Shown in pieces: positions 1 through 64,000 of a stretch of 64,000 nucleotides of DNA. This stretch comes from an uncultured Gammaproteobacteria bacterium (GTDB lineage: Bacteria > Patescibacteriota > Microgenomatia > UBA8517). Every line of letters begins with the position of its first letter. Within the stretch, counting starts at the first letter, position 1. The translations under genes were made by a program, and so were the position numbers. The stretch is taken from assembly GCA_964600575.1 (NCBI GenBank), contig CAZRJH010000002.1, forward strand, positions 124,298 through 188,297, in the 5' to 3' direction. The notes beneath the pieces are model-generated. The model saw only the letters and a list, made by a program, of their open reading frames with translations. It searched no databases and was not told the origin of the DNA.

Positions 1-1359
1 CTTAAGGAGGTGGGCGCATTGGATTTTGATGACCTTCTTATAAAAACGGTTGTACTTTTTAAAGAATCTCCACCAGTCTTAAGTAAGTGGAATCAAAGGC
101 TAACTCATATTTTTGTAGATGAATGGCAAGACACAAACAAAGTTCAATATACTTTAACCAGGTTGTTAGTAGGATTAGGTAGGAATTTAACTGCGGTCGG
201 AGATGCTTCCCAATCTATCTATTCTTGGAGAGGTGCCGATTATAGAAATATTAATTATCTAATACGAGATTACCCTGACATTAAAGTAATAAATCTCGAA
301 CAAAACTACCGATCTACTCAAAATATTTTGGAGGCTGCCAACATGGTAATTTCCAAAAACACAGGACACCCCGTACTCAAGCTTTGGACAGATAAAAACA
401 AGGGGGACCGTCTCAAGCTCTATAGCGCCAGAAACGGTTTTGACGAGGCTGATTTTGTTGTTAAAGAAGTTAAATCCAAAGGAAATTATTCCGAAACTGC
501 AGTTTTATATAGAACAAATGCTCAATCGCGCGTTTTAGAAGAGGCGTTTATTCACCAGGGAATTCCTTACACCTTGGTTGGAGGTGTGAAGTTTTATGAT
601 CGCAAAGAAGTAAAAGATGTCATTAGTTTTATAAGATACCTTTTTAATCATAAAGATTCGGTTTCCAGAAAAAGAATTGAAAAAATCGGCATAAGGCGCT
701 TTGAAAAGCTAGAGACCCTTTTGGATGACGCCAAATTGATGAAGGATCTTCCTACAATCGAGGTTTTTGATATTGTTTTAGAAAAAACAGATTACCTGGC
801 ACTGTTTCAGAAACAAACTGAGGAAAATTTGGCAAGACTAGAGAACATAAAAGAGTTAAGAAGCGTTGCTGCAGAGTTCCCCAAGATAGACGAATTTCTG
901 GAGAATGTAGCACTTGTAGAGGCCCAACAGGACTCGGATAAACATGTTGCCTCCAGTAAAATCAGAAAAGATGCAGTTACTCTTATGACCCTGCATGCAG
1001 CCAAGGGTTTGGAATTTCCGACTGTGTTTTTAGTGGGCCTCGAAGAAGGAATATTTCCACACAGCCGATCTTTGATGGATTCGGGCCAATTGGAAGAAGA
1101 AAGGCGCTTAGCCTATGTTGGAATAACGCGAGCCAAGGAAACCTTATACCTAAGTTATGCATCTTCCCGCCTTTACTTTGGAGAAAAGCTAAGCAATCCA
1201 CCTTCCAGATTCATAACAGATATTCCCGAAGGTTTGTTGGAAAATATAGGTGGCGGCAGTTTTTCGTCGGTTAATAGTTATGACTTGGGTGGCATAGATG
1301 ATATAAAAGGCACCTTTGACGATATAATAGATAAATATCTCGATTTAGATAAATCGTAG
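1..1359 (+). CDS. UvrD/PcrA-family DNA helicase, C-terminal part (5' end truncated by window)
   Basis: The reading frame is open from nt 1. Helicase motifs FVDEWQDTN, YRSTQNIL, TLMTLHAAKGLEFPTVFLVGLEEG and VGITRAKETLYLS are present. Confidence 0.85.
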   Translation, partial: LKEVGALDFDDLLIKTVVLFKESPPVLSKWNQRLTHIFVDEWQDTNKVQYTLTRLLVGLGRNLTAVGDASQSIYSWRGADYRNINYLIRDYPDIKVINLEQNYRSTQNILEAANMVISKNTGHPVLKLWTDKNKGDRLKLYSARNGFDEADFVVKEVKSKGNYSETAVLYRTNAQSRVLEEAFIHQGIPYTLVGGVKFYDRKEVKDVISFIRYLFNHKDSVSRKRIEKIGIRRFEKLETLLDDAKLMKDLPTIEVFDIVLEKTDYLALFQKQTEENLARLENIKELRSVAAEFPKIDEFLENVALVEAQQDSDKHVASSKIRKDAVTLMTLHAAKGLEFPTVFLVGLEEGIFPHSRSLMDSGQLEEERRLAYVGITRAKETLYLSYASSRLYFGEKLSNPPSRFITDIPEGLLENIGGGSFSSVNSYDLGGIDDIKGTFDDIIDKYLDLDKS

Positions 1360-1400
1360 ATAAATATCTCGACTCTAGCGAGTCATAAGATAAATATCTT
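1328..1400. repeat. Array of direct repeats TAGATAAATATCTCGA (two exact copies at 1328-1343 and 1357-1372, a partial copy at 1388-1400, and a degenerate AGATAAATCG at 1346-1355), spaced ~29-30 bp
   Basis: Read directly from the sequence. The array covers the helicase stop codon and the 5' region of the FemAB-like gene. Each unit contains the half-palindrome GATA..TATC. Confidence 0.6.
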
Positions 1401-1404
1401 CAAA

Positions 1405-2355
1405 ATGATGACTAATAATCTCAACAAAATTGCCACACACCCTCTGCAAACCTCTTACTGGGCAGAGTTCAGACGCAAATGGGGGAACGAAGTTCTAGAA
1501 ACCGAGTTTGGAATTTTGACACTTCATAAAATTCCATACACAAAATACAAAATTGGAATGTTCATTAAAGGCCCTTCTCCAACAAAAAGTATGCTTGAAA
1601 AATTGAGAGACATTGGTAAAAAGAATAATTTGATTTTTATTAAAATGGAACCCAATGCAGAAAAGGATGAGGACCTGGAAAAATTGTTGGAAAACTCGGG
1701 TGCGGTACCGGGTAAAACACTTTTTACACCAACAACTTTTTGGATAGACCTAACTCCAAGTGAGGATGAACTTTTTAAAAGTTTTCATTCCAAAACCAGA
1801 TACAATATTCGTTTAGCTCAAAAAAATGGAGTGGTAATAAAAGAAGACGATACTGAAAAAGCTTTCGATAAATATTTAGAACTCACAAAAGAGACAGTGG
1901 AAAGACAGGGTTTTTTTGCACACACAGCCAAATATCACAGGCTAATGTGGGAGACACTCAGGAAAGCAGGTATTGCTCATCTTATGACCGCTTTGTATCA
2001 AAATGAAACAATAACCACTTGGATATTATTTGAATGGCAAGGGTTTCTTTATTACCCGTACGGAGCGTCCACCGAAAAACACAAACAGATTATGGCAAAT
2101 AATTTAATGATGTGGGAGGCTATAAAATTCGGTAAAAAAAGAGGACTTAAAACTTTTGACTTGTGGGGAAGAGAAGAAGGAAAAGGTTTTACAAAGTTCA
2201 AAGAAGGCTACAGCCCCAAGGTTGTTGAGTTTCTTGGGACTTGGGATTTGGTTATAAATAAAAATTTATATACTTTTTATAGACTGGCAGAAAAAGTGAG
2301 ATGGCCACTTCTAAAAATTTCAGCAAAAATAGGACTTTCTAGACACAGGTTTTAA
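1405..2355 (+). CDS. FemAB-family peptidyltransferase (lipid II amino-acid branch transferase-like)
   Basis: 316 aa. The FemAB-like signature TRYNIRLAQKNGVVIKE and a GNAT-like C-terminal half are present. Confidence 0.6.
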   Translation: MMTNNLNKIATHPLQTSYWAEFRRKWGNEVLETEFGILTLHKIPYTKYKIGMFIKGPSPTKSMLEKLRDIGKKNNLIFIKMEPNAEKDEDLEKLLENSGAVPGKTLFTPTTFWIDLTPSEDELFKSFHSKTRYNIRLAQKNGVVIKEDDTEKAFDKYLELTKETVERQGFFAHTAKYHRLMWETLRKAGIAHLMTALYQNETITTWILFEWQGFLYYPYGASTEKHKQIMANNLMMWEAIKFGKKRGLKTFDLWGREEGKGFTKFKEGYSPKVVEFLGTWDLVINKNLYTFYRLAEKVRWPLLKISAKIGLSRHRF

Positions 2356-2394
2356 AACTTCCAAGCCAAAGATATTGCATATATACTATTTACA

Positions 2395-3624
2395 ATGCTC
2401 AAAAAAGGTCTCATTTTTGCGGGTTTAGTAATTTTTTTGGGAGTAGCTTTAACATTACTATTTATCAACCAATACAGACTCCAGGAAGGTCCCTCTGTAG
2501 ATAAAGCAGAAATCTTTAACGGGGAGGGGTATGTTCCAAAAGATATTTCAAAGTACCAAATCTCCGAAGTCGCAAACAAGCTTGCATCCCCGACTCGCTT
2601 AAAAATAACCCCGGACCAAGAAACACTTCTGGTAACTCAAATCACCGGTGAACTTATTGCTATACCGCGAGACAAAGATGGTTGGTCCAAAAAACCATAC
2701 CTCGTATCTAGAACAAAAACGAGTTTTCCCGGGTTTCCGCCAGATGAGGCAGGATTGGTTGGGCTGGCATTTTCCAATAACTTTTCTAAAAACAAAACCG
2801 CCTTTTTGCTTTATAACTTCAAACAAAAGGACGGTAAAGTTCAAAATCGGATCAATAGCATAAAACTCGTAAATTTATTTGGTCGAGTGATCGGAATAAA
2901 TCAAAAGCAAATATGGCAAGCTAATGTTTTTGGCACGGGTTCGCATCAGATTACAGACGCCGCACCTGTGCAATTTAACGATGAAGATAGAATAATTTTT
3001 GCGATTGGTGAAGGTTTCGACGGAAAAAAAGCCCAAGACCCAAAGCTTGATGCAGGAAAAATACTTTCGATAAAAGAAGATGGTTCAAGTCCTGTTATGC
3101 ATGCGTTAGGGCTAAGAAACGGATATGTTTTTTCAAAAAATATTTATGACAAGGAAGGAAAATTCCTGATTTCCGATACTGGTCCGGATAAATATGACAG
3201 ACTTATTTATACAAACCCTTTGCTTTCAAATAGCATTAATTTGGCCTGGGACGGAAATCAAGACAGTCTTCTTACAAAAATCGCAGATCCAAACGACAAA
3301 TCCGTATCAGATATTGTTATAACCAGACTACCAGAAACAAAAACATTCACAGGAATTGGATTTACCGGCGAAAACAAAGTGTATCTGACACTTTTTGGAA
3401 AAACAGGAAGTAAAGAAAACTCTCAGGGAAAACAAATTCTATTGGGCAAATTTACTACAAGACCACAACCAAAAATAGAAACGGAAGTAATAATAGAAAG
3501 GAATCCTGCGGCAAACGGTTTTTTTGGAAACCCGATAGGACTAGAAATTGATCCGAATGATAATTCCGTGCTTTTTGCAGACATAATGGAAGGAAAAATT
3601 TATCAAATTTCCGAAAGGAGGTGA
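2395..3624 (+). CDS. Secreted or membrane-anchored beta-propeller protein, possibly soluble glucose/sorbosone dehydrogenase-like
   Basis: 409 aa with an N-terminal TM/signal segment. Repeated propeller-like blades are visible, and GNPIGLEIDPNDNSVLFADIMEGKIYQI resembles GSDH/SMP-30 blades. The family assignment is weak. Confidence 0.5.
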   Translation: MLKKGLIFAGLVIFLGVALTLLFINQYRLQEGPSVDKAEIFNGEGYVPKDISKYQISEVANKLASPTRLKITPDQETLLVTQITGELIAIPRDKDGWSKKPYLVSRTKTSFPGFPPDEAGLVGLAFSNNFSKNKTAFLLYNFKQKDGKVQNRINSIKLVNLFGRVIGINQKQIWQANVFGTGSHQITDAAPVQFNDEDRIIFAIGEGFDGKKAQDPKLDAGKILSIKEDGSSPVMHALGLRNGYVFSKNIYDKEGKFLISDTGPDKYDRLIYTNPLLSNSINLAWDGNQDSLLTKIADPNDKSVSDIVITRLPETKTFTGIGFTGENKVYLTLFGKTGSKENSQGKQILLGKFTTRPQPKIETEVIIERNPAANGFFGNPIGLEIDPNDNSVLFADIMEGKIYQISERR

Positions 3625-3629
3625 AACTA

Positions 3630-3992
3630 ATGAATAAAATAATAATCGTTGTTGTTGTCTTGTTGATGGGGGGGCTCGGATATTTCTTTTTAAATAAACC
3701 GAGTCAATCAAAACCTGAACAAACAATTGTCGAAACATCAACGGGTGCAGATGTTGTAATAAAAGACTTTAAATTTAATCCAGGGACATTAACAGTTAAA
3801 CCTGGCGAGGTTGTATCGATTGTTAATAAAGATGTAGCTGGTCACTCGTTTACAGCCGATGACGGTTCTGTAGATACAGGCGTACTTTCCCAAAATGCTG
3901 ACGGTAGTATTACAGCACCTTCAAAGCCGGGAACATACAAGTTTCATTGCATTCCACATCCTTCAATAACCGGAGTCTTGGTTGTTGAATAA
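3630..3992 (+). CDS. Cupredoxin (amicyanin/pseudoazurin-like) with N-terminal membrane anchor
   Basis: SD AAGGAGG lies 8 nt upstream of ATG 3630. The C-terminal copper-site pattern GTYKFHCIPHPSITGVLVV has His...Cys-x2-His, with Ile where the axial Met is expected. Confidence 0.7.
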   Translation: MNKIIIVVVVLLMGGLGYFFLNKPSQSKPEQTIVETSTGADVVIKDFKFNPGTLTVKPGEVVSIVNKDVAGHSFTADDGSVDTGVLSQNADGSITAPSKPGTYKFHCIPHPSITGVLVVE

Positions 3993-4009
3993 CTGCTATA
4001 CTTTGCCTG

Positions 4010-4894
4010 ATGATAGACATCAGGCAAAGTCGGGCTTATGCAAGATTTGTGGAAGCAGAGGGATGGAAGGTAGAGAGAATCCGTGAAACCAATTACTTCA
4101 TTCGGAAAATATTTTTCTTAGGCTCAATACTGAAGCTTCAAAGGCCGCAAAAAATCGATTTTAATGTAATATCAGATTTATGCCGTAAATACGGCGTTTA
4201 TCAAATAATAGTTGAGCCGAACTTAGCTTCCGGTTCCGTCTCCGCAACTAATCATAGTTTATTGTTGCATAAAGGCTTTAGGCTTGCCAAAAGCACATAT
4301 TTACCCTCAAAAACACTTCAAGTTAACCTAAAAAAACCGATAGGAAATATATTCGAGTCCTTTAAGAAAGATGCAAGGCAGGCTGTGAAAAGGGGAGAGC
4401 ACATAAAAACTAAAGATTACTCGACCGCTCAGGAAATAAAAGAATTTAGGAAATGGTGGAAAAAATCAGTTAAATACGACCGTTATGTGCCAAGTCTGGA
4501 AAGTTTAATTAATCTAAAAAAAAGTTTTCCACAACGGAACACCCTTTTCCTTGCGTCGCACAATATTTCTGGCAGAATTATAGGTGGAGCGATTTTCACG
4601 ATTTCCCATGAAAAAAATGATATAGTTTGTTACTATTGGCAAGCATTTACAAGCACTGAGGGTCGTACCTCCCTCTCCCAATACTCACTCCTCTATCAGG
4701 GAATACTATGGGCTAAAAGAACGGGTGCGAGCGTTTTTGACTTTGAAGGAATTTACGATGAAAGGTTTCCAAATAAAAGCTGGTATGGATTCACACACTT
4801 TAAAAAATCATTTGGAGGCTCCCCTGTTGAGTATCCGGGATGTTATATTAAATACAACTTATTAGGCCGATTTCTTGCAAAAAATGAAATATAA
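4010..4894 (+). CDS. FemAB-like or GNAT-fold acyl/aminoacyl-transferase paralog
   Basis: 294 aa. Motifs FKKDARQAVKRGE and GASVFDFEG resemble FemAB/FemX. This is the second such gene in the window. Confidence 0.5.
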   Translation: MIDIRQSRAYARFVEAEGWKVERIRETNYFIRKIFFLGSILKLQRPQKIDFNVISDLCRKYGVYQIIVEPNLASGSVSATNHSLLLHKGFRLAKSTYLPSKTLQVNLKKPIGNIFESFKKDARQAVKRGEHIKTKDYSTAQEIKEFRKWWKKSVKYDRYVPSLESLINLKKSFPQRNTLFLASHNISGRIIGGAIFTISHEKNDIVCYYWQAFTSTEGRTSLSQYSLLYQGILWAKRTGASVFDFEGIYDERFPNKSWYGFTHFKKSFGGSPVEYPGCYIKYNLLGRFLAKNEI

Positions 4895-5291
4895 AACTAT
4901 TTGTGCAATTGTAGTAAACGATAATGGCGATATCTTACTAACAAAGCGCAACAGAGAACCTTTCTCCGGAAAATGGGCGTTATTCAGCGGCATTGGAGAG
5001 TCTAAAAAAGGATTTACACCTGAAGAAGGTGTTGCAGAGGAGGTTCGCTGCGACCTGGGAACAAACTCCTTTACAGGCAAAAGAATATTCTCTGTGCCCA
5101 TAGAAGACGATCCTGTAACAGACGATACTGTCGTTTTCGTAGGAAGTATAAACGAAAACGAAGTGTCTCCCGATCCTGTTTTTTCGCAAGGAATTAAATG
5201 GGTTCCAATAACCAACTCAAACGAGTTTGAAGATATGGCATTTGAACACACAAAGATTATCAATAAATATCTAGAAACTTTACAGAAGTAG
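4875..5291 (+). CDS. NUDIX hydrolase
   Basis: GKWALFSGIGESKKGFTPEEGVAEEVRCDLG aligns with the MutT Nudix box (GKWEFPGG...ETPEQAVVRELQEEVGI). Confidence 0.75.
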   Translation: MQKMKYKTICAIVVNDNGDILLTKRNREPFSGKWALFSGIGESKKGFTPEEGVAEEVRCDLGTNSFTGKRIFSVPIEDDPVTDDTVVFVGSINENEVSPDPVFSQGIKWVPITNSNEFEDMAFEHTKIINKYLETLQK

Positions 5292-5492
5292 GTAAAGAAA
5301 CTAAAATTTATAGACAATGAACAACAAACAAAAATTGATGTTAATTTCGGTATTTTCACTTATTTTTGTTAATTGGCTATCTATAAACGAACTTATGGGA
5401 GCCAGATCCATTAGGGAATGGGTAATGGTTTTGGGAACAATTTCCACTTTTATGTACTTTGTGGACGATCTGACTAAAACCAAAAATAAAAA

Positions 5493-6260
5493 ATGAAGGA
5501 TACGCCCCAGGTAGCAATTCCTGTAATCAGAGATTCAAAAGGTAACTTCTTACTCATAACTCGAAGCGAATACCCGGAACACAAAAACGAATGGGGCCCT
5601 ATTGCGGGACATGTCAAAGAAAAAGAAACAATACAAGAAGCACTAATTAGGGAGTCTCTGGAAGAACTTGCACTCAAAGTTATACCTCTAAAGCAAGTTG
5701 CAGTTATTCCACAAGATATAGGTAAGGACATCGGACACTGGTGGTTTTGCGATGTTTTGTCGGGAGAAATTAAACCAAACCACGAGATAGATAATTACAA
5801 ATACTTTTCTAGTGAAGAAATAAAAGACCTTAAACTATGGCCAGCAACCAGAAAATTTTTTGAGAACTTTATTTGGTCCAAAACTTGGAACCTTAAATTT
5901 TCATCACTTCATTCCCCCGATGACATTCTTAATCTTATTGAAAACGGTCAAAAAACTATTGAAACCAGATCAAGAAATCCCAACGACGGCTTTAACGATT
6001 ATACAAACGTAAAACCCGGAGATACATTACACTTTATCTCGACGGATACGGATAAAGAAATAGAAAAAATTGTAACTTTTAACCACATCTATGATTCTAT
6101 CGAAGAAATGCTCTCTATAGAGAACCCCGAAGAAATTCTTCCCGGAATAGGATCTAAAGAAAATATGTTAAAACAATACGAAACAGCAAAATCTAAATGG
6201 GGTAAAAAATATAAATATGAACTTGAAAACTATGGAATTGTTGCTTTAGGTTTTAAATAA
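5493..6260 (+). CDS. NUDIX hydrolase fused to a C-terminal ASCH (PUA-like) domain
   Basis: The N-terminal Nudix box is GHVKEKETIQEALIRESLEELAL. The C-terminal ~110 aa (IENGQKTIETRSRN...GDTLHF) matches the ASCH pattern. Confidence 0.65.
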   Translation: MKDTPQVAIPVIRDSKGNFLLITRSEYPEHKNEWGPIAGHVKEKETIQEALIRESLEELALKVIPLKQVAVIPQDIGKDIGHWWFCDVLSGEIKPNHEIDNYKYFSSEEIKDLKLWPATRKFFENFIWSKTWNLKFSSLHSPDDILNLIENGQKTIETRSRNPNDGFNDYTNVKPGDTLHFISTDTDKEIEKIVTFNHIYDSIEEMLSIENPEEILPGIGSKENMLKQYETAKSKWGKKYKYELENYGIVALGFK

Positions 6261-6523
6261 TGACAAGCCATCAACTGAAAGTTAATAAAGATTTTTTTGA
6301 AAAAATATTGTCCGGAGACAAAAATTTTGAAATAAGACTAGGCGACAAACAATACAAAGTGGGCGACGTCCTTATACTTATAGAGAAGGATCCGTTAACA
6401 AATAACCTAACCGGCAGGACTGTCAAAAAAACAGTCACATATTCCAGAAATACAAAGGATATTAGTCATTGGACAAAAGAGGAAACGGAAAAGTACGGTC
6501 TTCAAATAATTGCCTTTAAATAA
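6260..6523 (+). CDS. Small ASCH/DUF3850-like (PUA-fold) protein
   Basis: 87 aa with the pattern KNFEIRLGDKQYKVGDVLILIE. Its ATG overlaps the stop of the preceding gene, consistent with translational coupling. Confidence 0.5.
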   Translation: MTSHQLKVNKDFFEKILSGDKNFEIRLGDKQYKVGDVLILIEKDPLTNNLTGRTVKKTVTYSRNTKDISHWTKEETEKYGLQIIAFK

Positions 6524-6543
6524 TCCCGGTAATAGAATACCCC

Positions 6544-6861
6544 ATGTCGGAAAGATATTATAAAACCATGATTGTTGCACCGGGTTTTGAGTACAGAGAT
6601 GAGAACTTTGTGGAACCCTCACCTTTTGGTGGAGCACTAGAGGCTCCCATATCGGAAATAGCGAAAGAACTACATATACACCAAGGTGACGGCAAAACCG
6701 CCATCTATCTTGAAAGCCCCGCAACAGGAGGCCCGTTTGTGGTTTCCCACCAAGGAAAAGAAACCCTTCTTGTGCCGGGTGAGGTGGCTTTGTTCGAAAG
6801 CTGCAAAATAACCCTGTTTATAAAGAAACTGGACCACATACAGATAATTATTCTGGAGTGA
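6544..6861 (+). CDS. Hypothetical protein
   Basis: 105-aa ORF filling the gap. No recognisable motif. Confidence 0.4.
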   Translation: MSERYYKTMIVAPGFEYRDENFVEPSPFGGALEAPISEIAKELHIHQGDGKTAIYLESPATGGPFVVSHQGKETLLVPGEVALFESCKITLFIKKLDHIQIIILE

Positions 6862-6863
6862 TG

Positions 6864-9770
6864 TTAGTGATCTTCTTTGCAAAACATTGAATATTCACAC
6901 CCCTGAAGGCAAAACATATGCCCGGAGCACTTAAAGTCGGAGTTTTCAATTGCCACTTTAGCCCTAAATATTTCTTTAACAGCGTCCTCTAGCTGCTTTT
7001 TACTCCTTGTGGTCGAAATTTTTTCCTGAGTATCCAAAAAGTACAAGGATAGTTTTACCTTGGAGGGATCTTTAACATAGGGTTTTTTGTCTGACATTGT
7101 TGCGGCAAGTGCATAAAAGCTTAACTGTAAATTCTTGTCGACCTCTCTTTGTGTTGGAATATTTGCACTTGTTTTATAATCGATTATTTCTATATTTCCG
7201 TCTCCCAAGTCATCTACCCTATCAATAGCTCCTCCAACAAGAACCTTTGCACCGGTCTCGTCTTTCAACGAAAAAGAAAATCTATCCTCCATAAGTACGG
7301 GGTGTTTTCCTTTTGTAAATCCTTGCTGCAAAAATCCGGATAAATAAATTTTCCCTTTTTCCTTAAAATCCTTTTCGTGTTTTTTGTCCAAAAACCCTCT
7401 GTTGACCCAATTTTTATCCAAAAGATCATACATCAGTTTTAAGCCAGGTGTTTGGCCGAATGATACTTCGGCGTAAAAATCTTTAATGGTTGCGTGTATT
7501 GCGGTACCAAAACTGGCAGACGCGGAAGGCGGAGACGGCAATTTTAGTAATCTGCCTAGCTTAAAATGTAGAGGGCAGGTATCAAAGGTGTCTATATCTG
7601 AGTACGATAAATAATTTATATGTAACTTTTCTTGCTCGTTAACAACCTGTGGGTTCTTGGGTTTATATTCCAAAAAAGAAAGCTGTTCATTATAAATTTT
7701 TAGTTTTTCTTTTTTAGATTCTTTTGTACCCAAAGCTTCGGAAATAAATTGCGAAAGCTTTTTTTCTCTTTTCCCTTCCCCGTAAAAGTCTGCGGCAGTC
7801 AAAAATAACTTTTCTTTGGCACGTGTCATTGCCACATAAAAAAGTCTTCTTTCTTCTTCAAGGTGAAAGTCGCCAACCGGTAGTATTTCTTTTATCAATT
7901 CATTTGGAATCGGTATCGGTTCTCTGCGTTCAGTAGAAGGAAACCTCTGAGAAACCAAGTTAACAATGAAAACAACCGGAAACTCTAAGCCTTTTGACGA
8001 ATGCACAGTGAGAATGTTAACAGCATCCACCTCGTTCCAATCAGTGTCGGCTGCCAAAGGACTTTCGCCTGAATCTATAGAGAGTTCTATATAATCAACA
8101 ATCTCCGAAACCCCGGCACTTTCGTTTAAAGCCTCATAGCCTTTCAACTTATCAAAAAATTTTGCAATGTTTCTGGATTTTTTTTCCGCATTATCCCCTT
8201 CCCCACTTAGTAAGTCTTGCAGGATGCCAGACTCTTCAAGGAAAAAGTAAAGCACCTGTCCTGCGGTTTCTTTTTTGGCTAATTCTTGGTGTTTTATTAT
8301 TAATTTGATCACTTTATTTATACTGCTCTTTGTTTTTTCTGATACTTCGCATGAATCAACATTTTCCGCAATCTGGTACAAACTTTTGTTATTTTTTCTC
8401 GAGGCGGCAGAAAGCATCGCCAGGTCACTACCCGAAATTCCAAAGTAGTCGATAGAAAGAACCCTATATAAAGAAAGTGAGTCTTCTGTGTTGTACAAAA
8501 CTTTTAAATAAGCTATCAGGTCAATTACTTCCGACTGCTTGAATAACTTTCCAGGACCTAGAAATTGGGCGGGTATCCCATTTCTTGAGAAAGATTTAAC
8601 AAACGGGTCCGCATGGGAATTGGCCCTAACGAGTACAGCAAAATCTTTATACGAATAACCGAAATTCTCTATTAGATCTAAAATTTTTGAGCTAACAAGA
8701 TCGGCTTCGTTCTCTACCCTGTCTGCATGCAGAAACTCTACATTCTCCCCTTTTTCAAAAATCTGACTTTTAAGTTTTTTATCAATCTTTTCAACAACCT
8801 CCAAGCGATCGGGATTATTAAACTGAATAAGATCGTATGATTTATCTAATATTTCCTGAGTTGATCTGTAGTTTTTGGTTAAAACTGCTATTTCTGTTTT
8901 TGGAAAAGATTTTCTAAACTGTATAACATTACTTACAGCCGCCCCTCTAAATCTATAAATGCTTTGATCATCGTCTGCCACAACTGTTATGTTTCCGTTT
9001 TTGCCCGCCAATAGTTTTACTAGTTCATTTTGAGAAAAATTAGTATCTTGAAATTCGTCCACCAATATATACTTAAACTCTTTTTTATATTCCGCGAGTA
9101 TATTTGGACGAGTTCTAAAAAGTTTTAGGGTGTTTGTAATTAAATCTCCAAAGTCAACCAAGCCTTCTTTTGTTTTTAAGTTTGCATAGTCAACATAAAG
9201 ACCCGCAAGTTCTTTGTATTTTTTTACATCAAGTTTGTCTTCTTCGGTTTTTGGTTTGAGTGTTTCTACCCAGTTGTTGTATTTATCGGGCGTAATATCC
9301 TCATCCGAAAGTCTGGAAAAATGCTTCATAACCCCTTCTATAAATTTATTAGGATTTCCCAGGGGACGAAAATAATCTAAGTTAAAATTAAACAAGTTTT
9401 TTCTCAAAAGGCGAGCTGATTCTCCCTCGGTTAAAAGTTTGTAGTCTGTTGTCAAACCAATATTAAGATTTTCTCTTCTCAAAATCTTGTCGCAGAATGC
9501 ATGGAAGGTCATTATCCACATTTGTGTATAGCCGTAAGGCATTCCTATATCGACTCTTTCTTCCATTTCTTTTGCTGCCTTTTCGGTAAAAGTTAAGGCC
9601 AAAATCTCGGAAGGTTTTGCCTTTTTAGAAAGAATCAAATATTTAATTCTTTCTGTAATAACCGTGGTCTTTCCTGTACCTGCTCCGGCAATAATCAAAA
9701 GCGGCCCCTGGCCGTGTTTTATCGCCTTTTCTTGTTCTTTGTTAATTTTTGGGATTGCGTTTCCCGTCAT
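6864..9770 (-). CDS. UvrD-family helicase fused to a C-terminal RecB/AddB-type PD-(D/E)XK nuclease with a Cys cluster
   Basis: 968 aa. Walker A is AGAGTGKTT, with DEFQDTN and YRSTQEIL also present. The C-terminus has 4 Cys in KCSGHMFCLQGCEYSMFC, as in the AddB/Cas4 Fe-S nuclease. Confidence 0.8.
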   Translation of the reverse strand: MTGNAIPKINKEQEKAIKHGQGPLLIIAGAGTGKTTVITERIKYLILSKKAKPSEILALTFTEKAAKEMEERVDIGMPYGYTQMWIMTFHAFCDKILRRENLNIGLTTDYKLLTEGESARLLRKNLFNFNLDYFRPLGNPNKFIEGVMKHFSRLSDEDITPDKYNNWVETLKPKTEEDKLDVKKYKELAGLYVDYANLKTKEGLVDFGDLITNTLKLFRTRPNILAEYKKEFKYILVDEFQDTNFSQNELVKLLAGKNGNITVVADDDQSIYRFRGAAVSNVIQFRKSFPKTEIAVLTKNYRSTQEILDKSYDLIQFNNPDRLEVVEKIDKKLKSQIFEKGENVEFLHADRVENEADLVSSKILDLIENFGYSYKDFAVLVRANSHADPFVKSFSRNGIPAQFLGPGKLFKQSEVIDLIAYLKVLYNTEDSLSLYRVLSIDYFGISGSDLAMLSAASRKNNKSLYQIAENVDSCEVSEKTKSSINKVIKLIIKHQELAKKETAGQVLYFFLEESGILQDLLSGEGDNAEKKSRNIAKFFDKLKGYEALNESAGVSEIVDYIELSIDSGESPLAADTDWNEVDAVNILTVHSSKGLEFPVVFIVNLVSQRFPSTERREPIPIPNELIKEILPVGDFHLEEERRLFYVAMTRAKEKLFLTAADFYGEGKREKKLSQFISEALGTKESKKEKLKIYNEQLSFLEYKPKNPQVVNEQEKLHINYLSYSDIDTFDTCPLHFKLGRLLKLPSPPSASASFGTAIHATIKDFYAEVSFGQTPGLKLMYDLLDKNWVNRGFLDKKHEKDFKEKGKIYLSGFLQQGFTKGKHPVLMEDRFSFSLKDETGAKVLVGGAIDRVDDLGDGNIEIIDYKTSANIPTQREVDKNLQLSFYALAATMSDKKPYVKDPSKVKLSLYFLDTQEKISTTRSKKQLEDAVKEIFRAKVAIENSDFKCSGHMFCLQGCEYSMFCKEDH

Positions 9771-9883
9771 TTCAAAGTGAATTTTAACACGACAGGAAAT
9801 AAATATTTCATTTGGTATAATTCGCGGACCAGATCCAAAAAACTTAAGCTGGCACCTATAAAAAGGATCGTTAGGAGAAAATA

Positions 9884-10321
9884 ATGTCTACTGTCGGAAC
9901 GCTTTTGAGGCTCTTCCCTGAAAAGGGTGTTTTCCATGTTACCCTTACCCATACAATCTTTGAAGCAGTAGGAGAAATGAAAAGACAAAACATTAGCTCT
10001 TTGTTGATTACAAACGACGAAGATGTCTTTGTCGGCATTCTCTCCGAAAGGGATATCGCCTGGAAGGTGGTGTTGGACAAAAAAGATCCAAACACAACCA
10101 AAGTCGGTGAAGTAATGACACCCCGTAAGGAAATTGTTTCAGTAACGACTCATACCACTTTAACAGAATGTCTTGAGCTCATGCGGGATCACAACATAAG
10201 ACACCTGCCTGTTTTAGGTGGCGACGGCGAGCCTGTCGGAATAATTTCCCTGAAAGACATCACCAGACATCTGGAAATTTTAGCGGACGATCTGCAACGA
10301 TTTATAACCGGTCATCGCTAA
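9884..10321 (+). CDS. Tandem CBS-domain protein
   Basis: 145 aa. Two CBS-like repeats are present (LLITNDEDVFVGILSERDI and VGIISLKDITRHL). SD AGGAG lies upstream. Confidence 0.75.
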   Translation: MSTVGTLLRLFPEKGVFHVTLTHTIFEAVGEMKRQNISSLLITNDEDVFVGILSERDIAWKVVLDKKDPNTTKVGEVMTPRKEIVSVTTHTTLTECLELMRDHNIRHLPVLGGDGEPVGIISLKDITRHLEILADDLQRFITGHR

Positions 10322-10326
10322 CATAC

Positions 10327-10375
10327 TGTAACCAGCCTCTTTCGGCTTAAGACGAAACGCTGGTTACTTTTTTTC
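10327..10375. terminator. Bidirectional intrinsic terminator between convergent genes
   Basis: GTAACCAGC...GCTGGTTAC is a 9-bp stem with an inner TTTCG/CGAAA extension, followed by TTTTTTT. Confidence 0.6.
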
Positions 10376-11347
10376 TTCTAACTCTAAATTTTGGGACGAA
10401 GAAATTTTCTGTCCTAAAGTTTTAAAGGATGACTGCACATTATTAATAGTGTTTTGGGCATTCGTCATATGTTTCTGAAGTATGAAGATTGACTCTTCAA
10501 CCTTGGAATAATCCTTTTGCATCCCTCTTAATATCTTAAATACTTCGCGTGATTTGGCTTCCAACACTTTTCCCTCAAAAGACAAAAGTAAAACCTGGAG
10601 ATGAGCATACAATGTATTTGGTGAGACCGGATAAACCCTTGCATTTCTTGCAAAGTTTGAGAGTTCGGGAATATTAACCACTTCATAATAGACCGATTCC
10701 GAAGGAATATACATTAAAGCAAAATCCATTGTTCCCTCTTCCGGCAAAATATATTTTTTACTTATATCTTCTATGTGTTTTTTGACGTCAGAGGTGAAAT
10801 CTTTTTTTGCTTTAGTTCTATCAACCTCCTTTTCTCCTTTAACCATTAAGTTAAAATTTTCCATGGGGAACTTTGAGTCAATACAGAGCAAACCCGCCTC
10901 CGTTTTTAAAACAGCATCAACTTTTACCCCAGACTTGAAACCGTACTGTAAATGAAATGAATTTTTGGGAAAAGTTTGGCCTATCATTTCTTTTAAAACT
11001 TCCTCCCCTAGCCCACCCCTTAACTTTGGAGATTGAAGAAAATCCTGGAGAGATCGTATTCCTTTGCCTATTTCGCTCATTTCACCTAAATCTCTTTGCA
11101 CTTGCGAAATAACACGAGCCGCGTTATCCAAACGCAAATTCACGGCTTCCGTATTTTTTTGAAGAGAAATTAAAAGGTCACGCCTGTCTTCGCGAGATCC
11201 TGATTGTAAAGTCTTTATAATTTCCAAGAGTTCATCTGACGGTTTTTGCTTCTCCGAAATTTCGGATATTTTTTTGCCTAGATAAAATGCAAGAAAAACT
11301 ACCGCGACAACCAATATAATTAACAAGATGGTAAGATTCATATTCAT
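10364..11347 (-). CDS. rmuC: DNA recombination protein RmuC
   Basis: 327 aa with an N-terminal TM and coiled coil. The conserved RmuC C-terminal core is present (NFARNARVYPVSPNTLYAHLQVL). Confidence 0.75.
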   Translation of the reverse strand: MNMNLTILLIILVVAVVFLAFYLGKKISEISEKQKPSDELLEIIKTLQSGSREDRRDLLISLQKNTEAVNLRLDNAARVISQVQRDLGEMSEIGKGIRSLQDFLQSPKLRGGLGEEVLKEMIGQTFPKNSFHLQYGFKSGVKVDAVLKTEAGLLCIDSKFPMENFNLMVKGEKEVDRTKAKKDFTSDVKKHIEDISKKYILPEEGTMDFALMYIPSESVYYEVVNIPELSNFARNARVYPVSPNTLYAHLQVLLLSFEGKVLEAKSREVFKILRGMQKDYSKVEESIFILQKHMTNAQNTINNVQSSFKTLGQKISSSQNLELEEKK

Positions 11348-11364
11348 TATTAGTATATCAACCT

Positions 11365-11700
11365 ATGCGAAATCGGAGTAGGAACGAACAAATATTAAAA
11401 CGGAAGAATTTTTTACCAACTTTAGTTATTACCATATTTTTATGGATAGTACTTAGTATGTTGATTGAGTTTGTAGATCCCCAAGTCTTCGGCGCAGTTC
11501 CCATTTTTTTTATTACCTCCTTCTTTGCCTTTCTGTTTACTTTTTCGCTACTGTTCGCCTCCGGCAGGCGCGGGTTAATTTTTGCGCTATCTTCAACAAC
11601 ATATCTGTTCTTGGCGTATTTGGGAGTTGGAAACTATCTTAATCTCGTATTAATAGTTGCAATTGCAATATGTGTCGAGTTATATTTCGGCACCAAATGA
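11365..11700 (+). CDS. Small polytopic membrane protein (hypothetical)
   Basis: 111 aa with 3-4 hydrophobic helices. Confidence 0.45.
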   Translation: MRNRSRNEQILKRKNFLPTLVITIFLWIVLSMLIEFVDPQVFGAVPIFFITSFFAFLFTFSLLFASGRRGLIFALSSTTYLFLAYLGVGNYLNLVLIVAIAICVELYFGTK

Positions 11701-12038
11701 ATAAAAGTTTAAAAAACGGTCTCTATCGCACTTTTTTTCAAATGCTTGCAGATCTTAAAAAAACCGGTGAAATCGAAAGTTTTTGGTCCGACTTTTTAGG
11801 AGAAAAAGAATTGGATGGCCTGGTAAGAAAACTGGCAACTCTTTATTGGATCAAAAAAGGCAGGGATTTTGAAAACATTAAGACTAATCTGGGAACCACA
11901 AAGACGGATTTTGAGCAGGCAAAAAAAATACTAAGTAAAAAAGGTATCAGGTTGGCAATCAAAAAGATTGAGGCCGAGGAGTGGGCAAACATTTGGGCCG
12001 AAAAGATTAAAAAGCTGGGAACTAGGCGTGGAACCTAG
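11697..12038 (+). CDS. TrpR/YerC-like helix-turn-helix protein
   Basis: ATG at 11697 overlaps the upstream stop as ATGA. The sequence GLYRTFFQMLADLKKTGEIESFWSDFLGEKELDGL resembles the YerC/YecD Trp-repressor-like family. Confidence 0.5.
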   Translation: MNKSLKNGLYRTFFQMLADLKKTGEIESFWSDFLGEKELDGLVRKLATLYWIKKGRDFENIKTNLGTTKTDFEQAKKILSKKGIRLAIKKIEAEEWANIWAEKIKKLGTRRGT

Positions 12039-12050
12039 TATAATAGGCTC

Positions 12051-13493
12051 ATGGCTTCCAAAAAGGGTTCTTATTACCTTACAACCACACTTCCGTATGT
12101 TAACGCCAAGCCTCATATAGGTTTTGCTCTGGAAATAATTCAGGCCGATGTCGTGGCAAGATACAAAACCCTAGCAGGATACGATGTCTTTTTTAACACA
12201 GGTACAGACGAGCACGGACAAAAAATATATCAAAAAGCCCTCGAGGAGGGTAAAGATCCCCAGAGATACACGGACGAGTATGCGGCAAAATTTGATATTT
12301 TAAAAGACAAGTTGAATCTTACTTACAACAATTTCATACGAACTACCGACATTCACCACAAGGAGGCCGCCAAAGAGATTTGGAATAGATGCCTTAAAAA
12401 CGGGTACATAGAAAAAGGAATTTATAAGGCTAAATACTGCGTCGGTTGCGAACTTGAAAAACAAGATTCCGAACTTACTGAAGGAAAGTGCCCTATCCAC
12501 CCCAATCTTGAAATTCAATTAATAAAAGAGGAGAACTATTTTTTCAAATTTTCTAGACTTCAAAACAAACTTCTCGAATATTATCAAAAAAACCCAAATT
12601 TCATTGTCCCTAAACACAGGCTAACGGAAATTGAAAACTTCGTTAAAGAAGGTTTGCAAGATTTTAGTATTTCGCGCTTGAAAGAAAAAATGCCTTGGGG
12701 AGTTGCGGTTCCTGGTGATGATAAACAGGTAATGTATGTTTGGTTTGACGCTCTTACAAATTATATCTCGGCACTAGGCTGGCCCGAAAATAATGAAAAA
12801 TTTGAAACTTTTTGGGGCACAAACGATAAACCTAACGCGGTTCAGGTTGCGGGTAAGGACAACCTAAGACAACAATCCTCAATGTGGCAAGCGATGTTGT
12901 TTGCGGCGGGCCTACCCCCAAGTAAACAGATATTTATTCACGGATTTATAACTTCCGGCGGACAAAAGATGAGTAAGTCGTTAGGAAATGTTATTGATCC
13001 TATTGAATATGTAGAAAAATACGGGACAGACGCGCTAAGATACTATTTGCTTGCAAAAATAAATCCCACAGAAGACAGCGATTTTACAAAAGAGAAGTTT
13101 GAGGAAGCATATAACGGTGAGCTGGCAAACGGGCTGGGAAATCTTGTTGCAAGAGTTGCAAGACTTGCAGAAATTAACAAAATTTCCAATCAAACCAATA
13201 TTGCAAAAGCACTTTCAGAAGAAGTTGAAAAAAATATCATTGAATTTAGATTTGACTTTGCAATCGAGGCCGTTTGGAAGCAAATAAAAGAACTAGATTT
13301 GATAATCAACAAAAACGAACTCTGGAAAGAAACAAACCAAAAGACCGACATTCTACGACAAGTTATAAAAGGTATAACTCAAATAGCCACAGACCTTCAG
13401 CCTTTTCTACCTAACACATCGGAGAAAATCCATAATCAATTCGGCGGTGAGAAGATAACTTCTCAGAAGCCTTTGTTCCCAAGAGTGGCATAA
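12051..13493 (+). CDS. metG: Methionyl-tRNA synthetase (short form)
   Basis: Class I HIGH-region motif P-HIGF and a KMSKSLGN motif are present. The anticodon-binding C-terminus is MetRS-like. Confidence 0.93.
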   Translation: MASKKGSYYLTTTLPYVNAKPHIGFALEIIQADVVARYKTLAGYDVFFNTGTDEHGQKIYQKALEEGKDPQRYTDEYAAKFDILKDKLNLTYNNFIRTTDIHHKEAAKEIWNRCLKNGYIEKGIYKAKYCVGCELEKQDSELTEGKCPIHPNLEIQLIKEENYFFKFSRLQNKLLEYYQKNPNFIVPKHRLTEIENFVKEGLQDFSISRLKEKMPWGVAVPGDDKQVMYVWFDALTNYISALGWPENNEKFETFWGTNDKPNAVQVAGKDNLRQQSSMWQAMLFAAGLPPSKQIFIHGFITSGGQKMSKSLGNVIDPIEYVEKYGTDALRYYLLAKINPTEDSDFTKEKFEEAYNGELANGLGNLVARVARLAEINKISNQTNIAKALSEEVEKNIIEFRFDFAIEAVWKQIKELDLIINKNELWKETNQKTDILRQVIKGITQIATDLQPFLPNTSEKIHNQFGGEKITSQKPLFPRVA

Positions 13494-13508
13494 CCATATA
13501 ACAACAAA

Positions 13509-14999
13509 GTGAGAGAATTTATAATAAAAAACGAAAAGGTTATCTTGAGAATTCTAGAGATTGTCCCTGGTTTTGTTTCTTGGAATTTAATACTACTTCC
13601 CTACTGGGGCATTTTTGTCTTTCCGGTTTTTGTTGCCTACTTCGTTTTATTTTTCAATGTTTATTGGTTTTACCAATCACTCCAGATTGCGGTTACCTCT
13701 ATCGTATCCCACACCAGGATTCAGGCTGCTAAAGTTTACGACTGGATGGGTGATGTCAGGGACTTTCCGGACTACAAAAAAGTTAGGCATATTGTAATAA
13801 TTCCAACCTACAAAGAGCCTCTTCATATTCTAGAAAGAACTCTAAATTCCTTAGCCGTTCAGGAGATGTCGTTAAAACAAATTGTTCCCGTGATAGCCAT
13901 GGAGGCCAATGAGCCCAAAACAGATAGAGATATAAAACTAAAAGCAATTAAAGAAAAATTTGGCGATAAATTTGGAGGCCTTTTTACAACCGTACACGAG
14001 TTAAAGCCCGGAGAGGTTGCAGGAAAAGCATCTAATGAACGTTATGCAGCAATATGGGTTAAGAAAAACTATCTGGATAAAAACAAGATCGATATAAACT
14101 ATGTAACCGTCACCAGTTGTGACGCCGACCATAGATTTCACCCTAAACATTTTGCAGCCTTAACTTTTAAATTCTTGGACAACCCAGAAAGGTACAGAAT
14201 GTTTTGGCAACCCGCGGTTATGTTTTACAACAATATTTGGGAGATACCAGCCATTACTAGAGTCCCCAACACTCTAATGACAATATTTAATCTGTCTCAA
14301 CTGCCGAGACACGATAGACTTATTAACGCTCAAAATTATTCGTTGTCATTTAAACTTTTAGACAAAGTAGATTACTGGGACCCGGATAAAATTCCCGAGG
14401 ATTGGGGAATATTTTTTAAGGCATTTTATAAAGTTGGTGGTGGGATAGAAGTTGAACCTTTATACCTCCCTCTTATGGCGGATGCGGCTCAATCAAACTC
14501 GTTCTGGAAAACATTGAAAAACCAGTATCAACAAATTCAAAGATGGGCCTGGGGAGTGAGCGATGATCCATGGATAATTAAAAGCTATCTCTTGGCAAAA
14601 GATATTCCTTTTTGGGACAAAACAACTCGACTGTTTCAGGTAATATGGGCTCATTTTTTGTGGCCTGTTTACTGGTTTATTATAACCTTGGGGCTTACAA
14701 TACCCACACTTTTGAACCCCGCTTTTGGTAGAACCGCTCTAGGCTATACCATTCCAAAACTTTCTTCTTATATTCTTACAATATCCTTAGTCTTCCTTAT
14801 TATCATGTTTGTAATAGACAACATTCAAAAACCGGAAAAACCGAAAGACTTTCCTGCATGGCGAGTAATTCTTTTACCTTTTGAATTTGTACTTATGCCT
14901 ATTGCGGGGTTTTTCTTTGCTGCATTACCGGGACTAGATGCCCACACCAGATTGATGCTCGGAAAATATATGGAGTACAAAGTTACGGAAAAAGTTTAG
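13509..14999 (+). CDS. Membrane-embedded family-2 glycosyltransferase (cellulose-synthase-like topology)
   Basis: 496 aa. The GT2 N-terminal motif VIIPTYKEP, a DxD-like TSCDADH and a QxxRW-like QQIQRWAWG are present, with flanking TM helices. Confidence 0.7.
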   Translation: MREFIIKNEKVILRILEIVPGFVSWNLILLPYWGIFVFPVFVAYFVLFFNVYWFYQSLQIAVTSIVSHTRIQAAKVYDWMGDVRDFPDYKKVRHIVIIPTYKEPLHILERTLNSLAVQEMSLKQIVPVIAMEANEPKTDRDIKLKAIKEKFGDKFGGLFTTVHELKPGEVAGKASNERYAAIWVKKNYLDKNKIDINYVTVTSCDADHRFHPKHFAALTFKFLDNPERYRMFWQPAVMFYNNIWEIPAITRVPNTLMTIFNLSQLPRHDRLINAQNYSLSFKLLDKVDYWDPDKIPEDWGIFFKAFYKVGGGIEVEPLYLPLMADAAQSNSFWKTLKNQYQQIQRWAWGVSDDPWIIKSYLLAKDIPFWDKTTRLFQVIWAHFLWPVYWFIITLGLTIPTLLNPAFGRTALGYTIPKLSSYILTISLVFLIIMFVIDNIQKPEKPKDFPAWRVILLPFEFVLMPIAGFFFAALPGLDAHTRLMLGKYMEYKVTEKV

Positions 15000-15032
15000 T
15001 TGGAATCTATTTTATCTAATTTGTTATTAATC

Positions 15033-15998
15033 TTATTGATCTAAAGATTTGTAATATTCGACGGTCTTGGCAATGCCACTTCCAAGGTTGGTGACCGGCT
15101 CCCACTCCAAAGCTTCTTTGACTTTAGAAATATCCGGACATCTTTGTTTTGGATCGTCCTTGGGAAGATCTTTGTAGACAAACTCTGACTTTGATGCAGT
15201 TAAATCTTTTATTTTTTGAGCCAAATCAAACATTGTATATTCTTCTGGGTTACCCAGGTTAAAAATCTGACCGCCAAGATCATCCGTAAACATAACTTTA
15301 CAAATTCCGGAAACCATGTCGTCGATATAACAAAAGGACCTGGTTTGGCCGCCGTCGCCATAAATTGTAATATCTTTATCGTTTAATGCTTGATTAATAA
15401 AATTGCTAATCACCCGTCCGTCGTCTTTCTGCATCCTGGGGCCGTATGTATTAAAAATTCTTACAATTCGGGCGTCTAAGGAATACTTATTTATAAAAAC
15501 ATAAGCCGCAGCCTCGGCAAACCGTTTACTTTCGTCGTAGCAAGCACGAGGACCAAAAGAATTTACATTTCCCCAATATTCCTCTTTTTGGGGAGAGACT
15601 TTAGGGTCCCCATAAATTTCCGAGGTCGAGGCAATAAGTATTCTGGACTTATTATTTTTTGCCAAATTCAAGACATTCAGAGTACCCAATGAGTTAGCAA
15701 GAAGCGTTTCTTCCGGATTTTCATAATAACCTTTTGGAGAAGCAGGGGAAGCAAGGTGAAAAATCATATCAAAATCAAGCTCGAACGCTCGATTTTTCGG
15801 ATCAACAACATCACCTTTTACAAAAGTAAAACCTTCTTTTTGCAAAAGACCAGATATGTTTTCTTCCCTACCTGTAATCAAATTATCAAGCACGGTAACT
15901 TTGTTGCCTTCATCTACTAATTTTTGCGACAAGTGGCTGCCTATAAACCCGGCTCCGCCGGTTATAAGTATGTTTTTCATTGGCATATTATACCTCAT
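15033..15998 (-). CDS. NAD-dependent sugar-nucleotide epimerase/dehydratase, UDP-glucuronate decarboxylase (UXS)-like
   Basis: Rossmann motif ILITGGAGFIGSH and catalytic YDESKR are present. The length (321 aa) is typical of UXS/RmlB. Confidence 0.85.
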   Translation of the reverse strand: MRYNMPMKNILITGGAGFIGSHLSQKLVDEGNKVTVLDNLITGREENISGLLQKEGFTFVKGDVVDPKNRAFELDFDMIFHLASPASPKGYYENPEETLLANSLGTLNVLNLAKNNKSRILIASTSEIYGDPKVSPQKEEYWGNVNSFGPRACYDESKRFAEAAAYVFINKYSLDARIVRIFNTYGPRMQKDDGRVISNFINQALNDKDITIYGDGGQTRSFCYIDDMVSGICKVMFTDDLGGQIFNLGNPEEYTMFDLAQKIKDLTASKSEFVYKDLPKDDPKQRCPDISKVKEALEWEPVTNLGSGIAKTVEYYKSLDQ

Positions 15999-16034
15999 AT
16001 TGAGTTGAATTTACCTTGTGATACACTGATTTAT

Positions 16035-17534
16035 ATGCGTTCATTTTGGAATAAACTTCACGCAATTGGTGATATTCTCCACCTCCCCGAAATTCCAAAC
16101 TGGCTTTTGGGACTTATGGTTTTGGTTATGATACTCCGCGTTCCCAGTTTTTTTGAACCAAATTACTACGGTGACGAGATGATTTATCTAACGCTTGGTC
16201 AGGGTGTCAGACAAGGAGTGACATTATATAAAGATTTGCACGACAACAAGCCTCCATTACTATATTTAACAGCGGCAGCGGCAGGAAATATTTTCTGGTT
16301 CAAAGTTATTTTGGCTTTCTGGAGTATTGTCACTATTTATTACTTTTTCAAACTTGCAGAAAAGTTGTTTAAGGGTAGGGATAAAACGGTTAAGCTTGCC
16401 ACACTTGTATTTGGCTTATTAACCACCCTTCCACTTATGGAGGGGAATACTGTGAACGCTGAGCTCTTTATGATTTTACCTTCGATAACGGCTCTTCTGA
16501 TTTTGCTTTCGGAGGGACTAAATACAAAAAAAATATTTTTTGCAGGTTTTTTATTTGGAATAGCTGCCCTTTTTAAGATTCCTGCGTTGTTTGAACTACC
16601 GGTTATCGTAGTTTACTGGTTACTAACCGACACTAAAAATTGGAAAAGAGTCCTTCTAAGTTCAATCGTTCTCGCACTAGGGTTTGCGGCGCCGATATTC
16701 CTTACAATTGTGTGGTACTTTGCTCAGGGAGCCGTGCCAGAGTACATCAAAGCAGCATTTCTACAAAATGTCGGTTATTTAAGTAGTTTTAGGCCAGACG
16801 ATATTCAAAAACCATTTTTAGTCAGAAACCTTCCTTTATTAATAAGGGCAAGTATCGTCTTTTTGGGTGTTTTGGTTTTGTTTATTAAAAGACAAAAGCT
16901 GTCAAAAAACTTTATTTTATTGACCACCTGGACACTTTTTACCCTGTTTGCGATTACCCTATCAGAAAGACCATATCCTCACTATTTTGTACAAACACTC
17001 GCACCATTTTCTTTTTTGATTGCAATGTTTTTTTCAGAAGACCGTATAGATCAGGTATTGGTTATTTTTCCGATTACCATAAGTCTTTTTGTTCCGGTTT
17101 TTTATAAGTTTTATTTTTACCCCACAACTGCTTATTACTCCAGATTTGCCAGTTTTGCATCTGGAAAGATTACAAAAGCCCAATATTTCACCGGTTTTGC
17201 TTCGACTACTAACCGAAACTACAAAATATCCGAATTTATTGTTCAGTCCAGTCACCCTAAAGACAAAATTTTTATGTGGGATCCTGACTCGGCAGCGATA
17301 TATGCCATGTCCAGAAGACTTCCGCCTACAAAATTCACAGTGCCCTATCATGTAGATGATTTTTCGTCTAAAGAGGAAGTTGCCAAACAAATAATTGCCA
17401 ACCCTCCCAAATTTATTATTCTTACAAGTCAATATCCGTATACGGAGCTTAACCTTCTTATTAGACAAAGATACCTTCTTATACAGCAAATTGACAACGC
17501 AAGCATTTATACCAGAATAGATTTGGCCAGGTAG
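16035..17534 (+). CDS. GT-C fold membrane glycosyltransferase (ArnT/PMT, GT39/GT83-like)
   Basis: ATG 16035 is chosen to avoid an overlap with the upstream gene. The first-loop motif YGDEMIYL with DE is present and there are ≥10 TM helices. Confidence 0.65.
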   Translation: MRSFWNKLHAIGDILHLPEIPNWLLGLMVLVMILRVPSFFEPNYYGDEMIYLTLGQGVRQGVTLYKDLHDNKPPLLYLTAAAAGNIFWFKVILAFWSIVTIYYFFKLAEKLFKGRDKTVKLATLVFGLLTTLPLMEGNTVNAELFMILPSITALLILLSEGLNTKKIFFAGFLFGIAALFKIPALFELPVIVVYWLLTDTKNWKRVLLSSIVLALGFAAPIFLTIVWYFAQGAVPEYIKAAFLQNVGYLSSFRPDDIQKPFLVRNLPLLIRASIVFLGVLVLFIKRQKLSKNFILLTTWTLFTLFAITLSERPYPHYFVQTLAPFSFLIAMFFSEDRIDQVLVIFPITISLFVPVFYKFYFYPTTAYYSRFASFASGKITKAQYFTGFASTTNRNYKISEFIVQSSHPKDKIFMWDPDSAAIYAMSRRLPPTKFTVPYHVDDFSSKEEVAKQIIANPPKFIILTSQYPYTELNLLIRQRYLLIQQIDNASIYTRIDLAR

Positions 17535-17557
17535 ATCCAATTGTAGTAAAATCGACT

Positions 17558-17914
17558 GTGTCAAACAAAATCAAGTTGGCCCCACTAGAAGGAATCCCCA
17601 ATAGAGAGTATGTATATTTTTCTTTGGTATTAATGATTGTTTCGGGTTTGATTTTTGTCATTATTAGAAGTTTTTTACCCCCGGTTGTCCCTTTCTTTTA
17701 TGGTAGCCCTATTGGCGAAAAACAGCTTGTTCCACAAATGGGGTTACTTTTAGCGCCATTGCTGTCGCTTGTAATTACAGTTTTTAATCTATTTTTAGCT
17801 TCCAAAATGCAAGATAAATTTGTTAAGCAGGTTTTGATTGCCGGGTCAGTATTGTTTTCACTTTTTATGGCAATTGCGTTTGTTAAAGTCGTTTTTTTGG
17901 TAGGTTTATTTTAA
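17558..17914 (+). CDS. Small membrane protein (hypothetical)
   Basis: 118 aa with 3 hydrophobic helices. It is tightly packed between glycosyltransferase genes. Confidence 0.45.
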   Translation: MSNKIKLAPLEGIPNREYVYFSLVLMIVSGLIFVIIRSFLPPVVPFFYGSPIGEKQLVPQMGLLLAPLLSLVITVFNLFLASKMQDKFVKQVLIAGSVLFSLFMAIAFVKVVFLVGLF

Positions 17915-19029
17915 TGGTCAATTTAAGGCAAATTTTTTTAATACCCTGGCTTGTCGCCATAGCTGTTTCTTTCTTTGCCACCCCCCTTGTTATTAAATAC
18001 GCAAAAAAATTGGGCATAGTGGACGATCCAAAAAAGAACAAACACCCCAAAGTTATCCATACATACCCGATACCACGAGGCGGAGGAATTCCTATTTTTT
18101 TGGCGCTGATAGCCTGTATTCTTATGTTTCTACCCTTAGACAAACAGACAGTGGGGATAATTTTAGGAGCTACCCTTCTGGTTTTAATGGGTTTTTTGGA
18201 TGACAAACACAACCTCAACCCCTATTTAAGACTTATATTGGGTATTGTGGCCTCCCTTATTCCCGTTGCAGCAGGTATCGGAATATCGTTTATCTCAAAT
18301 CCCTTGACTGCTATGGGCATAAATAATCCTTTGGGAGGAATCATAGATTTAAGCACCCCCAGGTTGGATATTGTTCTTTTTGGGACTACACACAGCATTT
18401 GGATACTTAGTGATATTCTTGCGATTATTTGGATAACATTTTTAATGAATATTGTTAATATGGGTGCCAAAGGGGTGGATGGCCAGATGAGCGGAGTTAC
18501 TGTAGTTGCCGCACTGACAATAGCCTTCTTATCTCTCAGATATTCTGCGGATATAACCCAGTGGCCTGTAATAATATTGGCTGCAATAACTTCAGGAGCC
18601 TACTTAGGTTTTTTGCCGTGGCATATGTATCCACAAAAAATAATGCCTGGCTATGGCGGAAGCACACTTGCGGGGTATTTATTGGCAATTCTTTCTATAC
18701 TTTCAACAACCAAGGCTGGAGCACTAATGGTGGTTTTAGGTGTTCCTTTAATTGACACGGGTTATACAATAATCAGAAGAATTTTAGCAAAAAGATCACC
18801 TGTTTGGGGAGATAGAGGCCACCTTCATCATCGCCTTTTAGATATTGGAATGACAAAGCAGCAAGTTGCGGTTTTCTATTGGGTAATTACAGGCGTTCTT
18901 GGATTTCTAGCTCTTAATTTGAATACAGCAACCAAGGTCTATACAATGATAGGCATAGCGGCCATAATAGGAGGATTAATTTTGTGGTTAACATATCGAC
19001 CGAAAAATCAACAAAAAGAGAATCTATAA
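17914..19029 (+). CDS. GT4 polyprenyl-phosphate sugar-1-phosphate transferase (MraY/WecA family)
   Basis: 371 aa polytopic protein. Family motifs FLDDKHNL, NMGAKGVDG and HLHHRLLD are present. Confidence 0.8.
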   Translation: MVNLRQIFLIPWLVAIAVSFFATPLVIKYAKKLGIVDDPKKNKHPKVIHTYPIPRGGGIPIFLALIACILMFLPLDKQTVGIILGATLLVLMGFLDDKHNLNPYLRLILGIVASLIPVAAGIGISFISNPLTAMGINNPLGGIIDLSTPRLDIVLFGTTHSIWILSDILAIIWITFLMNIVNMGAKGVDGQMSGVTVVAALTIAFLSLRYSADITQWPVIILAAITSGAYLGFLPWHMYPQKIMPGYGGSTLAGYLLAILSILSTTKAGALMVVLGVPLIDTGYTIIRRILAKRSPVWGDRGHLHHRLLDIGMTKQQVAVFYWVITGVLGFLALNLNTATKVYTMIGIAAIIGGLILWLTYRPKNQQKENL

Positions 19030-19049
19030 TATCCGCAGTCATAAAAGTA

Positions 19050-19955
19050 ATGCGGCCAATTCATTGGGTCAAAAACCTATCACTTTTTGCCGCGATTCTT
19101 TTGACCGGTGAATTTTTTGATAGAGCTCAATTTGTAAATGTTTTTTGGGGATTTATTGCTTTCTGTTTTGCAACTTCGGCAACCTATATAATAAATGATG
19201 TTTTTGATGTAAAAAATGATAGACTCCACCCCACAAAACGTTTTAGACCGATAGCCTCCGGCAGTTTGCCTATTGCTTTAGCACTAGTTCAAGGGCTTGG
19301 CATGGCCGCCGTAGCTCTTTTTATGAGTGCTACTTTTAATTCAATTTTTTTCTTTCTGGTGATGGGATACCTTATACTTCAGCTTTTTTACAGCATATAC
19401 CTAAAAAACATAGCAATTTTGGATATTCTTATAATAGCCACAGGCTTTATCATCAGGGTTTACGCGGGAGCATTTGCAATTAATGCTCACCTATCTGTTT
19501 GGTTTCTACTTTGTGTAATTTCTACCGCACTTTTTCTTGCTTCGGGAAAAAGAAGAGCGGAGTTAAACTTGGCCCAAAATACGGCAAGTCTAACCAGAAA
19601 AAGTCTGGATAATTACAAAAAGGAACTTTTGAATTCGTTTGTAACCATGTTCGGAAATGCTGCATGGATGAGCTGGTCGCTTTTTACTTTTTTTGAAAGT
19701 CCTAAAGCAACCCTCCCCTTCTGGTTGGTGCTTGCAGAACTCAGTCGTACAACGACAATTGACAAACTCTTAATGATAACAATTCCTATCACTATTTTTG
19801 GAATAATGAGATATGAGTTTCTTATATTTGAAGGAAAAAGCGAAACCCCGGAAAGGTTACTTTTGACAGATAAGGCTCTTATTGCCGCTATCGGAATGTG
19901 GGTTTTTGTTGTGTATTGGGTTCTATATAGCGGGGTCTCTATATCAGGGATTTGA
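19050..19955 (+). CDS. UbiA-family prenyltransferase, decaprenyl-phosphate 5-phosphoribosyltransferase (DPPR synthase)-like
   Basis: Asp-rich motif YIINDVFDVKNDRLHPTKRFRPIASG and a second motif further downstream are present. ATG 19050 is chosen to avoid a 46-nt overlap. Confidence 0.7.
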   Translation: MRPIHWVKNLSLFAAILLTGEFFDRAQFVNVFWGFIAFCFATSATYIINDVFDVKNDRLHPTKRFRPIASGSLPIALALVQGLGMAAVALFMSATFNSIFFFLVMGYLILQLFYSIYLKNIAILDILIIATGFIIRVYAGAFAINAHLSVWFLLCVISTALFLASGKRRAELNLAQNTASLTRKSLDNYKKELLNSFVTMFGNAAWMSWSLFTFFESPKATLPFWLVLAELSRTTTIDKLLMITIPITIFGIMRYEFLIFEGKSETPERLLLTDKALIAAIGMWVFVVYWVLYSGVSISGI

Positions 19956-20894
19956 TGATGGCGGGCTTGCATCTTCACCGTTTTGGTCTACCACCTTGGC
20001 ATATTGTCCTGAAACCCAACCCGTTATCCCGTTGGGCAGCCCGGGTTTTGGATCATCATATTGAATCTTTAACCAGCCGCTGGCGTCATCTTTCTGTAAA
20101 AACGGATATTTACTTCCAGGTTTAACTTCTGCTATTTCATCTCCATCCGACCCGGGAGCTGTTCTTACCCTTAAAAAACCTGTTGGGGTTTTTAAAACTT
20201 CTACAAAAAGACCCGAAGATGGTGTTGGCGTGGGAACTGCCTCAGTAAGCGGCTCGCTCGATTTGGAAAGTTTGGCGTAAACAGTAAGTCTTAAACCGTC
20301 AGCAACATTTAGTGTTATAGACCGATCCGTATACCCCGGTGATTTTATTGTTATCAAATGAGCCGCGGGTGAAATAACCGAGTTTTTATACGGAGAGAAC
20401 CCTCTCGGTACACCATCTAGGGATATTTGGGCATTGTCAGGTGTAGTAACCACAACCAAACTCGTCTCACCTGTGGAAATTTTGTCATAAGAAATGATGT
20501 CCCCGGCAGAAGATTCTTCCGATTCTCCAAATTCTCTTCTTACAAGGGTTTCTATTCCGGTAACTAAGTTTATTTTTGTTTCGAAGGGTTGCAATTTAGA
20601 GTTACCCTCAGGAACCAGTTTTATTGTTATTTCACCTTCATCGTGAGAGATCTTAAGCGGAGTTCTACCTAAAAAAGCACCGTTTACATAAACACTGGAT
20701 TCAGGGCTAGTTTTGACATTCAATCCGGCGGGCTTGGGTTTTGTGATACCCAACACAAAAAACAATGTCCCAACCAGAAAGAGTATCGAAAAAAGTAAAA
20801 TTAACCAGGTTTTCAGATTCTTCATACGCCCGAGTTTATCAAAGCCAATGGGGTCTTGACAACCAAAAGTTAATAAAATATTATAAATTAGCAC
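19944..20894 (-). CDS. Membrane-anchored PEGA-domain protein
   Basis: N-terminal TM. A PEGA-like stretch VYVNGAFLGRTPLK is followed by beta-rich repeats. Confidence 0.5.
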   Translation of the reverse strand: MLIYNILLTFGCQDPIGFDKLGRMKNLKTWLILLFSILFLVGTLFFVLGITKPKPAGLNVKTSPESSVYVNGAFLGRTPLKISHDEGEITIKLVPEGNSKLQPFETKINLVTGIETLVRREFGESEESSAGDIISYDKISTGETSLVVVTTPDNAQISLDGVPRGFSPYKNSVISPAAHLITIKSPGYTDRSITLNVADGLRLTVYAKLSKSSEPLTEAVPTPTPSSGLFVEVLKTPTGFLRVRTAPGSDGDEIAEVKPGSKYPFLQKDDASGWLKIQYDDPKPGLPNGITGWVSGQYAKVVDQNGEDASPPSSNP

Positions 20895-20914
20895 TCAGTT
20901 AGTATGAGTGCCAG
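20888..20914. promoter_or_regulatory. CIRCE-like inverted repeat (HrcA operator) upstream of hsp20
   Basis: TTAGCACTC-N9-GAGTGCCAG compared with the consensus TTAGCACTC-N9-GAGTGCTAA. It sits directly before SD AAGGAGGTGA and ATG 20932. Confidence 0.55.
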
Positions 20915-20931
20915 AAAGGAGGTGAGAAAAT

Positions 20932-21330
20932 ATGTCTATAGTAAGATTTGACCCAGCAAGAAACATTTTTTCCTTGCCTAGATGGGCAGAGGAGGATGAC
21001 GGCTTCTTTGGAACACAAAGAGGTCTAAAAATCCACGAGACAGAAAAAAGTCTTGTTGTAGAAGCTGTAGTTGCAGGTGTTCCCGCAGACAATGTTGAGG
21101 TAAACATAGAAGACGGAGTCCTAACAATCAAGGCTGAGTCTGTCAAAGCGGAAAAGGCTAAAGATGAAATTAGGTCATCTAGCTATCAATACTACTACAC
21201 TGCCGCGCTAAGTGGCGGTGAATGGCAAAAAACAGAAGCCGAGGTTAAACACGGGGTAGTGTTTGTAACAATACCCAAAGCGGAAGCGGCAAAACCTAAA
21301 AAGGTTACTGTTAAAGCCACGGGGAAATAA
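20932..21330 (+). CDS. Small heat-shock protein, Hsp20/alpha-crystallin family
   Basis: 132 aa with a strong SD. The alpha-crystallin domain pattern is present (RGLKIHETEKSLVVEAVVAGV...LTIKAE). Confidence 0.85.
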   Translation: MSIVRFDPARNIFSLPRWAEEDDGFFGTQRGLKIHETEKSLVVEAVVAGVPADNVEVNIEDGVLTIKAESVKAEKAKDEIRSSSYQYYYTAALSGGEWQKTEAEVKHGVVFVTIPKAEAAKPKKVTVKATGK

Positions 21331-21399
21331 TAAACTCGCGCATGATTTATGCCTAAATAGTTTTGTAATGAGTAAGGTAATAGGCTAAAATAGTGTTTC

Positions 21400-21472
21400 C
21401 GGCCAGATGGCGAAGTGGAAACGCTGCGGTCTGCAAAACCGCCATGCGCGGGTTCGATTCCCGCTCTGGCCT
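21400..21472 (+). tRNA. tRNA-Cys (anticodon GCA)
   Basis: Acceptor stem GGCCAGA/TCTGGCC. The anticodon loop is CTGCAAA and the T-loop is GGTTCGATTCC. CCA is not encoded. Confidence 0.8.
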
Positions 21473-21531
21473 CTCGTAAACTCGAGTCCGAGTCGTAATC
21501 GATAATGCTTTAAAAGGACTTTGTTGCATGG

Positions 21532-21550
21532 CGATTCCCGCTCTGGCCTC
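21532..21550 (+). repeat. 19-bp exact direct repeat of the tRNA-Cys 3' end (CGATTCCCGCTCTGGCCTC), 58 bp downstream of the tRNA
   Basis: Read directly from the sequence; the first copy is at 21455-21473. Confidence 0.6.
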
Positions 21551-21587
21551 AAATAATGTAATTAGTGATACAATAAAATAAACTTCA

Positions 21588-22394
21588 ATGAAAAAATATT
21601 TAATATTAATTTTGGTCATAGGTTGCCTTGTGTTCGCTTCAAAAATCAATGCACAATCACTCCCTTTTGAACGCGCATACCAGGATTATCAATACAATAG
21701 AACTATCTATGATCAGTCATACACCGACTACCAAAACACAAAAAACGCCTACGCAGTTAATCCGACTTTGAATCTTAAAGATGAAGCTAAACAAAAAGCT
21801 TTAGCGATGCTTAGAAACAGAGATCAGCTGACGGTTGTTTATTTAACCGCGCTTAGGGCAAATCTTTCCGAACAACCCGGCCTTGAAGGTCCTGTAAGGG
21901 ATAACATTTACACCAAGTTGGACGGTGAAGTAGCTTGGTATTCTAACCACAAAACAAATTACAAAGAAGAAGATTCTATTGAAGTATTATTTACAAAAAA
22001 TGATGAGGTTAAGGCTAGATATAATTCAAAAACAATACTAATAATCGACGAGTCGTTATTTGATATAACTTTAGGTCAAGAAAAAACTTTACGACAACAA
22101 CACGAACAGGTTTATGCCACATTAAGAGGACTTATAGACCAAGGAGTGGCTGCAGGTAAACTAACCCTTAACCCGTTCAACCACTGGCTAACAGACATTG
22201 ACGCCACCATTAAAACACTAAAGGCCAACGAAGAAAAGGGTTTGGCACAAATCCAAGTAATTTACACACAAACATATTCTCCCGATAGTGATTTTGACAC
22301 CGCAATGCAAACACTGTCTCAATCGGTTAAGCCTTTGTCTCAATTCAATCAATTTTTAACGGAAATATCCGCATATATTCAAAACCAACAATGA
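21588..22394 (+). CDS. Secreted hypothetical protein
   Basis: The signal peptide is MKKYLILILVIGCLVFASKINAQ. The rest is a 268-aa hydrophilic body. Confidence 0.55.
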   Translation: MKKYLILILVIGCLVFASKINAQSLPFERAYQDYQYNRTIYDQSYTDYQNTKNAYAVNPTLNLKDEAKQKALAMLRNRDQLTVVYLTALRANLSEQPGLEGPVRDNIYTKLDGEVAWYSNHKTNYKEEDSIEVLFTKNDEVKARYNSKTILIIDESLFDITLGQEKTLRQQHEQVYATLRGLIDQGVAAGKLTLNPFNHWLTDIDATIKTLKANEEKGLAQIQVIYTQTYSPDSDFDTAMQTLSQSVKPLSQFNQFLTEISAYIQNQQ

Positions 22395-22858
22395 ACCCAA
22401 ATCAGCCAGACCAACACAACGAGCCGCAAACGCCAATCCAACCTCAAGTTGGTTCAAATGCGTTGAACAATACCCCCGCACCAAAAAGTTCAATAAAAAT
22501 CCCCGGTAAGGAATTTATTACTAACCTTGTTGCTAAGTTGCCTACCCCCTTACAGGATGTTTTATACAAGTTCTACGCCAACAAAATGATCTTTTGGACT
22601 ATCACAATATTGTTTGGCCTTATGTTTGTTATTATTATTCTTGGTGTATTGTTTGGTTCGGCAGGCACTCCACAGCCAGTTAAAACAGCACCTAAGCCTA
22701 CTCCATATTTAAATACTCAACCCACGGCTTCTCCTAGCGGAAATGTTTTACAACAAACACAGTTCCAACTTTCTGCGTTAAAAGACAAGATAAATGCCCT
22801 AGATGTTAGACAAAGTCCGCTTAAACCACCTCCTTTTAACTTTGACATCAAGTTCTAA
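22391..22858 (+). CDS. Pro/Gln-rich bitopic membrane protein (hypothetical)
   Basis: The start overlaps the upstream stop. A central TM (IFWTITILFGLMFVIIILGVLF) is flanked by P/Q/T-rich segments. A terminator hairpin follows. Confidence 0.5.
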   Translation: MNPNQPDQHNEPQTPIQPQVGSNALNNTPAPKSSIKIPGKEFITNLVAKLPTPLQDVLYKFYANKMIFWTITILFGLMFVIIILGVLFGSAGTPQPVKTAPKPTPYLNTQPTASPSGNVLQQTQFQLSALKDKINALDVRQSPLKPPPFNFDIKF

Positions 22859-22965
22859 GTAGCCTCATAAAACTTGACTTTGAGGCTTTTCATACTATAA
22901 AATTGCGTCTTCCCGCGTTCTGCGGGATTTTTTGTGAGCTCGGCACGGGCAAAATCGTGCCCAAG

Positions 22966-23640
22966 ATGAAAAAATTAAGCTTAGAGCTGCCCAAGTACCG
23001 CCTTCAGGTACACCTCAAGTTAGTTCGAAGGCGTAAACCTCTAGTGGAAGAACCGATTTTACCCAGCCTCGGAACAGTTAAGAAAAAATACAAATCAGGC
23101 AGCCTCATCGGTAGATATTTCAGGCACGTTTTTGAACACAAAAACATACGCAAGGTTTTTGGCGGTGGTTTAGCCTTATTTATCGTCGGCTCATCTTTTA
23201 TCCCCCAAACCTCGGTTATAGCTCAAGAACCAGAAGAAGAAGTAATTGTTCAGGCGCAAACCAGCCTGATTACCGAAAAAAGTCTTCAAAATCCGCTTTC
23301 TTACATGAAAGTTAACCAAAATTATAGCTACTTTCACCCAGGTCTCGATCTTGGTGGTCCTGTAGGGCTGCCTATAAAGTCGGTTAAACCGGGAAAGGTT
23401 GTATTTGCCGGCTACTCAACAGATGGATACGGGAATAATGTAGTTATAAATCACGGAGACGGCCTGATTTCACTTTATGCGCATATGTCCAAAATTGATG
23501 TCAAAGACGGCCAGGAGATTGCCATGAACACTCAAATTGGCCTTGTAGGAAAAACAGGACGTGCCACAGGGCCGCATTTACATCTGGAAATAAGATTAGA
23601 GGGCAGAAACATTAATCCTCAGACTTTTTTGAATCGTTAA
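22966..23640 (+). CDS. M23-family (LytM-like) peptidoglycan metalloendopeptidase
   Basis: HPGLDLGG...NHGDGLISLYAHM...GPHLHLE contains the HxxxD / HxH zinc ligands of M23. An N-terminal TM is present. Confidence 0.8.
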   Translation: MKKLSLELPKYRLQVHLKLVRRRKPLVEEPILPSLGTVKKKYKSGSLIGRYFRHVFEHKNIRKVFGGGLALFIVGSSFIPQTSVIAQEPEEEVIVQAQTSLITEKSLQNPLSYMKVNQNYSYFHPGLDLGGPVGLPIKSVKPGKVVFAGYSTDGYGNNVVINHGDGLISLYAHMSKIDVKDGQEIAMNTQIGLVGKTGRATGPHLHLEIRLEGRNINPQTFLNR

Positions 23641-24224
23641 TCCAAACTTCGCCATAAGTACCAGCAAGCCACGGTTCTGAACGGCTGCCAACGTTTGGAA
23701 AACTCCAACATATCTTTAGACTTTAGTGTCTTACCTGTTACTTTTTCGAATCCTTTTCTGATCCCAAGATCGTCCGTTGGGAAAATATCGACTCTCCCCA
23801 GAGAAAACATTAAAAACATCTGGGCTGTCCATAGACCAATTCCTTTAACCGCCACCATTTCTTTAATTACTTCCTCATCTGACAATTTGTCCAGCTTTTT
23901 GGTCTGAAGCTCGCCCGACTTTGTTTTTTCTGCTAAGTCTTTTACAAAAGACACCTTTCCCCAACTCATACCGGCGTTTCTTAGGTCTTGAGGGTCTGTT
24001 TTTAATATAGCCTCGGGTGTAACCTCTCCGCCAACTGCCAGCTTAAACCTGGAAAATATAGTGTCCGCAGCTTTACCTGATAACTGTTGTCCTACGATAT
24101 TAGAACAAATATCTTCGAAGTAGTCACTGTGTTTGCTTATTTTAATAGCACAACTTCCCCATTTTTTAACTAAAGGCGCTATATATTTATCTTTTTGAAG
24201 AAAATTTTCCGCTTCTTGCCACAT
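23637..24224 (-). CDS. HhH-GPD DNA glycosylase (AlkA/3-methyladenine glycosylase II-like)
   Basis: The HhH motif VKGIGLWTAQMF is followed by a Gly/Pro...Asp loop (FPTDDLGIRKG). Confidence 0.75.
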   Translation of the reverse strand: MWQEAENFLQKDKYIAPLVKKWGSCAIKISKHSDYFEDICSNIVGQQLSGKAADTIFSRFKLAVGGEVTPEAILKTDPQDLRNAGMSWGKVSFVKDLAEKTKSGELQTKKLDKLSDEEVIKEMVAVKGIGLWTAQMFLMFSLGRVDIFPTDDLGIRKGFEKVTGKTLKSKDMLEFSKRWQPFRTVACWYLWRSLD

Positions 24225-24281
24225 ACTGTGGTTTATTTTGTCGTATGTGTGCCAAAAGGCATTATATACGAAGTAAACTTC

Positions 24282-25910
24282 TTAATAATCCATTCCACCC
24301 ATTCCACCTGGCGGCATACCGGGTTCTTTCTTTTCTTCCGGAATATCTGTTACAAGTCCTTCGGTGGTAAGAACCATCATTGCAACGCTTGCAGCATTTT
24401 GAAGAGCGCTCCTGGTAACTTTAACGGGGTCAATAATTCCAAACTTAGTCATTGATCCAAAGTTGCCGTTCATTGCGTTGTAGCCAAAATCAGAGTCTTT
24501 TGATTCGGATACTTTCTTTAAAACATCATCGTCGTTGTCTCCCGCATTTTTTGCCAACCATCTAATAGGTTCTTCGAGAGCGTCAAATACTATATCTACT
24601 CCAACCTGTTCGTCACCTTTTTCTACTTTAAGTCCTTTTAGAACTGTTCTAGCTCTAAGAAGTGCTGTTTCTCCTCCGGGTACTATTCCTTCTTCTACAG
24701 CGGCTTTTGTTGCACCAACTGCATCTTTAACTCTTTCTTTTTTGTCGTTAAGCTCAACTTCTGTTGCTGCGCCTACATTGATCTGAGCAACGCCGCCAGA
24801 AAGTTTTGCCAATCTTTCTTCCAGTTTTTCCCTATCAAAGTCTGAATCTACTGCTGCAATTTGTTTTTTGATTGAGGCAATTCTAGCCTCTATTACACCT
24901 TTATCACCTTTGCCGCCAATTATTCTTGTGTTGTCTTTATCTGCCCAAACTTTGTCTGCTCTTCCAAGGTCTGTAACTTCTATTGACTCAAAATTGCGAC
25001 CCGTGTCTTCGGAAATAACTGTTCCGCCTGTAAGTGCCGCAATATCCTCCAACATCTCTTTTCTTCTGTCACCAAAGCCGGGTGCTTTTATTGCCAAAAC
25101 ATTGAAAGTGCCTCTGAGTTTATTTAAAACTAAAGTTGCCAAAGCTTCACCTTCTATTTCGTCTGCCAAGATAACAAGGCTTTTACTAACCTTTACAAAC
25201 TTCTCCAAAAAAGGAAGAAGGTCCTGAATTGATGTTATCTTTTTGTCTGTAATCAATATGTACGGGTTTTCTATCTCGGATTCCATTTTGTCGGGATTTG
25301 TAACCATATAGGCAGATGCATAACCTCTGTCAAATTCCATTCCTTCTTTGTATTCGATATCGATTGTTAAGCCTTTGCCTTCTTCTACAGTAACGACACC
25401 GTCTCTGCCAACTTTATTAAGGGCTTCTGCGATTTTTTCTCCGATCGATTCTTCCCCTGCAGAGATAGTGGCTACTTGGGTAATTTCGTCTTCACCTTTT
25501 ATTGGTTTGGCCATTTTCTTAAGCTCCAAAACTACCGCTTCAACAGCTTTTTCCATTCCTTTTTTAATAATCATAGGATTCGAACCTGCATCCACCTTTT
25601 TCATTCCTTTTGAAGTAAGAACTTGAGCCAAGAGGGTCGAGGTCGTTGTGCCGTCACCGGCATTATCGTTAGTTTTGTTAGCTGCTTCTTTAACCAATTG
25701 AGCACCCATATTTTGAAACGGATCCGGTAGGTCTATTTCTTTAGCAACCGACACGCCGTCATGAACAATACTTGGTGCTCCCCATTTTTTATCAAGTGCA
25801 ATATTTCTTCCTTTTGGACCAAGTGTAGTAACAACAGCTTTGGCAACGGTATCAATTCCCGTCATCAAAGCTTCCCGTGCATCTTTTCCGAATTTAAGTT
25901 GTTTTGCCAT
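24282..25910 (-). CDS. groL: Chaperonin GroEL
   Basis: The sequence begins [15 protein letters not shown], contains the GDGTTT ATP motif, and ends with a GGM tail (GGMGGMDY). Confidence 0.97.
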
Positions 25911-25912
25911 AT

Positions 25913-26206
25913 TTATGATTCTACTGCCATTACATCTTCAAATTTAACAAACAAGTATTCTTTACCCTCTATCTTAATTTCATTGCCTCCCCATTTTTTG
26001 TAAAAGACGACTTCGTTAACTTTTGCAGGAGACTCAATTTTTTGGCCATCTTGATAAGAAACAGGGCCAGAAGCCAACACTTTTCCCTTTTGCGGTTTTT
26101 CTGTGGAAGTGTCCGGAAGATAAATACCCGATGCCGTTTTTGTTGCAGCCTCAACGGGTTCAATTAGTAAATATCCAGCTGTCGGTCTTAAATTTAATTT
26201 TGCCAT
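25913..26206 (-). CDS. groS: Co-chaperonin GroES
   Basis: 97 aa with the mobile loop motif. It lies immediately upstream of groEL. Confidence 0.95.
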
Positions 26207-26228
26207 AAAACTTGTTATTAACTTTTAC

Positions 26229-26255
26229 TTAGCATTCAAAATAACTGAGTGCTAT
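26229..26255. promoter_or_regulatory. CIRCE element (HrcA operator) upstream of groES
   Basis: TTAGCATTC-N9-GAGTGCTAT, 23 nt upstream of the groES start. Confidence 0.7.
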
Positions 26256-26278
26256 TTTATTAATTGAAAACACCACTG

Positions 26279-27133
26279 TCAAGAGGAAAGCCTTGTTTCT
26301 ACAAACTTTCCCCAATCCTGAGGATGAAATAATGCTATGTCACTTTTAACAACTTCCCTGGTTATTTTTTTAGCCATATGTCTAAACTGAGCTTTAAAAA
26401 GAAAGTTTTCTAACCATGCGGATAATTTATTATTCTTTGTTTTAATACTCGAGTCATTTATTTTTTTAATTTTCACCGAATTTGGCCAAAAATTAAGCAC
26501 CCACTTATTTTGATATAAAAACTTTTCGTAAGTTTTGTTTCTCGAGAACAAAGGTTTAATTTGTGCTATTTCATGAGCCGTATAAAAATTCTTGGAATAT
26601 TTCCAGTTCATATTATTTTCGGTCAACCACATGTTTAGACATATCTTATCCTTCTGATCGGAGTCTCCCGAATGCCTTATTTTAATTCCCAATAATGGCA
26701 GTATCAAAAGTGAAGCGGCTCTTGTGGTCCAAAGACTTTCGTTTTTGGTGATAATCAAAAAATCGATATCTCCATCCTCTGTGGCGTTATCCATGGCAAG
26801 TGAACCCGTTAGGCCTATCATTCTAACCCCGGGCATCTTGGAAAGAATCAGAGCTGCTTTTTTTGCAAGCTTTACTTTTTTAACAGATATTCTCTTTCTT
26901 AAGCTTTTTTTATAAACCAAACCTTCTTTGCCGTTAATAAAAACATGTCCGTTTCTAACCAATATTTCCTTTTCGACAACGGGAGAGCTTTCCACAGCTC
27001 GCCATCTTATGAGGTCTGCAAAATCCAGAGGATAATCAAAAACATCGTGATACAACACCGAAAGTTTTTCGCCGTTTGTGAGTTTTTCGCTTGTGACTCC
27101 ACCCTTAACGTTTAATGAGTATAAATTTAACAT
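26279..27133 (-). CDS. Pol-beta-superfamily nucleotidyltransferase domain protein
   Basis: MIGLTGSLAMDNATEDGDIDFLIITK matches the GS...D.D nucleotidyltransferase motif. Confidence 0.55.
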   Translation of the reverse strand: MLNLYSLNVKGGVTSEKLTNGEKLSVLYHDVFDYPLDFADLIRWRAVESSPVVEKEILVRNGHVFINGKEGLVYKKSLRKRISVKKVKLAKKAALILSKMPGVRMIGLTGSLAMDNATEDGDIDFLIITKNESLWTTRAASLLILPLLGIKIRHSGDSDQKDKICLNMWLTENNMNWKYSKNFYTAHEIAQIKPLFSRNKTYEKFLYQNKWVLNFWPNSVKIKKINDSSIKTKNNKLSAWLENFLFKAQFRHMAKKITREVVKSDIALFHPQDWGKFVETRLSS

Positions 27134-27134
27134 T

Positions 27135-28538
27135 TTACTTGGCTATCAATCTGTATTGAGCCAAGACTTGCTGCACACCGGCAGCAACAGTTTCCATGGC
27201 TTTGTCTGCTGTATCTTTGTTGTCAACTACTGTGTTTATAGCATCCCCAAAATAGTTAGAGAGTTGTGTATTAATACCCGTAGGGCCATCAAATGTTCGA
27301 GAGGCCAAATACCAGCTTTGTGCGCCAGGGGCTTGAGTAATAATAGACCCCAAGATAGGATGATCTTTCAAAAGACCGTTCATATCAGGCCTTGGGTACG
27401 GTTCTCCAAAAGTCCTGAGTTTTGTGGCATTTGTATAAAACTTCTGGAGATTGTCTTGAGATGTCATAAAGTTTAGAAAGTCCCAGGCGGCGGCTTTTTT
27501 AGAGCTTTTGGACCAAACACCTTCTGCCCAATATGTTGCGTACGTAATGTCCGGCTGATTGGGACTGTCTTTTGGTAGTTGCGGAATGGGAACCGTTTTG
27601 AACTTAAGGCTAGGGTTTTGTAGAGAGATTTCAAACGATCTCCAAGAAGGGCCAATATACATTGCCAACTTTCCTGATGCAAAAGCTTGAGTAGAAGTAG
27701 GCAAGGTCGGGTCCCAGACTCCGTCTAGCGTGGTAAATACTGTAAAGAAAGTTAACGCATCTTCGGCTTGTTTACCAACAGGATTAGAAAGATCAACTCC
27801 ATTTTGAAGCATTAAAAGGGCGAGTATTTCCGGCCAATGATCAACATTTTCTGTTCGTCCTAATGCTGCACCTGACTGAGTTATATTGTTTTGGTCGTCT
27901 TTAACAGTAAGTTCCCTTGCTAGTGTTCTAAGCTCATCCCATGTAGTAGGTGCGGTTTTGCCGGATTTATTGAATATATCCTCGTTAATATAAAGAGTTA
28001 AACCATCGTATTCTAAAGGTAAACCCACAATACCTGTTCCACTGGTTAAATCTGCCGAGGCTATCGGGTAAAAATTCTTTGCAAAGTCTGCGGCGTTCAT
28101 AACACTTGAGGGTAAGGTGTCCAGATCGTTTCTAAACATAGGCACCCAAGTATTGTGGAATCTAAAGATATCAGGACCGCTACCTTTTGCCATAGCGTTG
28201 GTTAGTCTTTCCCGATAGTCCTGAGGGGACTGGCGTATGTATGTAATTTTTACATTTGGATGAGAAGATTCGTAAGTCGAGATTAAGGACGAAACAATAG
28301 ACTCATCTTCCCACAATCCCCACCAAGTTAAATTGGCAGTAGAGCTTTTACCTTTTGATGTAAAAAGTTTAGCAACCAATAAAATAATCACAAGAACGAC
28401 GACTCCTATACCCACAAAAATCAATGCCTTTGGAAATGACTTTTTGGGGGGCGGGGGTGAAACAACAGGGGCAGCTGCGGGTTGTTGAACAACTCCTGGA
28501 GTAACCTGAGGTTGAGCTTGGGAATTATCTTGCGGCAT
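27135..28538 (-). CDS. Extracellular solute-binding protein (ABC transporter family-1 SBP), membrane-anchored via a Pro-rich N-terminus
   Basis: 467 aa. The N-terminus is P/Q/V-rich with a TM. The body has an SBP_bac_1-like pattern (LTWWGLWEDES..., GPDIFRFHNTW). No permease gene is adjacent. Confidence 0.6.
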   Translation of the reverse strand: MPQDNSQAQPQVTPGVVQQPAAAPVVSPPPPKKSFPKALIFVGIGVVVLVIILLVAKLFTSKGKSSTANLTWWGLWEDESIVSSLISTYESSHPNVKITYIRQSPQDYRERLTNAMAKGSGPDIFRFHNTWVPMFRNDLDTLPSSVMNAADFAKNFYPIASADLTSGTGIVGLPLEYDGLTLYINEDIFNKSGKTAPTTWDELRTLARELTVKDDQNNITQSGAALGRTENVDHWPEILALLMLQNGVDLSNPVGKQAEDALTFFTVFTTLDGVWDPTLPTSTQAFASGKLAMYIGPSWRSFEISLQNPSLKFKTVPIPQLPKDSPNQPDITYATYWAEGVWSKSSKKAAAWDFLNFMTSQDNLQKFYTNATKLRTFGEPYPRPDMNGLLKDHPILGSIITQAPGAQSWYLASRTFDGPTGINTQLSNYFGDAINTVVDNKDTADKAMETVAAGVQQVLAQYRLIAK

Positions 28539-28583
28539 ATCAATATTTGGCCATAAGCCCTATCTAAATGGTATCATATCGGC

Positions 28584-30344
28584 ATGGGAAGAGTAAGACT
28601 ACCTTTTCCAAAAAAAGAACATCTTAAAAGATTATCCGTTGTATTCTTTTTGGTTTTGTTGATGCTTATTGCCCTCTCGACATATTTTTTAAAATATAAA
28701 AATAAAGTTTTTCCAAACGTAAACATCAACTCGGTTAATATTGGAGGTTTAACTTTTAGCCAAGCAAAAGACCTGCTTTCGGATAAGTCGAAAATTCCCG
28801 AAAAGATAAAAATTATCGGGCCGAATCAAGCTTATACACTCAATACAAAAGATATAGAGGTGGATTACAACTTCGAGGAGAGCGTTCTTAGAGCTTACAA
28901 CATTGGAAGAAGCGGTAACATTTTTAACGATATAGAAACAAGGCTAAAACTTCTAAAGAATCCAAAAAGCCTAGGTTTAGCCTTAAAGTTAAACGAAGAA
29001 AAACTTGCCAAAACAGTGTCTATAATCGCCGGCCAAAATTCAATTGACCCGATTAGCCCTAGTGTTTCCTTAGTTAACGGCGTTGTTAAAGTACAAAAAG
29101 GTCTTCCGGGAAACGAGGTTGATCAAAATAAATTAAGAGCAATAATCGGGCGATCGATATCTTTCGGTCAAAGTGATGAAATATTAGTTCCAATCACTGT
29201 TGTTGACAAAAGCTTGACCGAAGACGAGGCTACAAAGTTACAAAAACGGGGAGAGGCTTTTGTTGGACGATCGATTGAGGCCAAACTTAGTGAAACTACA
29301 TACGAGATAAAAGATGGAGAGATAATTAAGACAATCGAACCAAAAGGAGGTTTTAATACAGACTCTCTAATCAGCATTTCCGAAAAAGTAGCAGCACAGA
29401 TAGAGAGACCTGCTCAAAACCCTAAGTTTAACTTTGAGAATGGGAAAGTGACCGAATTTTTGCCGGCACTTGAGGGGGTTAAATTAAGAAGAGAGGACTT
29501 TCTGGGGCTTTTAAACAAAACCCTTACTGCCCTAGAGGCAGCTACCGACAAAAAGGCTTTAATTGAAATACCTGTAGACAAAACCCAACCCGCAGTAACC
29601 ACAGACAAAGTCAACAACTTAGGGATTAAAGAGCTTTTGTCAAAAGCAACTACAACTTATTATCATTCGATACCGTCCCGGGTACACAATGTTGATTTGG
29701 CAGCATCTCGAATTAACGGAACATTGGTTGCACCGGGAGAAACCTTTTCTTTTAATAAAACTCTTGGGGATGTTTCTCAATTCACCGGCTATCAACAGGC
29801 ATATATTATTAGCGGCGGTAAAACAATTTTGGGTGACGGAGGTGGTGTTTGCCAAGTCTCAACTACTTTATTTAGAAGCTTACTTAATGCAGGCATGCCC
29901 ATTAACGAAAGGTCTCCACACGCTTACAGAGTTGGCTATTACGAACAAAACTCTCCTCCGGGTTTTGATGCTACTGTTTACGGCCCTGCGCCCGATTTAA
30001 AGTTTACCAACGATACCGGTAATCACATACTAATCAAGGCTGTTTCTGATCCAAAACATTACAGTCTCACCTTTGAGCTGTACGGCACCAAGGATCAAAG
30101 ACTTGTTGAAATAGGAAAACCCTTTATTTCCAATGTCTCTCCTGCACCCGAAGATAGATATCAAGACGACCCAACTTTACCGGCAGGAACAATTAAACAA
30201 ATAGATTTTAAAGCACCTGGAGCTAAAGTGTCCTTTGCTTATTCTGTTAAAAAGGATGGGGTAGAAATATTTAATAAAACTTTTGTCTCAAATTACCGAC
30301 CTTGGCAAGCCGTATATCTTCGAGGGACGGGCCCGGCACGCTAA
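28584..30344 (+). CDS. VanW-family protein
   Basis: The C-terminal VanW core is present (YIISGGKTILGDGGGVCQVSTTLFRSLLNAGMPINERSPHAY...). An N-terminal TM is present. Confidence 0.75.
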   Translation: MGRVRLPFPKKEHLKRLSVVFFLVLLMLIALSTYFLKYKNKVFPNVNINSVNIGGLTFSQAKDLLSDKSKIPEKIKIIGPNQAYTLNTKDIEVDYNFEESVLRAYNIGRSGNIFNDIETRLKLLKNPKSLGLALKLNEEKLAKTVSIIAGQNSIDPISPSVSLVNGVVKVQKGLPGNEVDQNKLRAIIGRSISFGQSDEILVPITVVDKSLTEDEATKLQKRGEAFVGRSIEAKLSETTYEIKDGEIIKTIEPKGGFNTDSLISISEKVAAQIERPAQNPKFNFENGKVTEFLPALEGVKLRREDFLGLLNKTLTALEAATDKKALIEIPVDKTQPAVTTDKVNNLGIKELLSKATTTYYHSIPSRVHNVDLAASRINGTLVAPGETFSFNKTLGDVSQFTGYQQAYIISGGKTILGDGGGVCQVSTTLFRSLLNAGMPINERSPHAYRVGYYEQNSPPGFDATVYGPAPDLKFTNDTGNHILIKAVSDPKHYSLTFELYGTKDQRLVEIGKPFISNVSPAPEDRYQDDPTLPAGTIKQIDFKAPGAKVSFAYSVKKDGVEIFNKTFVSNYRPWQAVYLRGTGPAR

Positions 30345-30371
30345 TTTCAAGCAATGTTGTAAAATAGGCCT

Positions 30372-31427
30372 ATGATAAGGCTAAACATCGACGAAAATCC
30401 CACACAGACTGCCATACAGACTTTAGAAAAAGGCGGAACTGTAATATTCCCGTGCGAAACCGTATATGGAATAGCAGTTGATAGTCTAAATTCAAAAGCT
30501 GTAGAAAAGTTAAACAAATATAAAAGAAGACCTATGGGAAAACCCTACGCGATAATGTGTTCGAGCCGGAAAATGGCGGAGGGGTATGTTCAATTGAACC
30601 TTACTGCCAAAAATTTGTACAAAAAATTTTTACCAGGGCCAATTACGGTTGTCTCCAAAGGCAAAGGCAAAGTTGCCGCCGGCATAGAGTCTGAGCTTGG
30701 AACTTTAGGTGTGAGAATACCCGACTACAAATTTATGTTAGATTTGATATCTAAATTTGGAAGACCTGTTGTTGCAACAAGCGCCAACGCCTCTTATCAA
30801 AAAAGGCCATACAAAATAGCGGACATCTTAGAAAACATCTCCGACAAGCAAAGTGGGTTGATCGATTTAATAATCGACGCAGGAGACCTTCCACAAAACG
30901 AACCATCTACCGTTATTGATACAACAATGGACGATGTTGTGGTTTTAAGGCAGGGAGAAATCAAACTTTCCGAAAAAAATGAGGTTTTAACAAGAAACGA
31001 GGAAGGCACGCAAAATGTAGGCAAGGAGATTTGGCAAAAATATCAGAGCTACTTAGGTAAAAGAGCTTTAGTTTTTGCATTGCAAGGAGAGATGGGGGCA
31101 GGTAAGACTCAATTTACAAAAGGTTTAGCACTTGCCATGGGAATAGACGAACTCGTTACTTCGCCCACCTACGCCATCGAAAATGAGTATAAAACAGGAA
31201 AAAGTGAACTTTTTCACTTTGACGCTTGGCGCTTGGAAAATTCGGATCAACTAGGAGATCTGGGTTTCTCTGAGTTGATAAAAAACAAATCCGTTATATC
31301 AATTGAGTGGGCGGAAAAGGTTAAAGAAGAGATAGAAAAGATTGACGAAGACGCTTTGGTTGTGTGGATACGAATCAATGTCGGCAAGAAAGATGATGAA
31401 CGACTTATCAGTTGGGGAATTTTATGA
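30372..31427 (+). CDS. Fusion of L-threonylcarbamoyladenylate synthase (TsaC/YrdC domain) and P-loop TsaE
   Basis: The N-terminus has the YrdC fold (IFPCETVYGIAVD...TSAN). The C-terminus has Walker A (GEMGAGKTQFTKGLA) typical of TsaE/YjeE. Confidence 0.7.
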   Translation: MIRLNIDENPTQTAIQTLEKGGTVIFPCETVYGIAVDSLNSKAVEKLNKYKRRPMGKPYAIMCSSRKMAEGYVQLNLTAKNLYKKFLPGPITVVSKGKGKVAAGIESELGTLGVRIPDYKFMLDLISKFGRPVVATSANASYQKRPYKIADILENISDKQSGLIDLIIDAGDLPQNEPSTVIDTTMDDVVVLRQGEIKLSEKNEVLTRNEEGTQNVGKEIWQKYQSYLGKRALVFALQGEMGAGKTQFTKGLALAMGIDELVTSPTYAIENEYKTGKSELFHFDAWRLENSDQLGDLGFSELIKNKSVISIEWAEKVKEEIEKIDEDALVVWIRINVGKKDDERLISWGIL

Positions 31428-31472
31428 TATCCTCGCCTTTGAATGGCCCAGAAGGCTTAATACTGATACAGA

Positions 31473-31973
31473 ATGAAAGAAACTTTTAGAGATTCCTTTA
31501 TTGCAGTTCCGATTACGGAAAGCCCGCTTCTAAATTGGCTTAAATCCATAAACAAACATCGAAAGTTTTATCATATGACAATTTATTTTTTGGGGGAAAT
31601 TGATGAAGCCGATCTCGAAAATGTTAAGGCTGTTATGAAAAAGGAACCGCAAATACTTGCAGGTACAGTTCTCAAGCCCACAAAGCTAGATTTTATCGGA
31701 CCCGACGGTAATACTTTTGTTGCAAGAATTGCACCAACCGAGGGACTAAACCGCCTTAGATCCAATTCAGAAAACGATCTTTATAAATTTAACAATATAA
31801 ACCTTCCTTTTGTTCCACACATTACAATCAGAAGATCTAAAGATGCAAAACCCAACTACGATATGCGTGGGGACATAAATCAGGAGATTTTAAACTATAT
31901 GGCAAAAAGTGTGGGTATCTATTACAAAACCGAAGAAGGAGCGACCGCTCTCCTTTATACTCAAAAAGTATAG
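31473..31973 (+). CDS. 2H phosphoesterase (LigT/ThpR-like)
   Basis: Two H-x-T/S-x motifs are present (HMTIYF and HITIRR) at the spacing typical of the 2H family. Confidence 0.65.
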   Translation: MKETFRDSFIAVPITESPLLNWLKSINKHRKFYHMTIYFLGEIDEADLENVKAVMKKEPQILAGTVLKPTKLDFIGPDGNTFVARIAPTEGLNRLRSNSENDLYKFNNINLPFVPHITIRRSKDAKPNYDMRGDINQEILNYMAKSVGIYYKTEEGATALLYTQKV

Positions 31974-32218
31974 TTAATAGGTGTAGGCAGCGTAGACTTT
32001 CTGGCTGATTTTAGAATTTGCACCGCTTTTGCAACAGCAGAGCTCTGATCAAACATACCAAGTTCCTCCATTAAAGCCTGATGTCCGTCAAGTTCGGCAT
32101 CTGTTATGGAATTATCCTTAACTTGTAGCCAAAATGGATCATCAGAATCTAAAAACTCTAAAAGATCTGGGGCGGTTGCTATAAACAGATCAGACACCGA
32201 ACGATACATCCTTTCCAT
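31961..32218 (-). CDS. Hypothetical small acidic protein
   Basis: 85-aa ORF with no recognisable motif. Confidence 0.35.
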   Translation of the reverse strand: MERMYRSVSDLFIATAPDLLEFLDSDDPFWLQVKDNSITDAELDGHQALMEELGMFDQSSAVAKAVQILKSARKSTLPTPINYTF

Positions 32219-32332
32219 TACTCTCCGAGAATATCACAAATTCCCCCAAAAAGAGTGTTTGAGCCTAATATTGTGTTAAAATTGTCTTATTGGAGAAGAA
32301 AATATAGTTTTTGATCTTTCTTCTAAACTTTA

Positions 32333-33391
32333 ATGAAAATACTAGCAATAGATACTTCCTGTGACGAAACTGCAGCTGCCGTCACTGAAAACGACCAGAT
32401 AATAAGTAACATCATTTGGTCTCAAGCCAGCTCTCATGCAAATTTCGGGGGTGTTATGCCTAGTTTAGCCCAAAGAATGCACCAAGAAAGGATAGACTTT
32501 GTAATTGAAAAGGCTCTTAAAACAGCAAAAGTAAAATACAAAGACCTCGACGCTGTTGCTGTAACGTTTGGACCCGGTCTTTCTATTGCTCTTGGAGTAG
32601 GTGTTGCAAAAGCAAAAGAAATTGCAGAAAAAAATAATCTGCCTTTGATCCCAATAAATCATATCGAGGCGCACCTCCTTAGTTCGATGGCAAAACCTTC
32701 TTCGAATAAACCGATTCATAATTCGATAAACTTTCCTGCTTATGGTCTTGTTGTTTCCGGGGGAAATACAATATTTTTTTTAATAAATAAAATAGGTAGC
32801 TATGAAATTCTAGCCGAAACCCAAGACGATGCTTTGGGCGAGGCTTTAGACAAAGCGGCAAGAATGGTGGGATTTGGCTACCCGGGAGGGTCGATACTAG
32901 AAAAAATGGCTAAACTTAATGAACATTCTGAATTTTCTCTCCCCATTCCCCTGGTCGGCCAGGAAAAAAGACGTTTTTTTAGCTACTCCGGCCTAAAAAC
33001 TTCTTTGTCCCGCTACATTGACTCCCAAAAAAAACTTAACCCTAACTACCCGTCAAAAAAAGATACATATGCACTTTGTGCCGAATTTCAAAAATCCGCA
33101 TTCAAACATCTGGAACGAACTATTAGTTTTATAATTAAAGAGGATGGATTAAAAAGTAATCAGCTTCTACTAGGAGGTGGGGTCGGAAACAATTTGCAAT
33201 TAAGAAAAGAGCTTAGAAAACTCGGTAACAGTCTTGGATTTAAACTTCTTGTCCCTTACTCAAAAAAACTTTATGGTGACAATGCCGGCATGATTGGCGT
33301 TTGTGCATATACTAAATACGGAAAATCTGATCTTAAAACTTTTTTTGATTTATCGAAAGTAGACAGAAATCCTAGAGCCAGAATAGTTTAA
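32333..33391 (+). CDS. tsaD: tRNA N6-threonylcarbamoyladenosine synthase TsaD (Kae1/YgjD)
   Basis: MKILAIDTSCDETAAAV is typical of ASKHA-fold TsaD, and the metal-binding HxEAH motif is present as NHIEAH. Confidence 0.9.
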   Translation: MKILAIDTSCDETAAAVTENDQIISNIIWSQASSHANFGGVMPSLAQRMHQERIDFVIEKALKTAKVKYKDLDAVAVTFGPGLSIALGVGVAKAKEIAEKNNLPLIPINHIEAHLLSSMAKPSSNKPIHNSINFPAYGLVVSGGNTIFFLINKIGSYEILAETQDDALGEALDKAARMVGFGYPGGSILEKMAKLNEHSEFSLPIPLVGQEKRRFFSYSGLKTSLSRYIDSQKKLNPNYPSKKDTYALCAEFQKSAFKHLERTISFIIKEDGLKSNQLLLGGGVGNNLQLRKELRKLGNSLGFKLLVPYSKKLYGDNAGMIGVCAYTKYGKSDLKTFFDLSKVDRNPRARIV

Positions 33392-33401
33392 TTGCCAAAC
33401 T

Positions 33402-34010
33402 TCACGGAGTAAATTTTTCTCCCGGATGACTATGCTCCCAACTTCCCGCTAAGGCTGCTAATTGAATTTTAAAGGTCTCAGAAGTTATTTCTTTTTTAGC
33501 ATCGCTAAAGAGTTTATTAAAGGCAGAACTTCCAGTCTCGTGTCCTCCTAGTATAAATTTTCTAACATAACTTGCGTGTTTATCAAACTGCGAGTCGGGA
33601 AGTGTCGCAGAGTTTCTGTTTGGCCTTTCTGTTGTTTGATACAAAAGGTCTCTCCCAATCATCTTCTGAACAACTGACTTAACATAATTAATCGGAGTTA
33701 AGGTTTTTTCCGAAAATATTTTTTGCATATTTTTCCACTGATCCTCAAATTCTGACAAAGCACGCTCTCTACCCACATAAGTGTGCAGCTTGGGTAGTCT
33801 AAAGCCTTTAAGTTGGTTGCTTGCAAACTGCGGCTCAAAAATGTCTACCGATCTGGCCCAACTAAAAAAATCCCTTTGCAACGAGACATCGTTTTGAGAA
33901 AATCGAAAAGTTAAGTAAAAAAAGCTTTCAAGGTCTGTAAGTTCAGTCAAAATTTCCTGAGTTTCTGGGTTTCTCTTGTCCATAAGCTTAAACTTGTCCA
34001 AGTTTAACAA
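33402..34010 (-). CDS. Hypothetical protein
   Basis: 202-aa ORF with no recognisable motif. Confidence 0.5.
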   Translation of the reverse strand: MLNLDKFKLMDKRNPETQEILTELTDLESFFYLTFRFSQNDVSLQRDFFSWARSVDIFEPQFASNQLKGFRLPKLHTYVGRERALSEFEDQWKNMQKIFSEKTLTPINYVKSVVQKMIGRDLLYQTTERPNRNSATLPDSQFDKHASYVRKFILGGHETGSSAFNKLFSDAKKEITSETFKIQLAALAGSWEHSHPGEKFTP

Positions 34011-34039
34011 AAGTCATATAATATGCCTAGTTAGCGTTT

Positions 34040-34168
34040 GACTTTGGCCAGTCCCCAAAGGAGCTATCCGCCAAAACGAAACTTAAGCGGAATCAAAAAA
34101 GTAACTGCAAGGTGGTACCGTGAGCCTCAGACTCACCCTTCAAGCTTCTGAAGGTTATTGTTTTCTAA
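34040..34168 (+). promoter_or_regulatory. Putative T-box leader with terminator hairpin upstream of valS
   Basis: AAGGTGGTACCGTG matches the T-box core AGGGTGGNACCGCG at 12/14 positions. It is followed by the hairpin CCTTCA-AGCTTC-TGAAGG and TTATTGTTTT, which overlaps the valS start. Confidence 0.4.
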
Positions 34169-34169
34169 A

Positions 34170-36236
34170 ATGGATCCGCAATACGATCACAACAAATACG
34201 AATCAGATATTTACAATCTTTGGGAAGATTCAGGTTCTTTTGTGCCTGGAAACGGAAAAAAGGCTTTTACAATTATAATGCCTCCTCCCAACGCCAACGA
34301 CCCTTTACACATAGGGCACGCCAGATTTGTGGCAATAGAAGACGCTTTGGTCAGATATCATAGAATGAGAGGCGAATCTACTCTTTGGCTTCCCGGCTCC
34401 GATCACGCAGGAATCGAAACTCAGTATGTTTTTGAAAAAAAACTTTCGAAAGAAGGTAAAAGCAGATTCGATTTTGATAGAGACACCTTGTACCAGAAAA
34501 TATGGGATTATGTTAAAGACAATACCGGGGTTATGGAACACCAACTTAAAAGACTTGGTGCTTCCTGCGATTGGAGTAGATTTAAATTTACGCTTGACCC
34601 GGAAATAGTCAAGATTGTTTATTCTACATTTAAAAAGCTTTCCGAAGACAATCTTTTATATAGAGGCGAGCGCATTGTTAACTACTGCTCACGCTGCGGA
34701 ACCGCATATTCTCAACTCGAGGTAGATTATATTGAACGCGAAGACGGTATATATTATCTGGACTACGGGAGCATAACCATTGCAACCACAAGGCCTGAAA
34801 CGATATTTGCGGATGCAGCCATAGCTGTAAACCCTAAAGACAAAAGGTACAAAAACCTAATAGGATTAACCGCAAAAATTCCGCTAATTAACCGTGAGAT
34901 TCCAATAATTGCAGATAATGCCGTGGATATAACTTTTGGGACAGGTGGATTAAAAGTCACACCAGCCCATGACTCGACCGATTTTGAAATTGGTGAAAAA
35001 CACAAATTACCGCGCATTTCGGTGATCGACGAAAAGGGCAGGATGACAGGCACGCCCGAGAAATACATAGGCATGAAGGTTGAAGCTGCAAGAGAAGCGG
35101 TAATAATGGATTTAAACGCAGAAGGAAAAATAGTGAAAACAGAAAAAACTACACACACAGTAGGAACGTGCTACCGCGACAAAAGTACATTAGAACCCCG
35201 AATCTCTACGCAGTGGTTTGTGAAAGTTGAGCCTTTGGCAAAAGCCGCTTTAGAAAGTATAAAAACCAAAAAAACAAAATTCGCCGCCAAAAAGTATGAG
35301 AAAATTGCCAACCACTGGCTTAAAAACTTAAGAGACTGGAATATAAGCAGACAAATTGTTTGGGGAATAAGAATACCGGCTTACAGATGTCAGAGATGTT
35401 TAGAGTGGACAATAACCGATGGAGTGGTACCCAATGAATGTTCGCTTTGCAAAAACTCGGAGCTTGTTCAGGATGCCGATACTTTTGATACTTGGTTTTC
35501 TTCGGGGCAATGGCCGTTTGCAACGCTTAAAAACACTCAAGTGGGAGATTTTGAAAAATTCTACCCCACAACAGTTATGGAAACGGGGTATGACATTCTT
35601 CCGTTTTGGGTTATAAGAATGATGATGCTCGGGATATACGCAACAGGCAAAGTGCCTTTTGAAAATGTTCTTTTGCATGGGTTGGTTAGAGACAAAGATG
35701 GCCAAAAAATAAGTAAGTCTAAAGGTAACGTTATAAATCCCATCGAAATGGCCGACAAATACGGTGCAGATGCTCTTAGGATGGGTTTAATCTGGGGAGG
35801 TCTAGTAGAAAACGATATCTCACTTTCAGAGGAAAAAATAAACGGTCAAAGGAAATTTGCCAATAAAATTTGGAATATTGCCAGATTTATAAAAATGAAC
35901 CAAGCTAAAAATAGACTCATCGAATCTAAAAGCGACTGGATTGAAGAAAAGCTGAATAGGCTTGCGAAAGAGATCACTAACGACTTCGAAAGTTATAGAT
36001 TAAACGAAGCTGCCGAAAAAGTTTATTCTTTTGTGTGGAACGATCTTGCAAATAAATATATCGAAGAAAATAAAGAAAAATATAAAACAGGCGATTCCGA
36101 CGCCATTTCTAAACTTTTTGTTACGTTTGAGAAATCTCTCAAGCTTCTCCATCCATTTATGCCTTTTGTAACAGAAGCTATCTGGAAAGAAATGGGGAAT
36201 AAAGAACTTCTAATTACATCCGAGTGGCCTAGTTAA
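34170..36236 (+). CDS. valS: Valyl-tRNA synthetase (compact form lacking the C-terminal coiled coil)
   Basis: The HIGH region is PPNANDPLHIGHA and KMSKS is present as KISKSKGN. WLPGSDHAGIETQ is ValRS-like. ATG 34170 is preferred over TTG 34158. Confidence 0.85.
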   Translation: MDPQYDHNKYESDIYNLWEDSGSFVPGNGKKAFTIIMPPPNANDPLHIGHARFVAIEDALVRYHRMRGESTLWLPGSDHAGIETQYVFEKKLSKEGKSRFDFDRDTLYQKIWDYVKDNTGVMEHQLKRLGASCDWSRFKFTLDPEIVKIVYSTFKKLSEDNLLYRGERIVNYCSRCGTAYSQLEVDYIEREDGIYYLDYGSITIATTRPETIFADAAIAVNPKDKRYKNLIGLTAKIPLINREIPIIADNAVDITFGTGGLKVTPAHDSTDFEIGEKHKLPRISVIDEKGRMTGTPEKYIGMKVEAAREAVIMDLNAEGKIVKTEKTTHTVGTCYRDKSTLEPRISTQWFVKVEPLAKAALESIKTKKTKFAAKKYEKIANHWLKNLRDWNISRQIVWGIRIPAYRCQRCLEWTITDGVVPNECSLCKNSELVQDADTFDTWFSSGQWPFATLKNTQVGDFEKFYPTTVMETGYDILPFWVIRMMMLGIYATGKVPFENVLLHGLVRDKDGQKISKSKGNVINPIEMADKYGADALRMGLIWGGLVENDISLSEEKINGQRKFANKIWNIARFIKMNQAKNRLIESKSDWIEEKLNRLAKEITNDFESYRLNEAAEKVYSFVWNDLANKYIEENKEKYKTGDSDAISKLFVTFEKSLKLLHPFMPFVTEAIWKEMGNKELLITSEWPS

Positions 36237-37162
36237 CTACCCAAAACTGCCTCTACAACCAAGGTTCCAGTAAGAGTGGGATGAGGACTACAATGAAATT
36301 TATATGAACCTGCTTTAGCAGGGGCAGTAAAAGTTATTTTTTGACCTGGAGCAATTACTTCCGTTCCAAAACTTCCGTCGTCAGCAGTAACACTATGACT
36401 GACAGTGTCGTTATTTACAAAGGTAACCGTGGCACCGGCTTTAACTTTAACCCCTTCGTTAAATTTAAAGTCTTTTATCTCTATTTGAGCAGCAGTTTCT
36501 GTGGTTGCCGAGGGGCTAGAGTCAGGAGCAACAGTTTGTAATGCGCTTGCTGAAGGGCTTGCGCTTTGCTGATTATTATCGGGGGTGGCAACGGGTGCAT
36601 TTTCGGCCGATTTGTCTTGAGATTTTTTACTTGTAAAGCTATTACCCACAACATAGGCCACCGCAGCCAAAACAGCAACTGCCATAAGTACAAAGGCAAT
36701 TGTGAGAACTAAATTACTTTTCTTGGTCTCGTGAGGCAACGGTGGTGTGGTAGCACCCGCTCCCCCTGCGGCAAAGGCGGGGTTTGGCTCACTTGTGTTG
36801 TTTGATTCAGGTTTTTGCTCCAACGGCTGCGGAGGTATTTCTTGTGGACCTAAAGCAGGGGTGGTATGAACTGCTGTAGGGAAACCGTGGGGAATATTTT
36901 GTGATCGAACTTCTTGTGACACGGTGTTATTTGTAATGTTTGCAGCAGATGCCTGAACCGGTTGAACGGGTGATGCTGGCATAGCAGGACTATTATTAAC
37001 AACGACTGGTTGTTGAGGTTGCTGAGCGGTTTGGTCAACCTGATTGTTTAAAGTTTTTAAATCTTGTTCCAGCTTAGCAAGGCCTGGGTCTCCTACTTGC
37101 GGATTTTGATTGTTTGGATCCATAATCCATATTAACACTCTTTTAAAAGATGTTGCAAACAT
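36233..37162 (-). CDS. Membrane-anchored cupredoxin-domain protein with a long Pro/Gln/Ala-rich linker
   Basis: The C-terminal domain is KDFKFNEGVKVKAGATVTFVNNDTVSHSV...GSYKFHCSPHPTLTGTLVVE. It is a paralog of the protein at 3630-3992, with Leu at the axial position. Confidence 0.65.
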   Translation of the reverse strand: MFATSFKRVLIWIMDPNNQNPQVGDPGLAKLEQDLKTLNNQVDQTAQQPQQPVVVNNSPAMPASPVQPVQASAANITNNTVSQEVRSQNIPHGFPTAVHTTPALGPQEIPPQPLEQKPESNNTSEPNPAFAAGGAGATTPPLPHETKKSNLVLTIAFVLMAVAVLAAVAYVVGNSFTSKKSQDKSAENAPVATPDNNQQSASPSASALQTVAPDSSPSATTETAAQIEIKDFKFNEGVKVKAGATVTFVNNDTVSHSVTADDGSFGTEVIAPGQKITFTAPAKAGSYKFHCSPHPTLTGTLVVEAVLGS

Positions 37163-37431
37163 TGAATTTTAAATTAACAAAACCACAGAGATCTTTCTTA
37201 AAACTAAGCTTTGTAGCACTAGTAGTTTTACTCTCGATTATCAATATTTCTATATACAGGTCCGGGTCTCAGGTTTTAGGTGTGTCAACTTCAAAGAAAG
37301 TGAACCAAGGCAGTGAAACTGAATTTTGGGATAAATTTTTATTGGAGCACCCAAGTTACATACCCGGATATTTGGAAACTAATCAGATCGAAAAAGCAAT
37401 GGAGATTGATCCAAACTACGTTATTCCTTAG
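37150..37431 (+). CDS. Possible small signal-anchored protein in the cupredoxin-rplY spacer
   Basis: 93-aa ORF with an N-terminal TM (LSFVALVVLLSIINISIY) that fills a 258-nt gap. It overlaps the divergent gene's 5' end by 13 nt, so it is uncertain. Confidence 0.25.
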   Translation: MLQTLNFKLTKPQRSFLKLSFVALVVLLSIINISIYRSGSQVLGVSTSKKVNQGSETEFWDKFLLEHPSYIPGYLETNQIEKAMEIDPNYVIP

Positions 37432-38092
37432 GAGATTCTGTTGCTTCCTGAGCTACTTCTCCACCCACTTGCCCGCCCTCTGCCGATGCATCTGCTTCTG
37501 CATCCTCTGTAGCTGCTACGGGTTCTTCCACTATCTTTTGAGGAGGTTCAACTTTAACAACAATGGCTTCTCCGTCGGTTACTATGGTTACTTTAGAGCT
37601 ATCAATTTTAAGGTCTTTTACATATATTAACTGATCTACGGTTTCTAAAGTGGCCTTGTCGATTTCAAACTTCTCCGGAAGATCGGCAGGAAGTGCTTCT
37701 ACTGTTATTTCGTTTATATGCTGAACTACCGTACCCAACGACTGTTTCTCGGCCGGAGACTCCCCAGTCAGCTCAACCGGAACCTGGGCTTCAACCTTTT
37801 CTTTAAGGTCTACCTGAAGAAAATCGATATGGACCACCTCGTCTGATTTTGGGTTTAATTGTAAACCGTGCACTAAAACTGGTCTTTTTTCACTACCTAT
37901 ACTCAATTCAACAAGACCGGTTTCCCCAACTTCTTTGTAAATTTCCTCAAAAGCTTTGGACTCAACTTGGATAGACAAAGAGTCTACCTTTTTGCCAAAA
38001 ACGTTTGCGGGTATTAAACCCTGTTTTCGTAGGTTTTTAACTTTTCTTCCCGTAATTTCTCTTTTTTCGGCTTTAAGCGATTGTTTACTCAT
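37421..38092 (-). CDS. rplY: 50S ribosomal protein L25 (general stress protein Ctc form)
   Basis: The N-terminus is MSKQSLKAEKREITGRKVKNLRKQGLIPANVFG. The C-terminal extension is acidic. Confidence 0.9.
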   Translation of the reverse strand: MSKQSLKAEKREITGRKVKNLRKQGLIPANVFGKKVDSLSIQVESKAFEEIYKEVGETGLVELSIGSEKRPVLVHGLQLNPKSDEVVHIDFLQVDLKEKVEAQVPVELTGESPAEKQSLGTVVQHINEITVEALPADLPEKFEIDKATLETVDQLIYVKDLKIDSSKVTIVTDGEAIVVKVEPPQKIVEEPVAATEDAEADASAEGGQVGGEVAQEATESPKE

Positions 38093-40757
38093 GTCTTAAT
38101 TTAAAAAGGGATGCAAAATCCCGTTTCAGGTTCATATTATAAGTGTAGTACCCCTCCTTGGTCAAGCTAAAACCGCTAGGAGCCTCGGTTTCCAACCCAT
38201 TAGGCAAGATTCTTATCACCCAAGGGTCGTCTCCCACACCCGCCTGTTTTCTAACAAAAAGTCCGTACGAGCTTGATTCTTCGGTTATTTGACTTGTCCA
38301 TTCATAGACTATTTTTTGAGTCTGACCCGCCAAAACCTCGGTAATAATGCCAATCTCTTTCCTCCCCCTAAGATCCGAAACATCTGCGGTCAAAAGTTCT
38401 GTATTTATTCCTACAATACGCTTAACGGAAACCAAATCAGCATCCGACGGAGCAAGTAGTCTCATATAGTTTTTATATCTACCCGAAATACCCAAGGCAG
38501 GGTTTGCACTGTTGGAATACTCGATAGTTAATGTTTTTGTAGATCTATCTTTAGAAACTTGCACATCAAGATCTGCTTTTCTTTTAATAAAATAATTAGA
38601 TTTGTTTACTCCCACGTTAGCCTCTACTATCCCCAAAAAGTCTGGGTAACACCCATCGCCGCAAGATTTGGTTGAAACTGCCCCGCTCCAACCCACATCG
38701 GTTACGGCAACTTGGGAATCGGTGTTGTGTAAGTATGCTTGTATATGCCTTCCTTCTAAATTTTCAAAAATTGCTTTTAGAATTTTAATTCTGTCCAAAC
38801 CTTGCATTTTTGTAACCTCCGCAAGCAGTCCTCTAGATAAAGCTGTCAAAAAACTCGCTTTCTTGTGTGTGCCGGGGAAAAAATTATCCTGAACTTCGGA
38901 TTGGGTTTTTTCGTACAAATTTTGACTGTTAATGTCTAAATTAAAATCAGACAAAAAAACCGATCCTGTATATTTTAAAACATCCTTAACCAAATTGAGA
39001 TCAATAGCAATTACGCCATCGACCTGTTTATCTAGTTCTTTGTCCAAAAACCACTCAGCTCTTTGCGCAGAGGTGGCAAAATCAGGGTCCCAATTGGAAT
39101 CTCTAAACCACCAGTTTGCTTCGTCTAAATAGTTTTTAATAGGTGCCGGGGGCTCAATATGTCCCTTTAGTTGCCCATCTGCGGAATAAATGTCGTTTAT
39201 TGTAAGTTCGGTCATTCGACCACCCTGAAAATTAGTTATACCAAAAGAACCGATAAACCCTCCGGTTGGCCGTAGCTCCATATTGTTTTGAAAAAGAATC
39301 AAATATGATTTTTTTTCGTTCTTTCCTAAAATGTCCGGAAGATTCTCTGCTAAAACCTGTCCTTTAGATGTCAATGTTTTTAACCTGTCAAAATCTAGTC
39401 TTTTTGAAACTTCCTTTGCCGCCAGACTGCCCTTTTTTTCTGAAGTTAGAGTTTCAATCTCCAAAATAGATATCTCTTTGTAAAGCACATCTAGAGCAAT
39501 TTTAATTTTTTGGGAATGCTCCGAAGGGTCATAAATCTCGTTTCCTAAAACTTTTGTTAAAAACTCTGCAGAGCTTGTAGAAACCGGTAGCAAATCAACA
39601 GCCAGATCGCAAGCTTTAACACCAACTAAAGATATGTAATAGGTTTCTCTATATATAGTATCCAAAAACGGGACATAGGACAAAACAAAACTTTCTTTTT
39701 TGCTTATGTTTAAAAATGTTTTTGCTATTAACAGAGGGTTTTCTATGTTTTTATTTTTTCCGTTGTTTATGTTTTTGTAATTAAAATACATGATCCCCAA
39801 ACCTGTCGCCATAGAAAAGATTGGAAACAAAAGAACTAACAACGTTAGGGCAATCAAAGGTTTGACAAACTTTGGTACGATAATAGGAATTCTTTTTCTT
39901 TTAATGATTATTTTGGGTTTAGATTTTTTTTGTTCTTTTTTAACTTTTTGTGGTTTATTGTTTTGCTCTTCCCAGGAGTTACTGATGTAGCGATACGTCT
40001 CTTGAAGATAATATTTTAAATCCGAAGGAAAGTATTTAACTTCGAATCCTTTTGGAACAAGTCTTGGTTCTTGAGTATTGTCATAGCTTAACTTTACCTC
40101 CGGAATTAATTTTTGATTTTCTTTCCAAAACGTAGTGGCAGAAACTCTCTCTCCCAAACAAAAAACAGTTTTACCGTAAGGACCAAACGACAAAAGCCAT
40201 TTAGAAACAATCTTAGAAGCGTCCGTAACAAACATTGGAAAAACTGACTCGCCTATTTCCACTGTTAGTGTTCGTTTAAACAAAATGTCATTTAAATTGC
40301 GTGCTATAAATAAGTTGCTGTCCAGATCAATTCTCGGCCCTATCAAATCCCCTACATAAATAACACCAACGTTTCCGTGCAAAGGAATTTGATTATGTTT
40401 ATCTTGATCAAAAGATTCAAACGGTATTACTACTAACGTTTTAACATTTAAGATGGATTCGTCTTCGTAAAAATCTTTTAACCCTTTATAAGCCAAGCTC
40501 TTGTCAAAGAAACCACCTGCATATATTGCATAGTTGTAAGTTTGTTTAACAAAATTTTTGCCAATGGGTGTAATACTAAATTTACTTTTGTCTAAGTGAT
40601 AAGTGTTGTTTTTCCATGTATCAACATCTTTAGCAATAATATTAACCAAGCAATTTTTAGAAAGAAGATTTTCCAAAAGGTTCAGTGAAAAAAAATTCGG
40701 TTCTGAATAAAAACAAACAAACAATTTTTGTGAGGAATAAAATTCACGGTTTTCCAT
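38085..40757 (-). CDS. Large bitopic membrane protein (hypothetical; an extracytoplasmic domain of ~570 aa)
   Basis: 890 aa. A cytoplasmic N-domain of ~280 aa is followed by a Lys-rich stretch, then one TM (LIALTLLVLLFPIFSMATGLGIM), then a large outside domain. Confidence 0.6.
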   Translation of the reverse strand: MENREFYSSQKLFVCFYSEPNFFSLNLLENLLSKNCLVNIIAKDVDTWKNNTYHLDKSKFSITPIGKNFVKQTYNYAIYAGGFFDKSLAYKGLKDFYEDESILNVKTLVVIPFESFDQDKHNQIPLHGNVGVIYVGDLIGPRIDLDSNLFIARNLNDILFKRTLTVEIGESVFPMFVTDASKIVSKWLLSFGPYGKTVFCLGERVSATTFWKENQKLIPEVKLSYDNTQEPRLVPKGFEVKYFPSDLKYYLQETYRYISNSWEEQNNKPQKVKKEQKKSKPKIIIKRKRIPIIVPKFVKPLIALTLLVLLFPIFSMATGLGIMYFNYKNINNGKNKNIENPLLIAKTFLNISKKESFVLSYVPFLDTIYRETYYISLVGVKACDLAVDLLPVSTSSAEFLTKVLGNEIYDPSEHSQKIKIALDVLYKEISILEIETLTSEKKGSLAAKEVSKRLDFDRLKTLTSKGQVLAENLPDILGKNEKKSYLILFQNNMELRPTGGFIGSFGITNFQGGRMTELTINDIYSADGQLKGHIEPPAPIKNYLDEANWWFRDSNWDPDFATSAQRAEWFLDKELDKQVDGVIAIDLNLVKDVLKYTGSVFLSDFNLDINSQNLYEKTQSEVQDNFFPGTHKKASFLTALSRGLLAEVTKMQGLDRIKILKAIFENLEGRHIQAYLHNTDSQVAVTDVGWSGAVSTKSCGDGCYPDFLGIVEANVGVNKSNYFIKRKADLDVQVSKDRSTKTLTIEYSNSANPALGISGRYKNYMRLLAPSDADLVSVKRIVGINTELLTADVSDLRGRKEIGIITEVLAGQTQKIVYEWTSQITEESSSYGLFVRKQAGVGDDPWVIRILPNGLETEAPSGFSLTKEGYYTYNMNLKRDFASLFKLRHE

Positions 40758-40910
40758 GGGTGTTCACATTGGCAAATCAATTAACGCAGTCATTAAAAAT
40801 TTTATACACCGCGCAAAAAAACGCAAGTTAAGTTTTCAAGTGGGCAACTTTTAAACCTAAGCCTAGCCTGGTTAAGAACGTGAAATTTTCACCAAAAAGT
40901 ACCCAAACTG

Positions 40911-41342
40911 TTAATTTTTGTCCAACTCTTGATTAACCAAAAAGTCGGCTCTTTTATTTTCTTTTCGGGGAACATTTTTAAAATCTACAAAATTTTTTAG
41001 ATTTTTTATTTTTTCCAAAATTTGTTTATGAAAAACAAAAAGCTTTTCGTCTCGTACTTTATATAAACCTTTTATTTGTTTAACAACCAACTCAGAATCC
41101 AGAATAAATAAAATGTTTTTATTTGCTAAGCCGGAATAACCACCCAACCAATCAAGAGCTATTATTACACCTTTGTATTCGGCAACATTGTTTGTAGTTT
41201 CCCCTAAGTAAAGAGAGCCCTCGTAAAGAAGTTCACCGAATTCTTCGATAACACACGCGCTTGCAGCAGGTCCGGGATTACCCCTCGCCCCCCCATCGGT
41301 GTGTACCGTTATCCCGTCAAAATCCATAGGGTAGTTTAACAT
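40911..41342 (-). CDS. rnhA: Ribonuclease HI
   Basis: TDGGARGNPGPAA...NNVAEYKGVIIAL carries the DEDD catalytic core of RNase H. Confidence 0.85.
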   Translation of the reverse strand: MLNYPMDFDGITVHTDGGARGNPGPAASACVIEEFGELLYEGSLYLGETTNNVAEYKGVIIALDWLGGYSGLANKNILFILDSELVVKQIKGLYKVRDEKLFVFHKQILEKIKNLKNFVDFKNVPRKENKRADFLVNQELDKN

Positions 41343-41372
41343 TAAAAATTTAAATTTCCGAGATTTAAAGAG

Positions 41373-42584
41373 TTATTTTTTGTAAGTTAATCCAAGAAGT
41401 AGTGCCAATAGTAAATTGTTTTGTTGAAGGGTTAACCAATAGTGATCAAACAGACCGGTGACCATTACAAAAAGCAAGATACCCACAAAAGCTTTGTTTT
41501 TAATCAAAAAGCTTTTTGCCACTATAACAAAAGAAAACAAAAAACCAACAACTCCAGTTTCTGAAAGAATTAATAAATAAATATTATGTACCGGTTGTAA
41601 AAGCCAGAACCTTCCCATTATTCCATTTACCTTAACCGACTCGGGTATAAAAGTGTTTAATCCACTTCCGCTAAACCAATTTATTTTAAAAATTTCTAAG
41701 GATATATAAGCCAGGTCAAATCTTTCCAGAAAGTTTTTTGATAAATACTGCAGATTTAAATAAAGATCTTTAGAAACTAATGCAAACAAAATAGAGATTA
41801 AAAATACGATAAAAACAAAACTGTTCGCCAACTTTACTTTTGTATGAGAAACATAGAAATTGAGAGCTATTAAAAATACAAAACCCAGGCCAGCTGACAC
41901 CGAAAAAGTTAGTATTAAACAGACAAAAATTAGAAAACTAAATAAATAATAAATTTTTTGAAATTTACCCCTATTTAAAAATACAAAAATCACCACCAAA
42001 GATAAATAACCCGCAAGAGAGTTTGGGTGGGAAAATATTGAATAAGCTCTTAAAAAATCACTTCCACCCAATGAAGTTAGTGCTATACCCGGAGTGTTCA
42101 TGCTAAATGTTCTTTCCCCGAGAAGATAAAACAAACCTGTTGTAGAACCATTCAAAAAGTTGTAAATCCCCAAAAGAGAAACAATTGCCGAGGAAAACAA
42201 CAAGACTTTAATTACATTGTTAATAGATGTTTTTACGGAATTTATGTAAACTGTTACTCCAAAAAAAACTACTTCTAGAATTTTAATCGCATGCAACGCA
42301 GATAGATTTTTGTTGGTTGAAAGTATTACATTTATTAACAACAAAACACCCATCCCAAGAAAGACGGCTAAGTTTTCTTTTACAAAAGAGGTAATTTTGG
42401 GGAAATTTAAAAATAAATAAACTCCCACTAAAATATCCGTCAAAAAAACTGTAGGTGCAAGATAATCAACTCTTGTGCCATAGACCAAAGAGAAATCCGG
42501 CCAAAAATGATAACCAAGTTGCGTAGGAAGGAATAAAATTACTAGAAGAAAAAATTTATCGACTAAGTTTTTGATGATGGTCAC
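41373..42584 (-). CDS. Polytopic membrane protein, O-antigen ligase/polymerase (Wzy_C)-like
   Basis: 403 aa with ≥10 TM helices and a central loop. The family assignment is tentative. Confidence 0.45.
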   Translation of the reverse strand: MTIIKNLVDKFFLLVILFLPTQLGYHFWPDFSLVYGTRVDYLAPTVFLTDILVGVYLFLNFPKITSFVKENLAVFLGMGVLLLINVILSTNKNLSALHAIKILEVVFFGVTVYINSVKTSINNVIKVLLFSSAIVSLLGIYNFLNGSTTGLFYLLGERTFSMNTPGIALTSLGGSDFLRAYSIFSHPNSLAGYLSLVVIFVFLNRGKFQKIYYLFSFLIFVCLILTFSVSAGLGFVFLIALNFYVSHTKVKLANSFVFIVFLISILFALVSKDLYLNLQYLSKNFLERFDLAYISLEIFKINWFSGSGLNTFIPESVKVNGIMGRFWLLQPVHNIYLLILSETGVVGFLFSFVIVAKSFLIKNKAFVGILLFVMVTGLFDHYWLTLQQNNLLLALLLGLTYKK

Positions 42585-43039
42585 TTGGATCTTACAACCA
42601 AATATCTGTTATCCCCTTCTCCTTCTGAAACCGTCTCTATACCGTCAACCTCTGCTAAATGCATATGAACGACTCGTCTTTGCCAAGGTTTTAGATTGTA
42701 AAGGTTTTGAGGCTCACCGGTTGTCTTTGCTCGTTCGGCGGTGTTTGTCGCCAAATTTTTAAGATAATCCTCTTCTTTTTCCCTGTAATCGGCTATGTTT
42801 ACAGTAACCCTGTTCCATTCACCTACTTTTTGCTTTAGAAGTACACCCAAAATTGTTTGAAGGCTTCCCAATGTATCTCCCTTTTTACCAATAAGAAGAC
42901 CGTTCTCCTCGCCTGCGTCTATGTCTGCAACAAAGGTTTCGTTCTTCTTGTCGTATGAAACCTCGATTTTTGCAGATATACCCATCAAGGTCAAAAGCTC
43001 TTCTGCTGCTTGTTTTAGTAGGTCTACGTTTTTATCCAT
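42581..43039 (-). CDS. jag: RNA-binding protein Jag/KhpB (KH + R3H domains)
   Basis: An R3H motif is present (LKPWQRRVVHMHLAEVDGIETVSEGEG). It lies downstream of yidC in the conserved order. Confidence 0.85.
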   Translation of the reverse strand: MDKNVDLLKQAAEELLTLMGISAKIEVSYDKKNETFVADIDAGEENGLLIGKKGDTLGSLQTILGVLLKQKVGEWNRVTVNIADYREKEEDYLKNLATNTAERAKTTGEPQNLYNLKPWQRRVVHMHLAEVDGIETVSEGEGDNRYLVVRSK

Positions 43040-43061
43040 ATCCCGGAAATATGCTTCCGAG

Positions 43062-43895
43062 TTACGATTTTACCAGAGGTTTAACATTAAATAAAGTGGA
43101 GGCACGTTTAATCCACGGGGTAAGACTTCCCCAGCCGCTCATACTAACCTGCTGCCATACATTAATTATAGAGAAAACCAGCCAATAAAGAGCGAGGCCA
43201 GATGGAAACTGAAGTCCAAAAAACAAAGTCATCAAAGGCAGTGTATAGGTCATAGATTGCTGCATCGCAACCTGTATATCATCTGCTTCGGATTTTGTCT
43301 TTTTAGCAATCTTCTTTTCTTCCTCGATATAAGGTGTGGTTATTTTTACAGACAAAAACTGGGCTACTGTAGCCAAAATAAGAAAAAGCCCCGGCAATGG
43401 AAAAGGAACTCCTGAAACCTTAAATGAGTCGGGTTTACTTATGTCTAGATATAAAAATCTTGTGTTGAGTTGCTCGTTGGTTGCAAATTTCATACTGGGG
43501 TACAAAAGGTTGTTAATTTTTGCGGTTGCCTCTCCCCCGCCAGCCAAAGCGGTTGTAAAAACATTAAAAAGTGCTATCAAAACAAAAAATTGAAGTAAAT
43601 ACGGTAAGCATCCGGCCGTAGGATTAATTTTATTTTCTTTGTAAAGATTTGCTTGGGCTTTAGAAAATCCCATCTTGTCGTTTCCAAACTTTTTTCTAAG
43701 TTTGGCTAACTGAGGTTCGAAAGCTTTTATTTTCTTCATTGATTCCAAATACGGTTTGGTTAAAGGTCTCAAAAGAAAGATTAAAGCTACGCTAAAAAAC
43801 AAAATCGCTAAACCCAAATTACCTCCCAATACCTTGTAAAAAAGTATTAGTCCGTTTGTTAACGGCTGAACAAGAAGCAGAGTAAAAATATTCAT
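43062..43895 (-). CDS. yidC: Membrane protein insertase YidC (short form)
   Basis: 277 aa with 5 TM helices. The conserved first TM/loop pattern is present (LLVQPLTNGLILFYKVLGGNLGLAILFFSV). Confidence 0.9.
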   Translation of the reverse strand: MNIFTLLLVQPLTNGLILFYKVLGGNLGLAILFFSVALIFLLRPLTKPYLESMKKIKAFEPQLAKLRKKFGNDKMGFSKAQANLYKENKINPTAGCLPYLLQFFVLIALFNVFTTALAGGGEATAKINNLLYPSMKFATNEQLNTRFLYLDISKPDSFKVSGVPFPLPGLFLILATVAQFLSVKITTPYIEEEKKIAKKTKSEADDIQVAMQQSMTYTLPLMTLFFGLQFPSGLALYWLVFSIINVWQQVSMSGWGSLTPWIKRASTLFNVKPLVKS

Positions 43896-43898
43896 AAT

Positions 43899-44120
43899 TT
43901 ATTTAACAGGATCCCAACCAAAGCCTCCTAGAGGGTGGCACCTGGACAGTCGCTTGATTCCCATCCACAATCCTTTTAGAGTTCCGTATTTCTCAAGAGC
44001 CTCTATTGTATACTCGGAGCAAGTCGGTGTAAACCTACAAGCATTTCCTAACAAATATGTAAAGATTCGGGAAAACGAACTCTTGTAAGCTACTATTAAG
44101 AAAATAATGATTTTTGACAT
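43899..44120 (-). CDS. yidD: Membrane protein insertion efficiency factor YidD
   Basis: The conserved motif CRFTPTCSEY...CHPLGGFGWDP is present. Confidence 0.85.
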   Translation of the reverse strand: MSKIIIFLIVAYKSSFSRIFTYLLGNACRFTPTCSEYTIEALEKYGTLKGLWMGIKRLSRCHPLGGFGWDPVK

Positions 44121-44461
44121 TAAACTAAACCTATTCCCGCTAGCGCAGCTTTAACTTCTTTCATAACCTCGCTTGTTGGCTTTCTCGATATATAGGTCTT
44201 GGCCAAAAAAACAACATCGTAGCCATTTTTGACACGGCTGGATTCCATTCTTACAGCTTCGCTCATGGTTCTTTTGAATCTGTTTCTATCAACCGCATCT
44301 TTTGATATTTTGGTTGAGACAACGAATCCAAATCTGGTTGGTTCAGCATCTTTTCTGTCAAAAAAAGCTAAACCAAAACAATCGGATTGGACAACATTTC
44401 CTTGGGATTGAACCCTCTCATAATCTTTAGATCCACTAAGCCTATGTTTTTTGGCAAGCAT
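44120..44461 (-). CDS. rnpA: RNase P protein component
   Basis: 113 aa, basic. Its position between rpmH and yidD is typical. Confidence 0.85.
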   Translation of the reverse strand: MLAKKHRLSGSKDYERVQSQGNVVQSDCFGLAFFDRKDAEPTRFGFVVSTKISKDAVDRNRFKRTMSEAVRMESSRVKNGYDVVFLAKTYISRKPTSEVMKEVKAALAGIGLV

Positions 44462-44479
44462 TGTTTTTGGCTAATGAAG

Positions 44480-44620
44480 TTAAACGGTCAATTTTTTCCT
44501 ACCTTTGAGTCTGCGCGTAGCAAGAACTCTTCTACCTGTTTTAGTCTTCATTCTTTCTCTGAAACCATGCTTTGAGCGTCTTTTGGTTTTGCTGGGTTGA
44601 TATGTTCTCTTTGTAGCCAT
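44480..44620 (-). CDS. rpmH: 50S ribosomal protein L34
   Basis: Hand translation of the minus strand gives [46 protein letters not shown] (46 aa). It is below the ORF-track length cutoff. Confidence 0.85.
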
Positions 44621-44689
44621 ATTGCAAATTGAATTATATCAACTACAAAGGGTTTTAATCAATATGGAAGCAAATACCACTTGACGGAT

Positions 44690-44698
44690 TGTGGATAA
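44690..44698. promoter_or_regulatory. DnaA box (TGTGGATAA = TTATCCACA) in the rpmH-dnaA divergent region
   Basis: Exact match to the DnaA-box consensus, upstream of the dnaA start. Confidence 0.6.
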
Positions 44699-44786
44699 CT
44701 TATTAAAAAGTACTAGTACCGAATACGCTAAAAAATTATCTAAACCTCCCATAAACTGCTCAGGAATTGTGGCGTCTGAACCTAAT

Positions 44787-46151
44787 ATGACTACAAAGGA
44801 AATTTGGAAAGAAGTCTTGGATATAGTTAAAATTTCTGTGTCTGCCGCGACTTTTTCCACATGGTTTTCACAAACCCACTTATCGTCTATCAACGAGACC
44901 GAAGACCGGGCAATTTGTGAAGTAGGTTGCAGCACCTTTTATTCCAAAAATACCATTGAGGCAAGATATTTTGGACTAATTCAGGACTCGTTGATGAAGG
45001 TTTTGGGGAAAAAATGTGATTTACTTTTGGTTGTAAAATCCAATCCAGACACCACAAAAGAACAAGCCCACAAACCCGACCCTTTGTTTGGAGAAGTCTC
45101 AATCGGCGAGAACAAGCTTAAAGATAACCAAATAAGAGCCAGAATTAGGCCGAGTTTCACTTTTGAAAATTTTGCCGTTTCTTCCTCGAACCAAATGGCG
45201 CATGCGGCCGCAGAGGCTGTGTCACAAAGTTTAGGCTCTGCTTACAACCCGCTTTTCCTTTGGGGTGGGGTGGGTGTCGGAAAAACACATCTTATGGTAT
45301 CTGTGGGAAACTACTCATTAAAAGAAAACCCTGACCTTAAAATACTTTTTTGCACAGGTGAGGACTTTACTAACGACATAGTTGAGGGGATAAGAAATAA
45401 AACAACTCAAGCTTTTAGAAATAAATATAGAAAACTGGATTTATTATTAATAGACGATATCCAGTTTATAGCCGGAAAAGACACTGTTCAGGAAGAATTT
45501 TTTCATACATTTAATGCCGTTACCTCGGCAGGAGGGCAAATTATTTTAACCTCCGACAGACCGCCTTCCGAAATAAGCAAATTAGAAGAAAGGCTAAGAA
45601 GCAGGTTCGAGGCAGGTTTAATAGTAGATATAGCACCGCCTGATTTTGAACTCAGATGCGCCATAACTCAAATTAAAGCAAAAGAAAAAGGCATTGACCT
45701 TACAATGGACCAAATCCAAATGCTAGCAGCCAACGCAGAAGGGGCAAGAAAAATAGAAGGTTTACTCACTAAATTACTAACAGAAATTCACCTTAAAAAA
45801 GTCCCAGTAAGCGATTTAGTAATAGAAAACACTCTAGGAAAAGGTGTAGAGTCGCCCGGTAAGTCAAAAAGGAGTACACCGGGGGAGGCAATTGACGCGG
45901 TTGCAAGATACTATCAGGTGGGTAAGAGATTGCTTTTGGGGGATTCAAGAGCTAGACCGATTGCCAGACCCAGGCAAGTGTTGATGTATCTTTTAAGGAC
46001 CCATTTAGGAATCCCGTTGGAGGAGGTTGGTAAGGTTGTAGGAGGACGCGACCACACTACAGTTATGCACGCTGTGGAAAAAATAACAGAACTAGCCACG
46101 CAGGATGTGCAAATCCGTGAGGATATTATGAGTATAAAAACTAAAATTTGA
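44787..46151 (+). CDS. dnaA: Chromosomal replication initiator DnaA
   Basis: Walker A is GGVGVGKTHLM. An AAA+ sensor and a C-terminal DNA-binding HTH (GGRDHTTVMHAV) are present. The start is set at MTTKEIWKEVL. Confidence 0.95.
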   Translation: MTTKEIWKEVLDIVKISVSAATFSTWFSQTHLSSINETEDRAICEVGCSTFYSKNTIEARYFGLIQDSLMKVLGKKCDLLLVVKSNPDTTKEQAHKPDPLFGEVSIGENKLKDNQIRARIRPSFTFENFAVSSSNQMAHAAAEAVSQSLGSAYNPLFLWGGVGVGKTHLMVSVGNYSLKENPDLKILFCTGEDFTNDIVEGIRNKTTQAFRNKYRKLDLLLIDDIQFIAGKDTVQEEFFHTFNAVTSAGGQIILTSDRPPSEISKLEERLRSRFEAGLIVDIAPPDFELRCAITQIKAKEKGIDLTMDQIQMLAANAEGARKIEGLLTKLLTEIHLKKVPVSDLVIENTLGKGVESPGKSKRSTPGEAIDAVARYYQVGKRLLLGDSRARPIARPRQVLMYLLRTHLGIPLEEVGKVVGGRDHTTVMHAVEKITELATQDVQIREDIMSIKTKI

Positions 46152-46449
46152 GGATATCTTTTTTACTTTTTGCACTTATCAACATTAGCTTCATATTTAT
46201 CCACAAAGTTATTAACAATCGGCAATGCCTAGTATAAACACGAATATTTTACAAAAGTTAGCCTCGATTTTAAGATATTATCTACTTATCAACCCTTTCT
46301 ACTACTAAAACTACTATTTTTATTATTAATAAACCTCAAATACTAAAAACATCAAAAAACAAAAAGCGTTGAAAACAATTAAGATGTAAATGTCATCTTG
46401 TTTTGAGTTAACCATAAACATATACTGATGCCGTTGTAACAAATTAAAT
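46152..46449. other. oriC region with DnaA boxes and an AT-rich unwinding element
   Basis: A perfect TTATCCACA lies at 46197-46205. Near-matches are TTATCAACA (46176), TTATCTACT (46278) and TTATCAACC (46286). An AT-rich tract runs 46311-46370. Confidence 0.7.
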
Positions 46450-47562
46450 ATGAAACTAACAGTACTTCAAGAAGATTTTGCTAAGGCGGTGAACATAGCC
46501 TCAAGGTTCGCAAGCCCAAAGGCTCAACTTCCAATATTAGGAAACATTTTGATAAGTTCCGAAAAAACCAAAGTTAGAATAGTCTCAACAAATTTGGAGA
46601 TATCAGCTTCCGTGTCACTTGGTGCAAAAGTAGAAGAAGAGGGAGAGATAAGTATTCCTTCTAAAGTTTTAAACGATCTTGTTAGCAATCTTCCTAAAGA
46701 AACGATAGAAATATCTTCAAAAGAAGAGCAGCTTAAAGTTTCTAGCCCCGGTTTTTCATCTAATGTTTTGGGGATGTCTGCTGTTGATTTTCCCAAGGTA
46801 CCTGCGGGCATAGATAAAAGCAAAGCGGTACCATTACCTTCCAAAGAATTTTCGGACGCTTTATCGAAGGTTACATTCGCTGCATCAATGGACGAAACAA
46901 GACCTGTTTTGACAGGTGTTTTGTTTATAAAAGATAAAAAGAATTTGAACTTAGTAGCCACCGACGGCTTTAGACTGTCTAAAAAAACAGTAAATGTGGA
47001 AAATGATGACGAATTTAAATTAATACTCCCAAAGCTTATTCTTAACGAAGTGGCAAGAGATTCTAGTTCGGAAATGTTTTTTTCATTTGACCAAAACGAT
47101 AAACAAGCTGTATTTTCAAGCGGCGATATCACTTTGACATCAAGACTTCTGGAAGGGGAATACCCCGATTTTGACAAAATTATTCCTAAAAATTCATCTT
47201 TGAGCATATCTGTTGATAAGGAAGATTTTTTAAGAGCGGTTAAGTTAGCATCTGTTTTTGCAAGAGAAGCTTCTAATATTGTTAAGATTAAAGTTCTTAA
47301 AGAATCAATAAAAGTATCTGCTGAAAGCGGTAGTTCCGGGAGCCAAGAAATGAGTGTAGAGGCAAAGATTCAAATAAATGAAAAAGGGAACGAAAACATG
47401 GAGGTTAGTTTTAATTATAAGTTTTTGGAAGATTTTCTTAATTCGATCAAGAGCGATACTTTAACAATTGATTTGTCGGGTCCAAGCTCCGCGGGTGTTT
47501 TTAGAGAAGCCTCAGACTTAGAATATCTTCATTTAATAATGCCTGTGAGGGTTCAGAGCTGA
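46450..47562 (+). CDS. dnaN: DNA polymerase III beta sliding clamp
   Basis: The N-terminus is MKLTVLQEDFAKAVNIASRFAS. The three-domain length (370 aa) and the position after dnaA fit. Confidence 0.9.
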   Translation: MKLTVLQEDFAKAVNIASRFASPKAQLPILGNILISSEKTKVRIVSTNLEISASVSLGAKVEEEGEISIPSKVLNDLVSNLPKETIEISSKEEQLKVSSPGFSSNVLGMSAVDFPKVPAGIDKSKAVPLPSKEFSDALSKVTFAASMDETRPVLTGVLFIKDKKNLNLVATDGFRLSKKTVNVENDDEFKLILPKLILNEVARDSSSEMFFSFDQNDKQAVFSSGDITLTSRLLEGEYPDFDKIIPKNSSLSISVDKEDFLRAVKLASVFAREASNIVKIKVLKESIKVSAESGSSGSQEMSVEAKIQINEKGNENMEVSFNYKFLEDFLNSIKSDTLTIDLSGPSSAGVFREASDLEYLHLIMPVRVQS

Positions 47563-48146
47563 ATAAAACCTTCGTTTTCGGCAGGGGGGTCTTTTGAAAA
47601 ATCTTTCGCCCATAAGCTTAAAAAGTTGTCGAAACTTGTGGGTTCAAAATACCAGATTTCTAAAAGTGTTCCGTCTGCGTGTCCAAGGTATGCAATTCCA
47701 TTTTGAGGATATACATAAAGATTGAATGTGCTGTGGGATTTGTTTTCGTATAATTTAAACGGTGCCGTCCCAAATTGATTGGTTACGTATGTGACATTAA
47801 GTTTGTCATTGGTGTTAACTATTTGCTTAATAAGTGCCAGTGTTCCGTTTCGAAATGTGGCTTCGTGAAATCTATATTGATTGGATGATCTAAATTCCGA
47901 AACAGTTAAAGTTCCTGTTGTTTTTGTGGATATTGGCCTGCCTAGTATCCCGTTTACATCTGTTTGAGTGCTGCTTCCAGGGGTAATATTGCCAAATTTT
48001 GCTTGCTGTGCGTCGGGGCTGGGGGTTTGTGAAGTAGAGGGGGAGTTTACCGGTTTTAAAAATATATTCAAAAATACCAATATTATGAAAGCGATGACTA
48101 AAACAGGGATCCATATTCTCTTTAGAAAATTAATTATTTTCGACAT
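47553..48146 (-). CDS. Bitopic membrane protein (hypothetical), last gene of the T4SS-like cluster and a possible VirB8/TcpC-like component
   Basis: One N-terminal TM (IWIPVLVIAFIILVFLNIFL) is followed by a ~165-aa external domain. The VirB8-like role is inferred from topology and position only. Confidence 0.5.
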   Translation of the reverse strand: MSKIINFLKRIWIPVLVIAFIILVFLNIFLKPVNSPSTSQTPSPDAQQAKFGNITPGSSTQTDVNGILGRPISTKTTGTLTVSEFRSSNQYRFHEATFRNGTLALIKQIVNTNDKLNVTYVTNQFGTAPFKLYENKSHSTFNLYVYPQNGIAYLGHADGTLLEIWYFEPTSFDNFLSLWAKDFSKDPPAENEGFIQL

Positions 48147-48173
48147 GTTAACTTAATTATATTAATAAAAACA

Positions 48174-51020
48174 CTAGGGTGCGAACATTACATTCTTGGC
48201 AAATTGGTAATGTTTGGGATATTGACTGGCGTAATTTGAAATACAGCGTACCCAAGACGAAGTACCGACATAAAGTGCGTTACCCTCGGCCATGCTTTCG
48301 TATTCGTTTCCTACTGTATTGGAATATGAGCAGATTGCCCATTCTGATGTGGGAACTTGTTGTTTAAATTGACTAACTGTGCCTCCATTGATGTTTTGTA
48401 AATGGTGTGAGACCTCATGAGTAAGAATGTAAAGAGCATCTGACTGACTTCTAATTCCACATTGGTTGTAATTAATATCACAACTGCCATTATGGTCGTG
48501 TCTTGCGTAAATAGTTTGGTTACAAAGACCGTTGCCTATTGGATTTGGACTTTTTGTTGTGTAACACATATTAATCTCTCCTCCCGCACAAACCTTTTGA
48601 GCAAAATTTGGATAAGTTCCTGCCAGCGTGGCTGATGCAGAATCTAAATTTGCTTTAAAGTTAGCAGGCCAAGGTTCGTTGTTGTCTACTGTTTTAAAAC
48701 AACCCAGAGGACAGTCTCCAAAACAAACGGAGGCTGACCCAGTTTCCGAAACCTCACCTCCCTCGTTGGAGCTTGCAGTTACCGTAATAGAATCGCTAAC
48801 CAAAGAATCATTGAAACTAGAGTTGTAGTTCGAAGTAAAACTGAATGTAAACGGAGCGCCTGCTGTAATGGTTGCGGGTGCTGCAGGTATTTCTTCCAAA
48901 TTTTTGCAGTCGATTATGCCACCAGCTTTTTTAACGGCGCTGCAAGTATTTGTAAAGCTTATACCTGTAAGGTCATCCTTTTTGGCAGTAATGGTTATGG
49001 TGTAAGTAACAGAAGTGGGGGACGCAAGCTGCCCCGAAGGTTCAGCTTTTTTTTCTACAGACATATAGGGGTTGGTGTTATTTAGACTGGAAGAACTTCC
49101 TCCTGGTGGAATCAGGTAGGCACTATTGTTTATGATTACTAAAATTAAGGCTATCATTAGCGGAAAACCGATAAGAAAACTGATAACAGGTAATCCCAAC
49201 TGTGTCAGGAAAGTTGCCCAGGCTATACTAAAAACTGTAAATATAGAGGAGGCTGTTCCGGAAAAAGCCTGACCCACACCTGTTAGACCTCCTGTCATAA
49301 ATCCAAAAGCACCCAAACCAAGTCCTGCTCCAATTAAGGCGCCAGAAATACCACCTGAAATCAGCATACCTGCAACAGCACCTCCTAATGCTATTGTTGT
49401 TCCGTCTATTTTTTTTGCGTTTTTAGACATCCAGTCTAAAGCTTTTGGACCAATCACAGCAGAAACCAACCCAACAACAGCACCGATAATCAAACTAACA
49501 CCACCTGTTACCGGTGCAGCTGCTGCTGATGCGGCTGCTACGGTGGTTTCCGTAGCAGCAACAGTGCCAACAGTTGCTGCCGTTGCTGCAGTTGCAGTTG
49601 CCGCAGCACCTGCTCCTTCGGCTACTGCAGCTGTAACTCCCCCTACTACTGCTGTTCCTTCTGTCGCCAATACGCCACCGCCAATGGCTGCCGTTTCTGT
49701 TGATATCGCCGCCGCCTGAGTTGTTGCAAGAGCTCCTGATACAGCATCTGCTCCAACTTCTGTACTAATACTGGCTGCTGCTTGTGTTACGCCAAAATCC
49801 ATTCCAGTTATCTGACCAGCCCAGCCAAAAGTTGGTCCGTATCCAAATTCGACTGCCACTCTTCCAAAAAATGTGGTACCCTCCCATGCAATAGGCTCAC
49901 CTAGTCCGTAATAACTTAGGGCTGCTTGGATAACTGGTGCGTTGTAGGCTTCGGCAAGGGCTCCTGATTCAGGAATACTGCTTTCGATCCATGTACCAAC
50001 TTGCCTTAGAAAAACAGACTTAATCTCACCAGAACCAACTTGGGAAATCGTATCAAAAACAAAATCTTGTCGTTGAAGAAAATCAAGTTGCTTTCCTGTT
50101 ACGTTTCCTAAATCATATTCCTCGAATCCAAGCCTTGGTGTGCTGGATATTTCGATTGCCACTCTATCCAAATCTCTTGGACCTAGATAATTCGAGGCAA
50201 AATCTTCTCCAAAAGAAGAGCTAATGATTTTTCTATCGATTTGAAATTCAACAAGCTCAGTTGTAGAAACATTTATTGCGGAATCTCTGAAAGTCTGAAT
50301 ATCGTCATTTTCGATTGACTCCAGCAGGTTAGTATCGTTTGAAATTTTATTTATTGTTACGGCCTCTACAGCAAGTGAATTTCCTCTTAAGTTTTCAACT
50401 ACCCTAACAGCAGCCCTAGTAGAGAGTGCTTTAACCGCTTCTTCATTTGCACCCTGTGGAACATTTGCTTTAATCCTTTTTTCAATTTCAGAAGCCAACT
50501 CCCTTGTTAATTCTCTGGGGTTGTTTTGTGCAGAGGTTCTTAGTGTTTCTGATGTGGGTTGTTTATCTGCAGACAAGGGGTCCGCCTGAGGTGTTGAAAC
50601 TCTTCTGTAAATTTTTCTCCCTTGAGTTTTTTTATGTAATTCCTCTTGTCTTTTTATGGAAGCTTCGACTTGAACTTTTGCATTTTCAGCGCTTTTTCTG
50701 ATAGCTTCTTCCCTTTTAACTCTTTCTGCTTCCATTGCCTCCCTTTTTGCTTTGTCAGGGAGATTTTCTTCTGCTTTTGGTGTTTCTGATCCTATTTTTT
50801 CAAGTACAAATTGAGCATTCTTGACAGTCTCTTTGTCGCCAATTTTTATATCTACACCTGTTAAATTTTTAACTGTTTCTATAAAAGACTGTCTATCGCT
50901 CCATTTAAAATTTCCTGAAACGAATGGCTTATCGCTAACATACACGGCGTTTTCAGGGAAAAAATGATCAAACGCAAGCATTAACTCTTCAACATTTTTC
51001 TTTGTTAATAAATTTGCCAT
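48174..51020 (-). CDS. Mosaic 948-aa membrane protein: cytoplasmic coiled-coil/charged N-region, Ala/Gly/Thr-rich glycine-zipper TM block, and an extracellular Cys-rich domain with an HEXXH motif
   Basis: The first ~370 aa are a charged region (e.g. EAMEAERVKREEAIRKSAENAKVQVEASIKRQEE). An AGT-rich hydrophobic block spans ~aa 370-620. A beta-rich segment then leads to the C-terminal ALYILTHEVSHHL with many Cys. Confidence 0.6.
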   Translation of the reverse strand: MANLLTKKNVEELMLAFDHFFPENAVYVSDKPFVSGNFKWSDRQSFIETVKNLTGVDIKIGDKETVKNAQFVLEKIGSETPKAEENLPDKAKREAMEAERVKREEAIRKSAENAKVQVEASIKRQEELHKKTQGRKIYRRVSTPQADPLSADKQPTSETLRTSAQNNPRELTRELASEIEKRIKANVPQGANEEAVKALSTRAAVRVVENLRGNSLAVEAVTINKISNDTNLLESIENDDIQTFRDSAINVSTTELVEFQIDRKIISSSFGEDFASNYLGPRDLDRVAIEISSTPRLGFEEYDLGNVTGKQLDFLQRQDFVFDTISQVGSGEIKSVFLRQVGTWIESSIPESGALAEAYNAPVIQAALSYYGLGEPIAWEGTTFFGRVAVEFGYGPTFGWAGQITGMDFGVTQAAASISTEVGADAVSGALATTQAAAISTETAAIGGGVLATEGTAVVGGVTAAVAEGAGAAATATAATAATVGTVAATETTVAAASAAAAPVTGGVSLIIGAVVGLVSAVIGPKALDWMSKNAKKIDGTTIALGGAVAGMLISGGISGALIGAGLGLGAFGFMTGGLTGVGQAFSGTASSIFTVFSIAWATFLTQLGLPVISFLIGFPLMIALILVIINNSAYLIPPGGSSSSLNNTNPYMSVEKKAEPSGQLASPTSVTYTITITAKKDDLTGISFTNTCSAVKKAGGIIDCKNLEEIPAAPATITAGAPFTFSFTSNYNSSFNDSLVSDSITVTASSNEGGEVSETGSASVCFGDCPLGCFKTVDNNEPWPANFKANLDSASATLAGTYPNFAQKVCAGGEINMCYTTKSPNPIGNGLCNQTIYARHDHNGSCDINYNQCGIRSQSDALYILTHEVSHHLQNINGGTVSQFKQQVPTSEWAICSYSNTVGNEYESMAEGNALYVGTSSWVRCISNYASQYPKHYQFAKNVMFAP

Positions 51021-51022
51021 TT

Positions 51023-53029
51023 TTACTTAGTGTCGTATGCACGAGGGTTGAGCCTTGCCATTTCCTCGGGATTGGTTGTTATCAACCTGTTTTCTTCCTC
51101 GGAAGCAACCACTCTTATTGGGGCATGGTGTGGTCCTGCAAAAAATATACCTTCTCCTACATTTGCCGCCAAAAGAAGCTGCTTTTCTCCTTGTGATAAA
51201 TAGAAAACTTCGCCTATTCTATCGATTGCGGCAGGCGATTGTTTTAAAAGTACCTGCATAGCACTGTTGGTAACTATGGCTTTACCAATATCTTGCGCCA
51301 AAAAGTCTTCTACATCCTGTGTAATGGTTGTAAGACCTAAATAATATTTACGGGCTCTTTTGACAACGCTCCATAAAAACTGTGCAGTGTCCGGATATCT
51401 CATCATATGCCAAGCCTCATCAACCAAAAGGACTCTCTTTTTAATATCTTTTTTAACACGGGTCCAAATGTAATCAAGAATTATAAACATTGCAATTGGA
51501 CGTATGGCGTCTTGCATGTCTTTAACGGAGAATACTGTAAACGGATTGTCTAGATTAATGTTTGTTTGTTTATCAAAAATTCCCACAAAACTCCCGCGTA
51601 CAAACTTTTCGATACGGGCTGCAAGGTCGAGTGCGTCGGGAACCTCCATACCTATTAGTGTTTTATATAAATCTTCCATTAAAGGTGGCTCTTTTCCTTG
51701 AGTATCGGGGTCCATTGTTATTCCTTTGTTTTTGTATGTCATAACCAACGACCGGTCGAGTAGTGCATCTTGAGTAGGGGATATTTGTCCCATGATGACT
51801 TTCATTAGAGAGTGGAGTGAAAGTATTTTAAGACCAAGCTGGTTCTCTCCCTCTTCTCTTATCTGAGCAAGGTCAAATGGATTGATTTTTGCATCGGAAT
51901 TATAAGAAAAAGAGATGTATTCACCACCAACCGCTTGGGCTAGAGGTTTGTATTCGTTTTCGGGGTCTAAGATTATAGCCTCCGTTCCCGTCATCAAAGA
52001 ACGAAGTGCCTCGAGCTTAACAAAGAATGATTTACCTGCTCCTGAGGTTGCAAAGATAACCATATTGCTGTTTTGCAAACTAAATCTGTCAAAAATAATA
52101 AAGGATTCGTTTTGTGAGTTGATTCCGTATAAAACCCCCCGGTCGCTGGAAAGTTCAGTTGATGTTAAGGGGAATGTTGTAGCAACGGATGTTGTATCCA
52201 TGTTTCTGGTTATACTTAACCTATCCATTCCAAACGGAGCAGTTGAAAGGAATCCCGACTCTTGATCTAAAAGTGCGTGCTTAGAAACGATAAGCAGTGA
52301 ACCAAGTTGTGACTCGATTTGTTTTGTCACATGGTTAAGTTCATCTACTGAGTTTGCCGGTATGGTTATATAAAAGGAGAATTCATAAAATCTTTCTATT
52401 CCCTTAACAAGCTGCTCCTGCAAAGCTTTCGCGTCTTCCAATTTTGCGGAAGTAGAGGGGTCGACTATTTTTCCGCGTTCTATATCTGTCGAAATTTCTG
52501 CTTCCATTTCGGCGATTTTGCGCCTAAGGTCATCCAGAACCGATTTTCCGTCTACAGGATAAACATAAAAAGATATATCCAAACTGGAATCAAAGTTAAC
52601 GACGGGCTCCAGCCATCCGGGTGAAACAAATCTAGGATATCCTCCTACAAAAATTGTACGAAAATACACATCGTTGATTTTTATATAATCAAAATCTTCC
52701 TCGATTGTTTGAGATGAGATTACATCTAAAACATTGGCGCCTTGAGTAACTGCCAGTCCCGGATTTGTATATTTTTGCTTGGCTTGTTTGATTTCCGTCT
52801 GAGTTGGTATGTTTGGTGCTACAGGGCTCGCTTGTGGTGCCGGTTGTTGTGCTACGGCAGGCGGAGTCATAGGTTGAACGGGTTGGGGTGGATCTTGCTG
52901 TGCAACATTCTGAGGAACTGGGGCAATTTGTCCGGGTTGTGGATTTGGATTTAAAGGTGGTGGTGTTATCCCTAAAGCAGAGGGTGGAACAGGGTTTTGT
53001 GGTTTAGAAAAAGGTAATTTTATATTCAT
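51023..53029 (-). CDS. VirB4/TrbE/CagE-family T4SS ATPase (central and C-terminal part) with a Pro/Gln-rich N-terminal extension
   Basis: YFRTIFVGGYPRFVSPGWLEPVVN matches the VirB4 'YRRHLSLKSLPAE...' segment. Walker A is ATSGAGKSFFVKL and Walker B is VLLVDEAWHMM. Confidence 0.8.
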   Translation of the reverse strand: MNIKLPFSKPQNPVPPSALGITPPPLNPNPQPGQIAPVPQNVAQQDPPQPVQPMTPPAVAQQPAPQASPVAPNIPTQTEIKQAKQKYTNPGLAVTQGANVLDVISSQTIEEDFDYIKINDVYFRTIFVGGYPRFVSPGWLEPVVNFDSSLDISFYVYPVDGKSVLDDLRRKIAEMEAEISTDIERGKIVDPSTSAKLEDAKALQEQLVKGIERFYEFSFYITIPANSVDELNHVTKQIESQLGSLLIVSKHALLDQESGFLSTAPFGMDRLSITRNMDTTSVATTFPLTSTELSSDRGVLYGINSQNESFIIFDRFSLQNSNMVIFATSGAGKSFFVKLEALRSLMTGTEAIILDPENEYKPLAQAVGGEYISFSYNSDAKINPFDLAQIREEGENQLGLKILSLHSLMKVIMGQISPTQDALLDRSLVMTYKNKGITMDPDTQGKEPPLMEDLYKTLIGMEVPDALDLAARIEKFVRGSFVGIFDKQTNINLDNPFTVFSVKDMQDAIRPIAMFIILDYIWTRVKKDIKKRVLLVDEAWHMMRYPDTAQFLWSVVKRARKYYLGLTTITQDVEDFLAQDIGKAIVTNSAMQVLLKQSPAAIDRIGEVFYLSQGEKQLLLAANVGEGIFFAGPHHAPIRVVASEEENRLITTNPEEMARLNPRAYDTK

Positions 53030-53038
53030 TTTTAGATT

Positions 53039-53746
53039 TTATTTTTTATCCATTACGACTTCTGGCTCTTTTTTAACCGCGGGTCTTTCGGGATTGTAAA
53101 TTGTATAAAAAAGGTTAACCAGCTCCGGAGTGGTTAGTTGTCTGAATTTTATACCAAGTCTACCCGCCTGTCTTACTAAATGATCGCGTCTGGGGTACAA
53201 AGTGATTTTTGCCTTTTTAATTACAAAAGATTTTGCATAAGGCAAAGGACCGGTTCTTCTTGTAAGTGATTGAACAGATTTGCCTACACCCAGTTCTAAG
53301 GGAGAAAGATACAAAACCACAAAAAACCTTTTACCTAAAACATTTTTCTTTTTGACGGACTCGGAAATAAAGCCTCTGTAGTTTGTCATAAGCCTTATTA
53401 AGAGGGGGTGTGTAAGTTTTTTGGCTTGTTCATCAAGAAAATTAAGATAAGAGCTTATATCCTTTCTGGAGGTTCTAACAATAATTTGTACGGAAAAAGA
53501 TAAAGAGTTAATCATTGCGGCATATGCTGCAATGACTGCCTCCTGCTCTTTTTCGCTTAAGAGTCCAAAGTTTAAAGAGGTTGATTCCATAACAAGAGCT
53601 GCGCCCCCGTCTTTGTAAATCAAAATGTCGTTTGTAATGTCTGCAATTGGTAAATGATCTTGGGTTGTAGCCGTTATTGGTTTGTCGGGAATAGAAATAA
53701 AAGGAACTTTTGGAAAATTTGATAGGTCCGGTGGTTTTATTGCCAT
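53039..53746 (-). CDS. VirB4 N-terminal domain, encoded as a separate ORF in frame with the downstream ATPase ORF
   Basis: DHLPIADITNDILIYKDGGAALVMESTSLNFGLLSEKEQEAVIAAYAAMINSL aligns with the VirB4 N-terminus (YLPY..HLSDHIVLLEDGS..AFELEEIE..NTLLRNI). The stop TAA at 53039-53041 is in frame with ATG 53029. Confidence 0.6.
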   Translation of the reverse strand: MAIKPPDLSNFPKVPFISIPDKPITATTQDHLPIADITNDILIYKDGGAALVMESTSLNFGLLSEKEQEAVIAAYAAMINSLSFSVQIIVRTSRKDISSYLNFLDEQAKKLTHPLLIRLMTNYRGFISESVKKKNVLGKRFFVVLYLSPLELGVGKSVQSLTRRTGPLPYAKSFVIKKAKITLYPRRDHLVRQAGRLGIKFRQLTTPELVNLFYTIYNPERPAVKKEPEVVMDKK

Positions 53747-53748
53747 AG

Positions 53749-54891
53749 TTAGTTAACTCCGACTGCCATAGGGTTTTGTACGACTGCGGGTGTCTGTTGT
53801 GGTGGAGCCTGTGCTACCGCCGAATGTTTACCTTGAATCAGTATTGGCGGTATAAGGTTTCCTGTTGTTTCAAAAGTATAAGGAATAAAGTCGAATCCGT
53901 CTTTTTCGGTAATGACATCATATCTACCAATCTCCAAGGGTGTTACGGTTATAAAATGCCCTGCTTTGTTGCTTCTTAATGCCCTTATCGGTCTTCCTGC
54001 GGAATCTCTTATTTCCATAATAGCTCCCTCGATTATTTTTCTGTTTTCATCCACAACCTGGCCGACAACAACATTTGGTATTGTCGGCGGGCTGGGAGGT
54101 GCCGCGTCAATTGAAAACAAAGCTTGTTTTGCCGAAACAATTTCTTCACCAGCAATAGTGGGTGCAACCTGGTGTGTTGTTATCTCCGGAGCAGATATAA
54201 GCGGGTCCGCTTTTCTTTCTTCTACAACCAAATGCGGAATATTAGACACGACTTTGATTGGCGCAGTTTGTGGTATCTGGAGTTCCTTTTGCGGTTCGAC
54301 GGGCTTAGGTGCTACCGCGACATTTTCTTTTGGCATAGTAAGCGGTACAACGGGGGGCTGTGGAACAGTGGGGGGTGGGGAAACGGGTGCGGCAGGAACT
54401 CCAGTAGAAACAGGGCTGACAACACCTGTAAACATACCTGTTAGAGTTGCCAAAAATCCTTGCTCTGCCATGTCCATTTTTGCGGAAGAGCCTGATTTTT
54501 GATTTGCAACGGATAAATAGTCGTTAAGTGCTTTTTCCTGAGGTGCCGCAGTTTCTACAGAAACAGTGCTTGCAGGTTCGTCCAAAAAAAACTTCGTGGC
54601 AACTTTTGTTTCTTGCCAATAGAATTCGGTTGGGGCGTATATCGCCCTAAAAAAAGCAAAAATCCACTTTTCCAAAGGCCGTTCTTCTAAGGGTAAAAAT
54701 GCCAAACAAACACCAAGGATTGCCGAAACGATTACAAACGGCCATTTAATTATTCCTATGAGTGGTGCGGAATAAAAAATTAGGGCGACCAAAAATCCAC
54801 CCGCAAGTTGAAAAAATTGCTTAAGGGTCATTTCTCCAACCAAACGAAATTGATAGGAGCTTATTTGTTGTGGTATTGCGTGTTGTTGCAT
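53749..54891 (-). CDS. PrgI/VirB3-like T4SS membrane protein fused to a Pro-rich linker and a C-terminal transthyretin/CarboxypepD_reg-like beta-sandwich domain
   Basis: The N-terminus is FRLVGEMTLKQFFQLAGGFLVALIFYSAPLIGIIKWPFVIVSAILGVCLAF (PrgI-like, two TM). The C-terminus is VVGQVVDENRKIIEGAIMEIRDSAGRPI...GRYDV. Confidence 0.5.
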   Translation of the reverse strand: MQQHAIPQQISSYQFRLVGEMTLKQFFQLAGGFLVALIFYSAPLIGIIKWPFVIVSAILGVCLAFLPLEERPLEKWIFAFFRAIYAPTEFYWQETKVATKFFLDEPASTVSVETAAPQEKALNDYLSVANQKSGSSAKMDMAEQGFLATLTGMFTGVVSPVSTGVPAAPVSPPPTVPQPPVVPLTMPKENVAVAPKPVEPQKELQIPQTAPIKVVSNIPHLVVEERKADPLISAPEITTHQVAPTIAGEEIVSAKQALFSIDAAPPSPPTIPNVVVGQVVDENRKIIEGAIMEIRDSAGRPIRALRSNKAGHFITVTPLEIGRYDVITEKDGFDFIPYTFETTGNLIPPILIQGKHSAVAQAPPQQTPAVVQNPMAVGVN

Positions 54892-54970
54892 AAACAGGAA
54901 GCCTTTGAGGTAAAGGCAGCCTATAAACAGATTACTGCGTGAAGCGTATGGTGCAAGATGAAAGCTTTTT

Positions 54971-55022
54971 CACAAACAAAAAGCCCTTGAGGTAGTGTTT
55001 CAAAAATAAAAACCTCAAGGGC
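54971..55022 (-). terminator. Intrinsic terminator after the 91-aa membrane-protein gene
   Basis: Perfect 11-bp stem GCCCTTGAGGT/ACCTCAAGGGC (54983-55022). On the minus strand it is followed by TTTTTGTTTGTG. Confidence 0.5.
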
Positions 55023-55045
55023 TGCAAGGACTAATAACTTTTTCG

Positions 55046-55321
55046 TTATTGTGTAAAAAAGGCGTAAACAACATATCCGCCTAAGCCAAAAATCAAAAAA
55101 AATATAGAAATTATGGTTAGAACAAGAACAACTGCCCAACCGACCTTGGCCTTACCGCTTGCGTTTTGCATCTTTTTAAAGCTGAAAAAAGCAAAAAAGC
55201 CAAAAAGTGCAACAGGAAAGACTCCTGGGACAAAAGTTAACAACAAACAGACAGGTGTGGCGACAACGGCTGTTAAAGCAATTTGCCACCATTTAAGTGC
55301 AAAGATGTTTGACACTTTCAT
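55046..55321 (-). CDS. Small 3-TM membrane protein (hypothetical) within the T4SS-like cluster
   Basis: 91 aa, three hydrophobic helices, followed by a terminator. Confidence 0.5.
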   Translation of the reverse strand: MKVSNIFALKWWQIALTAVVATPVCLLLTFVPGVFPVALFGFFAFFSFKKMQNASGKAKVGWAVVLVLTIISIFFLIFGLGGYVVYAFFTQ

Positions 55322-55441
55322 GAAATACTCCTTGTAAAGTACAGTAATTTAAGTTGACTGTGGTATTTTCCCAAATTATAGGGCTATAGTCAAAATATTC
55401 TGTTTTGTAGTTGGTTTACGGATGTTATATAATTTGAGCAT

Positions 55442-58156
55442 ATGGCAGGTGGACCCGAACAGGGCGGAATGGACCCCAAACTAGAAGAAGCTCTCAAAAT
55501 GGAGATGTCTTTGCGTAACGAACAATCTAGGGGCATGTATTTGTCCGATTTGGACAGATTTAAAAAGAGTCTTACCGAACTAGATATGGCCAAAACAGAG
55601 GAGGAGAGAGAAATGGCCAGGGAGCGTGCCTACGAGCATTTTGACGAGATCAAAAAACAAGAGCTGGGTCACCTTGAATTTATAACAGACAAACATATGA
55701 GTTTTGAGTTTGCGTTCCCTTACGACTCCAGACAAGGCGCTGTCTGGTTTATGGCAATGCGAAGGGATTTAGAGGATACGCTTGCCCTAGACGAAGACCA
55801 TGGAGGGTTCAAAGAAGATAGTGAGGCTAGAAAGTGGGTAGAAAACTTATATGACGCTGTTGTTTGGGGTGATGGAAATTATGGTGTACAGGAAGGCTTG
55901 AATACAATTAATTATTACTTCGGAGGATTCGACGCAATGGCTGCAGGGCTTCAGTCAATGAAACTTAGAATCACATCCACAAAGATGGCGGATGCAAACT
56001 CCAGAGATGTTAGAGGTGCTGGTTCAAATGAAAAAAGTGCAGAAGGTCTAATGGTAGCGAAAGGAAAGGTTTTGGGTAGTAAAAAGCTTGAAGTTCCTCA
56101 TACATACTTCGATAAAAAACTAAAGAAGAAGGTTACCGAAACAAGACAGGTCGATTGGTTAGTTAAACAAAAAGAGGCGGTTGAAAATATTAGGGAAATT
56201 GGCGTAAGCGGACAAGACGAGTTTTATTATTGGAGAAATCTTGTTGCAGCAGTTGCTCAGTATGATTATGCACAGCCCAACAAGGATGGCTTAATGCGTG
56301 CCAATAAGGTTAGACAAGGACTGGAGGTTGATTTTGTGGTTCAGCTTTTTGGCAAAAAAGAAGCTGACGGAAGGACTCCAAAGATGGTTGCTAGTGAAAA
56401 AGGTGTGGCTCCTGACTCAATCTTAAGTTTCTTTACAATGGCTGACACAAAGAAAAACAGACGTGAATACAGGCAGCTTATGATGGCTTTAATGGAATGC
56501 AAAGCTATGGATAAGTTAGCTGCGTGCAACGAAGAAACTGATCCCAACAAACCTCCGCGAGTAAACTTGGCCCAAATGCAAGTTTTACTTAACGAGGTTA
56601 AGGATGCTAAAGACAGGATAGCGAAAAGAGAACAAAAGAAGGCTCCTTCTACAGAAGATAGAATCAGATCTGTGGTAGTTAAAAATGGTTTGATTTTTGA
56701 TATTGCTTCGGGCGGCTCCGGTCCTATGGCTTGGCAGTTTGAGTATAAAATGACCAGGAACAAAAGGGGTAAGGATGGCAAGGTAATCCCTGGAACCGGC
56801 AGGATGGTAAGAAGAGTAGATTTTGGAGGCATCAATCAAGCAGGAGATTGGTACACACCTGAGTTTTGGCTACTTCATAACCTTCTCTACGACAAAACAA
56901 GCAGACTCAGGTCCAAAAAAATGCTTGCGACTCCTGATAGGTATCGAAAGGCGGTTCTGCAGGAAAAAAGTCCTTTCGAAAAACCTTTATATTCTCTAGA
57001 AGAAGCTAAAAAAATTGATCCTTGGCAATATAACGAAGTACAAAAAATTGTTGCGGAAGATGATGAGGAGATATTGGTTAGTGGTGACGACGACATGTTT
57101 GATCTTTTTATGGCAGGAGGCCTTAACGAAAAACAAAAGGCCGACATGCGAAAGGCGGGAAGACTCATGAAAGCCGGTGATTGGAGGGAGCAAAATAAAT
57201 TTAGAATAGATCCTGTTATAAGAGAGGCTCTCAAAGACGCAGTTTGGTTCCAGGAAATACCATATCCGATTGGAACCAATTCTGACGGCTCGCCCGTCTT
57301 CCCGCTTTTTGCTACATTTATCCCTCCCAGGTTTAAGATGAGCTTTTTTGACCATGTTAAAACGAGGGATGAAAAAGGAAGGCAGGTTACAATGCAAGAT
57401 AGGCTAAGAAACGCAGACTTAAAGCTTTCTGAAGTTGACTATGAGAACGACCTAAAAGAACATCAGTGGGATAGGTGGCTTGTGAACATGAACATGGGTG
57501 AACGTTTGTTGAGGTTTGCTGCAGAACCGGGTGATCCAAGAGCAGAAGAAGCTATCCTTGGAGGGACCGGAACACTCAAGGAGGGAATCAAAAGAACGGG
57601 ACTTCACAACAGAGACTCGTTTTATGCGTACGAAGTAGAGGTTCCTGATGCAAGTGCTCCCGGAGGTAAACGTAAAGAAACCCGTTATGCACCGGGGTCG
57701 TTTTTTGAATTAGTTTTAGTCGGCCAAATGAATATGTTGCATGCAGTTAAAGGTAATCCAAGAGCGAGAGATGCATCCGACGCAATTCCAACCGACCTTA
57801 TCAGCCCTGCAATAGAGGACGATGAGTTCTCCAACAGGTGGGAGAACATTGTTATGCCTGAGTATATTAATGCGGCTAAGTATTTGACTCCCGACACAGG
57901 CGAAGATGAGGGAACTCCTGAGTTTTACAACGAAACCTTGGCAATATTAATGGCTGTGACGGGCAATTCACTTTTTAGAATGGCACTTGAAGGGGGATCT
58001 AACTCTGTACACGACAAGATGGTTGTCGTTAATCAACTAAGAACAATGAAAGTTGACCGAAAGAAGCGTTTGGTTAAGAGAGGAGCGGTTAACTTTACAG
58101 AGAACAATCCCAATACTCAGCTCTCTGCAAAAGTTGCTTACTCTAGTAGAAAATAA
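55442..58156 (+). CDS. 904-aa soluble protein of unknown function, encoded antisense to the T4SS-like operons
   Basis: Long clean ORF with no TM, P-loop or relaxase His-triad seen by eye. Rich in Arg/Asp/Glu/Met/Trp. A promoter-like TTGACT-N17-TATAGG and a TATAAT lie upstream. Confidence 0.7.
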   Translation: MAGGPEQGGMDPKLEEALKMEMSLRNEQSRGMYLSDLDRFKKSLTELDMAKTEEEREMARERAYEHFDEIKKQELGHLEFITDKHMSFEFAFPYDSRQGAVWFMAMRRDLEDTLALDEDHGGFKEDSEARKWVENLYDAVVWGDGNYGVQEGLNTINYYFGGFDAMAAGLQSMKLRITSTKMADANSRDVRGAGSNEKSAEGLMVAKGKVLGSKKLEVPHTYFDKKLKKKVTETRQVDWLVKQKEAVENIREIGVSGQDEFYYWRNLVAAVAQYDYAQPNKDGLMRANKVRQGLEVDFVVQLFGKKEADGRTPKMVASEKGVAPDSILSFFTMADTKKNRREYRQLMMALMECKAMDKLAACNEETDPNKPPRVNLAQMQVLLNEVKDAKDRIAKREQKKAPSTEDRIRSVVVKNGLIFDIASGGSGPMAWQFEYKMTRNKRGKDGKVIPGTGRMVRRVDFGGINQAGDWYTPEFWLLHNLLYDKTSRLRSKKMLATPDRYRKAVLQEKSPFEKPLYSLEEAKKIDPWQYNEVQKIVAEDDEEILVSGDDDMFDLFMAGGLNEKQKADMRKAGRLMKAGDWREQNKFRIDPVIREALKDAVWFQEIPYPIGTNSDGSPVFPLFATFIPPRFKMSFFDHVKTRDEKGRQVTMQDRLRNADLKLSEVDYENDLKEHQWDRWLVNMNMGERLLRFAAEPGDPRAEEAILGGTGTLKEGIKRTGLHNRDSFYAYEVEVPDASAPGGKRKETRYAPGSFFELVLVGQMNMLHAVKGNPRARDASDAIPTDLISPAIEDDEFSNRWENIVMPEYINAAKYLTPDTGEDEGTPEFYNETLAILMAVTGNSLFRMALEGGSNSVHDKMVVVNQLRTMKVDRKKRLVKRGAVNFTENNPNTQLSAKVAYSSRK

Positions 58157-58205
58157 CTTCTGAAGCTTTTAATCCGGTAAAAAGGTGGTTGGAACAAACA
58201 AGTTT

Positions 58206-60020
58206 TTAGTGTCTTTCTGTCCCACTTTTAACGTTCTTGACGACACTGTCAACTCTATCGCCAACATACCTGTTCTGTCGTAGTTTTTCAACAGATCTCT
58301 GCAAGAAGTCGAGCTTGCTCATGTCAGTTCTATTCGCTTCCCAGTCTCTCATATACTTAGCCAATCCTTCTTGGCTGTTAAGTTTTCTAAGCATTTCCAC
58401 TCTATCACGAGCACCCGATGCGCCATATGCCCAACCGACAGGTGCCAAAGCTTCGCCTATCGCAGTTCCATATGCAAACGGCCTGCCGCTCATAAGACCT
58501 TGCAGGACCTCTGTTGCTTTTGGAATTAATGTAAATAGTACAAAGCTTACACCGAGCATTAAAAGCCCTGTTCCGCCGCCTGTAGAGGCGCTGGCACTCA
58601 AAAGGGGAGGCCATGCAGAGTTGTATACAAAGAATCCTCCAACATTCGCGATTGTGGATTGTCCAAATAAAAAGCCTAATATTCCTGTTCCAAGATTACT
58701 ACCAAGCCCCTCCCAGGCCAAAACAACTCCTTGTTCCAAAAAGACATACGAGAAAAATATTAAAACACTTGTGAGAACAAAAACCCCCAAGTTAGTAGCA
58801 TAACTTCTTAACCAAGCCCCGAATCCGAAACTGGGGAACATGACGCCGGCGACAATTTGAACAGGTGCAAATATAGTTAAAAGAATTATGTTGGTAAAGG
58901 CTTTTAATAGTCCGAACATCGTCTTAAACAATTGAACAATGATTACGATGACTATAACTATAGCCAAAACTATAACTATAATTCCGGTAATAGGGGTTAA
59001 GATTGCAAACAAGGGTGCCAAAATAGTACCAACAACTCCAATGACGGCGGCTCCTAGCACCCCAACTGTTAAGAAGAGAGTAATAATGAGTGATATTGGG
59101 AACAAGACAAGATAAATTAATAAAAGTCCGAGTAGTCCTAACTCGACACCACCACCACCTCCACCAACTCTACCTGCGGTGATGAATTCGAACACAGTGG
59201 AAGCAGAAACGCTTCCACCAAATGGAATAAAGCCTTTTCCTAACAGTGCAAACAAACCATAAAGAACGTACATCAAATCGATCATAAAACCCGCAATAGC
59301 ATAGGAGAAAGTTACTAAAATCAAGGCACCGATTAGCTTGGGAAGTGCTGTTTGCACAGAGATAACAACTTGTGGCGAAATTTTGACTCTAAACATTATC
59401 ATAAATGCAAAAGCGATCGCTGCTATAACAAAAAGACCGAAAGCTAAATCTCTTGATGTTTGCCACATTGCTTGAACAGGTTGTAATGCGTTGAATCCAA
59501 AACCTACAACTTGTGCATGCGCTTCGGGAACTATGCTAAAGTTGTTTACTTTCTGTCGAACATAGTTAACTCCAGACATTGGCCTGTTTTTGTCAAAAAT
59601 TAAACTCAAAAGTGGCTTTTCGGGAGCCTTTGGCCTATTTGCCATTTCCTGAAGTTGTTCCGGTGTTGCCGAAAGTAAGCTGGCACAAGCATTAACATTG
59701 GCTGAGTTTTTAAACAGACAGCTTAAAAGTTTTTGATTGCTGGTTTGATTAACCAAAAAAGAAAGAAGTCCGTAAACAACCCATTGAACCTGGGCTGCGG
59801 TATATCTTTCTCCAAAAATTTCACTTTGGTTGCTGTCGTCGTAAACTTTGGAATACCAATCCTGGAAGCTGGAGTTATACCAAGTGCCAGCTGGGGCAGG
59901 GGTGGGGGCTGCAGCTTTTGCCGCCATAAAAGGCGCAAAAGAAAATAGCATTACCCAAGCTGCCATCAAAGAAATTAAGAACTTTTTTAATAACATGTGA
60001 GATTTAAGAAAGAAAGGCAT
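58206..60020 (-). CDS. VirB6/TrbL-like polytopic T4SS channel protein (putative)
   Basis: 604 aa. A signal peptide and a ~170-aa external domain are followed by ≥6 TM helices with Gly-rich loops (GGGGGVELG) and a cytoplasmic C-tail. The assignment rests on topology and context. Confidence 0.45.
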   Translation of the reverse strand: MPFFLKSHMLLKKFLISLMAAWVMLFSFAPFMAAKAAAPTPAPAGTWYNSSFQDWYSKVYDDSNQSEIFGERYTAAQVQWVVYGLLSFLVNQTSNQKLLSCLFKNSANVNACASLLSATPEQLQEMANRPKAPEKPLLSLIFDKNRPMSGVNYVRQKVNNFSIVPEAHAQVVGFGFNALQPVQAMWQTSRDLAFGLFVIAAIAFAFMIMFRVKISPQVVISVQTALPKLIGALILVTFSYAIAGFMIDLMYVLYGLFALLGKGFIPFGGSVSASTVFEFITAGRVGGGGGGVELGLLGLLLIYLVLFPISLIITLFLTVGVLGAAVIGVVGTILAPLFAILTPITGIIVIVLAIVIVIVIIVQLFKTMFGLLKAFTNIILLTIFAPVQIVAGVMFPSFGFGAWLRSYATNLGVFVLTSVLIFFSYVFLEQGVVLAWEGLGSNLGTGILGFLFGQSTIANVGGFFVYNSAWPPLLSASASTGGGTGLLMLGVSFVLFTLIPKATEVLQGLMSGRPFAYGTAIGEALAPVGWAYGASGARDRVEMLRKLNSQEGLAKYMRDWEANRTDMSKLDFLQRSVEKLRQNRYVGDRVDSVVKNVKSGTERH

Positions 60021-60036
60021 TAAAAGTATTATATAG

Positions 60037-60083
60037 CAAACTCAGAATAAAATGGAATTTTTTCAGCTTGTATTCTGAGTTTG
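60037..60083. repeat. 13-bp perfect inverted repeat (CAAACTCAGAATA...TATTCTGAGTTTG) between the Cys-rich secreted-protein gene and the VirB6-like gene
   Basis: Read directly from the sequence. The loop is 21 nt. On the minus strand a TATAAT lies just downstream. Confidence 0.55.
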
Positions 60084-60169
60084 ATATATAGAAACTCTGT
60101 GCTTGTCAAACAAAATTTTCTGAAATTTTGTATTAAAGTGACTATATCAACTTGTGTTTGTATTTAAAA

Positions 60170-62839
60170 TCAGTTTCCGTGAGCAACATCCCAGACACAA
60201 GCATTGTGACTCTGGCTTGAATAACGGTTGCTGATTGTTTCGCAGGTATCTCCAACAGGGCAGGCGGCAGCTAGTCCTCCCAAAGCACATCCATTTTCCA
60301 CAGTCATACACATACTTGTATAACCGCTTTCGTAGACTTTTATGGCAGACTCGTATTGTTCATCCGTCCAGCTACAAGAGGAGGGTACGGGCGCACTTAG
60401 TTTTATTCCAAAACAAGTTGGGGGAAGGCCGCCGCCGCCATCTGCACTGTCGTGAAGGTTATAGGCCGCCGCGAATATTGCATCCAACAAATTACATTGA
60501 CTAAATTCTTTTCTGGCAGGATCGATTTTTTGCAGGTCGGCTTTTATTTTGGGAACTGTTCTTTCGAAAACGGTTCCGTTAAAGCCCATAAAATGATCAT
60601 CTCCGGTCTCATTACATCCAGGAATCTTGGTGCATGTTGCCCAATTTTTAACATTTTGATCCGTCCATTCGTATCTTCCTGGGTTAAAAAGACCTTCTCC
60701 AAACATTTGAGCCACTAATAAATTTGGCGGTACCTTGTATGTTTGTGCAGCCGCAGAAATAATATCTTCCAGTGACTTGGGTAAGTTTCCAACTCTGGAG
60801 CTTACCCCTCCTAATTGACAAGAACCCGAGGCTTTGGGGAGTTCCGGAAGCTCTCCGCAAACAACATTTGTGCAGGATTGTCCGTTAACAGGCTGAGCTC
60901 CGCCGTAACCTTTTGGCCTTAAAGCTGTTTGGATTCCGTTTAAAAAATATTCTAAAACTCCCCCGTAATGCGGGTAGAAAACTTTTGCTTCTAAAGCATC
61001 CGTCTTGTTTGCAAACGATCCCATGCGGCTGTCATCGGGAAGTATCACCTGTGTAAGCCTTATTCCCTGACTACTTGGATCGGTAATTTTATAAGTTGCT
61101 TTGGATTCGGCAGGAATATCTGCAATACAAGACACAGGAGCATTCGCACCTGTTTTTGGGTACATTCTTCTAAATATTGCGTCAGGACCTGCTACAGTGT
61201 TATTCCATATTTCGTCCGCAAATGGGGTTTTGCTTACAGTAGGGATTGTTGCGTAAACTTCGGATTCACAAGTTGCAACCATTTCACAAACCGTTTGACC
61301 ATATGTTGGGCTTGTGGGATTGTTGTCTTCTCGACATTCTTCGTGTGGTTCACTACACTGAATTTCGCCGACATCGTATTGGACATCAACTTCTATCCAT
61401 TTTTTGGGAGACTCAAAGTTAACATCGTCCCCGGGGTTGCTTCTGGAATTTAATATTTTACAAGGGGCTCTGTTAACTTCGACATCGCTCAAGCTTGAAG
61501 CCGCGGCGTTTGAAGAACCACCAGCCGGTGCCATTGGAACGAAGGTCTTTTTTAACAAGCTGGTAAGTTCGTTGTTTTCGTCTGCATGGGGAAACCACTG
61601 ACGAAATGCCGGTTTGATAATTTGGTAGTCCGATTCTACTATTTCGGCTTTGGCTGCACTCACATGTGCAAAAAGAACCATATGTCCTCCTGGTATGTCT
61701 CTATTGTTGGCAAGGGGGATGTAGGGGAATAGGTCAGCATATTTATTGGGAACGAGCAAATTTTCGAAACAGGCAAGTCTATCGATAATCGGAAGAATAA
61801 AACAGGTTTGACCCCTCCATTCGTAATATGCTTTTTGATAATCTACATTTCTTGCGAACGGTTTTCCTGTGCCATCATCCCAAGGAAGCGGCGGTCGTCT
61901 AAGATTCCAGTGGTTACCGATTGAAGCTTCGATTGCACCCGTAGAAACAAAAGGAAAGAGAACATTGTAAGCATTTACTGCGGTCCTGATGGTGGCGTTT
62001 GATAAAACATTAAATATGGATAAATTACCGTTCCAGTCTTTGAGTCTGTAAACATCGCCGCTTGCCCCGGCACCTCCGCCTTTGTAACACTCCTTAGGGG
62101 TTGTTTTACCGACATTAAACAGGTCTACAATCCAGCCCAAAAGGCCACCTCCGCCTTCACCTGCACAAACTACAATTTGATTGTGGTTCATTTTGTCGGG
62201 CGAAGATTCGCCTGTTTCGTCGTCTGTTGCGCTTGTCGATTCGTCGGGGGATTCTATTGTTTTTACTCTTGCAGCGTCTTGAATTACAGAAGGTAGGAGT
62301 CTCCTAAGAGGCCCGGAATAGTTAACTTGTTGGGAGATGTCGCTTTTTGGGTATTCCGCTTTGTCGCTGACACCGTTAAGGTACCAAGCAACATAGTCGT
62401 TAACTTTTGTTCCGTCGTCCATTGTGCCAGTGCCATTAACGCTATTAGAAGTTAACTCTGTGTTTCCCATGATAGGGAGTTCCGCATCCAACATTTCTAC
62501 AGCAATCTTCTTTTCGTAGTGAGTTATTGTTGGGGTGCATGTTGGATCGCCTTTGTAAGGACATTTGACTGTGTTTAGATATATAACTACAGCGTTTCCG
62601 CACCAATAAGTTTTTGGAGCATCGCCACAAGGAGAGGCTTGGTATGGGCGACCACTACTGTATTCGGGATTCTTTTCGTCTTCACAGGGAATGTTTCCTG
62701 ATCTTGGAATTGCATCGGCCGCATTGAGCGTGTTTATTTGGAGCGTTAAAAAAACAAAAGCAACACCAAGAACTAAAGTTGTTAACGAATAAAGCAAACT
62801 AATAAGTTTTTCCGGTTTTTGGAGTTTTTTGTTCTGCAT
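60170..62839 (-). CDS. Secreted Cys-rich 889-aa protein with a C-terminal lysozyme-like/lytic-transglycosylase-like region (VirB1/PrgK-like candidate)
   Basis: N-terminal signal/TM. More than 40 Cys. LLVAQMFGEGLFNPGRYEW resembles the SLT motif LLAAIAYQESRFNPNA, with Gly in place of the catalytic-adjacent Ser. Confidence 0.55.
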   Translation of the reverse strand: MQNKKLQKPEKLISLLYSLTTLVLGVAFVFLTLQINTLNAADAIPRSGNIPCEDEKNPEYSSGRPYQASPCGDAPKTYWCGNAVVIYLNTVKCPYKGDPTCTPTITHYEKKIAVEMLDAELPIMGNTELTSNSVNGTGTMDDGTKVNDYVAWYLNGVSDKAEYPKSDISQQVNYSGPLRRLLPSVIQDAARVKTIESPDESTSATDDETGESSPDKMNHNQIVVCAGEGGGGLLGWIVDLFNVGKTTPKECYKGGGAGASGDVYRLKDWNGNLSIFNVLSNATIRTAVNAYNVLFPFVSTGAIEASIGNHWNLRRPPLPWDDGTGKPFARNVDYQKAYYEWRGQTCFILPIIDRLACFENLLVPNKYADLFPYIPLANNRDIPGGHMVLFAHVSAAKAEIVESDYQIIKPAFRQWFPHADENNELTSLLKKTFVPMAPAGGSSNAAASSLSDVEVNRAPCKILNSRSNPGDDVNFESPKKWIEVDVQYDVGEIQCSEPHEECREDNNPTSPTYGQTVCEMVATCESEVYATIPTVSKTPFADEIWNNTVAGPDAIFRRMYPKTGANAPVSCIADIPAESKATYKITDPSSQGIRLTQVILPDDSRMGSFANKTDALEAKVFYPHYGGVLEYFLNGIQTALRPKGYGGAQPVNGQSCTNVVCGELPELPKASGSCQLGGVSSRVGNLPKSLEDIISAAAQTYKVPPNLLVAQMFGEGLFNPGRYEWTDQNVKNWATCTKIPGCNETGDDHFMGFNGTVFERTVPKIKADLQKIDPARKEFSQCNLLDAIFAAAYNLHDSADGGGGLPPTCFGIKLSAPVPSSCSWTDEQYESAIKVYESGYTSMCMTVENGCALGGLAAACPVGDTCETISNRYSSQSHNACVWDVAHGN

Positions 62840-62852
62840 CTGGCATCTTGTT

Positions 62853-63137
62853 TTATCTGAGCATCAAGTTGAATTGTGTAAGATTGCGGACACCTGTTAT
62901 GTTTCCAATGATAACTAAAACAAGGAAGGAGAGGAGTATGACTATAAGGCCTCCGATTGCGTAAGTCATTGTTTTTTGTGCCCCTTCGATTGCCTTTGGA
63001 TCTCCTCCGGAGGTGATATATTTGATTCCTCCCATAACCAGAAAAACAAATAGGATTATTCCTGCAAAAGTAAGAAAGCTTCTAACTAGACTCTCAAATA
63101 TTTTACTGAGGTCCGATATGGTGGCTATTCCATTCAT
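62853..63137 (-). CDS. VirB2/TrbC-like T4SS pilin paralog 1
   Basis: 94 aa with two hydrophobic helices flanking GGIKYITSGGDPKAIEGAQKT. Confidence 0.55.
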   Translation of the reverse strand: MNGIATISDLSKIFESLVRSFLTFAGIILFVFLVMGGIKYITSGGDPKAIEGAQKTMTYAIGGLIVILLSFLVLVIIGNITGVRNLTQFNLMLR

Positions 63138-63189
63138 AACAACAATTTTATTACAAACGAAACTTTAAAGCTATATCTACAAAAAGAGA

Positions 63190-63519
63190 TTATACAGAGG
63201 GGATAACCAAGGAGAAGATATCGATGTGGAAGAATGTGTTGATTAAAGCAACAATTGCCCAGGCTGCGAAAACTATAACCAAGCCTACTAAAGCTGCTGT
63301 AATTTGATTTCTAGCAGACTCCGTTTGAGCTTTGTCTCCGCCTGAAGCAATCCATTTGATACCTCCAATGACCAAAATAAAGAAGAAGACGATAGCTGCT
63401 ACAACTACTGTGAGTCTGATTAATGCCGAAATAAGACCAGGAATAGTAAGTTTGGCCAAAGGAGCAAACTGGGTTCCTTCACCCGGCTGCAAATTAATTT
63501 GTGCTAAAAGGTTGTTCAT
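63190..63519 (-). CDS. VirB2/TrbC-like T4SS pilin paralog 2
   Basis: 109 aa with the motif IGGIKWIASGGDKAQTESARNQITAALVGLVIVFAAWAIVALI. Confidence 0.55.
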   Translation of the reverse strand: MNNLLAQINLQPGEGTQFAPLAKLTIPGLISALIRLTVVVAAIVFFFILVIGGIKWIASGGDKAQTESARNQITAALVGLVIVFAAWAIVALINTFFHIDIFSLVIPSV

Positions 63520-63526
63520 ATGTATA

Positions 63527-63874
63527 TTATCGAATCCCTAGTGCCGCAATGTCAAGAGTCAGAATGTGTATATGGAAGAACGACTCTATAACTTTAATTA
63601 ATGCGAAAGCTGCAAAAGCCAAAACCATGCCTACCAAAGCGTTTGTAATCCTTGCTCGGGCGGTTTCAAGTGCTTGTTTGTCTCCGTTAGACGAAATCCA
63701 TTGGATTGATCCCAAGATGAGCATGAAGAAAAAGATAACTGAGCCGATTAAAAAGGCCATGCCAATAGCGGCCGGAACGGCTTTTTGAAAATAACTCTCA
63801 CCTGTGTTGTTTTCTAGTTGTCCAAGTGCAGGATTGCCGATTACCCCCGATGCTGCTGCTATTAAGTTGTTCAT
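63527..63874 (-). CDS. VirB2/TrbC-like T4SS pilin paralog 3
   Basis: 115 aa with the motif ILGSIQWISSNGDKQALETARARITNALVGMVLAFAAFALIKVI. Confidence 0.55.
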   Translation of the reverse strand: MNNLIAAASGVIGNPALGQLENNTGESYFQKAVPAAIGMAFLIGSVIFFFMLILGSIQWISSNGDKQALETARARITNALVGMVLAFAAFALIKVIESFFHIHILTLDIAALGIR

Positions 63875-63879
63875 ATTTG

Positions 63880-64000: not shown

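Follow-up and report, generated by a model that had tools for sequence, protein, structure and literature searches.

What a tiny uncultured CPR bacterium would build with a tightly packed set of glycosylation genes, and by which route, is the question raised by the locus analyzed here, which lies in a 64 kb stretch of DNA (hereafter, the window) whose host clade is the Woesebacteria (Microgenomates, CPR). The original prediction, based on five genes, was of a polyprenyl-phosphate-pentose donor system for the envelope or S-layer. The positions and families of these five genes were borne out by Pfam, NCBIfam, and sequence matches, and a sixth gene, absent from that prediction, was found at 17558-17914 on the forward strand; it is a conserved ORF of unknown family encoding a 118-residue, three-helix membrane protein (tm118). 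Our results indicate that the most likely product of the set is a ribose-type sugar donor, linked to a lipid and used in building or decorating a cell-surface glycan.

The UbiA homolog as a polyprenyl-phosphate phosphoribosyltransferase

The gene at 18984-19955 (forward strand) encodes a UbiA superfamily protein (Pfam PF01040, 78.7 bits) that had been predicted to be of the DPPR-synthase type. This assignment is upheld by a score above the equivalog cutoff of NF008978, "decaprenyl-phosphate phosphoribosyltransferase" (235.7 bits; cutoff, 207), and by retention of the PRPP-binding residues of Mycobacterium tuberculosis Rv3806c. The protein matches the Rv3806c structure 8j8j with 145 bits (E 2.6e-41, 39% identity over 224 aligned residues), against 30 bits for archaeal UbiA, and carries the motif N71-D72-x-x-D75-x-x-x-D79...R88-P89. 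The residues binding PRPP and lipid phosphate in Rv3806c are R22, K28, Y70, N73, D77, K87, R90, Q135, Y138, K143, Y157, K191, and K208 (PMC10994848); their counterparts are, in the same order, R24, K30, Y68, N71, D75, K85, R88, Q133, Y136, K141, F155, K189, and K206. All 13 positions were counted as kept, with Y157 matched by F155, and they are invariant or nearly so among 28 homologs.

Alternatively, the protein could be a UbiA/MenA/CyoE-like prenyltransferase with an aromatic or heme substrate, acting in the biosynthesis of quinones or heme, as suggested by superfamily membership and by the label "4-hydroxybenzoate polyprenyltransferase" that JGI auto-annotation gives to many of the homologs. 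However, NCBIfam scores are only 19 bits for ubiA_proteo and 32 bits for heme o synthase, and phmmer gives 143.8 bits for M. tuberculosis Rv3806c versus 8.6, 7.6, and -3.2 bits for E. coli UbiA, CyoE, and MenA, respectively. Moreover, Rv3806c K28, Y70, and Q135 reportedly lack conservation across the UbiA superfamily (PMC10994848), whereas the equivalent phosphoribose-binding residues K30, Y68, and Q133 are kept here. Grouping with MenA or UbiA, the outcome that was to count against the original prediction, was not seen by phmmer or in a neighbor-joining tree, where the protein falls within the clade of Rv3806c, at a great distance from the three E. coli enzymes. The prenyltransferase reading, ruled out by the NCBIfam scores, the Rv3806c comparison, and the tree, is left with a negligible probability, and sequence comparison strongly supports the UbiA homolog being a polyprenyl-phosphate phosphoribosyltransferase (PPPRS). 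CPR homologs of this protein are already named DPPR synthase by NCBI.

An overlapping operon conserved across Woesebacteria

The PPPRS gene starts with GTG and overlaps by 46 nt the gene of a MraY/WecA family protein (PNPT; GT4; 17914-19029, forward strand), within the 3' end of which a Shine-Dalgarno sequence (AGGAGG, 18970-18975, forward strand) lies 8 nt upstream of the PPPRS start. The overlap is also found in relatives (46 nt in L002, 34 nt in L004, 55 nt in L086, and 8 nt in L087). The stop codon of tm118 overlaps the GT4 start as TAATG, and tm118 is itself preceded by a GT-C glycosyltransferase gene (16035-17534, forward strand). GT-C, tm118, PNPT, and PPPRS form one operon with overlapping genes, which is the core of the locus; promoter and terminator scans did not perform above chance level.

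Of ~80 Woesebacteria species genomes, 76-79 carry this block, at a fixed offset from UbiA for GT-C (76/76), tm118 (77/78), and GT4 (79/79), and such clustering is not due to chance. Median identities of 70.6% for the GT2 described below, 62% for GT4, and 52% for GT-C, versus 45% for the neighboring MetRS, were counted as evidence of selection. It is of note that the whole neighborhood is syntenic within Woesebacteria, including MetRS, GroES/EL, M23 peptidase, and HhH-GPD genes in most of the 80 loci; synteny within the clade alone is therefore weak evidence. It would also fit separate, co-located pathways held together only by the inflexible gene order of a streamlined genome, with PPPRS serving another acceptor system, GT-C using a different lipid-linked donor made elsewhere, and PNPT, GT2, and the UDP-xylose synthase homolog (UXS) acting independently. 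This option is consistent with the dispensability of UXS at its position, with the mostly mannosyltransferase structural neighbors of GT-C, and with outgroup L088, where GT2, tm118-GT4, and UbiA occur with no GT-C next to them. On the other hand, the block is maintained in outgroups with 41-44% identical PPPRS whose neighborhoods have been reshuffled, as GT-C/tm/GT4/UbiA within a larger glycan cluster in L086 and as GT2/GT-C/tm/GT4/UbiA/PEGA in L087. PPPRS is repeatedly accompanied by GT-C (L086, L087, L089, and L090) and adjoins large Pfam-less proteins of unknown fold in L098. Together with the reading-frame overlaps, the translational-coupling signals, and the lack of any other lipid-sugar donor synthase nearby, this makes separate pathways unlikely.

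The GT-C enzyme and its candidate donor

The GT-C protein has a conserved YYGDE motif after TM1 and is predicted to be a GT-C fold glycosyltransferase using a lipid-phosphate-linked sugar donor. Its best structural neighbors include mannosyl- and glucosyltransferases no less than ArnT or AftA, and its donor specificity is not revealed by the fold. At the sequence level, E. coli ArnT is not picked up by the GT-C family profile, and the ArnT/undecaprenyl-phosphate-L-Ara4N pathway further differs in relying on an ArnC-type GT2 rather than a PRPP-dependent UbiA-type donor synthase and in having ArnB, ArnD, and ArnE/F, which are lacking here as judged by a negative HMM comparison. Neither the window nor the ±10 kb around 80 loci contains a GtrB/Dpm1-type polyprenyl-phosphate-hexose synthase, so that, in the vicinity of the GT-C enzyme(s), PPPRS is alone in making a lipid-monophosphate sugar donor.

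A divergent WecA-like transferase and its probable small membrane partner

PNPT matches Pfam Glycos_transf_4 (84.6 bits) and the NCBIfam models for WecA (87.8 bits, below the cutoff of 326), archaeal MraY (52.8 bits), and MraY (45.7 bits), whereas its family profile gives 66 bits for E. coli WecA versus 36 bits for MraY. These scores identify it as a divergent WecA-like polyprenyl-phosphate sugar-1-phosphate transferase, with LDD and GDRGHLHH motifs kept. In this family, the Mg2+-ligand Asp of "MGD" is replaced, with PGY/WGF in its place, and AKGVDGQ occurs where DGxDG is expected. D252 serves as a Mg2+ ligand in DPAGT1; PNPT has no equivalent Asp, which makes its activity uncertain, but in DPAGT1 the D252N substitution raises activity above that of the wild type (PMC6218659), so that loss of this Asp need not alter the chemistry. 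The adjacent tm118 has three hydrophobic segments and the motif LPPxVPLFYGxPxGExQL, with no Pfam or PDB match. Its module is fused to the N terminus of GT4 in outgroup L088 (family HMM, 35.2 bits; residues 31-126 of a 504-residue protein), and tm118 is probably a partner module of PNPT.

A more speculative scenario is that PNPT and tm118 act on the lipid-anchored ribose 5-phosphate produced by PPPRS, or that PNPT is a noncatalytic scaffold, implying an undescribed lipid-linked intermediate. No feature of the loci is more constant than the GT4-PPPRS pair (79/79, overlapping, and kept in L086, L087, and L088), no 5-phosphatase was found in the window, and the motif replacements in PNPT would also fit. 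However, this scenario is purely inferential, its reaction is without precedent, PNPT has kept the DD and HxHH motifs typical of ordinary WecA-type enzymes, the DPAGT1 D252N result weighs against it, and the phosphatase may simply sit elsewhere in the genome. We regard it as very improbable.

The processive synthase, the variable slot, and the surface protein

Upstream of the operon, the GT2 gene (13509-14999, forward strand) encodes a protein matching Pfam Glyco_trans_2_3 (33.5 bits; cutoff, 27), with two N-terminal and ~4 C-terminal TM helices. Its motifs IIPTYKEP, GKASNE, CDADH (DAD), PEDWG, and Q342-x-x-R345-W346 (QxxRW) show no variation among 30 homologs. AF2 gave a poor model (pLDDT 59.7); its top Foldseek matches are 7sp7, a Chlorella virus hyaluronan synthase, and 5ej1, the cellulose synthase BcsA, and the sequence points to a membrane-embedded processive synthase of the BcsA/hyaluronan synthase (HAS) kind. 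GT2 precedes GT-C in 53/58 loci and is absent from outgroup L086; its adjacency is what suggests that it may take part in the pathway.

Between GT2 and GT-C, UXS (15033-15998, reverse strand; probable true start, 15980) matches human UXS1 (2b69) over its full length with 51% identity (348 bits, E 5e-103) and aligned STSE, YDESK, and RIFNTYGPRM motifs, identifying it by homology as a true UDP-glucuronate decarboxylase (UDP-xylose synthase). The prediction of a UXS-like gene was thus correct, but not its membership in the lipid-linked pathway, as UXS occupies this variable slot in only 28/58 related loci, a second PMT_2-type GT-C being found there in 18, and it is an accessory gene rather than a core member. 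Its product, UDP-xylopyranose, serves Leloir enzymes, a nucleotide-sugar rather than a lipid-linked route, so that the shared "pentose" theme is a chemical coincidence and not one pathway.

Convergent to the operon, the gene at 19944-20894 (reverse strand) encodes a surface protein with PEGA (63 bits) and SH3_3 (36.5 bits) Pfam domains, an N-terminal TM helix, and a variable Pro/Thr/Ser-rich linker. It follows UbiA in 75/80 loci and in outgroup L087 and could, speculatively, be an acceptor or wall-binding partner.

Discussion

The combination of a DPPR-type UbiA protein with an operon that includes GT-C and a polyprenyl-phosphate sugar-1-phosphate transferase makes a polyprenyl-phosphate-pentofuranose donor system on the envelope the best reading; this part of the original prediction stands, whereas the role that it gave to UXS does not. 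The view of the pathway as classically actinobacterial is likewise outdated, because PPPRS and GT-C systems are widespread outside Actinobacteria (Kelly et al. 2024, PMC11127046).

No DprE1/DprE2 homolog, for which a check had been proposed, no PAP2 or HAD (HAD-PRP) phosphatase, no known flippase (MATE, GtrA, SMR), and no epimerase was found in the window, leaving two required steps, dephosphorylation and flipping, without a candidate. DprE1-like (FAD_binding_4), DprE2-like (adh_short), and PRK07233-type genes were also absent within ±10 kb of 80 Woesebacteria loci. These negative results give no indication of an arabinan-type (DPA) pathway, and because no epimerase is linked, ribofuranose is likelier than arabinofuranose. 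Dephosphorylation of the PPPRS product and its epimerization to polyprenyl-phosphate-D-arabinofuranose by oxidoreductases, DprE1/DprE2-like or other, with genes elsewhere in the genome, and with GT-C enzymes building D-arabinofuranosyl structures as in Mycobacterium or in TfpW-dependent pilin glycosylation of P. aeruginosa, would share its first enzyme with the DPA pathway and could involve the second GT-C of the 18 loci mentioned above. In sister CPR clades of the Shapirobacteria type (L089, L090, and L091), an FAD oxidoreductase (NF005560/PRK07233) directly adjoins PPPRS, followed in L089 and L090 by 2-4 tandem GT-Cs, recalling an oxidase with multiple arabinosyltransferases. Characterized systems, however, have epimerases clustered with PPPRS (PMC11127046), and we consider an arabinan product quite unlikely in Woesebacteria.

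Pentofuranosylation by PPPRS and GT-C has been biochemically proven in Citrobacter, where the C. youngae O1/O2 loci encode a PPPRS-PRP (ORF15), a MATE flippase (ORF14), a GT-C/GT136 (ORF12), and an optional SDR epimerase (ORF13) (PMC11127046). As in Citrobacter, a UbiA-type PPPRS with an N-D-x-x-D...D catalytic loop is clustered with GT-C, a nucleotide-sugar or SDR gene lies nearby, and the genes suggest the same course from PRPP through polyprenyl-phosphate-ribofuranose to transfer outside the membrane. Unlike in Citrobacter, PPPRS lacks a fused phosphoribose phosphatase domain of the HAD type, with none encoded nearby, the window has no flippase of the MATE, GtrA, or SMR kind, the SDR is a bona fide UXS putatively outside lipid-linked sugar chemistry, a BcsA/HAS-type synthase is linked, and the operon integrates an overlapping WecA-like PNPT and a novel 3-TM protein, whereas Citrobacter WecA is encoded elsewhere; the host is also monoderm-like, without LPS O antigen. 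In Pseudomonas aeruginosa, group IV pilin is D-arabinofuranosylated by the GT-C TfpW with Rv3806c/DprE1/DprE2 homologs, another pairing of PPPRS and GT-C outside Actinobacteria; a protein acceptor is possible in Woesebacteria too, given the conserved PEGA/SH3 neighbor with its Pro/Thr-rich linker, but no epimerases are linked and no pilin gene lies beside the cluster.

The mycobacterial DPA/arabinogalactan pathway comprises Rv3806c, the phosphatase Rv3807c, DprE1/DprE2, Rv3789, the GT-Cs AftA/AftB/Emb, WecA, and GlfT1/2, and M. tuberculosis Rv3805c-Rv3809c likewise brings together GT-C, UbiA, GT2, and a nucleotide-sugar enzyme. Shared with Woesebacteria are the homologous first enzyme, the adjoining of GT-C and PPPRS genes, and, putatively, a PNPT for acceptor priming and a GT2 for the backbone. 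In contrast, DprE1/DprE2, a PAP2 phosphatase, and a GtrA-family protein are absent from the window, GT2 is a membrane-embedded QxxRW synthase whereas GlfT2 is soluble or peripheral, and the sugar is probably not arabinose.

With slightly better than even confidence, we propose a conserved envelope-glycan biosynthesis locus with the core operon GT-C-tm118-PNPT-PPPRS. At the cytoplasmic face, PPPRS would convert polyprenyl-phosphate and PRPP to polyprenyl-phosphate-β-D-ribofuranose-5-phosphate, which would then be dephosphorylated and flipped by other proteins. GT-C would move the pentofuranose, most likely ribofuranose, onto an acceptor glycan or protein at the outer face of the membrane. PNPT and tm118 may prime a polyprenyl-diphosphate-linked acceptor from a UDP-sugar, GT2 may make a backbone polymer that could itself be the acceptor, and the slot between GT2 and GT-C may hold lineage-variable diversifiers, UXS here and a second GT-C or nothing elsewhere. 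In this reading, the Woesebacteria gene set is a new form of the pathway most familiar from the cell wall of M. tuberculosis.

Results

With high confidence from its sequence, the gene at 18984-19955 (plus strand, GTG start) encodes a polyprenyl-phosphate phosphoribosyltransferase (PPPRS) of the DPPR-synthase type, a protein of 323 amino acids without an extra domain. The original prediction had read this UbiA homolog as a DPPR synthase and not as a MenA/UbiA-type enzyme, and placement bore this out, with profile, pairwise scores, tree, and binding residues all in agreement. PPPRS scores 235.7 bits against the NCBIfam model NF008978 (decaprenyl-phosphate phosphoribosyltransferase), above its curated equivalog cutoff of 207, whereas the sister models NF008977 and NF008976 give 196 and 180 bits, under their own cutoffs, and the UbiA, heme o synthase, and chlorophyll synthase models just 19-35 bits. 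It shares 39% identity with the sequence of the cryo-EM structure of Rv3806c, the Mycobacterium tuberculosis DPPR synthase (145 bits, E 2.6e-41); an archaeal UbiA reaches only 30 bits. A phmmer search with PPPRS returned 143.8 bits for Rv3806c, 8.6 for Escherichia coli UbiA, 7.6 for CyoE, and -3.2 for MenA, and in a neighbour-joining tree PPPRS lies within the Rv3806c clade, which a long branch divides from the prenyltransferases. In Rv3806c, residues R22, K28, Y70, N73, D77, K87, R90, Q135, Y138, K143, Y157, K191, and K208 bind Mg2+-PRPP, ribose, the 5-phosphate, and decaprenyl phosphate, with N73, D77, R22, K87, R90, K143, Y138, and K208 assigned to Mg2+/PRPP and K28, Y70, Q135, and Y157 to phosphoribose and its 5-phosphate (Gao et al., PMC10994848). 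Because the phosphoribose-binding sites are not conserved across the UbiA superfamily (PMC10994848), a match at these positions is the discriminating test. Aligned to Rv3806c, the Mg2+/PRPP residues of PPPRS are N71, D75, R24, K85, R88, K141, Y136, and K206, and the phosphoribose/5-phosphate residues are K30, Y68, Q133, and F155; all 13 are identical except for the replacement of Y157 by Phe, which is also found there in some mycobacteria, and they are invariant or nearly so among 28 relatives. The PPPRS family comprises 1,615 clusters (50% identity, E <= 1e-30), among which the whole Woesebacteria clade is one representative (66% identity), the next relatives being 46-47% identical. The NCBI pipeline already names these CPR proteins DPPR synthase, and therefore the annotation itself is not new.

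PPPRS is the last gene of a compact plus-strand operon with a GT-C glycosyltransferase gene (16035-17534), a gene for a small membrane protein termed tm118 (17558-17914), and the WecA-like PNPT gene (17914-19029). The GT-C gene ends 23 nt before tm118, the tm118 stop codon overlaps the PNPT start (TAATG), and PPPRS begins at a GTG within the PNPT gene, with an overlap of 46 nt and an AGGAGG 8 nt before this start; a promoter/terminator scan found sites no more numerous than in shuffled sequence. Across about 80 species-level Woesebacteria/Microgenomates loci, the genes keep essentially fixed offsets from PPPRS wherever there is enough flank (GT-C in 76/76, tm118 in 77/78, PNPT in 79/79). Synteny within Woesebacteria alone is weak evidence, because the wider neighbourhood is syntenic too. 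The scan for related loci used lineage-specific C-terminal motifs and so covered Woesebacteria-like loci only; the wider diversity came from a search of 50%-identity representatives and cluster look-ups. For example, one outgroup locus (L087, PPPRS 44% identical) keeps the order GT2-GT-C-tm117-PNPT-PPPRS-PEGA with GroEL and MetRS relocated, and another (L086, also 44%) has GT-C-tm115-PNPT-PPPRS inside a bigger glycan cluster. This L086 cluster (8960-16954) carries an MptA_B-family GT-C, a GT2, a PMT_2 GT-C, a GT2-GtrA_DPMS_TM polyprenyl-phosphate-sugar synthase, two SDR epimerase/dehydratases, and a UDP-glucose/GDP-mannose dehydrogenase. In a third outgroup locus (L088, PPPRS 41% identical), a GT2 gene is followed by a gene for a 504-residue PNPT and then by PPPRS. 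Median identities among the related loci are 70.6% for GT2, 62% for PNPT, 52% for GT-C, and 45% for the adjacent MetRS, figures by which the operon and GT2 are under stronger sequence constraint than the neighbouring aminoacyl-tRNA synthetase. A GtrB/Dpm1-type polyprenyl-phosphate-hexose synthase was found neither in the window nor within +-10 kb in the 80 loci, which leaves PPPRS as the only synthase of a lipid-monophosphate sugar donor close to the GT-C.

The five genes originally described at 13509-19955 are all present as described, but the 118-amino acid ORF between the GT-C and PNPT genes had been overlooked. In its product, tm118, three hydrophobic helices accompany a conserved loop, LPPxVPLFYGxPxGExQL; tm118 gave no Pfam or PDB match, even with 21 members at E<=10. 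In L088, the N-terminal 126 residues of the PNPT (6026-7540) carry the tm118 module (HMM 35.2 bits, residues 31-126), a Rosetta-stone fusion that speaks for tm118 as a partner module of the PNPT and against a flippase acting by itself. A GtrA/SMR-type flippase is also contradicted by the lack of any family match for tm118, by its lack of similarity to E. coli ArnE/ArnF, and by its having three TM helices instead of four. A second small multi-TM protein of 111 amino acids and no family (tm111, 11365-11700) is encoded three genes upstream of GT2 and occurs in 46 related loci (median identity 52%); a flippase role for it likewise found no support, with no matches, including to E. coli ArnE/ArnF.

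The PNPT has a Pfam Glycos_transf_4 domain (84.6 bits versus a gathering cutoff of 27) and scores 87.8 bits against the WecA equivalog model TIGR02380, far under its cutoff of 326; it is still nearer to WecA than to MraY, as the family profile gives E. coli WecA 66 bits and MraY 36. In an alignment of 81 members (loci L006-L088), the LDD and GDRGHLHH motifs are kept and DGxDG has become AKGVDGQ throughout, whereas the Asp of the 'MGD' motif is missing, being replaced by PGY in the window and by PGY or WGF (the latter in L088) in the outgroups. The lost Asp corresponds to D252 of DPAGT1, which aligns with the Asp of VFMGD in the WecA and MraY of E. coli. In DPAGT1, D252 is a Mg2+ ligand, and the D252A variant keeps 7% activity while D252N is hyperactive (PMC6218659); therefore, the substitution need not inactivate the PNPT, and it looks like the mark of a distinct PNPT subfamily. 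That this enzyme could instead be the MraY of the cell is contradicted by its scores nearer to WecA, by an HLHH that is not a MraY-type motif, and by the lack of dcw context.

The GT-C product has a multi-TM core, an acidic motif in the first extracytoplasmic loop, and structural likeness to solved GT-Cs, and its fold-level match is to GT-Cs in general. Upstream, the plus-strand GT2 gene (13509-14999; Pfam Glyco_trans_2_3, 33.5 bits versus a cutoff of 27) encodes a protein in which IIPTYKEP, GKASNE, CDADH, PEDWG, and Q342-x-x-R345-W346 are invariant among 30 homologs. It shows the features of processive synthases of the BcsA/HAS/chitin-synthase type, namely E103, D205-A-D207, E297-D298, QxxRW, and TM helices at both ends. 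The AlphaFold model is weak (pLDDT 59.7), and only its GT-A core and the ranking of its matches were used; the best PDB matches (Foldseek) are hyaluronan synthase and cellulose synthase BcsA.

On the opposite strand, between GT2 and GT-C, lies an SDR gene (UXS, 15033-15998), the product of which is 51% identical over its full length to human UXS1 (348 bits, E 5e-103); the catalytic motifs (S/T-E, YxxxK, and Arg) are aligned, and the next PDB family reaches only 145 bits. On this evidence it is a genuine UDP-glucuronate decarboxylase. The interval that it occupies (15000-16034 in the window) is hypervariable across L006-L085, from 15 bp to 5.3 kb, and holds UXS in 28 loci, a second PMT_2-type GT-C of about 430 amino acids in 18 (30 bits, above cutoff), and nothing in about 10. 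Sporadic cargo includes an ABC exporter (L011), a PIN toxin/antitoxin pair (L058), a group II intron reverse transcriptase (L018), a GT2 (L064), and a Bac_transf-like gene with EamA (L044). This variable content marks UXS as an accessory, lineage-variable diversifier. It would make UDP-xylopyranose for Leloir enzymes, outside the lipid-linked pentofuranose route; a UDP-glucose dehydrogenase, which would supply its substrate, was not found in the window. A role as an ORF13-like epimerase converting lipid-linked Ribf to Xylf is unlikely in view of its full-length identity to human UXS1. The original proposal of a lipid-linked pentose gene set is thus supported for the PPPRS/GT-C donor system, but not for UXS, which belongs to a nucleotide-sugar route and not to the core.

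At its 3' end (19944-19955), PPPRS overlaps a convergent gene (19944-20894) for a membrane-anchored PEGA and SH3_3 protein, its neighbour in 75/80 loci. The Pro/Thr/Ser-rich linker of this protein is variable, and one may speculate that it is a target of O-glycosylation.

The window is AT-rich (GC 0.37-0.43), and the nearest relatives of all cluster proteins are from MAGs labelled Woesebacteria, Microgenomates, or Patescibacteria. Many Woesebacteria-like MAG records (L006, L007, L010, and others) are titled 'uncultured Gammaproteobacteria bacterium' and one is titled Alphaproteobacteria, which appears to be mislabelling at source. The replication-origin region, with yidC, rnpA, dnaA, and dnaN (43062-47562), follows the glycan operon after about 25 kb. 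GroES/EL, as read from a syntenic relative, are also at the locus, and two FemAB-family genes (1405-2355 and 4010-4894; peptidoglycan cross-bridge formation) lie upstream. Together, these genes place the locus in the core chromosome of a CPR bacterium. Elsewhere in the window are the only tRNA gene, tRNA-Cys (GCA, 21401-21473), and two genes for cupredoxin-domain proteins (3621-3992 and 36233-37162), one of which adjoins a glucose/sorbosone-dehydrogenase-like gene (2395-3624). A DUF4012 protein of 890 amino acids (38085-40757) and a Wzy_C (O-antigen ligase/polymerase-like) membrane protein (41373-42584) are encoded by possible envelope-glycan genes; homologs of these two were not found near PPPRS in related loci, and we do not count them as members of the pathway. 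A block of higher GC (48174-63874, 0.41-0.44) contains genes for a TraG-like P-loop ATPase (51023-53029), a PrgI-like protein (53749-54891), and two small T4SS_pilin-like proteins (63190-63874), as well as four ORFs of 600-950 amino acids without a Pfam match (48174-51020, 55442-58156, 58206-60020, and 60170-62839), and resembles a type IV secretion system or a conjugation-like apparatus.

Discussion

The original observation is confirmed, and its interpretation is partly supported. The most likely mechanism, which our analyses favour somewhat more than they disfavour, is a pathway in which a PRPP-derived lipid-linked pentofuranose donor feeds a GT-C that acts on an envelope glycan. In this pathway, PPPRS would make a polyprenyl-phosphate-linked pentofuranose donor from PRPP, the GT-C would use it to build or decorate the envelope glycan, the divergent WecA-like PNPT would prime that glycan, and the processive GT2 might provide its backbone. 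The closest framework is a three-component system: undecaprenyl-P-ribofuranose, formed from PRPP by a PPPRS, is exported by a flippase, after which a GT-C (GT136) adds Ribf to a finished glycan, with optional epimerases yielding Xylf or Araf (Kelly et al. 2024, PMC11127046). For farnesyl-P-Rib-5-P and farnesyl-P-Rib, that study reports m/z values of 513 and 435. The clustering of PPPRS with a GT-C is shared with that system (76/76 related loci, L086, and L087). On the other hand, the Woesebacteria locus, as seen in the window, is without a recognisable dedicated flippase or 5-phosphatase, has a PNPT and a novel 3-TM partner in the operon with a BcsA/HAS-type GT2 linked to it, and, being conserved in all Woesebacteria genomes examined, is universal in a CPR class and part of its core, not a serotype-variable add-on. 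The mycobacterial DPA/arabinogalactan pathway and TfpW pilin arabinosylation in Pseudomonas aeruginosa are further relatives with the PPPRS-GT-C core in common.

The mycobacterial DPA pathway has DprE1 (FAD oxidase) and DprE2 (SDR reductase), a pair for which a check had been proposed; searches by Pfam and by tblastn, the latter with a CPR FAD oxidase as query, found neither in the window nor in +-10 kb around the 80 Woesebacteria loci. In the window we also found no phosphoribose 5-phosphatase, whether a fused HAD PRP or a separate PAP2, and no MATE, GtrA, or SMR flippase family of Pfam. With no epimerase pair, phosphatase, or flippase found, the simplest prediction is ribofuranose, the sugar obtained without epimerisation. 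The sister CPR clades of Shapirobacteria type have a different layout. In these loci (L089 1431-10561, L090 5703-11232, and L091 4636-7924), PPPRS adjoins an FAD oxidoreductase that belongs to NF005560/PRK07233 (367-374 bits), an uncharacterised family, and in L089 and L090 two to four tandem PMT/PMT_2 GT-Cs follow. This layout is more reminiscent of arabinan-type chemistry, and the oxidase, which was not found within +-10 kb in the 80 Woesebacteria loci, could be a DprE1 analogue for lipid-linked pentose.

A more far-reaching reading, which we consider improbable, is that a core envelope polymer or glycoconjugate with PRPP-derived pentofuranose may be common to all Woesebacteria and related Microgenomates and be built via the new PNPT/3-TM/PPPRS architecture. 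The PNPT, lacking the usual Mg2+-ligand Asp, would then work with its dedicated 3-TM partner and be translationally coupled to PPPRS, and the phosphoribosyl-lipid itself may be what it acts on or hands over to, while the phosphatase and flippase of known systems would be dispensed with. If true, the lipid-linked intermediate and the PNPT subfamily would both be new, and a major CPR group would have a cell-wall component that defines its lineage.

The three-component study makes no mention of CPR (PMC11127046). We found no description of a DPPR synthase in Patescibacteria/CPR in the literature. Much of bacterial diversity belongs to CPR/Patescibacteria, whose envelopes mediate an episymbiotic lifestyle, and to our knowledge almost nothing is known about these envelopes. 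Because, as far as we know, animal glycans contain no ribofuranose or arabinofuranose, structures with these sugars could be used to mark or probe such uncultured organisms. With this locus, the recently defined PPPRS/GT-C pentofuranosylation paradigm reaches a new phylum-level group and takes on a new gene architecture, in which PPPRS is coupled to a PNPT; the locus also flags a divergent PNPT subfamily together with a 3-TM partner that belongs to no family. From the point of view of CPR envelope biology, it predicts a PRPP-derived pentofuranose in the envelope, a concrete and testable hypothesis.

Follow-up and report, generated by a model that had tools for sequence, protein, structure and literature searches.

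The window that we analysed, a stretch of 64,000 nucleotides, carries a T4SS operon of the Patescibacteria type (Microgenomates-like). The initial annotation had placed an ORF for a 948-aa protein at 48174-51020, and a complete ATG-to-stop ORF of this length was found there, but on the minus strand, the plus-strand frame across the same positions being full of stops. The exact 948-aa sequence is present in a public collection as P0001. The operon is chromosomal, adjoins dnaN/dnaA, and runs in the order PrgI-like protein, TrsD-like protein, VirB4, 948-aa ORF, and small exported protein with gaps of 2-27 nt, the ATG of the 948-aa ORF lying 2 nt after the stop codon of VirB4. The genes of the locus are as follows.

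62853..63874, minus strand: array of three VirB2-like T4SS pilin genes (Pfam T4SS_pilin, E 1.5e-7, 3.3e-8, and 2.5e-4)
53749..54891, minus strand: PrgI/VirB3-like membrane protein with a C-terminal prealbumin-like beta domain (Pfam PrgI, E 7e-5; CarboxypepD_reg, E 2e-4)
53039..53746, minus strand: TrsD/TraC-like protein (NCBIfam TrsD, E 5e-7; PF26593 in orthologous genes)
51023..53029, minus strand: VirB4-like ATPase (NCBIfam conju_CD1110, E 1e-109; Pfam P-loop_TraG)
48174..51020, minus strand: whole 948-aa ORF, ATG to stop, consisting of a scaffold and a zincin head
47553..48146, minus strand: 197-aa membrane-anchored exported protein (the partner), downstream of the 948-aa ORF and second gene of the cassette described below

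An identical gene order was observed in each of 14 further loci, as far as their contigs reach, and the position directly after virB4 is kept in 15 loci. The order also agrees with that of the Patescibacteria T4SS described previously (PMC12102498). Promoter and terminator scans gave results at the level of shuffled sequence and were uninformative. Elsewhere in the locus, a 604-aa polytopic protein at 58206..60020 is the better VirB6 candidate, and an SLT-like C-terminal region was suspected by eye in an 889-aa neighbour, for which a PDB search returned no relative.

The 948-aa protein is divided into the following regions.

49977..51020, minus strand: folded, mainly helical N-terminal domain, aa 1-348, without a signal peptide
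49515..49976, minus strand: conserved segment of aromatic residues and Gly (WEGTTFFGR..GYGPTFGW), then an acidic low-complexity linker of Ala/Gly/Thr, aa 349-502 (composition, pLDDT <50)
49122..49514, minus strand: membrane block of 3-5 predicted helices with glycine-zipper motifs, aa 503-633 (hydropathy, GxxxG)
49107..49136, minus strand: IINNSAYLIP, aa 629-638, the exit/junction motif that closes the last membrane helix (translation verified)
48720..49073, minus strand: Ig-like beta-sandwich spacer, aa 650-767, with the invariant Cys693 and Cys705 (beta-rich in the AF2 model)
48177..48719, minus strand: junction (IGxPPxxC..WP) and predicted M34-like zincin catalytic domain, aa 768-948
48405..48419, minus strand: HEVSH (His868, Glu869, His872), aa 868-872, invariant and in a helix, predicted to supply two zinc ligands and the catalytic base
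48285..48299, minus strand: ESMAE (Glu908..Glu912), with Glu912 as the putative third zinc ligand (conservation, PPEP alignment, spacing)

The N-terminal part is charged, as initially annotated, K/R/D/E making up 22-42% of each 50-aa block as far as about aa 350. The "250-aa hydrophobic block" described behind it is indeed rich in Ala, Gly, and Thr (about 55% overall, with the 50-aa blocks of aa 401-600 ranging from 40 to 76%) and contains GxxxG motifs, but it falls into two parts, of which only the second is a membrane block (~503-633); the first (~410-500) is an acidic, low-complexity linker predicted to be disordered (pLDDT 26-35). Hydropathy placed hydrophobic helices with GxxxG runs at ~503-526, 543-579, and 593-633, and the helices of the AF2 model in this block are 510-534, 542-554, and 591-633, AF2 confidence being low for aa 349-647. 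The relative P0026 gave a weak match to Gly-zipper_YMGG. The beta-rich stretch noted earlier was located at aa 653-767, and the C-terminal part proved to be Cys-rich and to contain the HEXXH as described, all 12 Cys of the protein lying within aa 693-926. Because all Cys are found there, a signal peptide is absent, and the N-terminus is charged, the C-terminal third is likely extracellular. The predicted topology, with the N-terminus inside and the domain of aa 1-348 in the cytoplasm, is drawn from hydropathy, Cys distribution, and the missing signal peptide.

HEVSH is the single HEXXH in the protein. We roughly estimated the probability of an HEXXH arising by chance in 948 aa at about 3%; however, H868, E869, and H872 are invariant in 113 of 113 family representatives sharing no more than about 50% identity, which excludes a chance occurrence. 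In both structure models the motif lies within helix 859-877, which supports the peptidase reading of the initial annotation, and the overall zincin fold (beta-sheet N-subdomain, active-site helix, and helical C-subdomain) was found as well. The third zinc ligand, whose position had been raised as a question, is most plausibly Glu912. E908-x-x-x-E912 lies on helix 906-918, each Glu occurs in 112 of the 113 representatives, and the 40 residues between H872 and E912 equal the distance from His157 to Glu197 in PPEP-3. HMMER aligned ESxAE with EFFAE of PPEP-1, and the head thus shows the M34 feature of a Glu ligand in an EFFAE-like motif 39-40 residues after the second His. Among the Cys of the head, C774, C811, and C897 are conserved in 100% and C926 in 94% of the 113 representatives.

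HMM searches for zincin-like families, as suggested in the initial annotation, gave a divided result. The family profile matched PPEP-1 chains at E 0.013, but ATLF was not among the 25 listed of the 32 Pfam families matched (38 domain sequences, E<=1), and the other curated zincin models either missed the head or matched it at the motif level. Searches of the full-length protein against Pfam, NCBIfam, and PHROGs returned only a 26-residue, motif-level match to YpfJ (E 0.007). The best structural and sequence matches of the head were PPEP-1, PPEP-2, PPEP-3, and lethal factor, at identities of 12-14% to the PPEPs and 12-17% to the PPEPs and lethal factor together. The oxyanion Tyr of the PPEPs, located 7 residues before the Glu ligand, aligns with N905 in a variable, gapped column; Tyr899, 13 residues before E912 and 96% conserved, might replace it. 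From these data we infer that the head is a zinc endopeptidase of the anthrax-LF/PPEP (M34-like) fold, with His868, His872, and Glu912 as zinc ligands and Glu869 as the base.

The scaffold belongs to a family of 853 cluster representatives for which there is no Pfam model. Exhaustive HMMER search was needed to collect it, as word-indexed homologue searches retrieved just five full-length and four fragmentary relatives, and none at all when started from an alignment of the N-terminal domain, presumably because charged low-complexity words saturated the 8000-candidate list. A search of PDB sequences with the full-family profile found none. Of 43 non-zincin members, 28 carry Peptidase_M23, three CHAP, and two Amidase_2, which makes 33 of 43 peptidoglycan hydrolases. 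The motif IINxxAYxxP is present in 138 of 156 family members irrespective of head type and constitutes one of two cassette breakpoints, the other junction being located after the beta-sandwich. In particular, P0037 (zincin) and P0143 (CHAP) are 80% identical without a gap over residues 1-585 and unrelated beyond, the identity ending exactly at IINxxAYxxP, and the VirB4 fragments upstream of the two are 95% identical. Similarly, the N-terminal domains of P0056 and P0102 are 63% identical and their heads different. At least four interchangeable heads, namely zincin, M23, CHAP, and Amidase_2, are thus found on one scaffold.

The gene that follows varies together with the head. The partner at 47553..48146 is homologous to the downstream gene in five of five other HEXXH-type loci (33-54% identity, E<=1e-25) and shows no relationship to the genes that follow M23, CHAP, and Amidase_2 heads. 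Concordance between downstream gene and head type was complete in the 15 loci compared, which comprised six zincin, four M23, two Amidase_2, two CHAP, and one M23b, the last three with Big_5 proteins. Between scaffolds that are closely related, the head is swapped jointly with the gene behind it. The co-variation could in part result from physical linkage, the cassette being located between conserved flanks, that is, the 5' part of the scaffold gene and dnaN. We regard the membrane-anchored protein as the putative cognate partner of the zincin head. A profile of the partner found no credible relative in PDB or Pfam, a weak BamE match (E 0.016) falling below the cut-off.

The slot after VirB4 had initially been likened to that of VirB6/VirB8-like components or surface adhesins. 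VirB4 does end immediately upstream, but since 33 of the 43 non-HEXXH members carry M23, CHAP, or Amidase_2, the hydrolases PrgK (pCF10), TraG (pIP501), and CwlT (ICEBs1) offer the better comparison. These proteins are likewise encoded in T4SS operons. Each has an N-terminal domain inside the cell, a membrane anchor, and hydrolase domains outside, and their M23 and CHAP domains also occur in other members of our scaffold family. In PrgK a membrane helix links the intracellular N-terminal domain to the extracellular hydrolases, and the hydrolases of this group are needed for passage through the wall (PMC11323569). Sequence homology to the three was not detected in the Pfam and NCBIfam scans. 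The 948-aa protein differs from them in its larger folded domain, predicted to be cytoplasmic, several glycine-rich helices instead of one, and Ig-like spacer, and it has a single head instead of two or three and no SLT/muramidase domain. The head itself is a predicted zincin in place of an SLT/lysozyme, CHAP/NlpC-P60, or M23 domain, although the scaffold homologues do have M23 and CHAP. To our knowledge, an HEXXH zincin has not previously been described for a T4SS hydrolase.

A counterpart by position is SEML1_0007 of the saccharibacterium Southlakia epibionticum ML1, a hypothetical protein of 1113 aa encoded directly downstream of virB4 and essential for epibiotic growth by Tn-seq (PMC12102498). 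Both are large proteins encoded right after virB4 of a Patescibacteria T4SS and end in a domain of peptidase fold, but that of SEML1_0007 is of the Hedgehog/DD-peptidase (M15-like) fold and not a zincin; the likeness is one of position. PPEP-1, PPEP-2, PPEP-3, and lethal factor (MEROPS M34, Pfam ATLF), in turn, are freely secreted, whereas the domain described here is Cys-rich and tethered to a T4SS. The PPEP family has been described from Firmicutes only (PMC8610288).

Interchangeable C-terminal enzymes behind a conserved N-terminal delivery part are known from polymorphic toxin cassettes, including CDI, Rhs, and the peptidoglycan-hydrolase effectors (X-Tfe/X-Tfi) of the Xanthomonas T4SS. The present family resembles them in its sharp junction at a conserved motif, its interchangeable C-terminal enzymes, and its small co-varying downstream gene. 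Unlike a released toxin, however, the variable head here sits on an integral membrane subunit, within a machine that is apparently essential, and the cassette occupies a fixed chromosomal site by dnaN.

We therefore consider that the 948-aa protein is probably the envelope-cutting, membrane-anchored subunit of the chromosomal Patescibacteria T4SS and a functional analogue of PrgK, TraG, and CwlT. The N-terminal domain (aa 1-348), encoded in one operon with PrgI, TrsD, and VirB4, would dock on the ATPase platform, and the chain would reach the outside of the cell by way of the flexible linker of Ala/Gly/Thr and 3-5 membrane helices rich in glycine. Leaving the membrane at IINxxAYxxP, the chain would continue into the Ig-like spacer, which may hold out a disulfide-stabilised M34-like zinc endopeptidase. 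Its substrate and the wall that it attacks are proposed by analogy: since each of the alternative heads is a peptidoglycan hydrolase, peptide bonds of the envelope are the most likely target of the zincin, either in stem or cross-bridge peptides of peptidoglycan or in wall-linked proteins, and such cutting would let the T4SS and its VirB2-like pilus pass through the producer's own wall, the host wall, or both.

A more specific reading, which we put forward as a speculative extension with the odds rather against it, is that the head is a polymorphic, host-directed "drill head" whose enzyme, here an M34-like zincin of a type with no earlier link to T4SSs or cell walls, is matched to the envelope chemistry of the bacterium that carries the epibiont. 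The partner would then be a cognate immunity protein or regulator that protects the producer, and cassette exchange at IINxxAYxxP would represent adaptation of host range.

The closest relatives of solved structure cleave proteins, which counts against wall cutting by the zincin head, and we know of no peptidoglycan hydrolase of M34-like fold. Lethal factor cleaves MAP kinase kinases. PPEP-1 is reported to cleave Pro-Pro bonds in adhesion proteins, which releases the cells (PMC11460543). The head might accordingly be a PPEP-like endopeptidase that cuts defined surface proteins, the scaffold only positioning it at the T4SS; candidate substrates would be proteins anchored in the wall or forming the S-layer, whether of host or producer, or the VirB2-like pilins during maturation. 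This fits the nearest matches, all of which are protein endopeptidases, the cell-wall anchor domains of some PPEP homologues (PMC8610288), and the presence of three pilin genes in the locus. Nevertheless, we judge it unlikely: close relatives fill the same scaffold position with the peptidoglycan-acting M23, CHAP, and Amidase_2 domains, a protein substrate common to all heads is improbable given that Amidase_2 has no protease function, the position aligned with the oxyanion Tyr lacks a conserved Tyr, and identity to the PPEPs is only 12-14%.

PrgK has a degenerate LytM domain and a CHAP domain that was inactive in vitro, and both regulate the muramidase (PMC11323569). By this precedent the zincin domain could be non-catalytic, with a binding or regulatory function in a protein that is structural, an adhesin, or a spacer. 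We give this very little weight, given that degenerate domains lose their catalytic residues, whereas those expected of a gluzincin are invariant or nearly so over the 113 representatives, and an H-x-H tripeptide lies within the last 190 residues in 33 of the 43 non-zincin members. It is equally improbable that the HEXXH domain is incidental and the protein either a surface adhesin or a channel component resembling VirB6 or VirB8: a polytopic membrane protein straight after VirB4 would suit this, and large hydrophilic domains are known from extended VirB6 proteins (PMC12857230), but no TrbL/VirB6, VirB8, PrgL, or PrgH match was obtained in Pfam or NCBIfam, 3-5 membrane helices compare with at least five in VirB6/TrbL, the 604-aa protein fits VirB6 better, and the variable part is always a hydrolase, so that the absence of a model match and the constant hydrolase led us to reject these identities.

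Patescibacteria, which are ultra-small, account for a large share of uncultivated bacterial diversity, and the one species open to genetics cannot grow on its host without the T4SS. The 853 representatives define a large scaffold family, encoded directly after VirB4, that would present an enzyme outside the cell and that curated models do not recognise, and with the zincin head an anthrax-LF/PPEP-like enzyme would join the envelope enzymes already known from T4SSs. Concrete handles, namely the residues of the active site, the motif at the junction, and the gene for the partner, are now available for asking whether the own or the host wall is cut and whether head type follows host range. If the host-directed reading is true, cassette exchange would be a mechanism of host-range adaptation within an essential secretion machine.

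The Ala/Gly/Thr region is also richer in GC than its surroundings, in accordance with the initial annotation, at 0.47-0.53 over 49250..49999 compared with 0.39 for the window. The rise is confined to codon positions 1 and 2 (0.62 and 0.635), while GC3 is 0.23 and below that of the rest of the gene; it therefore reflects amino acid composition, and an origin as foreign GC-rich DNA was ruled out. A repeat-driven assembly artefact, which had been considered at the outset, was ruled out likewise, as TRF reported just 2-3-copy micro-repeats of 15-29 nt without a real tandem repeat and the region has a similar length in homologues from independent assemblies. In one homologue the Ala/Gly/Thr linker is K-rich.

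The initial annotation placed a 948-aa mosaic protein at 48174..51020. An ORF of this length, from ATG to stop, was found there but on the minus strand, while the plus-strand frame contains many stops. The main elements of the gene are:

48174..51020, minus strand: target ORF, ATG to stop, 948 aa
49107..49136, minus strand: junction motif IINNSAYLIP (aa 629-638), where the last membrane helix ends
48405..48419, minus strand: HEVSH (aa 868-872), the sole HEXXH motif

The features previously listed for the protein (composition, hydropathy, Cys, and HEXXH) were all recovered. The N-terminal third is charged, Ala, Gly, and Thr account for 40-76% of each 50-aa block in aa 401-600, aa 503-633 comprise strongly hydrophobic helices with GxxxG runs, a beta-rich stretch is present, and all 12 cysteines lie within aa 693-926. 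The Ala/Gly/Thr region is GC-richer than its surroundings, as had been noted (local GC 0.47-0.53). In the patch 49250..49999, GC1 and GC2 were 0.62 and 0.635, and GC3 was 0.23, lower than in the remainder of the gene. Because the rise is limited to codon positions 1 and 2, it reflects Ala/Gly/Thr codons, and foreign DNA was ruled out; composition-based foreign-DNA scans would falsely flag this patch. An assembly artefact, which the initial annotation had considered, was also ruled out, since TRF detected only 2-3-copy micro-repeats of 15-29 nt and homologues from independent assemblies share the region at similar length.

A full-length AF2 model from 76 sequences gave a confident, mainly helical N-terminal domain (aa 1-348), a low-confidence segment (aa 349-647) with helices at 510-534, 542-554, and 591-633, a confident beta-sandwich (aa 653-767), and a confident C-terminal domain. 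The N-terminal domain had no PDB relative among the top matches, and the beta-sandwich matched Ig-like, CARDB, and pilin domains. Modeled alone from 38 diverse sequences, the C-terminal domain (aa 766-948) reached a pLDDT of 92.6 and a pTM of 0.90, with HEVSH inside a long helix and E908/E912 on the following long helix. E912 lies 40 residues past H872, the spacing seen in PPEP-3, in which the third ligand Glu197 is 40 residues past His157 (PMC12828418). Among 113 HEXXH representatives, H868, E869, and H872 were conserved in all, E908 and E912 in 112 each, C774, C811, and C897 in 100%, and C926 in 94%. Helix placement and third-ligand spacing, the two tests set for the earlier peptidase proposal, thus both favor it, and a catalytically competent zinc endopeptidase is the best-supported reading of sequence and model.

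Independently of the fold comparison, the top PDB match of the sequence profile was the Pro-Pro endopeptidase PPEP-1/Zmp1 (E 0.013), with an alignment spanning HEXXH to the C-terminus that sets ESxAE opposite EFFAE of PPEP-1; lower-ranked fold matches were MtfA, M1 aminopeptidases, botulinum light chains, and thermolysin. However, the Pfam ATLF model did not match the domain, identity to PPEPs was 12-14%, and the PPEP oxyanion Tyr is not matched by a Tyr in the alignment, although Tyr899 (96% conserved) might substitute for it. On these grounds, we treat the modeled domain as a putative new zincin family structurally nearest M34 rather than as an M34 member.

Curated libraries (Pfam, NCBIfam, and PHROGs) contained no match to the target protein. 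An exhaustive HMMER search, run with a profile of five sequences, yielded 853 cluster representatives at E<=1e-3, 353 of them at E<=1e-30. We sorted 156 members (the best 150 of the 853 plus relatives found earlier) by sub-domain HMMs. The HEXXH domain occurred in 113, and the other 43 carried a different tail of 150-230 aa in its place, which Pfam assigned to Peptidase_M23 (28), CHAP (3), and Amidase_2 (2), all peptidoglycan hydrolases. An H-x-H tripeptide lay within the last 190 residues in 33 of the 43.

The C-terminal head differed in 35 of 65 N-terminal nearest-neighbor pairs, a proportion inflated by the use of one representative per 50% identity cluster. P0037 (zincin head) and P0143 (CHAP head) are 80% identical without gaps over residues 1-585, and their upstream VirB4 fragments are 95% identical. 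Similarity ends exactly at FIINSGAYxVPP, where the last membrane helix finishes, and past this point the proteins are unrelated. The motif [IV]IN[SN][GS]AYxxP was present in 138/156 members irrespective of head, and IINxxAYxxP is where homology stops between relatives with different heads. A second junction, IGxPPxxC..WP, follows the beta-sandwich; alignment of the window protein with P0026, which bears an M23 head, extends to aa 787, and the two diverge from there. One M23-type member, P0102 (locus L013, 4001-10039), has 2012 aa with ~1100 additional N-terminal residues, and VirB4 of L013 is split into ORFs of 383 and 218 aa; a fusion, frameshift, or pseudogene could account for this arrangement.

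The reported position directly downstream of VirB4 was borne out, with 2 nt between the ATPase stop and the target start. The ATPase is VirB4-like (NCBIfam CD1110-type, E 1e-109) and is preceded on the same strand by PrgI/VirB3-like and TrsD/TraC-like genes. Other genes of the locus are:

53749..54891, minus strand: PrgI/VirB3-like protein that has a Pro-rich linker and, at its C-terminus, a beta domain resembling prealbumin/CarboxypepD_reg (Pfam E 2e-4, 1e-3)
55442..58156, plus strand: large gene (904 aa), transcribed divergently from the PrgI-VirB4 operon
58206..60020, minus strand: polytopic membrane protein (604 aa) with long hydrophobic runs
60170..62839, minus strand: Cys-rich secreted protein (889 aa)
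62853..63137, minus strand: VirB2-like pilin (Pfam T4SS_pilin, PF18895)
63190..63519, minus strand: VirB2-like pilin, divergent from the first (same Pfam family)
63527..63874, minus strand: third divergent VirB2-like pilin (same Pfam family)

The 604-aa protein matched no model and is the likeliest VirB6 analogue; VirB6 is reportedly scarce in Microgenomatia (PMC12102498). The 889-aa protein had no match in Pfam, NCBIfam, PHROGs, or PDB sequence searches; by eye, its C-terminal 240 aa contain SLT/lysozyme-like motifs (FGEGLF, FMGFNG, and AAAYNL). The divergently transcribed gene had no family match, and most related loci keep a large gene (670 to ~1076 aa) at this position (L005 3527-6298; the first gene of L008, L010, L012, L013, and L015). 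It may represent another conserved component associated with the T4SS. Downstream of the target lie a 197-aa membrane-anchored protein and dnaN, dnaA, rnpA, yidD, and yidC; the remainder of the window holds housekeeping genes (UvrD, MetRS, ValRS, and GroEL). The locus is the chromosomal, origin-proximal Patescibacteria T4SS of Quinonero-Coronel et al., already known to combine a TrsD homologue and VirB2-like pilin arrays without a relaxase (PMC12102498); such arrays are described for Microgenomatia and Saccharimonadia. One related locus derives from a MAG named Candidatus Microgenomates. Two others, L003 (CAZRGC010000003.1) and L004 (CAZWNZ010000001.1), are of Patescibacteria type, yet their MAG records are titled 'uncultured Gammaproteobacteria bacterium', probably a taxonomic mislabel.

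The small genes downstream of P0037 and P0143 are unrelated to each other, and the family of this partner gene tracked head type in 15/15 loci. The window-type family (185-203 aa; all pairs E<=1e-25, 33-54% identity) occurred solely beside the six zincin-type heads:

window 47553..48146, minus strand: zincin-type partner, no relative in Pfam or PDB
L001 12788-13360: zincin-type partner
L002 4425-4982: zincin-type partner
L007 3068-3643: zincin-type partner
L010 8744-9325: zincin-type partner
L012 6750-7361: zincin-type partner

Unrelated families follow the other heads: four M23 loci share a family of 329-343 aa (E<=1e-32) and two Amidase_2 loci one of 381-386 aa (E 5e-22), and Big_5 Ig-like proteins occur in two CHAP loci and in one locus of an M23 subtype. 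Every partner has a basic stretch at its start followed by a hydrophobic anchor, and on this basis the partners would be expected to lie on the outer side of the membrane. The downstream gene is exchanged along with the head. Part of this co-variation could come from linkage alone, as the cassette is bordered on both sides by conserved sequence (dnaN and the 5' part of the scaffold), but its persistence across scaffolds only ~30% identical argues for functional pairing. A peptidase homologue after virB4 is already known from one Saccharibacterium (PMC10633639). In the searchable literature we found no description of the scaffold family itself, of an M34-like zincin serving a T4SS as envelope enzyme, of the junction motif and its conservation, or of the two-gene cassette exchange; these appear to be new.

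The best-supported role of the target is a membrane-anchored, envelope-cutting T4SS subunit. In architecture it is analogous to PrgK, whose N-terminal domain is intracellular and which also has a membrane helix and hydrolases outside the cell (PMC11323569). By position it corresponds to the essential SEML1_0007 (1113 aa) of S. epibionticum ML1, the one genetically tractable member, in which the T4SS genes are essential; SEML1_0007 has a C-terminal Hedgehog/DD-peptidase fold and sits directly after virB4 and before a lysozyme/cysteine-peptidase protein (PMC10633639). The main rival, that the head instead acts like a PPEP and cleaves particular surface proteins or pilins, is possible, since all solved close relatives of the zincin cleave proteins; however, the heads with which it interchanges are peptidoglycan hydrolases, including an amidase that is no protease. 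The cell wall or envelope would therefore most likely be the common target of the heads; which bond is cut, and whether in the producer's or the host's wall, we can only infer. Frequent exchange of head and partner resembles polymorphic effector-immunity cassettes, and by this analogy suggests that the head may be suited to the envelope of the host and that a protective or regulatory role may fall to the partner.

Follow-up and report, generated by a model that had tools for sequence, protein, structure and literature searches.

The locus poses a simple question: does a single in-frame TAA interrupt one virB4 gene, or does it end one gene shortly before the start of the next? In the window, by which we mean the whole stretch of 64,000 nucleotides analysed here, two open reading frames on the minus strand follow each other in a common reading frame, with only the stop codon and 9 nt between them. 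The coordinates bear out this layout as it had been given in the first-pass annotation. ORF1 (53746..53039, including its stop TAA at 53041-53039) encodes 235 aa and ORF2 (53029..51023, start ATG at 53029) encodes 668 aa, while the A-rich spacer from the TAA of the former to the ATG of the latter (53030..53038) reads AAT CTA AAA (AATCTAAAA). The two genes that flank the pair, for a PrgI-like protein and a 948-aa membrane protein, lie on the same strand. Our analyses suggest that this is very likely a normal chromosomal type IV secretion system (T4SS) of a Patescibacteria (Microgenomatia/Woesebacteria-like) genome, with VirB4 probably produced as two separate polypeptides.

ORF2 is, as judged by family score and by its Walker A and B motifs, a VirB4-family T4SS ATPase. 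It reaches 367.7 bits against NCBIfam NF045971 (CD1110 family VirB4-like ATPase; cut-off 325, E 1.2e-109) and 100.5 bits against Pfam P-loop_TraG (cut-off 25.8), AAA_10 is also matched, and aa 318-651 align with the C-terminal domain of VirB4 in PDB 4AG5 at E 4.2e-47. The C-terminal RecA-like ATPase domain, delimited with 4AG5 and Pfam, covers aa 318-668 (51026..52078) and contains both motifs which had been ascribed to this ORF, Walker A (SGAGKS) at aa 330-334 (52028-52042) and Walker B (LLVDE) at aa 534-538 (51416-51430). A complete N-terminal domain is absent from the chain: profile coverage begins only at position 181 of 752 in CD1110 and 290 of 894 in VirB4_plasma. The remainder of this domain occupies aa ~96-317 (52079..52744), as defined by the CD1110 profile and BLASTP, and is preceded by a Pro/Gln-rich disordered tail at aa 1-95 (52745..53029). 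It is ORF1 that encodes the segment missing here.

ORF1 is a TrsD-like protein, encoded on its own, whose homology is to the opening ~180-200 residues of the N-terminal domain of VirB4. The earlier claim that it matches this region was correct as to homology, which is remote and is supported by NCBIfam, by hhalign and by fold searches with an AlphaFold model, although the NCBIfam scores themselves stay under their cut-offs. ORF1 aligns with positions 13-142 of 201 of the TrsD/TraD profile NF041427 at 29.8 bits (E 4.6e-7), and since this is far under the cut-off of 200, it is best classified as a remote relative, outside the staphylococcal TrsD/TraD subfamily as NCBI defines it. The match to VirB4_plasma (positions 103-234 of 894, E 2.3e-6) is likewise far under the curated cut-off. 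ORF1 had no match in the Pfam copy that we searched, which does not contain PF26593, the precomputed Pfam tag carried by its homologues, and the ORF1 family profile, run against PDB sequences, returned nothing meaningful. On the single-chain VirB4 of Carboxydocella (754 aa) the ORF1 family aligns with residues 10-175 (hhalign probability 98%, E 1.2e-13). The AlphaFold model obtained from a more diverse alignment (pLDDT 85; a shallow alignment of close homologues gave an unusable model with pLDDT 53) shares its fold with the N-terminal domain of canonical VirB4 in fold searches. The family is large, with 1813 standalone homologue clusters in Patescibacteria; the best 120 of these, from Microgenomates, Woesebacteria and other Patescibacteria, are 225-256 aa long and 76-100% identical to ORF1.

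Are the two proteins parts of one domain, or is the smaller one something else? ORF2 aa 96-660 align with residues 180-750 of the Carboxydocella VirB4 (BLASTP E 2e-85), and on a fused Patescibacteria protein (P0145) ORF1 matches residues 4-199 and ORF2 residues 213-767, so that on single-chain homologues the two matches abut within 4-14 residues. These alignments show that ORF1 and ORF2 jointly make up a contiguous map of one single-chain VirB4, as had been proposed. It could be argued that the 235-aa protein acts independently as an accessory factor, for example a chaperone-like or regulatory subunit, and does nothing to complete the N-terminal domain of VirB4. We regard this as improbable, since ORF1 supplies exactly what ORF2 misses with its CD1110 match from position 181, the abutting matches leave hardly a gap between the two, conservation of adjacency and gene order is strict, and fused forms exist.

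The gene order, from 5' to 3', is a 380-aa PrgI-like (VirB3-like) membrane protein whose C-terminal domain is prealbumin-like (53749..54891), the TrsD-like gene, virB4 and a 948-aa membrane protein (48174..51020), with spacers of 2, 9 and 2 nt. Because the spacers are so tight, the row suggests one operon, to which the 948-aa protein, directly 3' of virB4, probably also belongs. The latter has hydrophobic segments at aa 494-640, and its sole family match in a profile search is a weak one to a Zn-metallopeptidase. The PrgI-like protein matches Pfam PrgI with E 6.8e-5, slightly under the gathering score, and in each of the 18 related loci in which both genes were found, a PrgI homologue lies directly 5' of the TrsD-like one. 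(In one related locus, L010, the PrgI homologue is itself broken into two ORFs.) Two T4SS_pilin genes (PF18895) are found at 63190-63874 and dnaA, dnaN and yidC at 43-47.5 kb of the window. ORF2 is thus accompanied by other T4SS components, the PrgI-like and pilin genes, in an order kept in relatives.

Comparison of 86 informative related loci revealed that the TrsD-like and virB4 genes are split in 82 and fused in four. A small standalone protein directly upstream of virB4, as ORF1 is here, is thus found in 82/86 loci, which answers the earlier question of whether orthologous loci carry the same split and favours, among the explanations first considered, a genuine two-polypeptide VirB4. Counts of frame, spacer and tail refer to the 82 split loci. 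The relative frame of the two genes is +2 in 36 of these and +1 in 31, and the frame is common to both in 15, which is less than the one-third expected by chance. Stop and start codons overlap in 39 loci, 20 of them with a spacer of -4, which is of the ATGA type in the junctions that were read. The closest relative (L001, 91% aa identity) has the same TAA after the same ...EVVMDKK, followed by a spacer of 4 nt instead of 9 nt, and it is this 5-nt indel that puts its genes out of frame. That the two genes share a frame in the window is down to chance in the length of the spacer.

These data bear directly on programmed readthrough or recoding of the TAA, by which a full-length fused VirB4 would be made, perhaps beside the two separate products. 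The arrangement in the window does invite such a reading, with both ORFs in one frame and just three sense codons from stop to ATG, and the low-complexity linkers of 77-105 aa in two covalently fused homologues (L056 and L065) resemble the linker that readthrough would create here (13 + 3 + 97 aa). However, a recoding mechanism would need conservation of the frame, and this is absent among relatives: 67 of the 82 split loci, the closest relative included, have a different frame or an overlap. The ORF1 stop is also most commonly TAA in relatives (53/82), and TAA is the most efficient bacterial terminator. Known codon reassignment in Patescibacteria is, to our knowledge, that of UGA in Gracilibacteria and Absconditabacteria and not of UAA. 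We therefore consider readthrough, which the first-pass annotation had listed, very improbable as the explanation of this locus, while a trace of read-through product is possible in genomes with an in-frame pair.

An even less probable scenario is that a recent nonsense mutation made a pseudogene of a once single-chain VirB4. The stop does lie in frame within a recognisable VirB4 architecture, and the rare fused relatives make a single-chain ancestor or derivative possible. Nevertheless, the split is clade-wide, as seen in the 82/86 loci and in more than 1,800 standalone homologue clusters, and most homologues in alignment A1 have the ORF1 stop at the same position. Neither ORF is disrupted, and both show 76-91% aa identity to relatives and strong conservation across hundreds of genomes; ORF2 starts with an ATG and an N-terminus of its own, both conserved. 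The few differences between the window and its closest relative just 5' of the stop are all synonymous on reading the alignment by eye. The suggestion of recent pseudogenisation can thus be set aside. An artificial stop due to a sequencing or assembly error, suspected on account of the A homopolymers at the junction (GATAAAAAATAAAATCTAAAAATG), deserves practically no credence: in a common frame no single indel can fuse the ORFs, for which a substitution in the TAA would be needed; this TAA, again after ...EVVMDKK, is present in an independent genome (L001); an identical 235-aa protein (P0001) has entries from both ncbi and Logan; and relatives are split too.

How would a two-chain VirB4 be made and assembled? 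We propose that the ribosome terminates at the TAA and restarts at the ATG 9 nt downstream, either by translational coupling or by independent initiation. The overlapping stop/start codons of relatives can be placed beside this step, as can the Shine-Dalgarno-like motif found 5' of the virB4 start in 30/82 loci; in the window the ORF2 ATG is not preceded by such a motif, and the 9-nt spacer has none. The TrsD-like protein would then bind the VirB4 chain non-covalently and so rebuild a complete N-terminal domain. In R388 it is through this domain that VirB4 dimerises and makes contact with VirB3 (PMC9259494). The covalent state must also be viable, since rare fused forms exist (four of the 86 loci, and P0145).

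The two-gene arrangement of TrsD and VirB4 is conserved and already known from Patescibacteria. According to the sections consulted of Quiñonero-Coronel et al., Microb Genom 2025 (PMC12102498), TrsD shows remote homology to the N-terminus of VirB4 and is found next to virB4, at a locus usually near dnaA/dnaN. It is the most abundant T4SS component of Patescibacteria, with 2,272 homologues, of which 1,664 are virB4-associated. A TrsD homologue is listed there as essential in Ca. S. epibionticum, and the Patescibacteria T4SS is reported to be essential for the epibiotic lifestyle (PMC12102498, PMC12857230). On the points given in these sections of PMC12102498 the window agrees throughout, without any essential difference: the TrsD-like gene is directly 5' of virB4 with a PrgI/VirB3-like gene before it, dnaA/dnaN are in proximity, VirB2-like pilin genes are nearby and the host is of the Microgenomatia type. 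Neither the frames of the two genes relative to each other nor the variable low-complexity tails at their junction nor the rare fused forms come up in the same sections, and the name TrsD does not occur in the main text of Guglielmini et al. 2014 (PMC4027160).

For the window itself the two-gene result matters little. Its use is mainly in annotation, where the locus should be entered as two genes, TrsD-like and VirB4, and the labels pseudogene, frameshift and recoding site should be avoided, since automated pipelines and human readers alike may flag such in-frame pairs as broken. More generally, VirB4 in the Patescibacteria T4SS appears almost always to consist of two chains, and where they meet there is a disordered tail; structural or biochemical work on this machine must allow for both.

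What, then, is the Pro/Gln-rich region? Residues 1-95 of ORF2 consist of 26% Pro, 15% Gln and 11% Ala, in agreement with the ~95-aa Pro/Gln-rich stretch originally noted. It is, however, not an insertion, as was then thought, since it does not lie inside the domain: it is a disordered tail at the junction, at a free N-terminus, and it has no counterpart in the alignments with the Carboxydocella VirB4 or with P0145. Tandem repeats, looked for in the coding DNA of this stretch as a sign of expansion by slippage, were not found. Across the 82 split relatives the VirB4 N-terminal tail, measured by a uniform rule, is 15-98 aa long and not conserved in sequence; between the window and its closest relative the ORF2 start and the first ~20 codons are kept and the rest of the tail is not. 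Most other Patescibacteria have a low-complexity tail on the C-terminus of TrsD, with a median of ~159 aa and up to ~500 aa. Tails rich in P/Q/T/A/S can thus be found at the VirB4 N-terminus, at the TrsD C-terminus or as a covalent linker. A switch of the tail between sides, with a long TrsD C-tail accompanied by a short VirB4 N-tail, was considered as well and rejected, as the lengths show no correlation (Spearman rho 0.015, n=82). Judging from these comparisons, the P/Q stretch is the long form, specific to this lineage, of a disordered and hypervariable tail that sits at the free VirB4 N-terminus.

A more speculative idea, to which we give only a small chance, is that the TrsD/VirB4 boundary represents an evolutionarily plastic hinge at which stop and start signals come and go and the tails are perhaps functional. 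The 15 in-frame loci among the 82 split ones may be intermediates between the split state and the fused one (four loci). If functional, the tails could serve, for example, as flexible tether, as spacer or as interaction hub in the essential epibiont T4SS, and the Patescibacteria machine would then have a feature that is so far undescribed. Alternatively, they could be slippage products tolerated at free termini.

Other systems can be compared at the same boundary. In the staphylococcal TrsD/TraD and TrsE/TraE pair (pGO1/pSK41 type), compared here at the level of profiles, a ~200-aa protein with remote similarity to the VirB4 N-terminus also stands beside a VirB4-like ATPase, on a plasmid, whereas the locus in the window is chromosomal and origin-proximal. 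In Pontibacillus (NZ_CP062975) and on the B. thuringiensis plasmid BTB_502p a 274-328-aa ORF1 homologue overlaps the start of a 621-661-aa VirB4, in the latter with the same order of PrgI, small protein and VirB4 as in the window, while Carboxydocella pCCELLA01 carries both parts in its one 754-aa chain. The ORF1 identity of these Firmicutes plasmid homologues is only 23-29% and their junctions lack a long P/Q tail; their loci are plasmid-borne and of the conjugation type, followed by M23 or DD-metallopeptidase genes. The canonical VirB4 TrwK of R388 (PDB 7O42, 8RTB), which belongs to a diderm system that has an outer-membrane core complex, has the RecA-like C-terminal ATPase domain in common with ORF2, and its N-terminal domain has the fold predicted for ORF1 by the AlphaFold model. 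In contrast to the two-chain VirB4 of the window, TrwK is one polypeptide with a continuous N-terminal domain at residues 15-400 (PMC9259494).

The two ORFs of the split virB4, re-read in the window, bear out the coordinates and description in the first-pass annotation. ORF1 (53746-53039, minus strand, 235 aa) is a TrsD-like gene ending in a TAA at 53041-53039; a 9-nt spacer (AAT CTA AAA) separates this stop from the ATG of ORF2, the virB4 gene (53029-51023, minus strand, 668 aa, start at 53029), and the two share a reading frame. Upstream of ORF1 lies a PrgI-like gene (54891-53749, minus strand) and downstream of ORF2 a 948-aa ORF (51020-48174, minus strand). Since the spacers across these four genes are only 2, 9 and 2 nt, they look like one operon.

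Profiles and motifs place ORF2 among the VirB4-family ATPases. Walker A (SGAGKS, aa 330-334) and Walker B (LLVDE, aa 534-538) are both present; the protein has Pfam matches to P-loop_TraG and AAA_10, aligns with the VirB4 C-terminal domain structure 4AG5 (E 4e-47) and scores 367.7 bits against the NCBIfam CD1110 VirB4-like family, above the curated cut-off of 325. The CD1110 profile is aligned only from its position 181 of 752 onward. ORF1 is more remote: the local copy of Pfam gave no match, and NCBIfam TrsD/TraD (E 4.6e-7) and the Mycoplasma VirB4 model (positions 103-234 of 894, E 2.3e-6) both scored far under their curated cut-offs. A profile of ORF1 homologues aligned to residues 10-175 of the single-chain 754-aa VirB4 of Carboxydocella pCCELLA01 (hhalign probability 98%, E 1.2e-13), of which residues 180-750 are matched by ORF2 residues 96-660 (E 2e-85). 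Similarly, in P0145, a fused 787-aa Patescibacteria protein, residues 4-199 match ORF1 and residues 213-767 match ORF2, with almost no linker at the junction. These end-to-end alignments, which bear on the suggested check for contiguous VirB4 coverage, show that ORF1 and ORF2 jointly cover one VirB4 architecture, with the split point inside the N-terminal domain, past the first ~180-200 residues.

The same split is found in relatives. A 5.8-billion-protein collection contains 1813 clusters homologous to the 235-aa protein; the best 120 of these are all 225-256 aa long, share 76-100% identity with it and come from Microgenomates, Woesebacteria and other Patescibacteria. The position of the ORF1 stop is kept in most homologues in the alignment. 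From 19 genome loci and 80 metagenome loci fetched, 86 were informative at the junction, and 82 of these have two separate genes and four a single fused gene. Relative to the upstream gene, virB4 sits in frame +2 at 36 split loci, in frame +1 at 31 and in the same frame at 15. In 39 the virB4 start codon overlaps the preceding stop; the spacer is -4 in 20, the ATGA arrangement met in the junctions read, and a Shine-Dalgarno-like motif precedes the virB4 start in 30 of the 82. In each of the 18 genome loci with both a PrgI-like homologue and the TrsD-like gene, the former immediately precedes the latter, and virB4 comes next in all 17 that reach that far. The closest relative (91% amino-acid identity) has the same ORF1 ending, EVVMDKK-TAA, and keeps the ORF2 ATG and first ~20 codons; nucleotide differences just 5' of the stop, read by eye, are synonymous, and its spacer has lost 5 nt, taking the two genes out of frame.

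Among the four explanations offered initially, these data uphold a genuine two-polypeptide VirB4 and refute the other three. Readthrough or recoding draws on the common frame in the window, but as a conserved mechanism it is ruled out by the low share of same-frame junctions (only 15 of 82), and the shared frame here is a coincidence of spacer length. A recent nonsense mutation would also leave an in-frame TAA; the prevalence of the split and the conserved stop rule it out. Assembly error is excluded by the same comparative data, and an indel could not fuse ORFs already in one frame.

Fused single-ORF TrsD-VirB4 genes are rare among relatives (L056:3889-6658, L065:3994-6739, L072, L083 and protein P0145) and show repeated fusion and fission at this site. 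Two relatives have far longer VirB4 ORFs, of 1198 aa (L013:1730-5326) and 809 aa (L016:4677-7106), which may reflect a C-terminal extension or fusion with the downstream gene.

The first 95 residues of ORF2 (26% Pro, 15% Gln) had been regarded as an odd insertion. Single-chain VirB4 proteins have no counterpart of this stretch, which falls exactly at the ORF1/ORF2 junction. In relatives the stretch ahead of the conserved core (...LLDVIxPQSxExDFDYIKINDVYFRT...) has a median length of 42 aa (range 15-98) and a sequence that is not conserved; measured by the same uniform rule, the tails of the window and its closest relative, at 97 aa, are at the long end. No tandem DNA repeat was found in the P/Q-coding DNA. 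An exhaustive search of cluster representatives gave 141 relatives with a complete TrsD-like core, only one fused to VirB4; 125 of the 141 end in a C-terminal P/Q/T/A/S tail of low complexity that exceeds 50 aa (median 159, maximum 508). The fused metagenomic loci L056 and L065 have a 77-105-aa P/G/S-rich linker at the junction. Given these tails and linkers, a disordered low-complexity segment at the TrsD/VirB4 junction is a general property of these Patescibacteria proteins, rather than an oddity of ORF2. The TrsD C-tail and VirB4 N-tail lengths are uncorrelated (rho 0.015), which gives no ground for saying that a single linker switches sides. Among proteins P0123-P0270, most TrsD-like members from other Patescibacteria lineages have very long C-terminal Q/P/N/S/T-rich tails; in P0170 (705 aa) and P0173 (715 aa) ~500 aa are low-complexity.

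The two-gene arrangement is conserved and already published. The consulted passages of Quiñonero-Coronel et al. (Microb Genom 2025, PMC12102498) rank TrsD first in abundance among the T4SS components of Patescibacteria (2,272 homologues, 1,664 associated with virB4), list a TrsD homologue adjoining virB4 as essential in Ca. Southlakia epibionticum, and report T4SS loci commonly near dnaA and dnaN in Microgenomatia and Paceibacteria, and frequent VirB2-like pilin arrays. The window agrees with these passages on every count: yidC (43062-43895, minus strand), dnaA (44691-46151, plus) and dnaN (46450-47562, plus) adjoin the T4SS genes, so the locus is origin-proximal as reported for Microgenomatia, and two adjacent small genes matching Pfam T4SS_pilin (PF18895; 63190-63519 and 63527-63874, both minus) are probably part of such an array. 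Our frame-relation counts, rare fused forms and hypervariable junction tails may go beyond the account in these passages. The same split exists outside the phylum, in a Pontibacillus plasmid, where a 274-aa protein overlaps a 621-aa CD1110-family VirB4, and in B. thuringiensis BTB_502p, with PrgI followed by a 328-aa protein and a 661-aa ATPase. Structural work on R388 shows VirB4 dimerising through its N-terminal domain (residues 15-400), around which VirB3 wraps (PMC9259494). On this basis we infer that the TrsD-like protein would dock on the VirB4 chain and the PrgI-like protein, rebuilding this domain.

At 380 aa, the PrgI-like (VirB3-like) protein is of unusual length. It has a single hydrophobic stretch at the N-terminus, a linker rich in Pro and, C-terminally, a CarboxypepD_reg/prealbumin-like domain; in one relative (L010:2922-3967) the gene is in two pieces, ORFs of 184 and 168 aa. 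The 948-aa ORF has no Pfam match; it contains an Ala/Gly/Thr-rich region with at least four hydrophobic segments (aa 494-640) and a C-terminal HEVSHH (HExxH) motif with a weak Zn-metallopeptidase match. It occupies the slot after VirB4 that holds M23 or DD-metallopeptidase genes in two Firmicutes plasmid loci (L020, L021), and may represent a divergent VirB6-like and/or cell-wall-hydrolase component, types described as scarce in Microgenomatia in PMC12102498. The interval from the VirB4 operon to the pilin genes contains three large ORFs of 904 aa (55442-58156, plus), 604 aa (58206-60020, minus) and 889 aa (60170-62839, minus), which have no Pfam match at E <= 0.01 and may be further divergent T4SS components.
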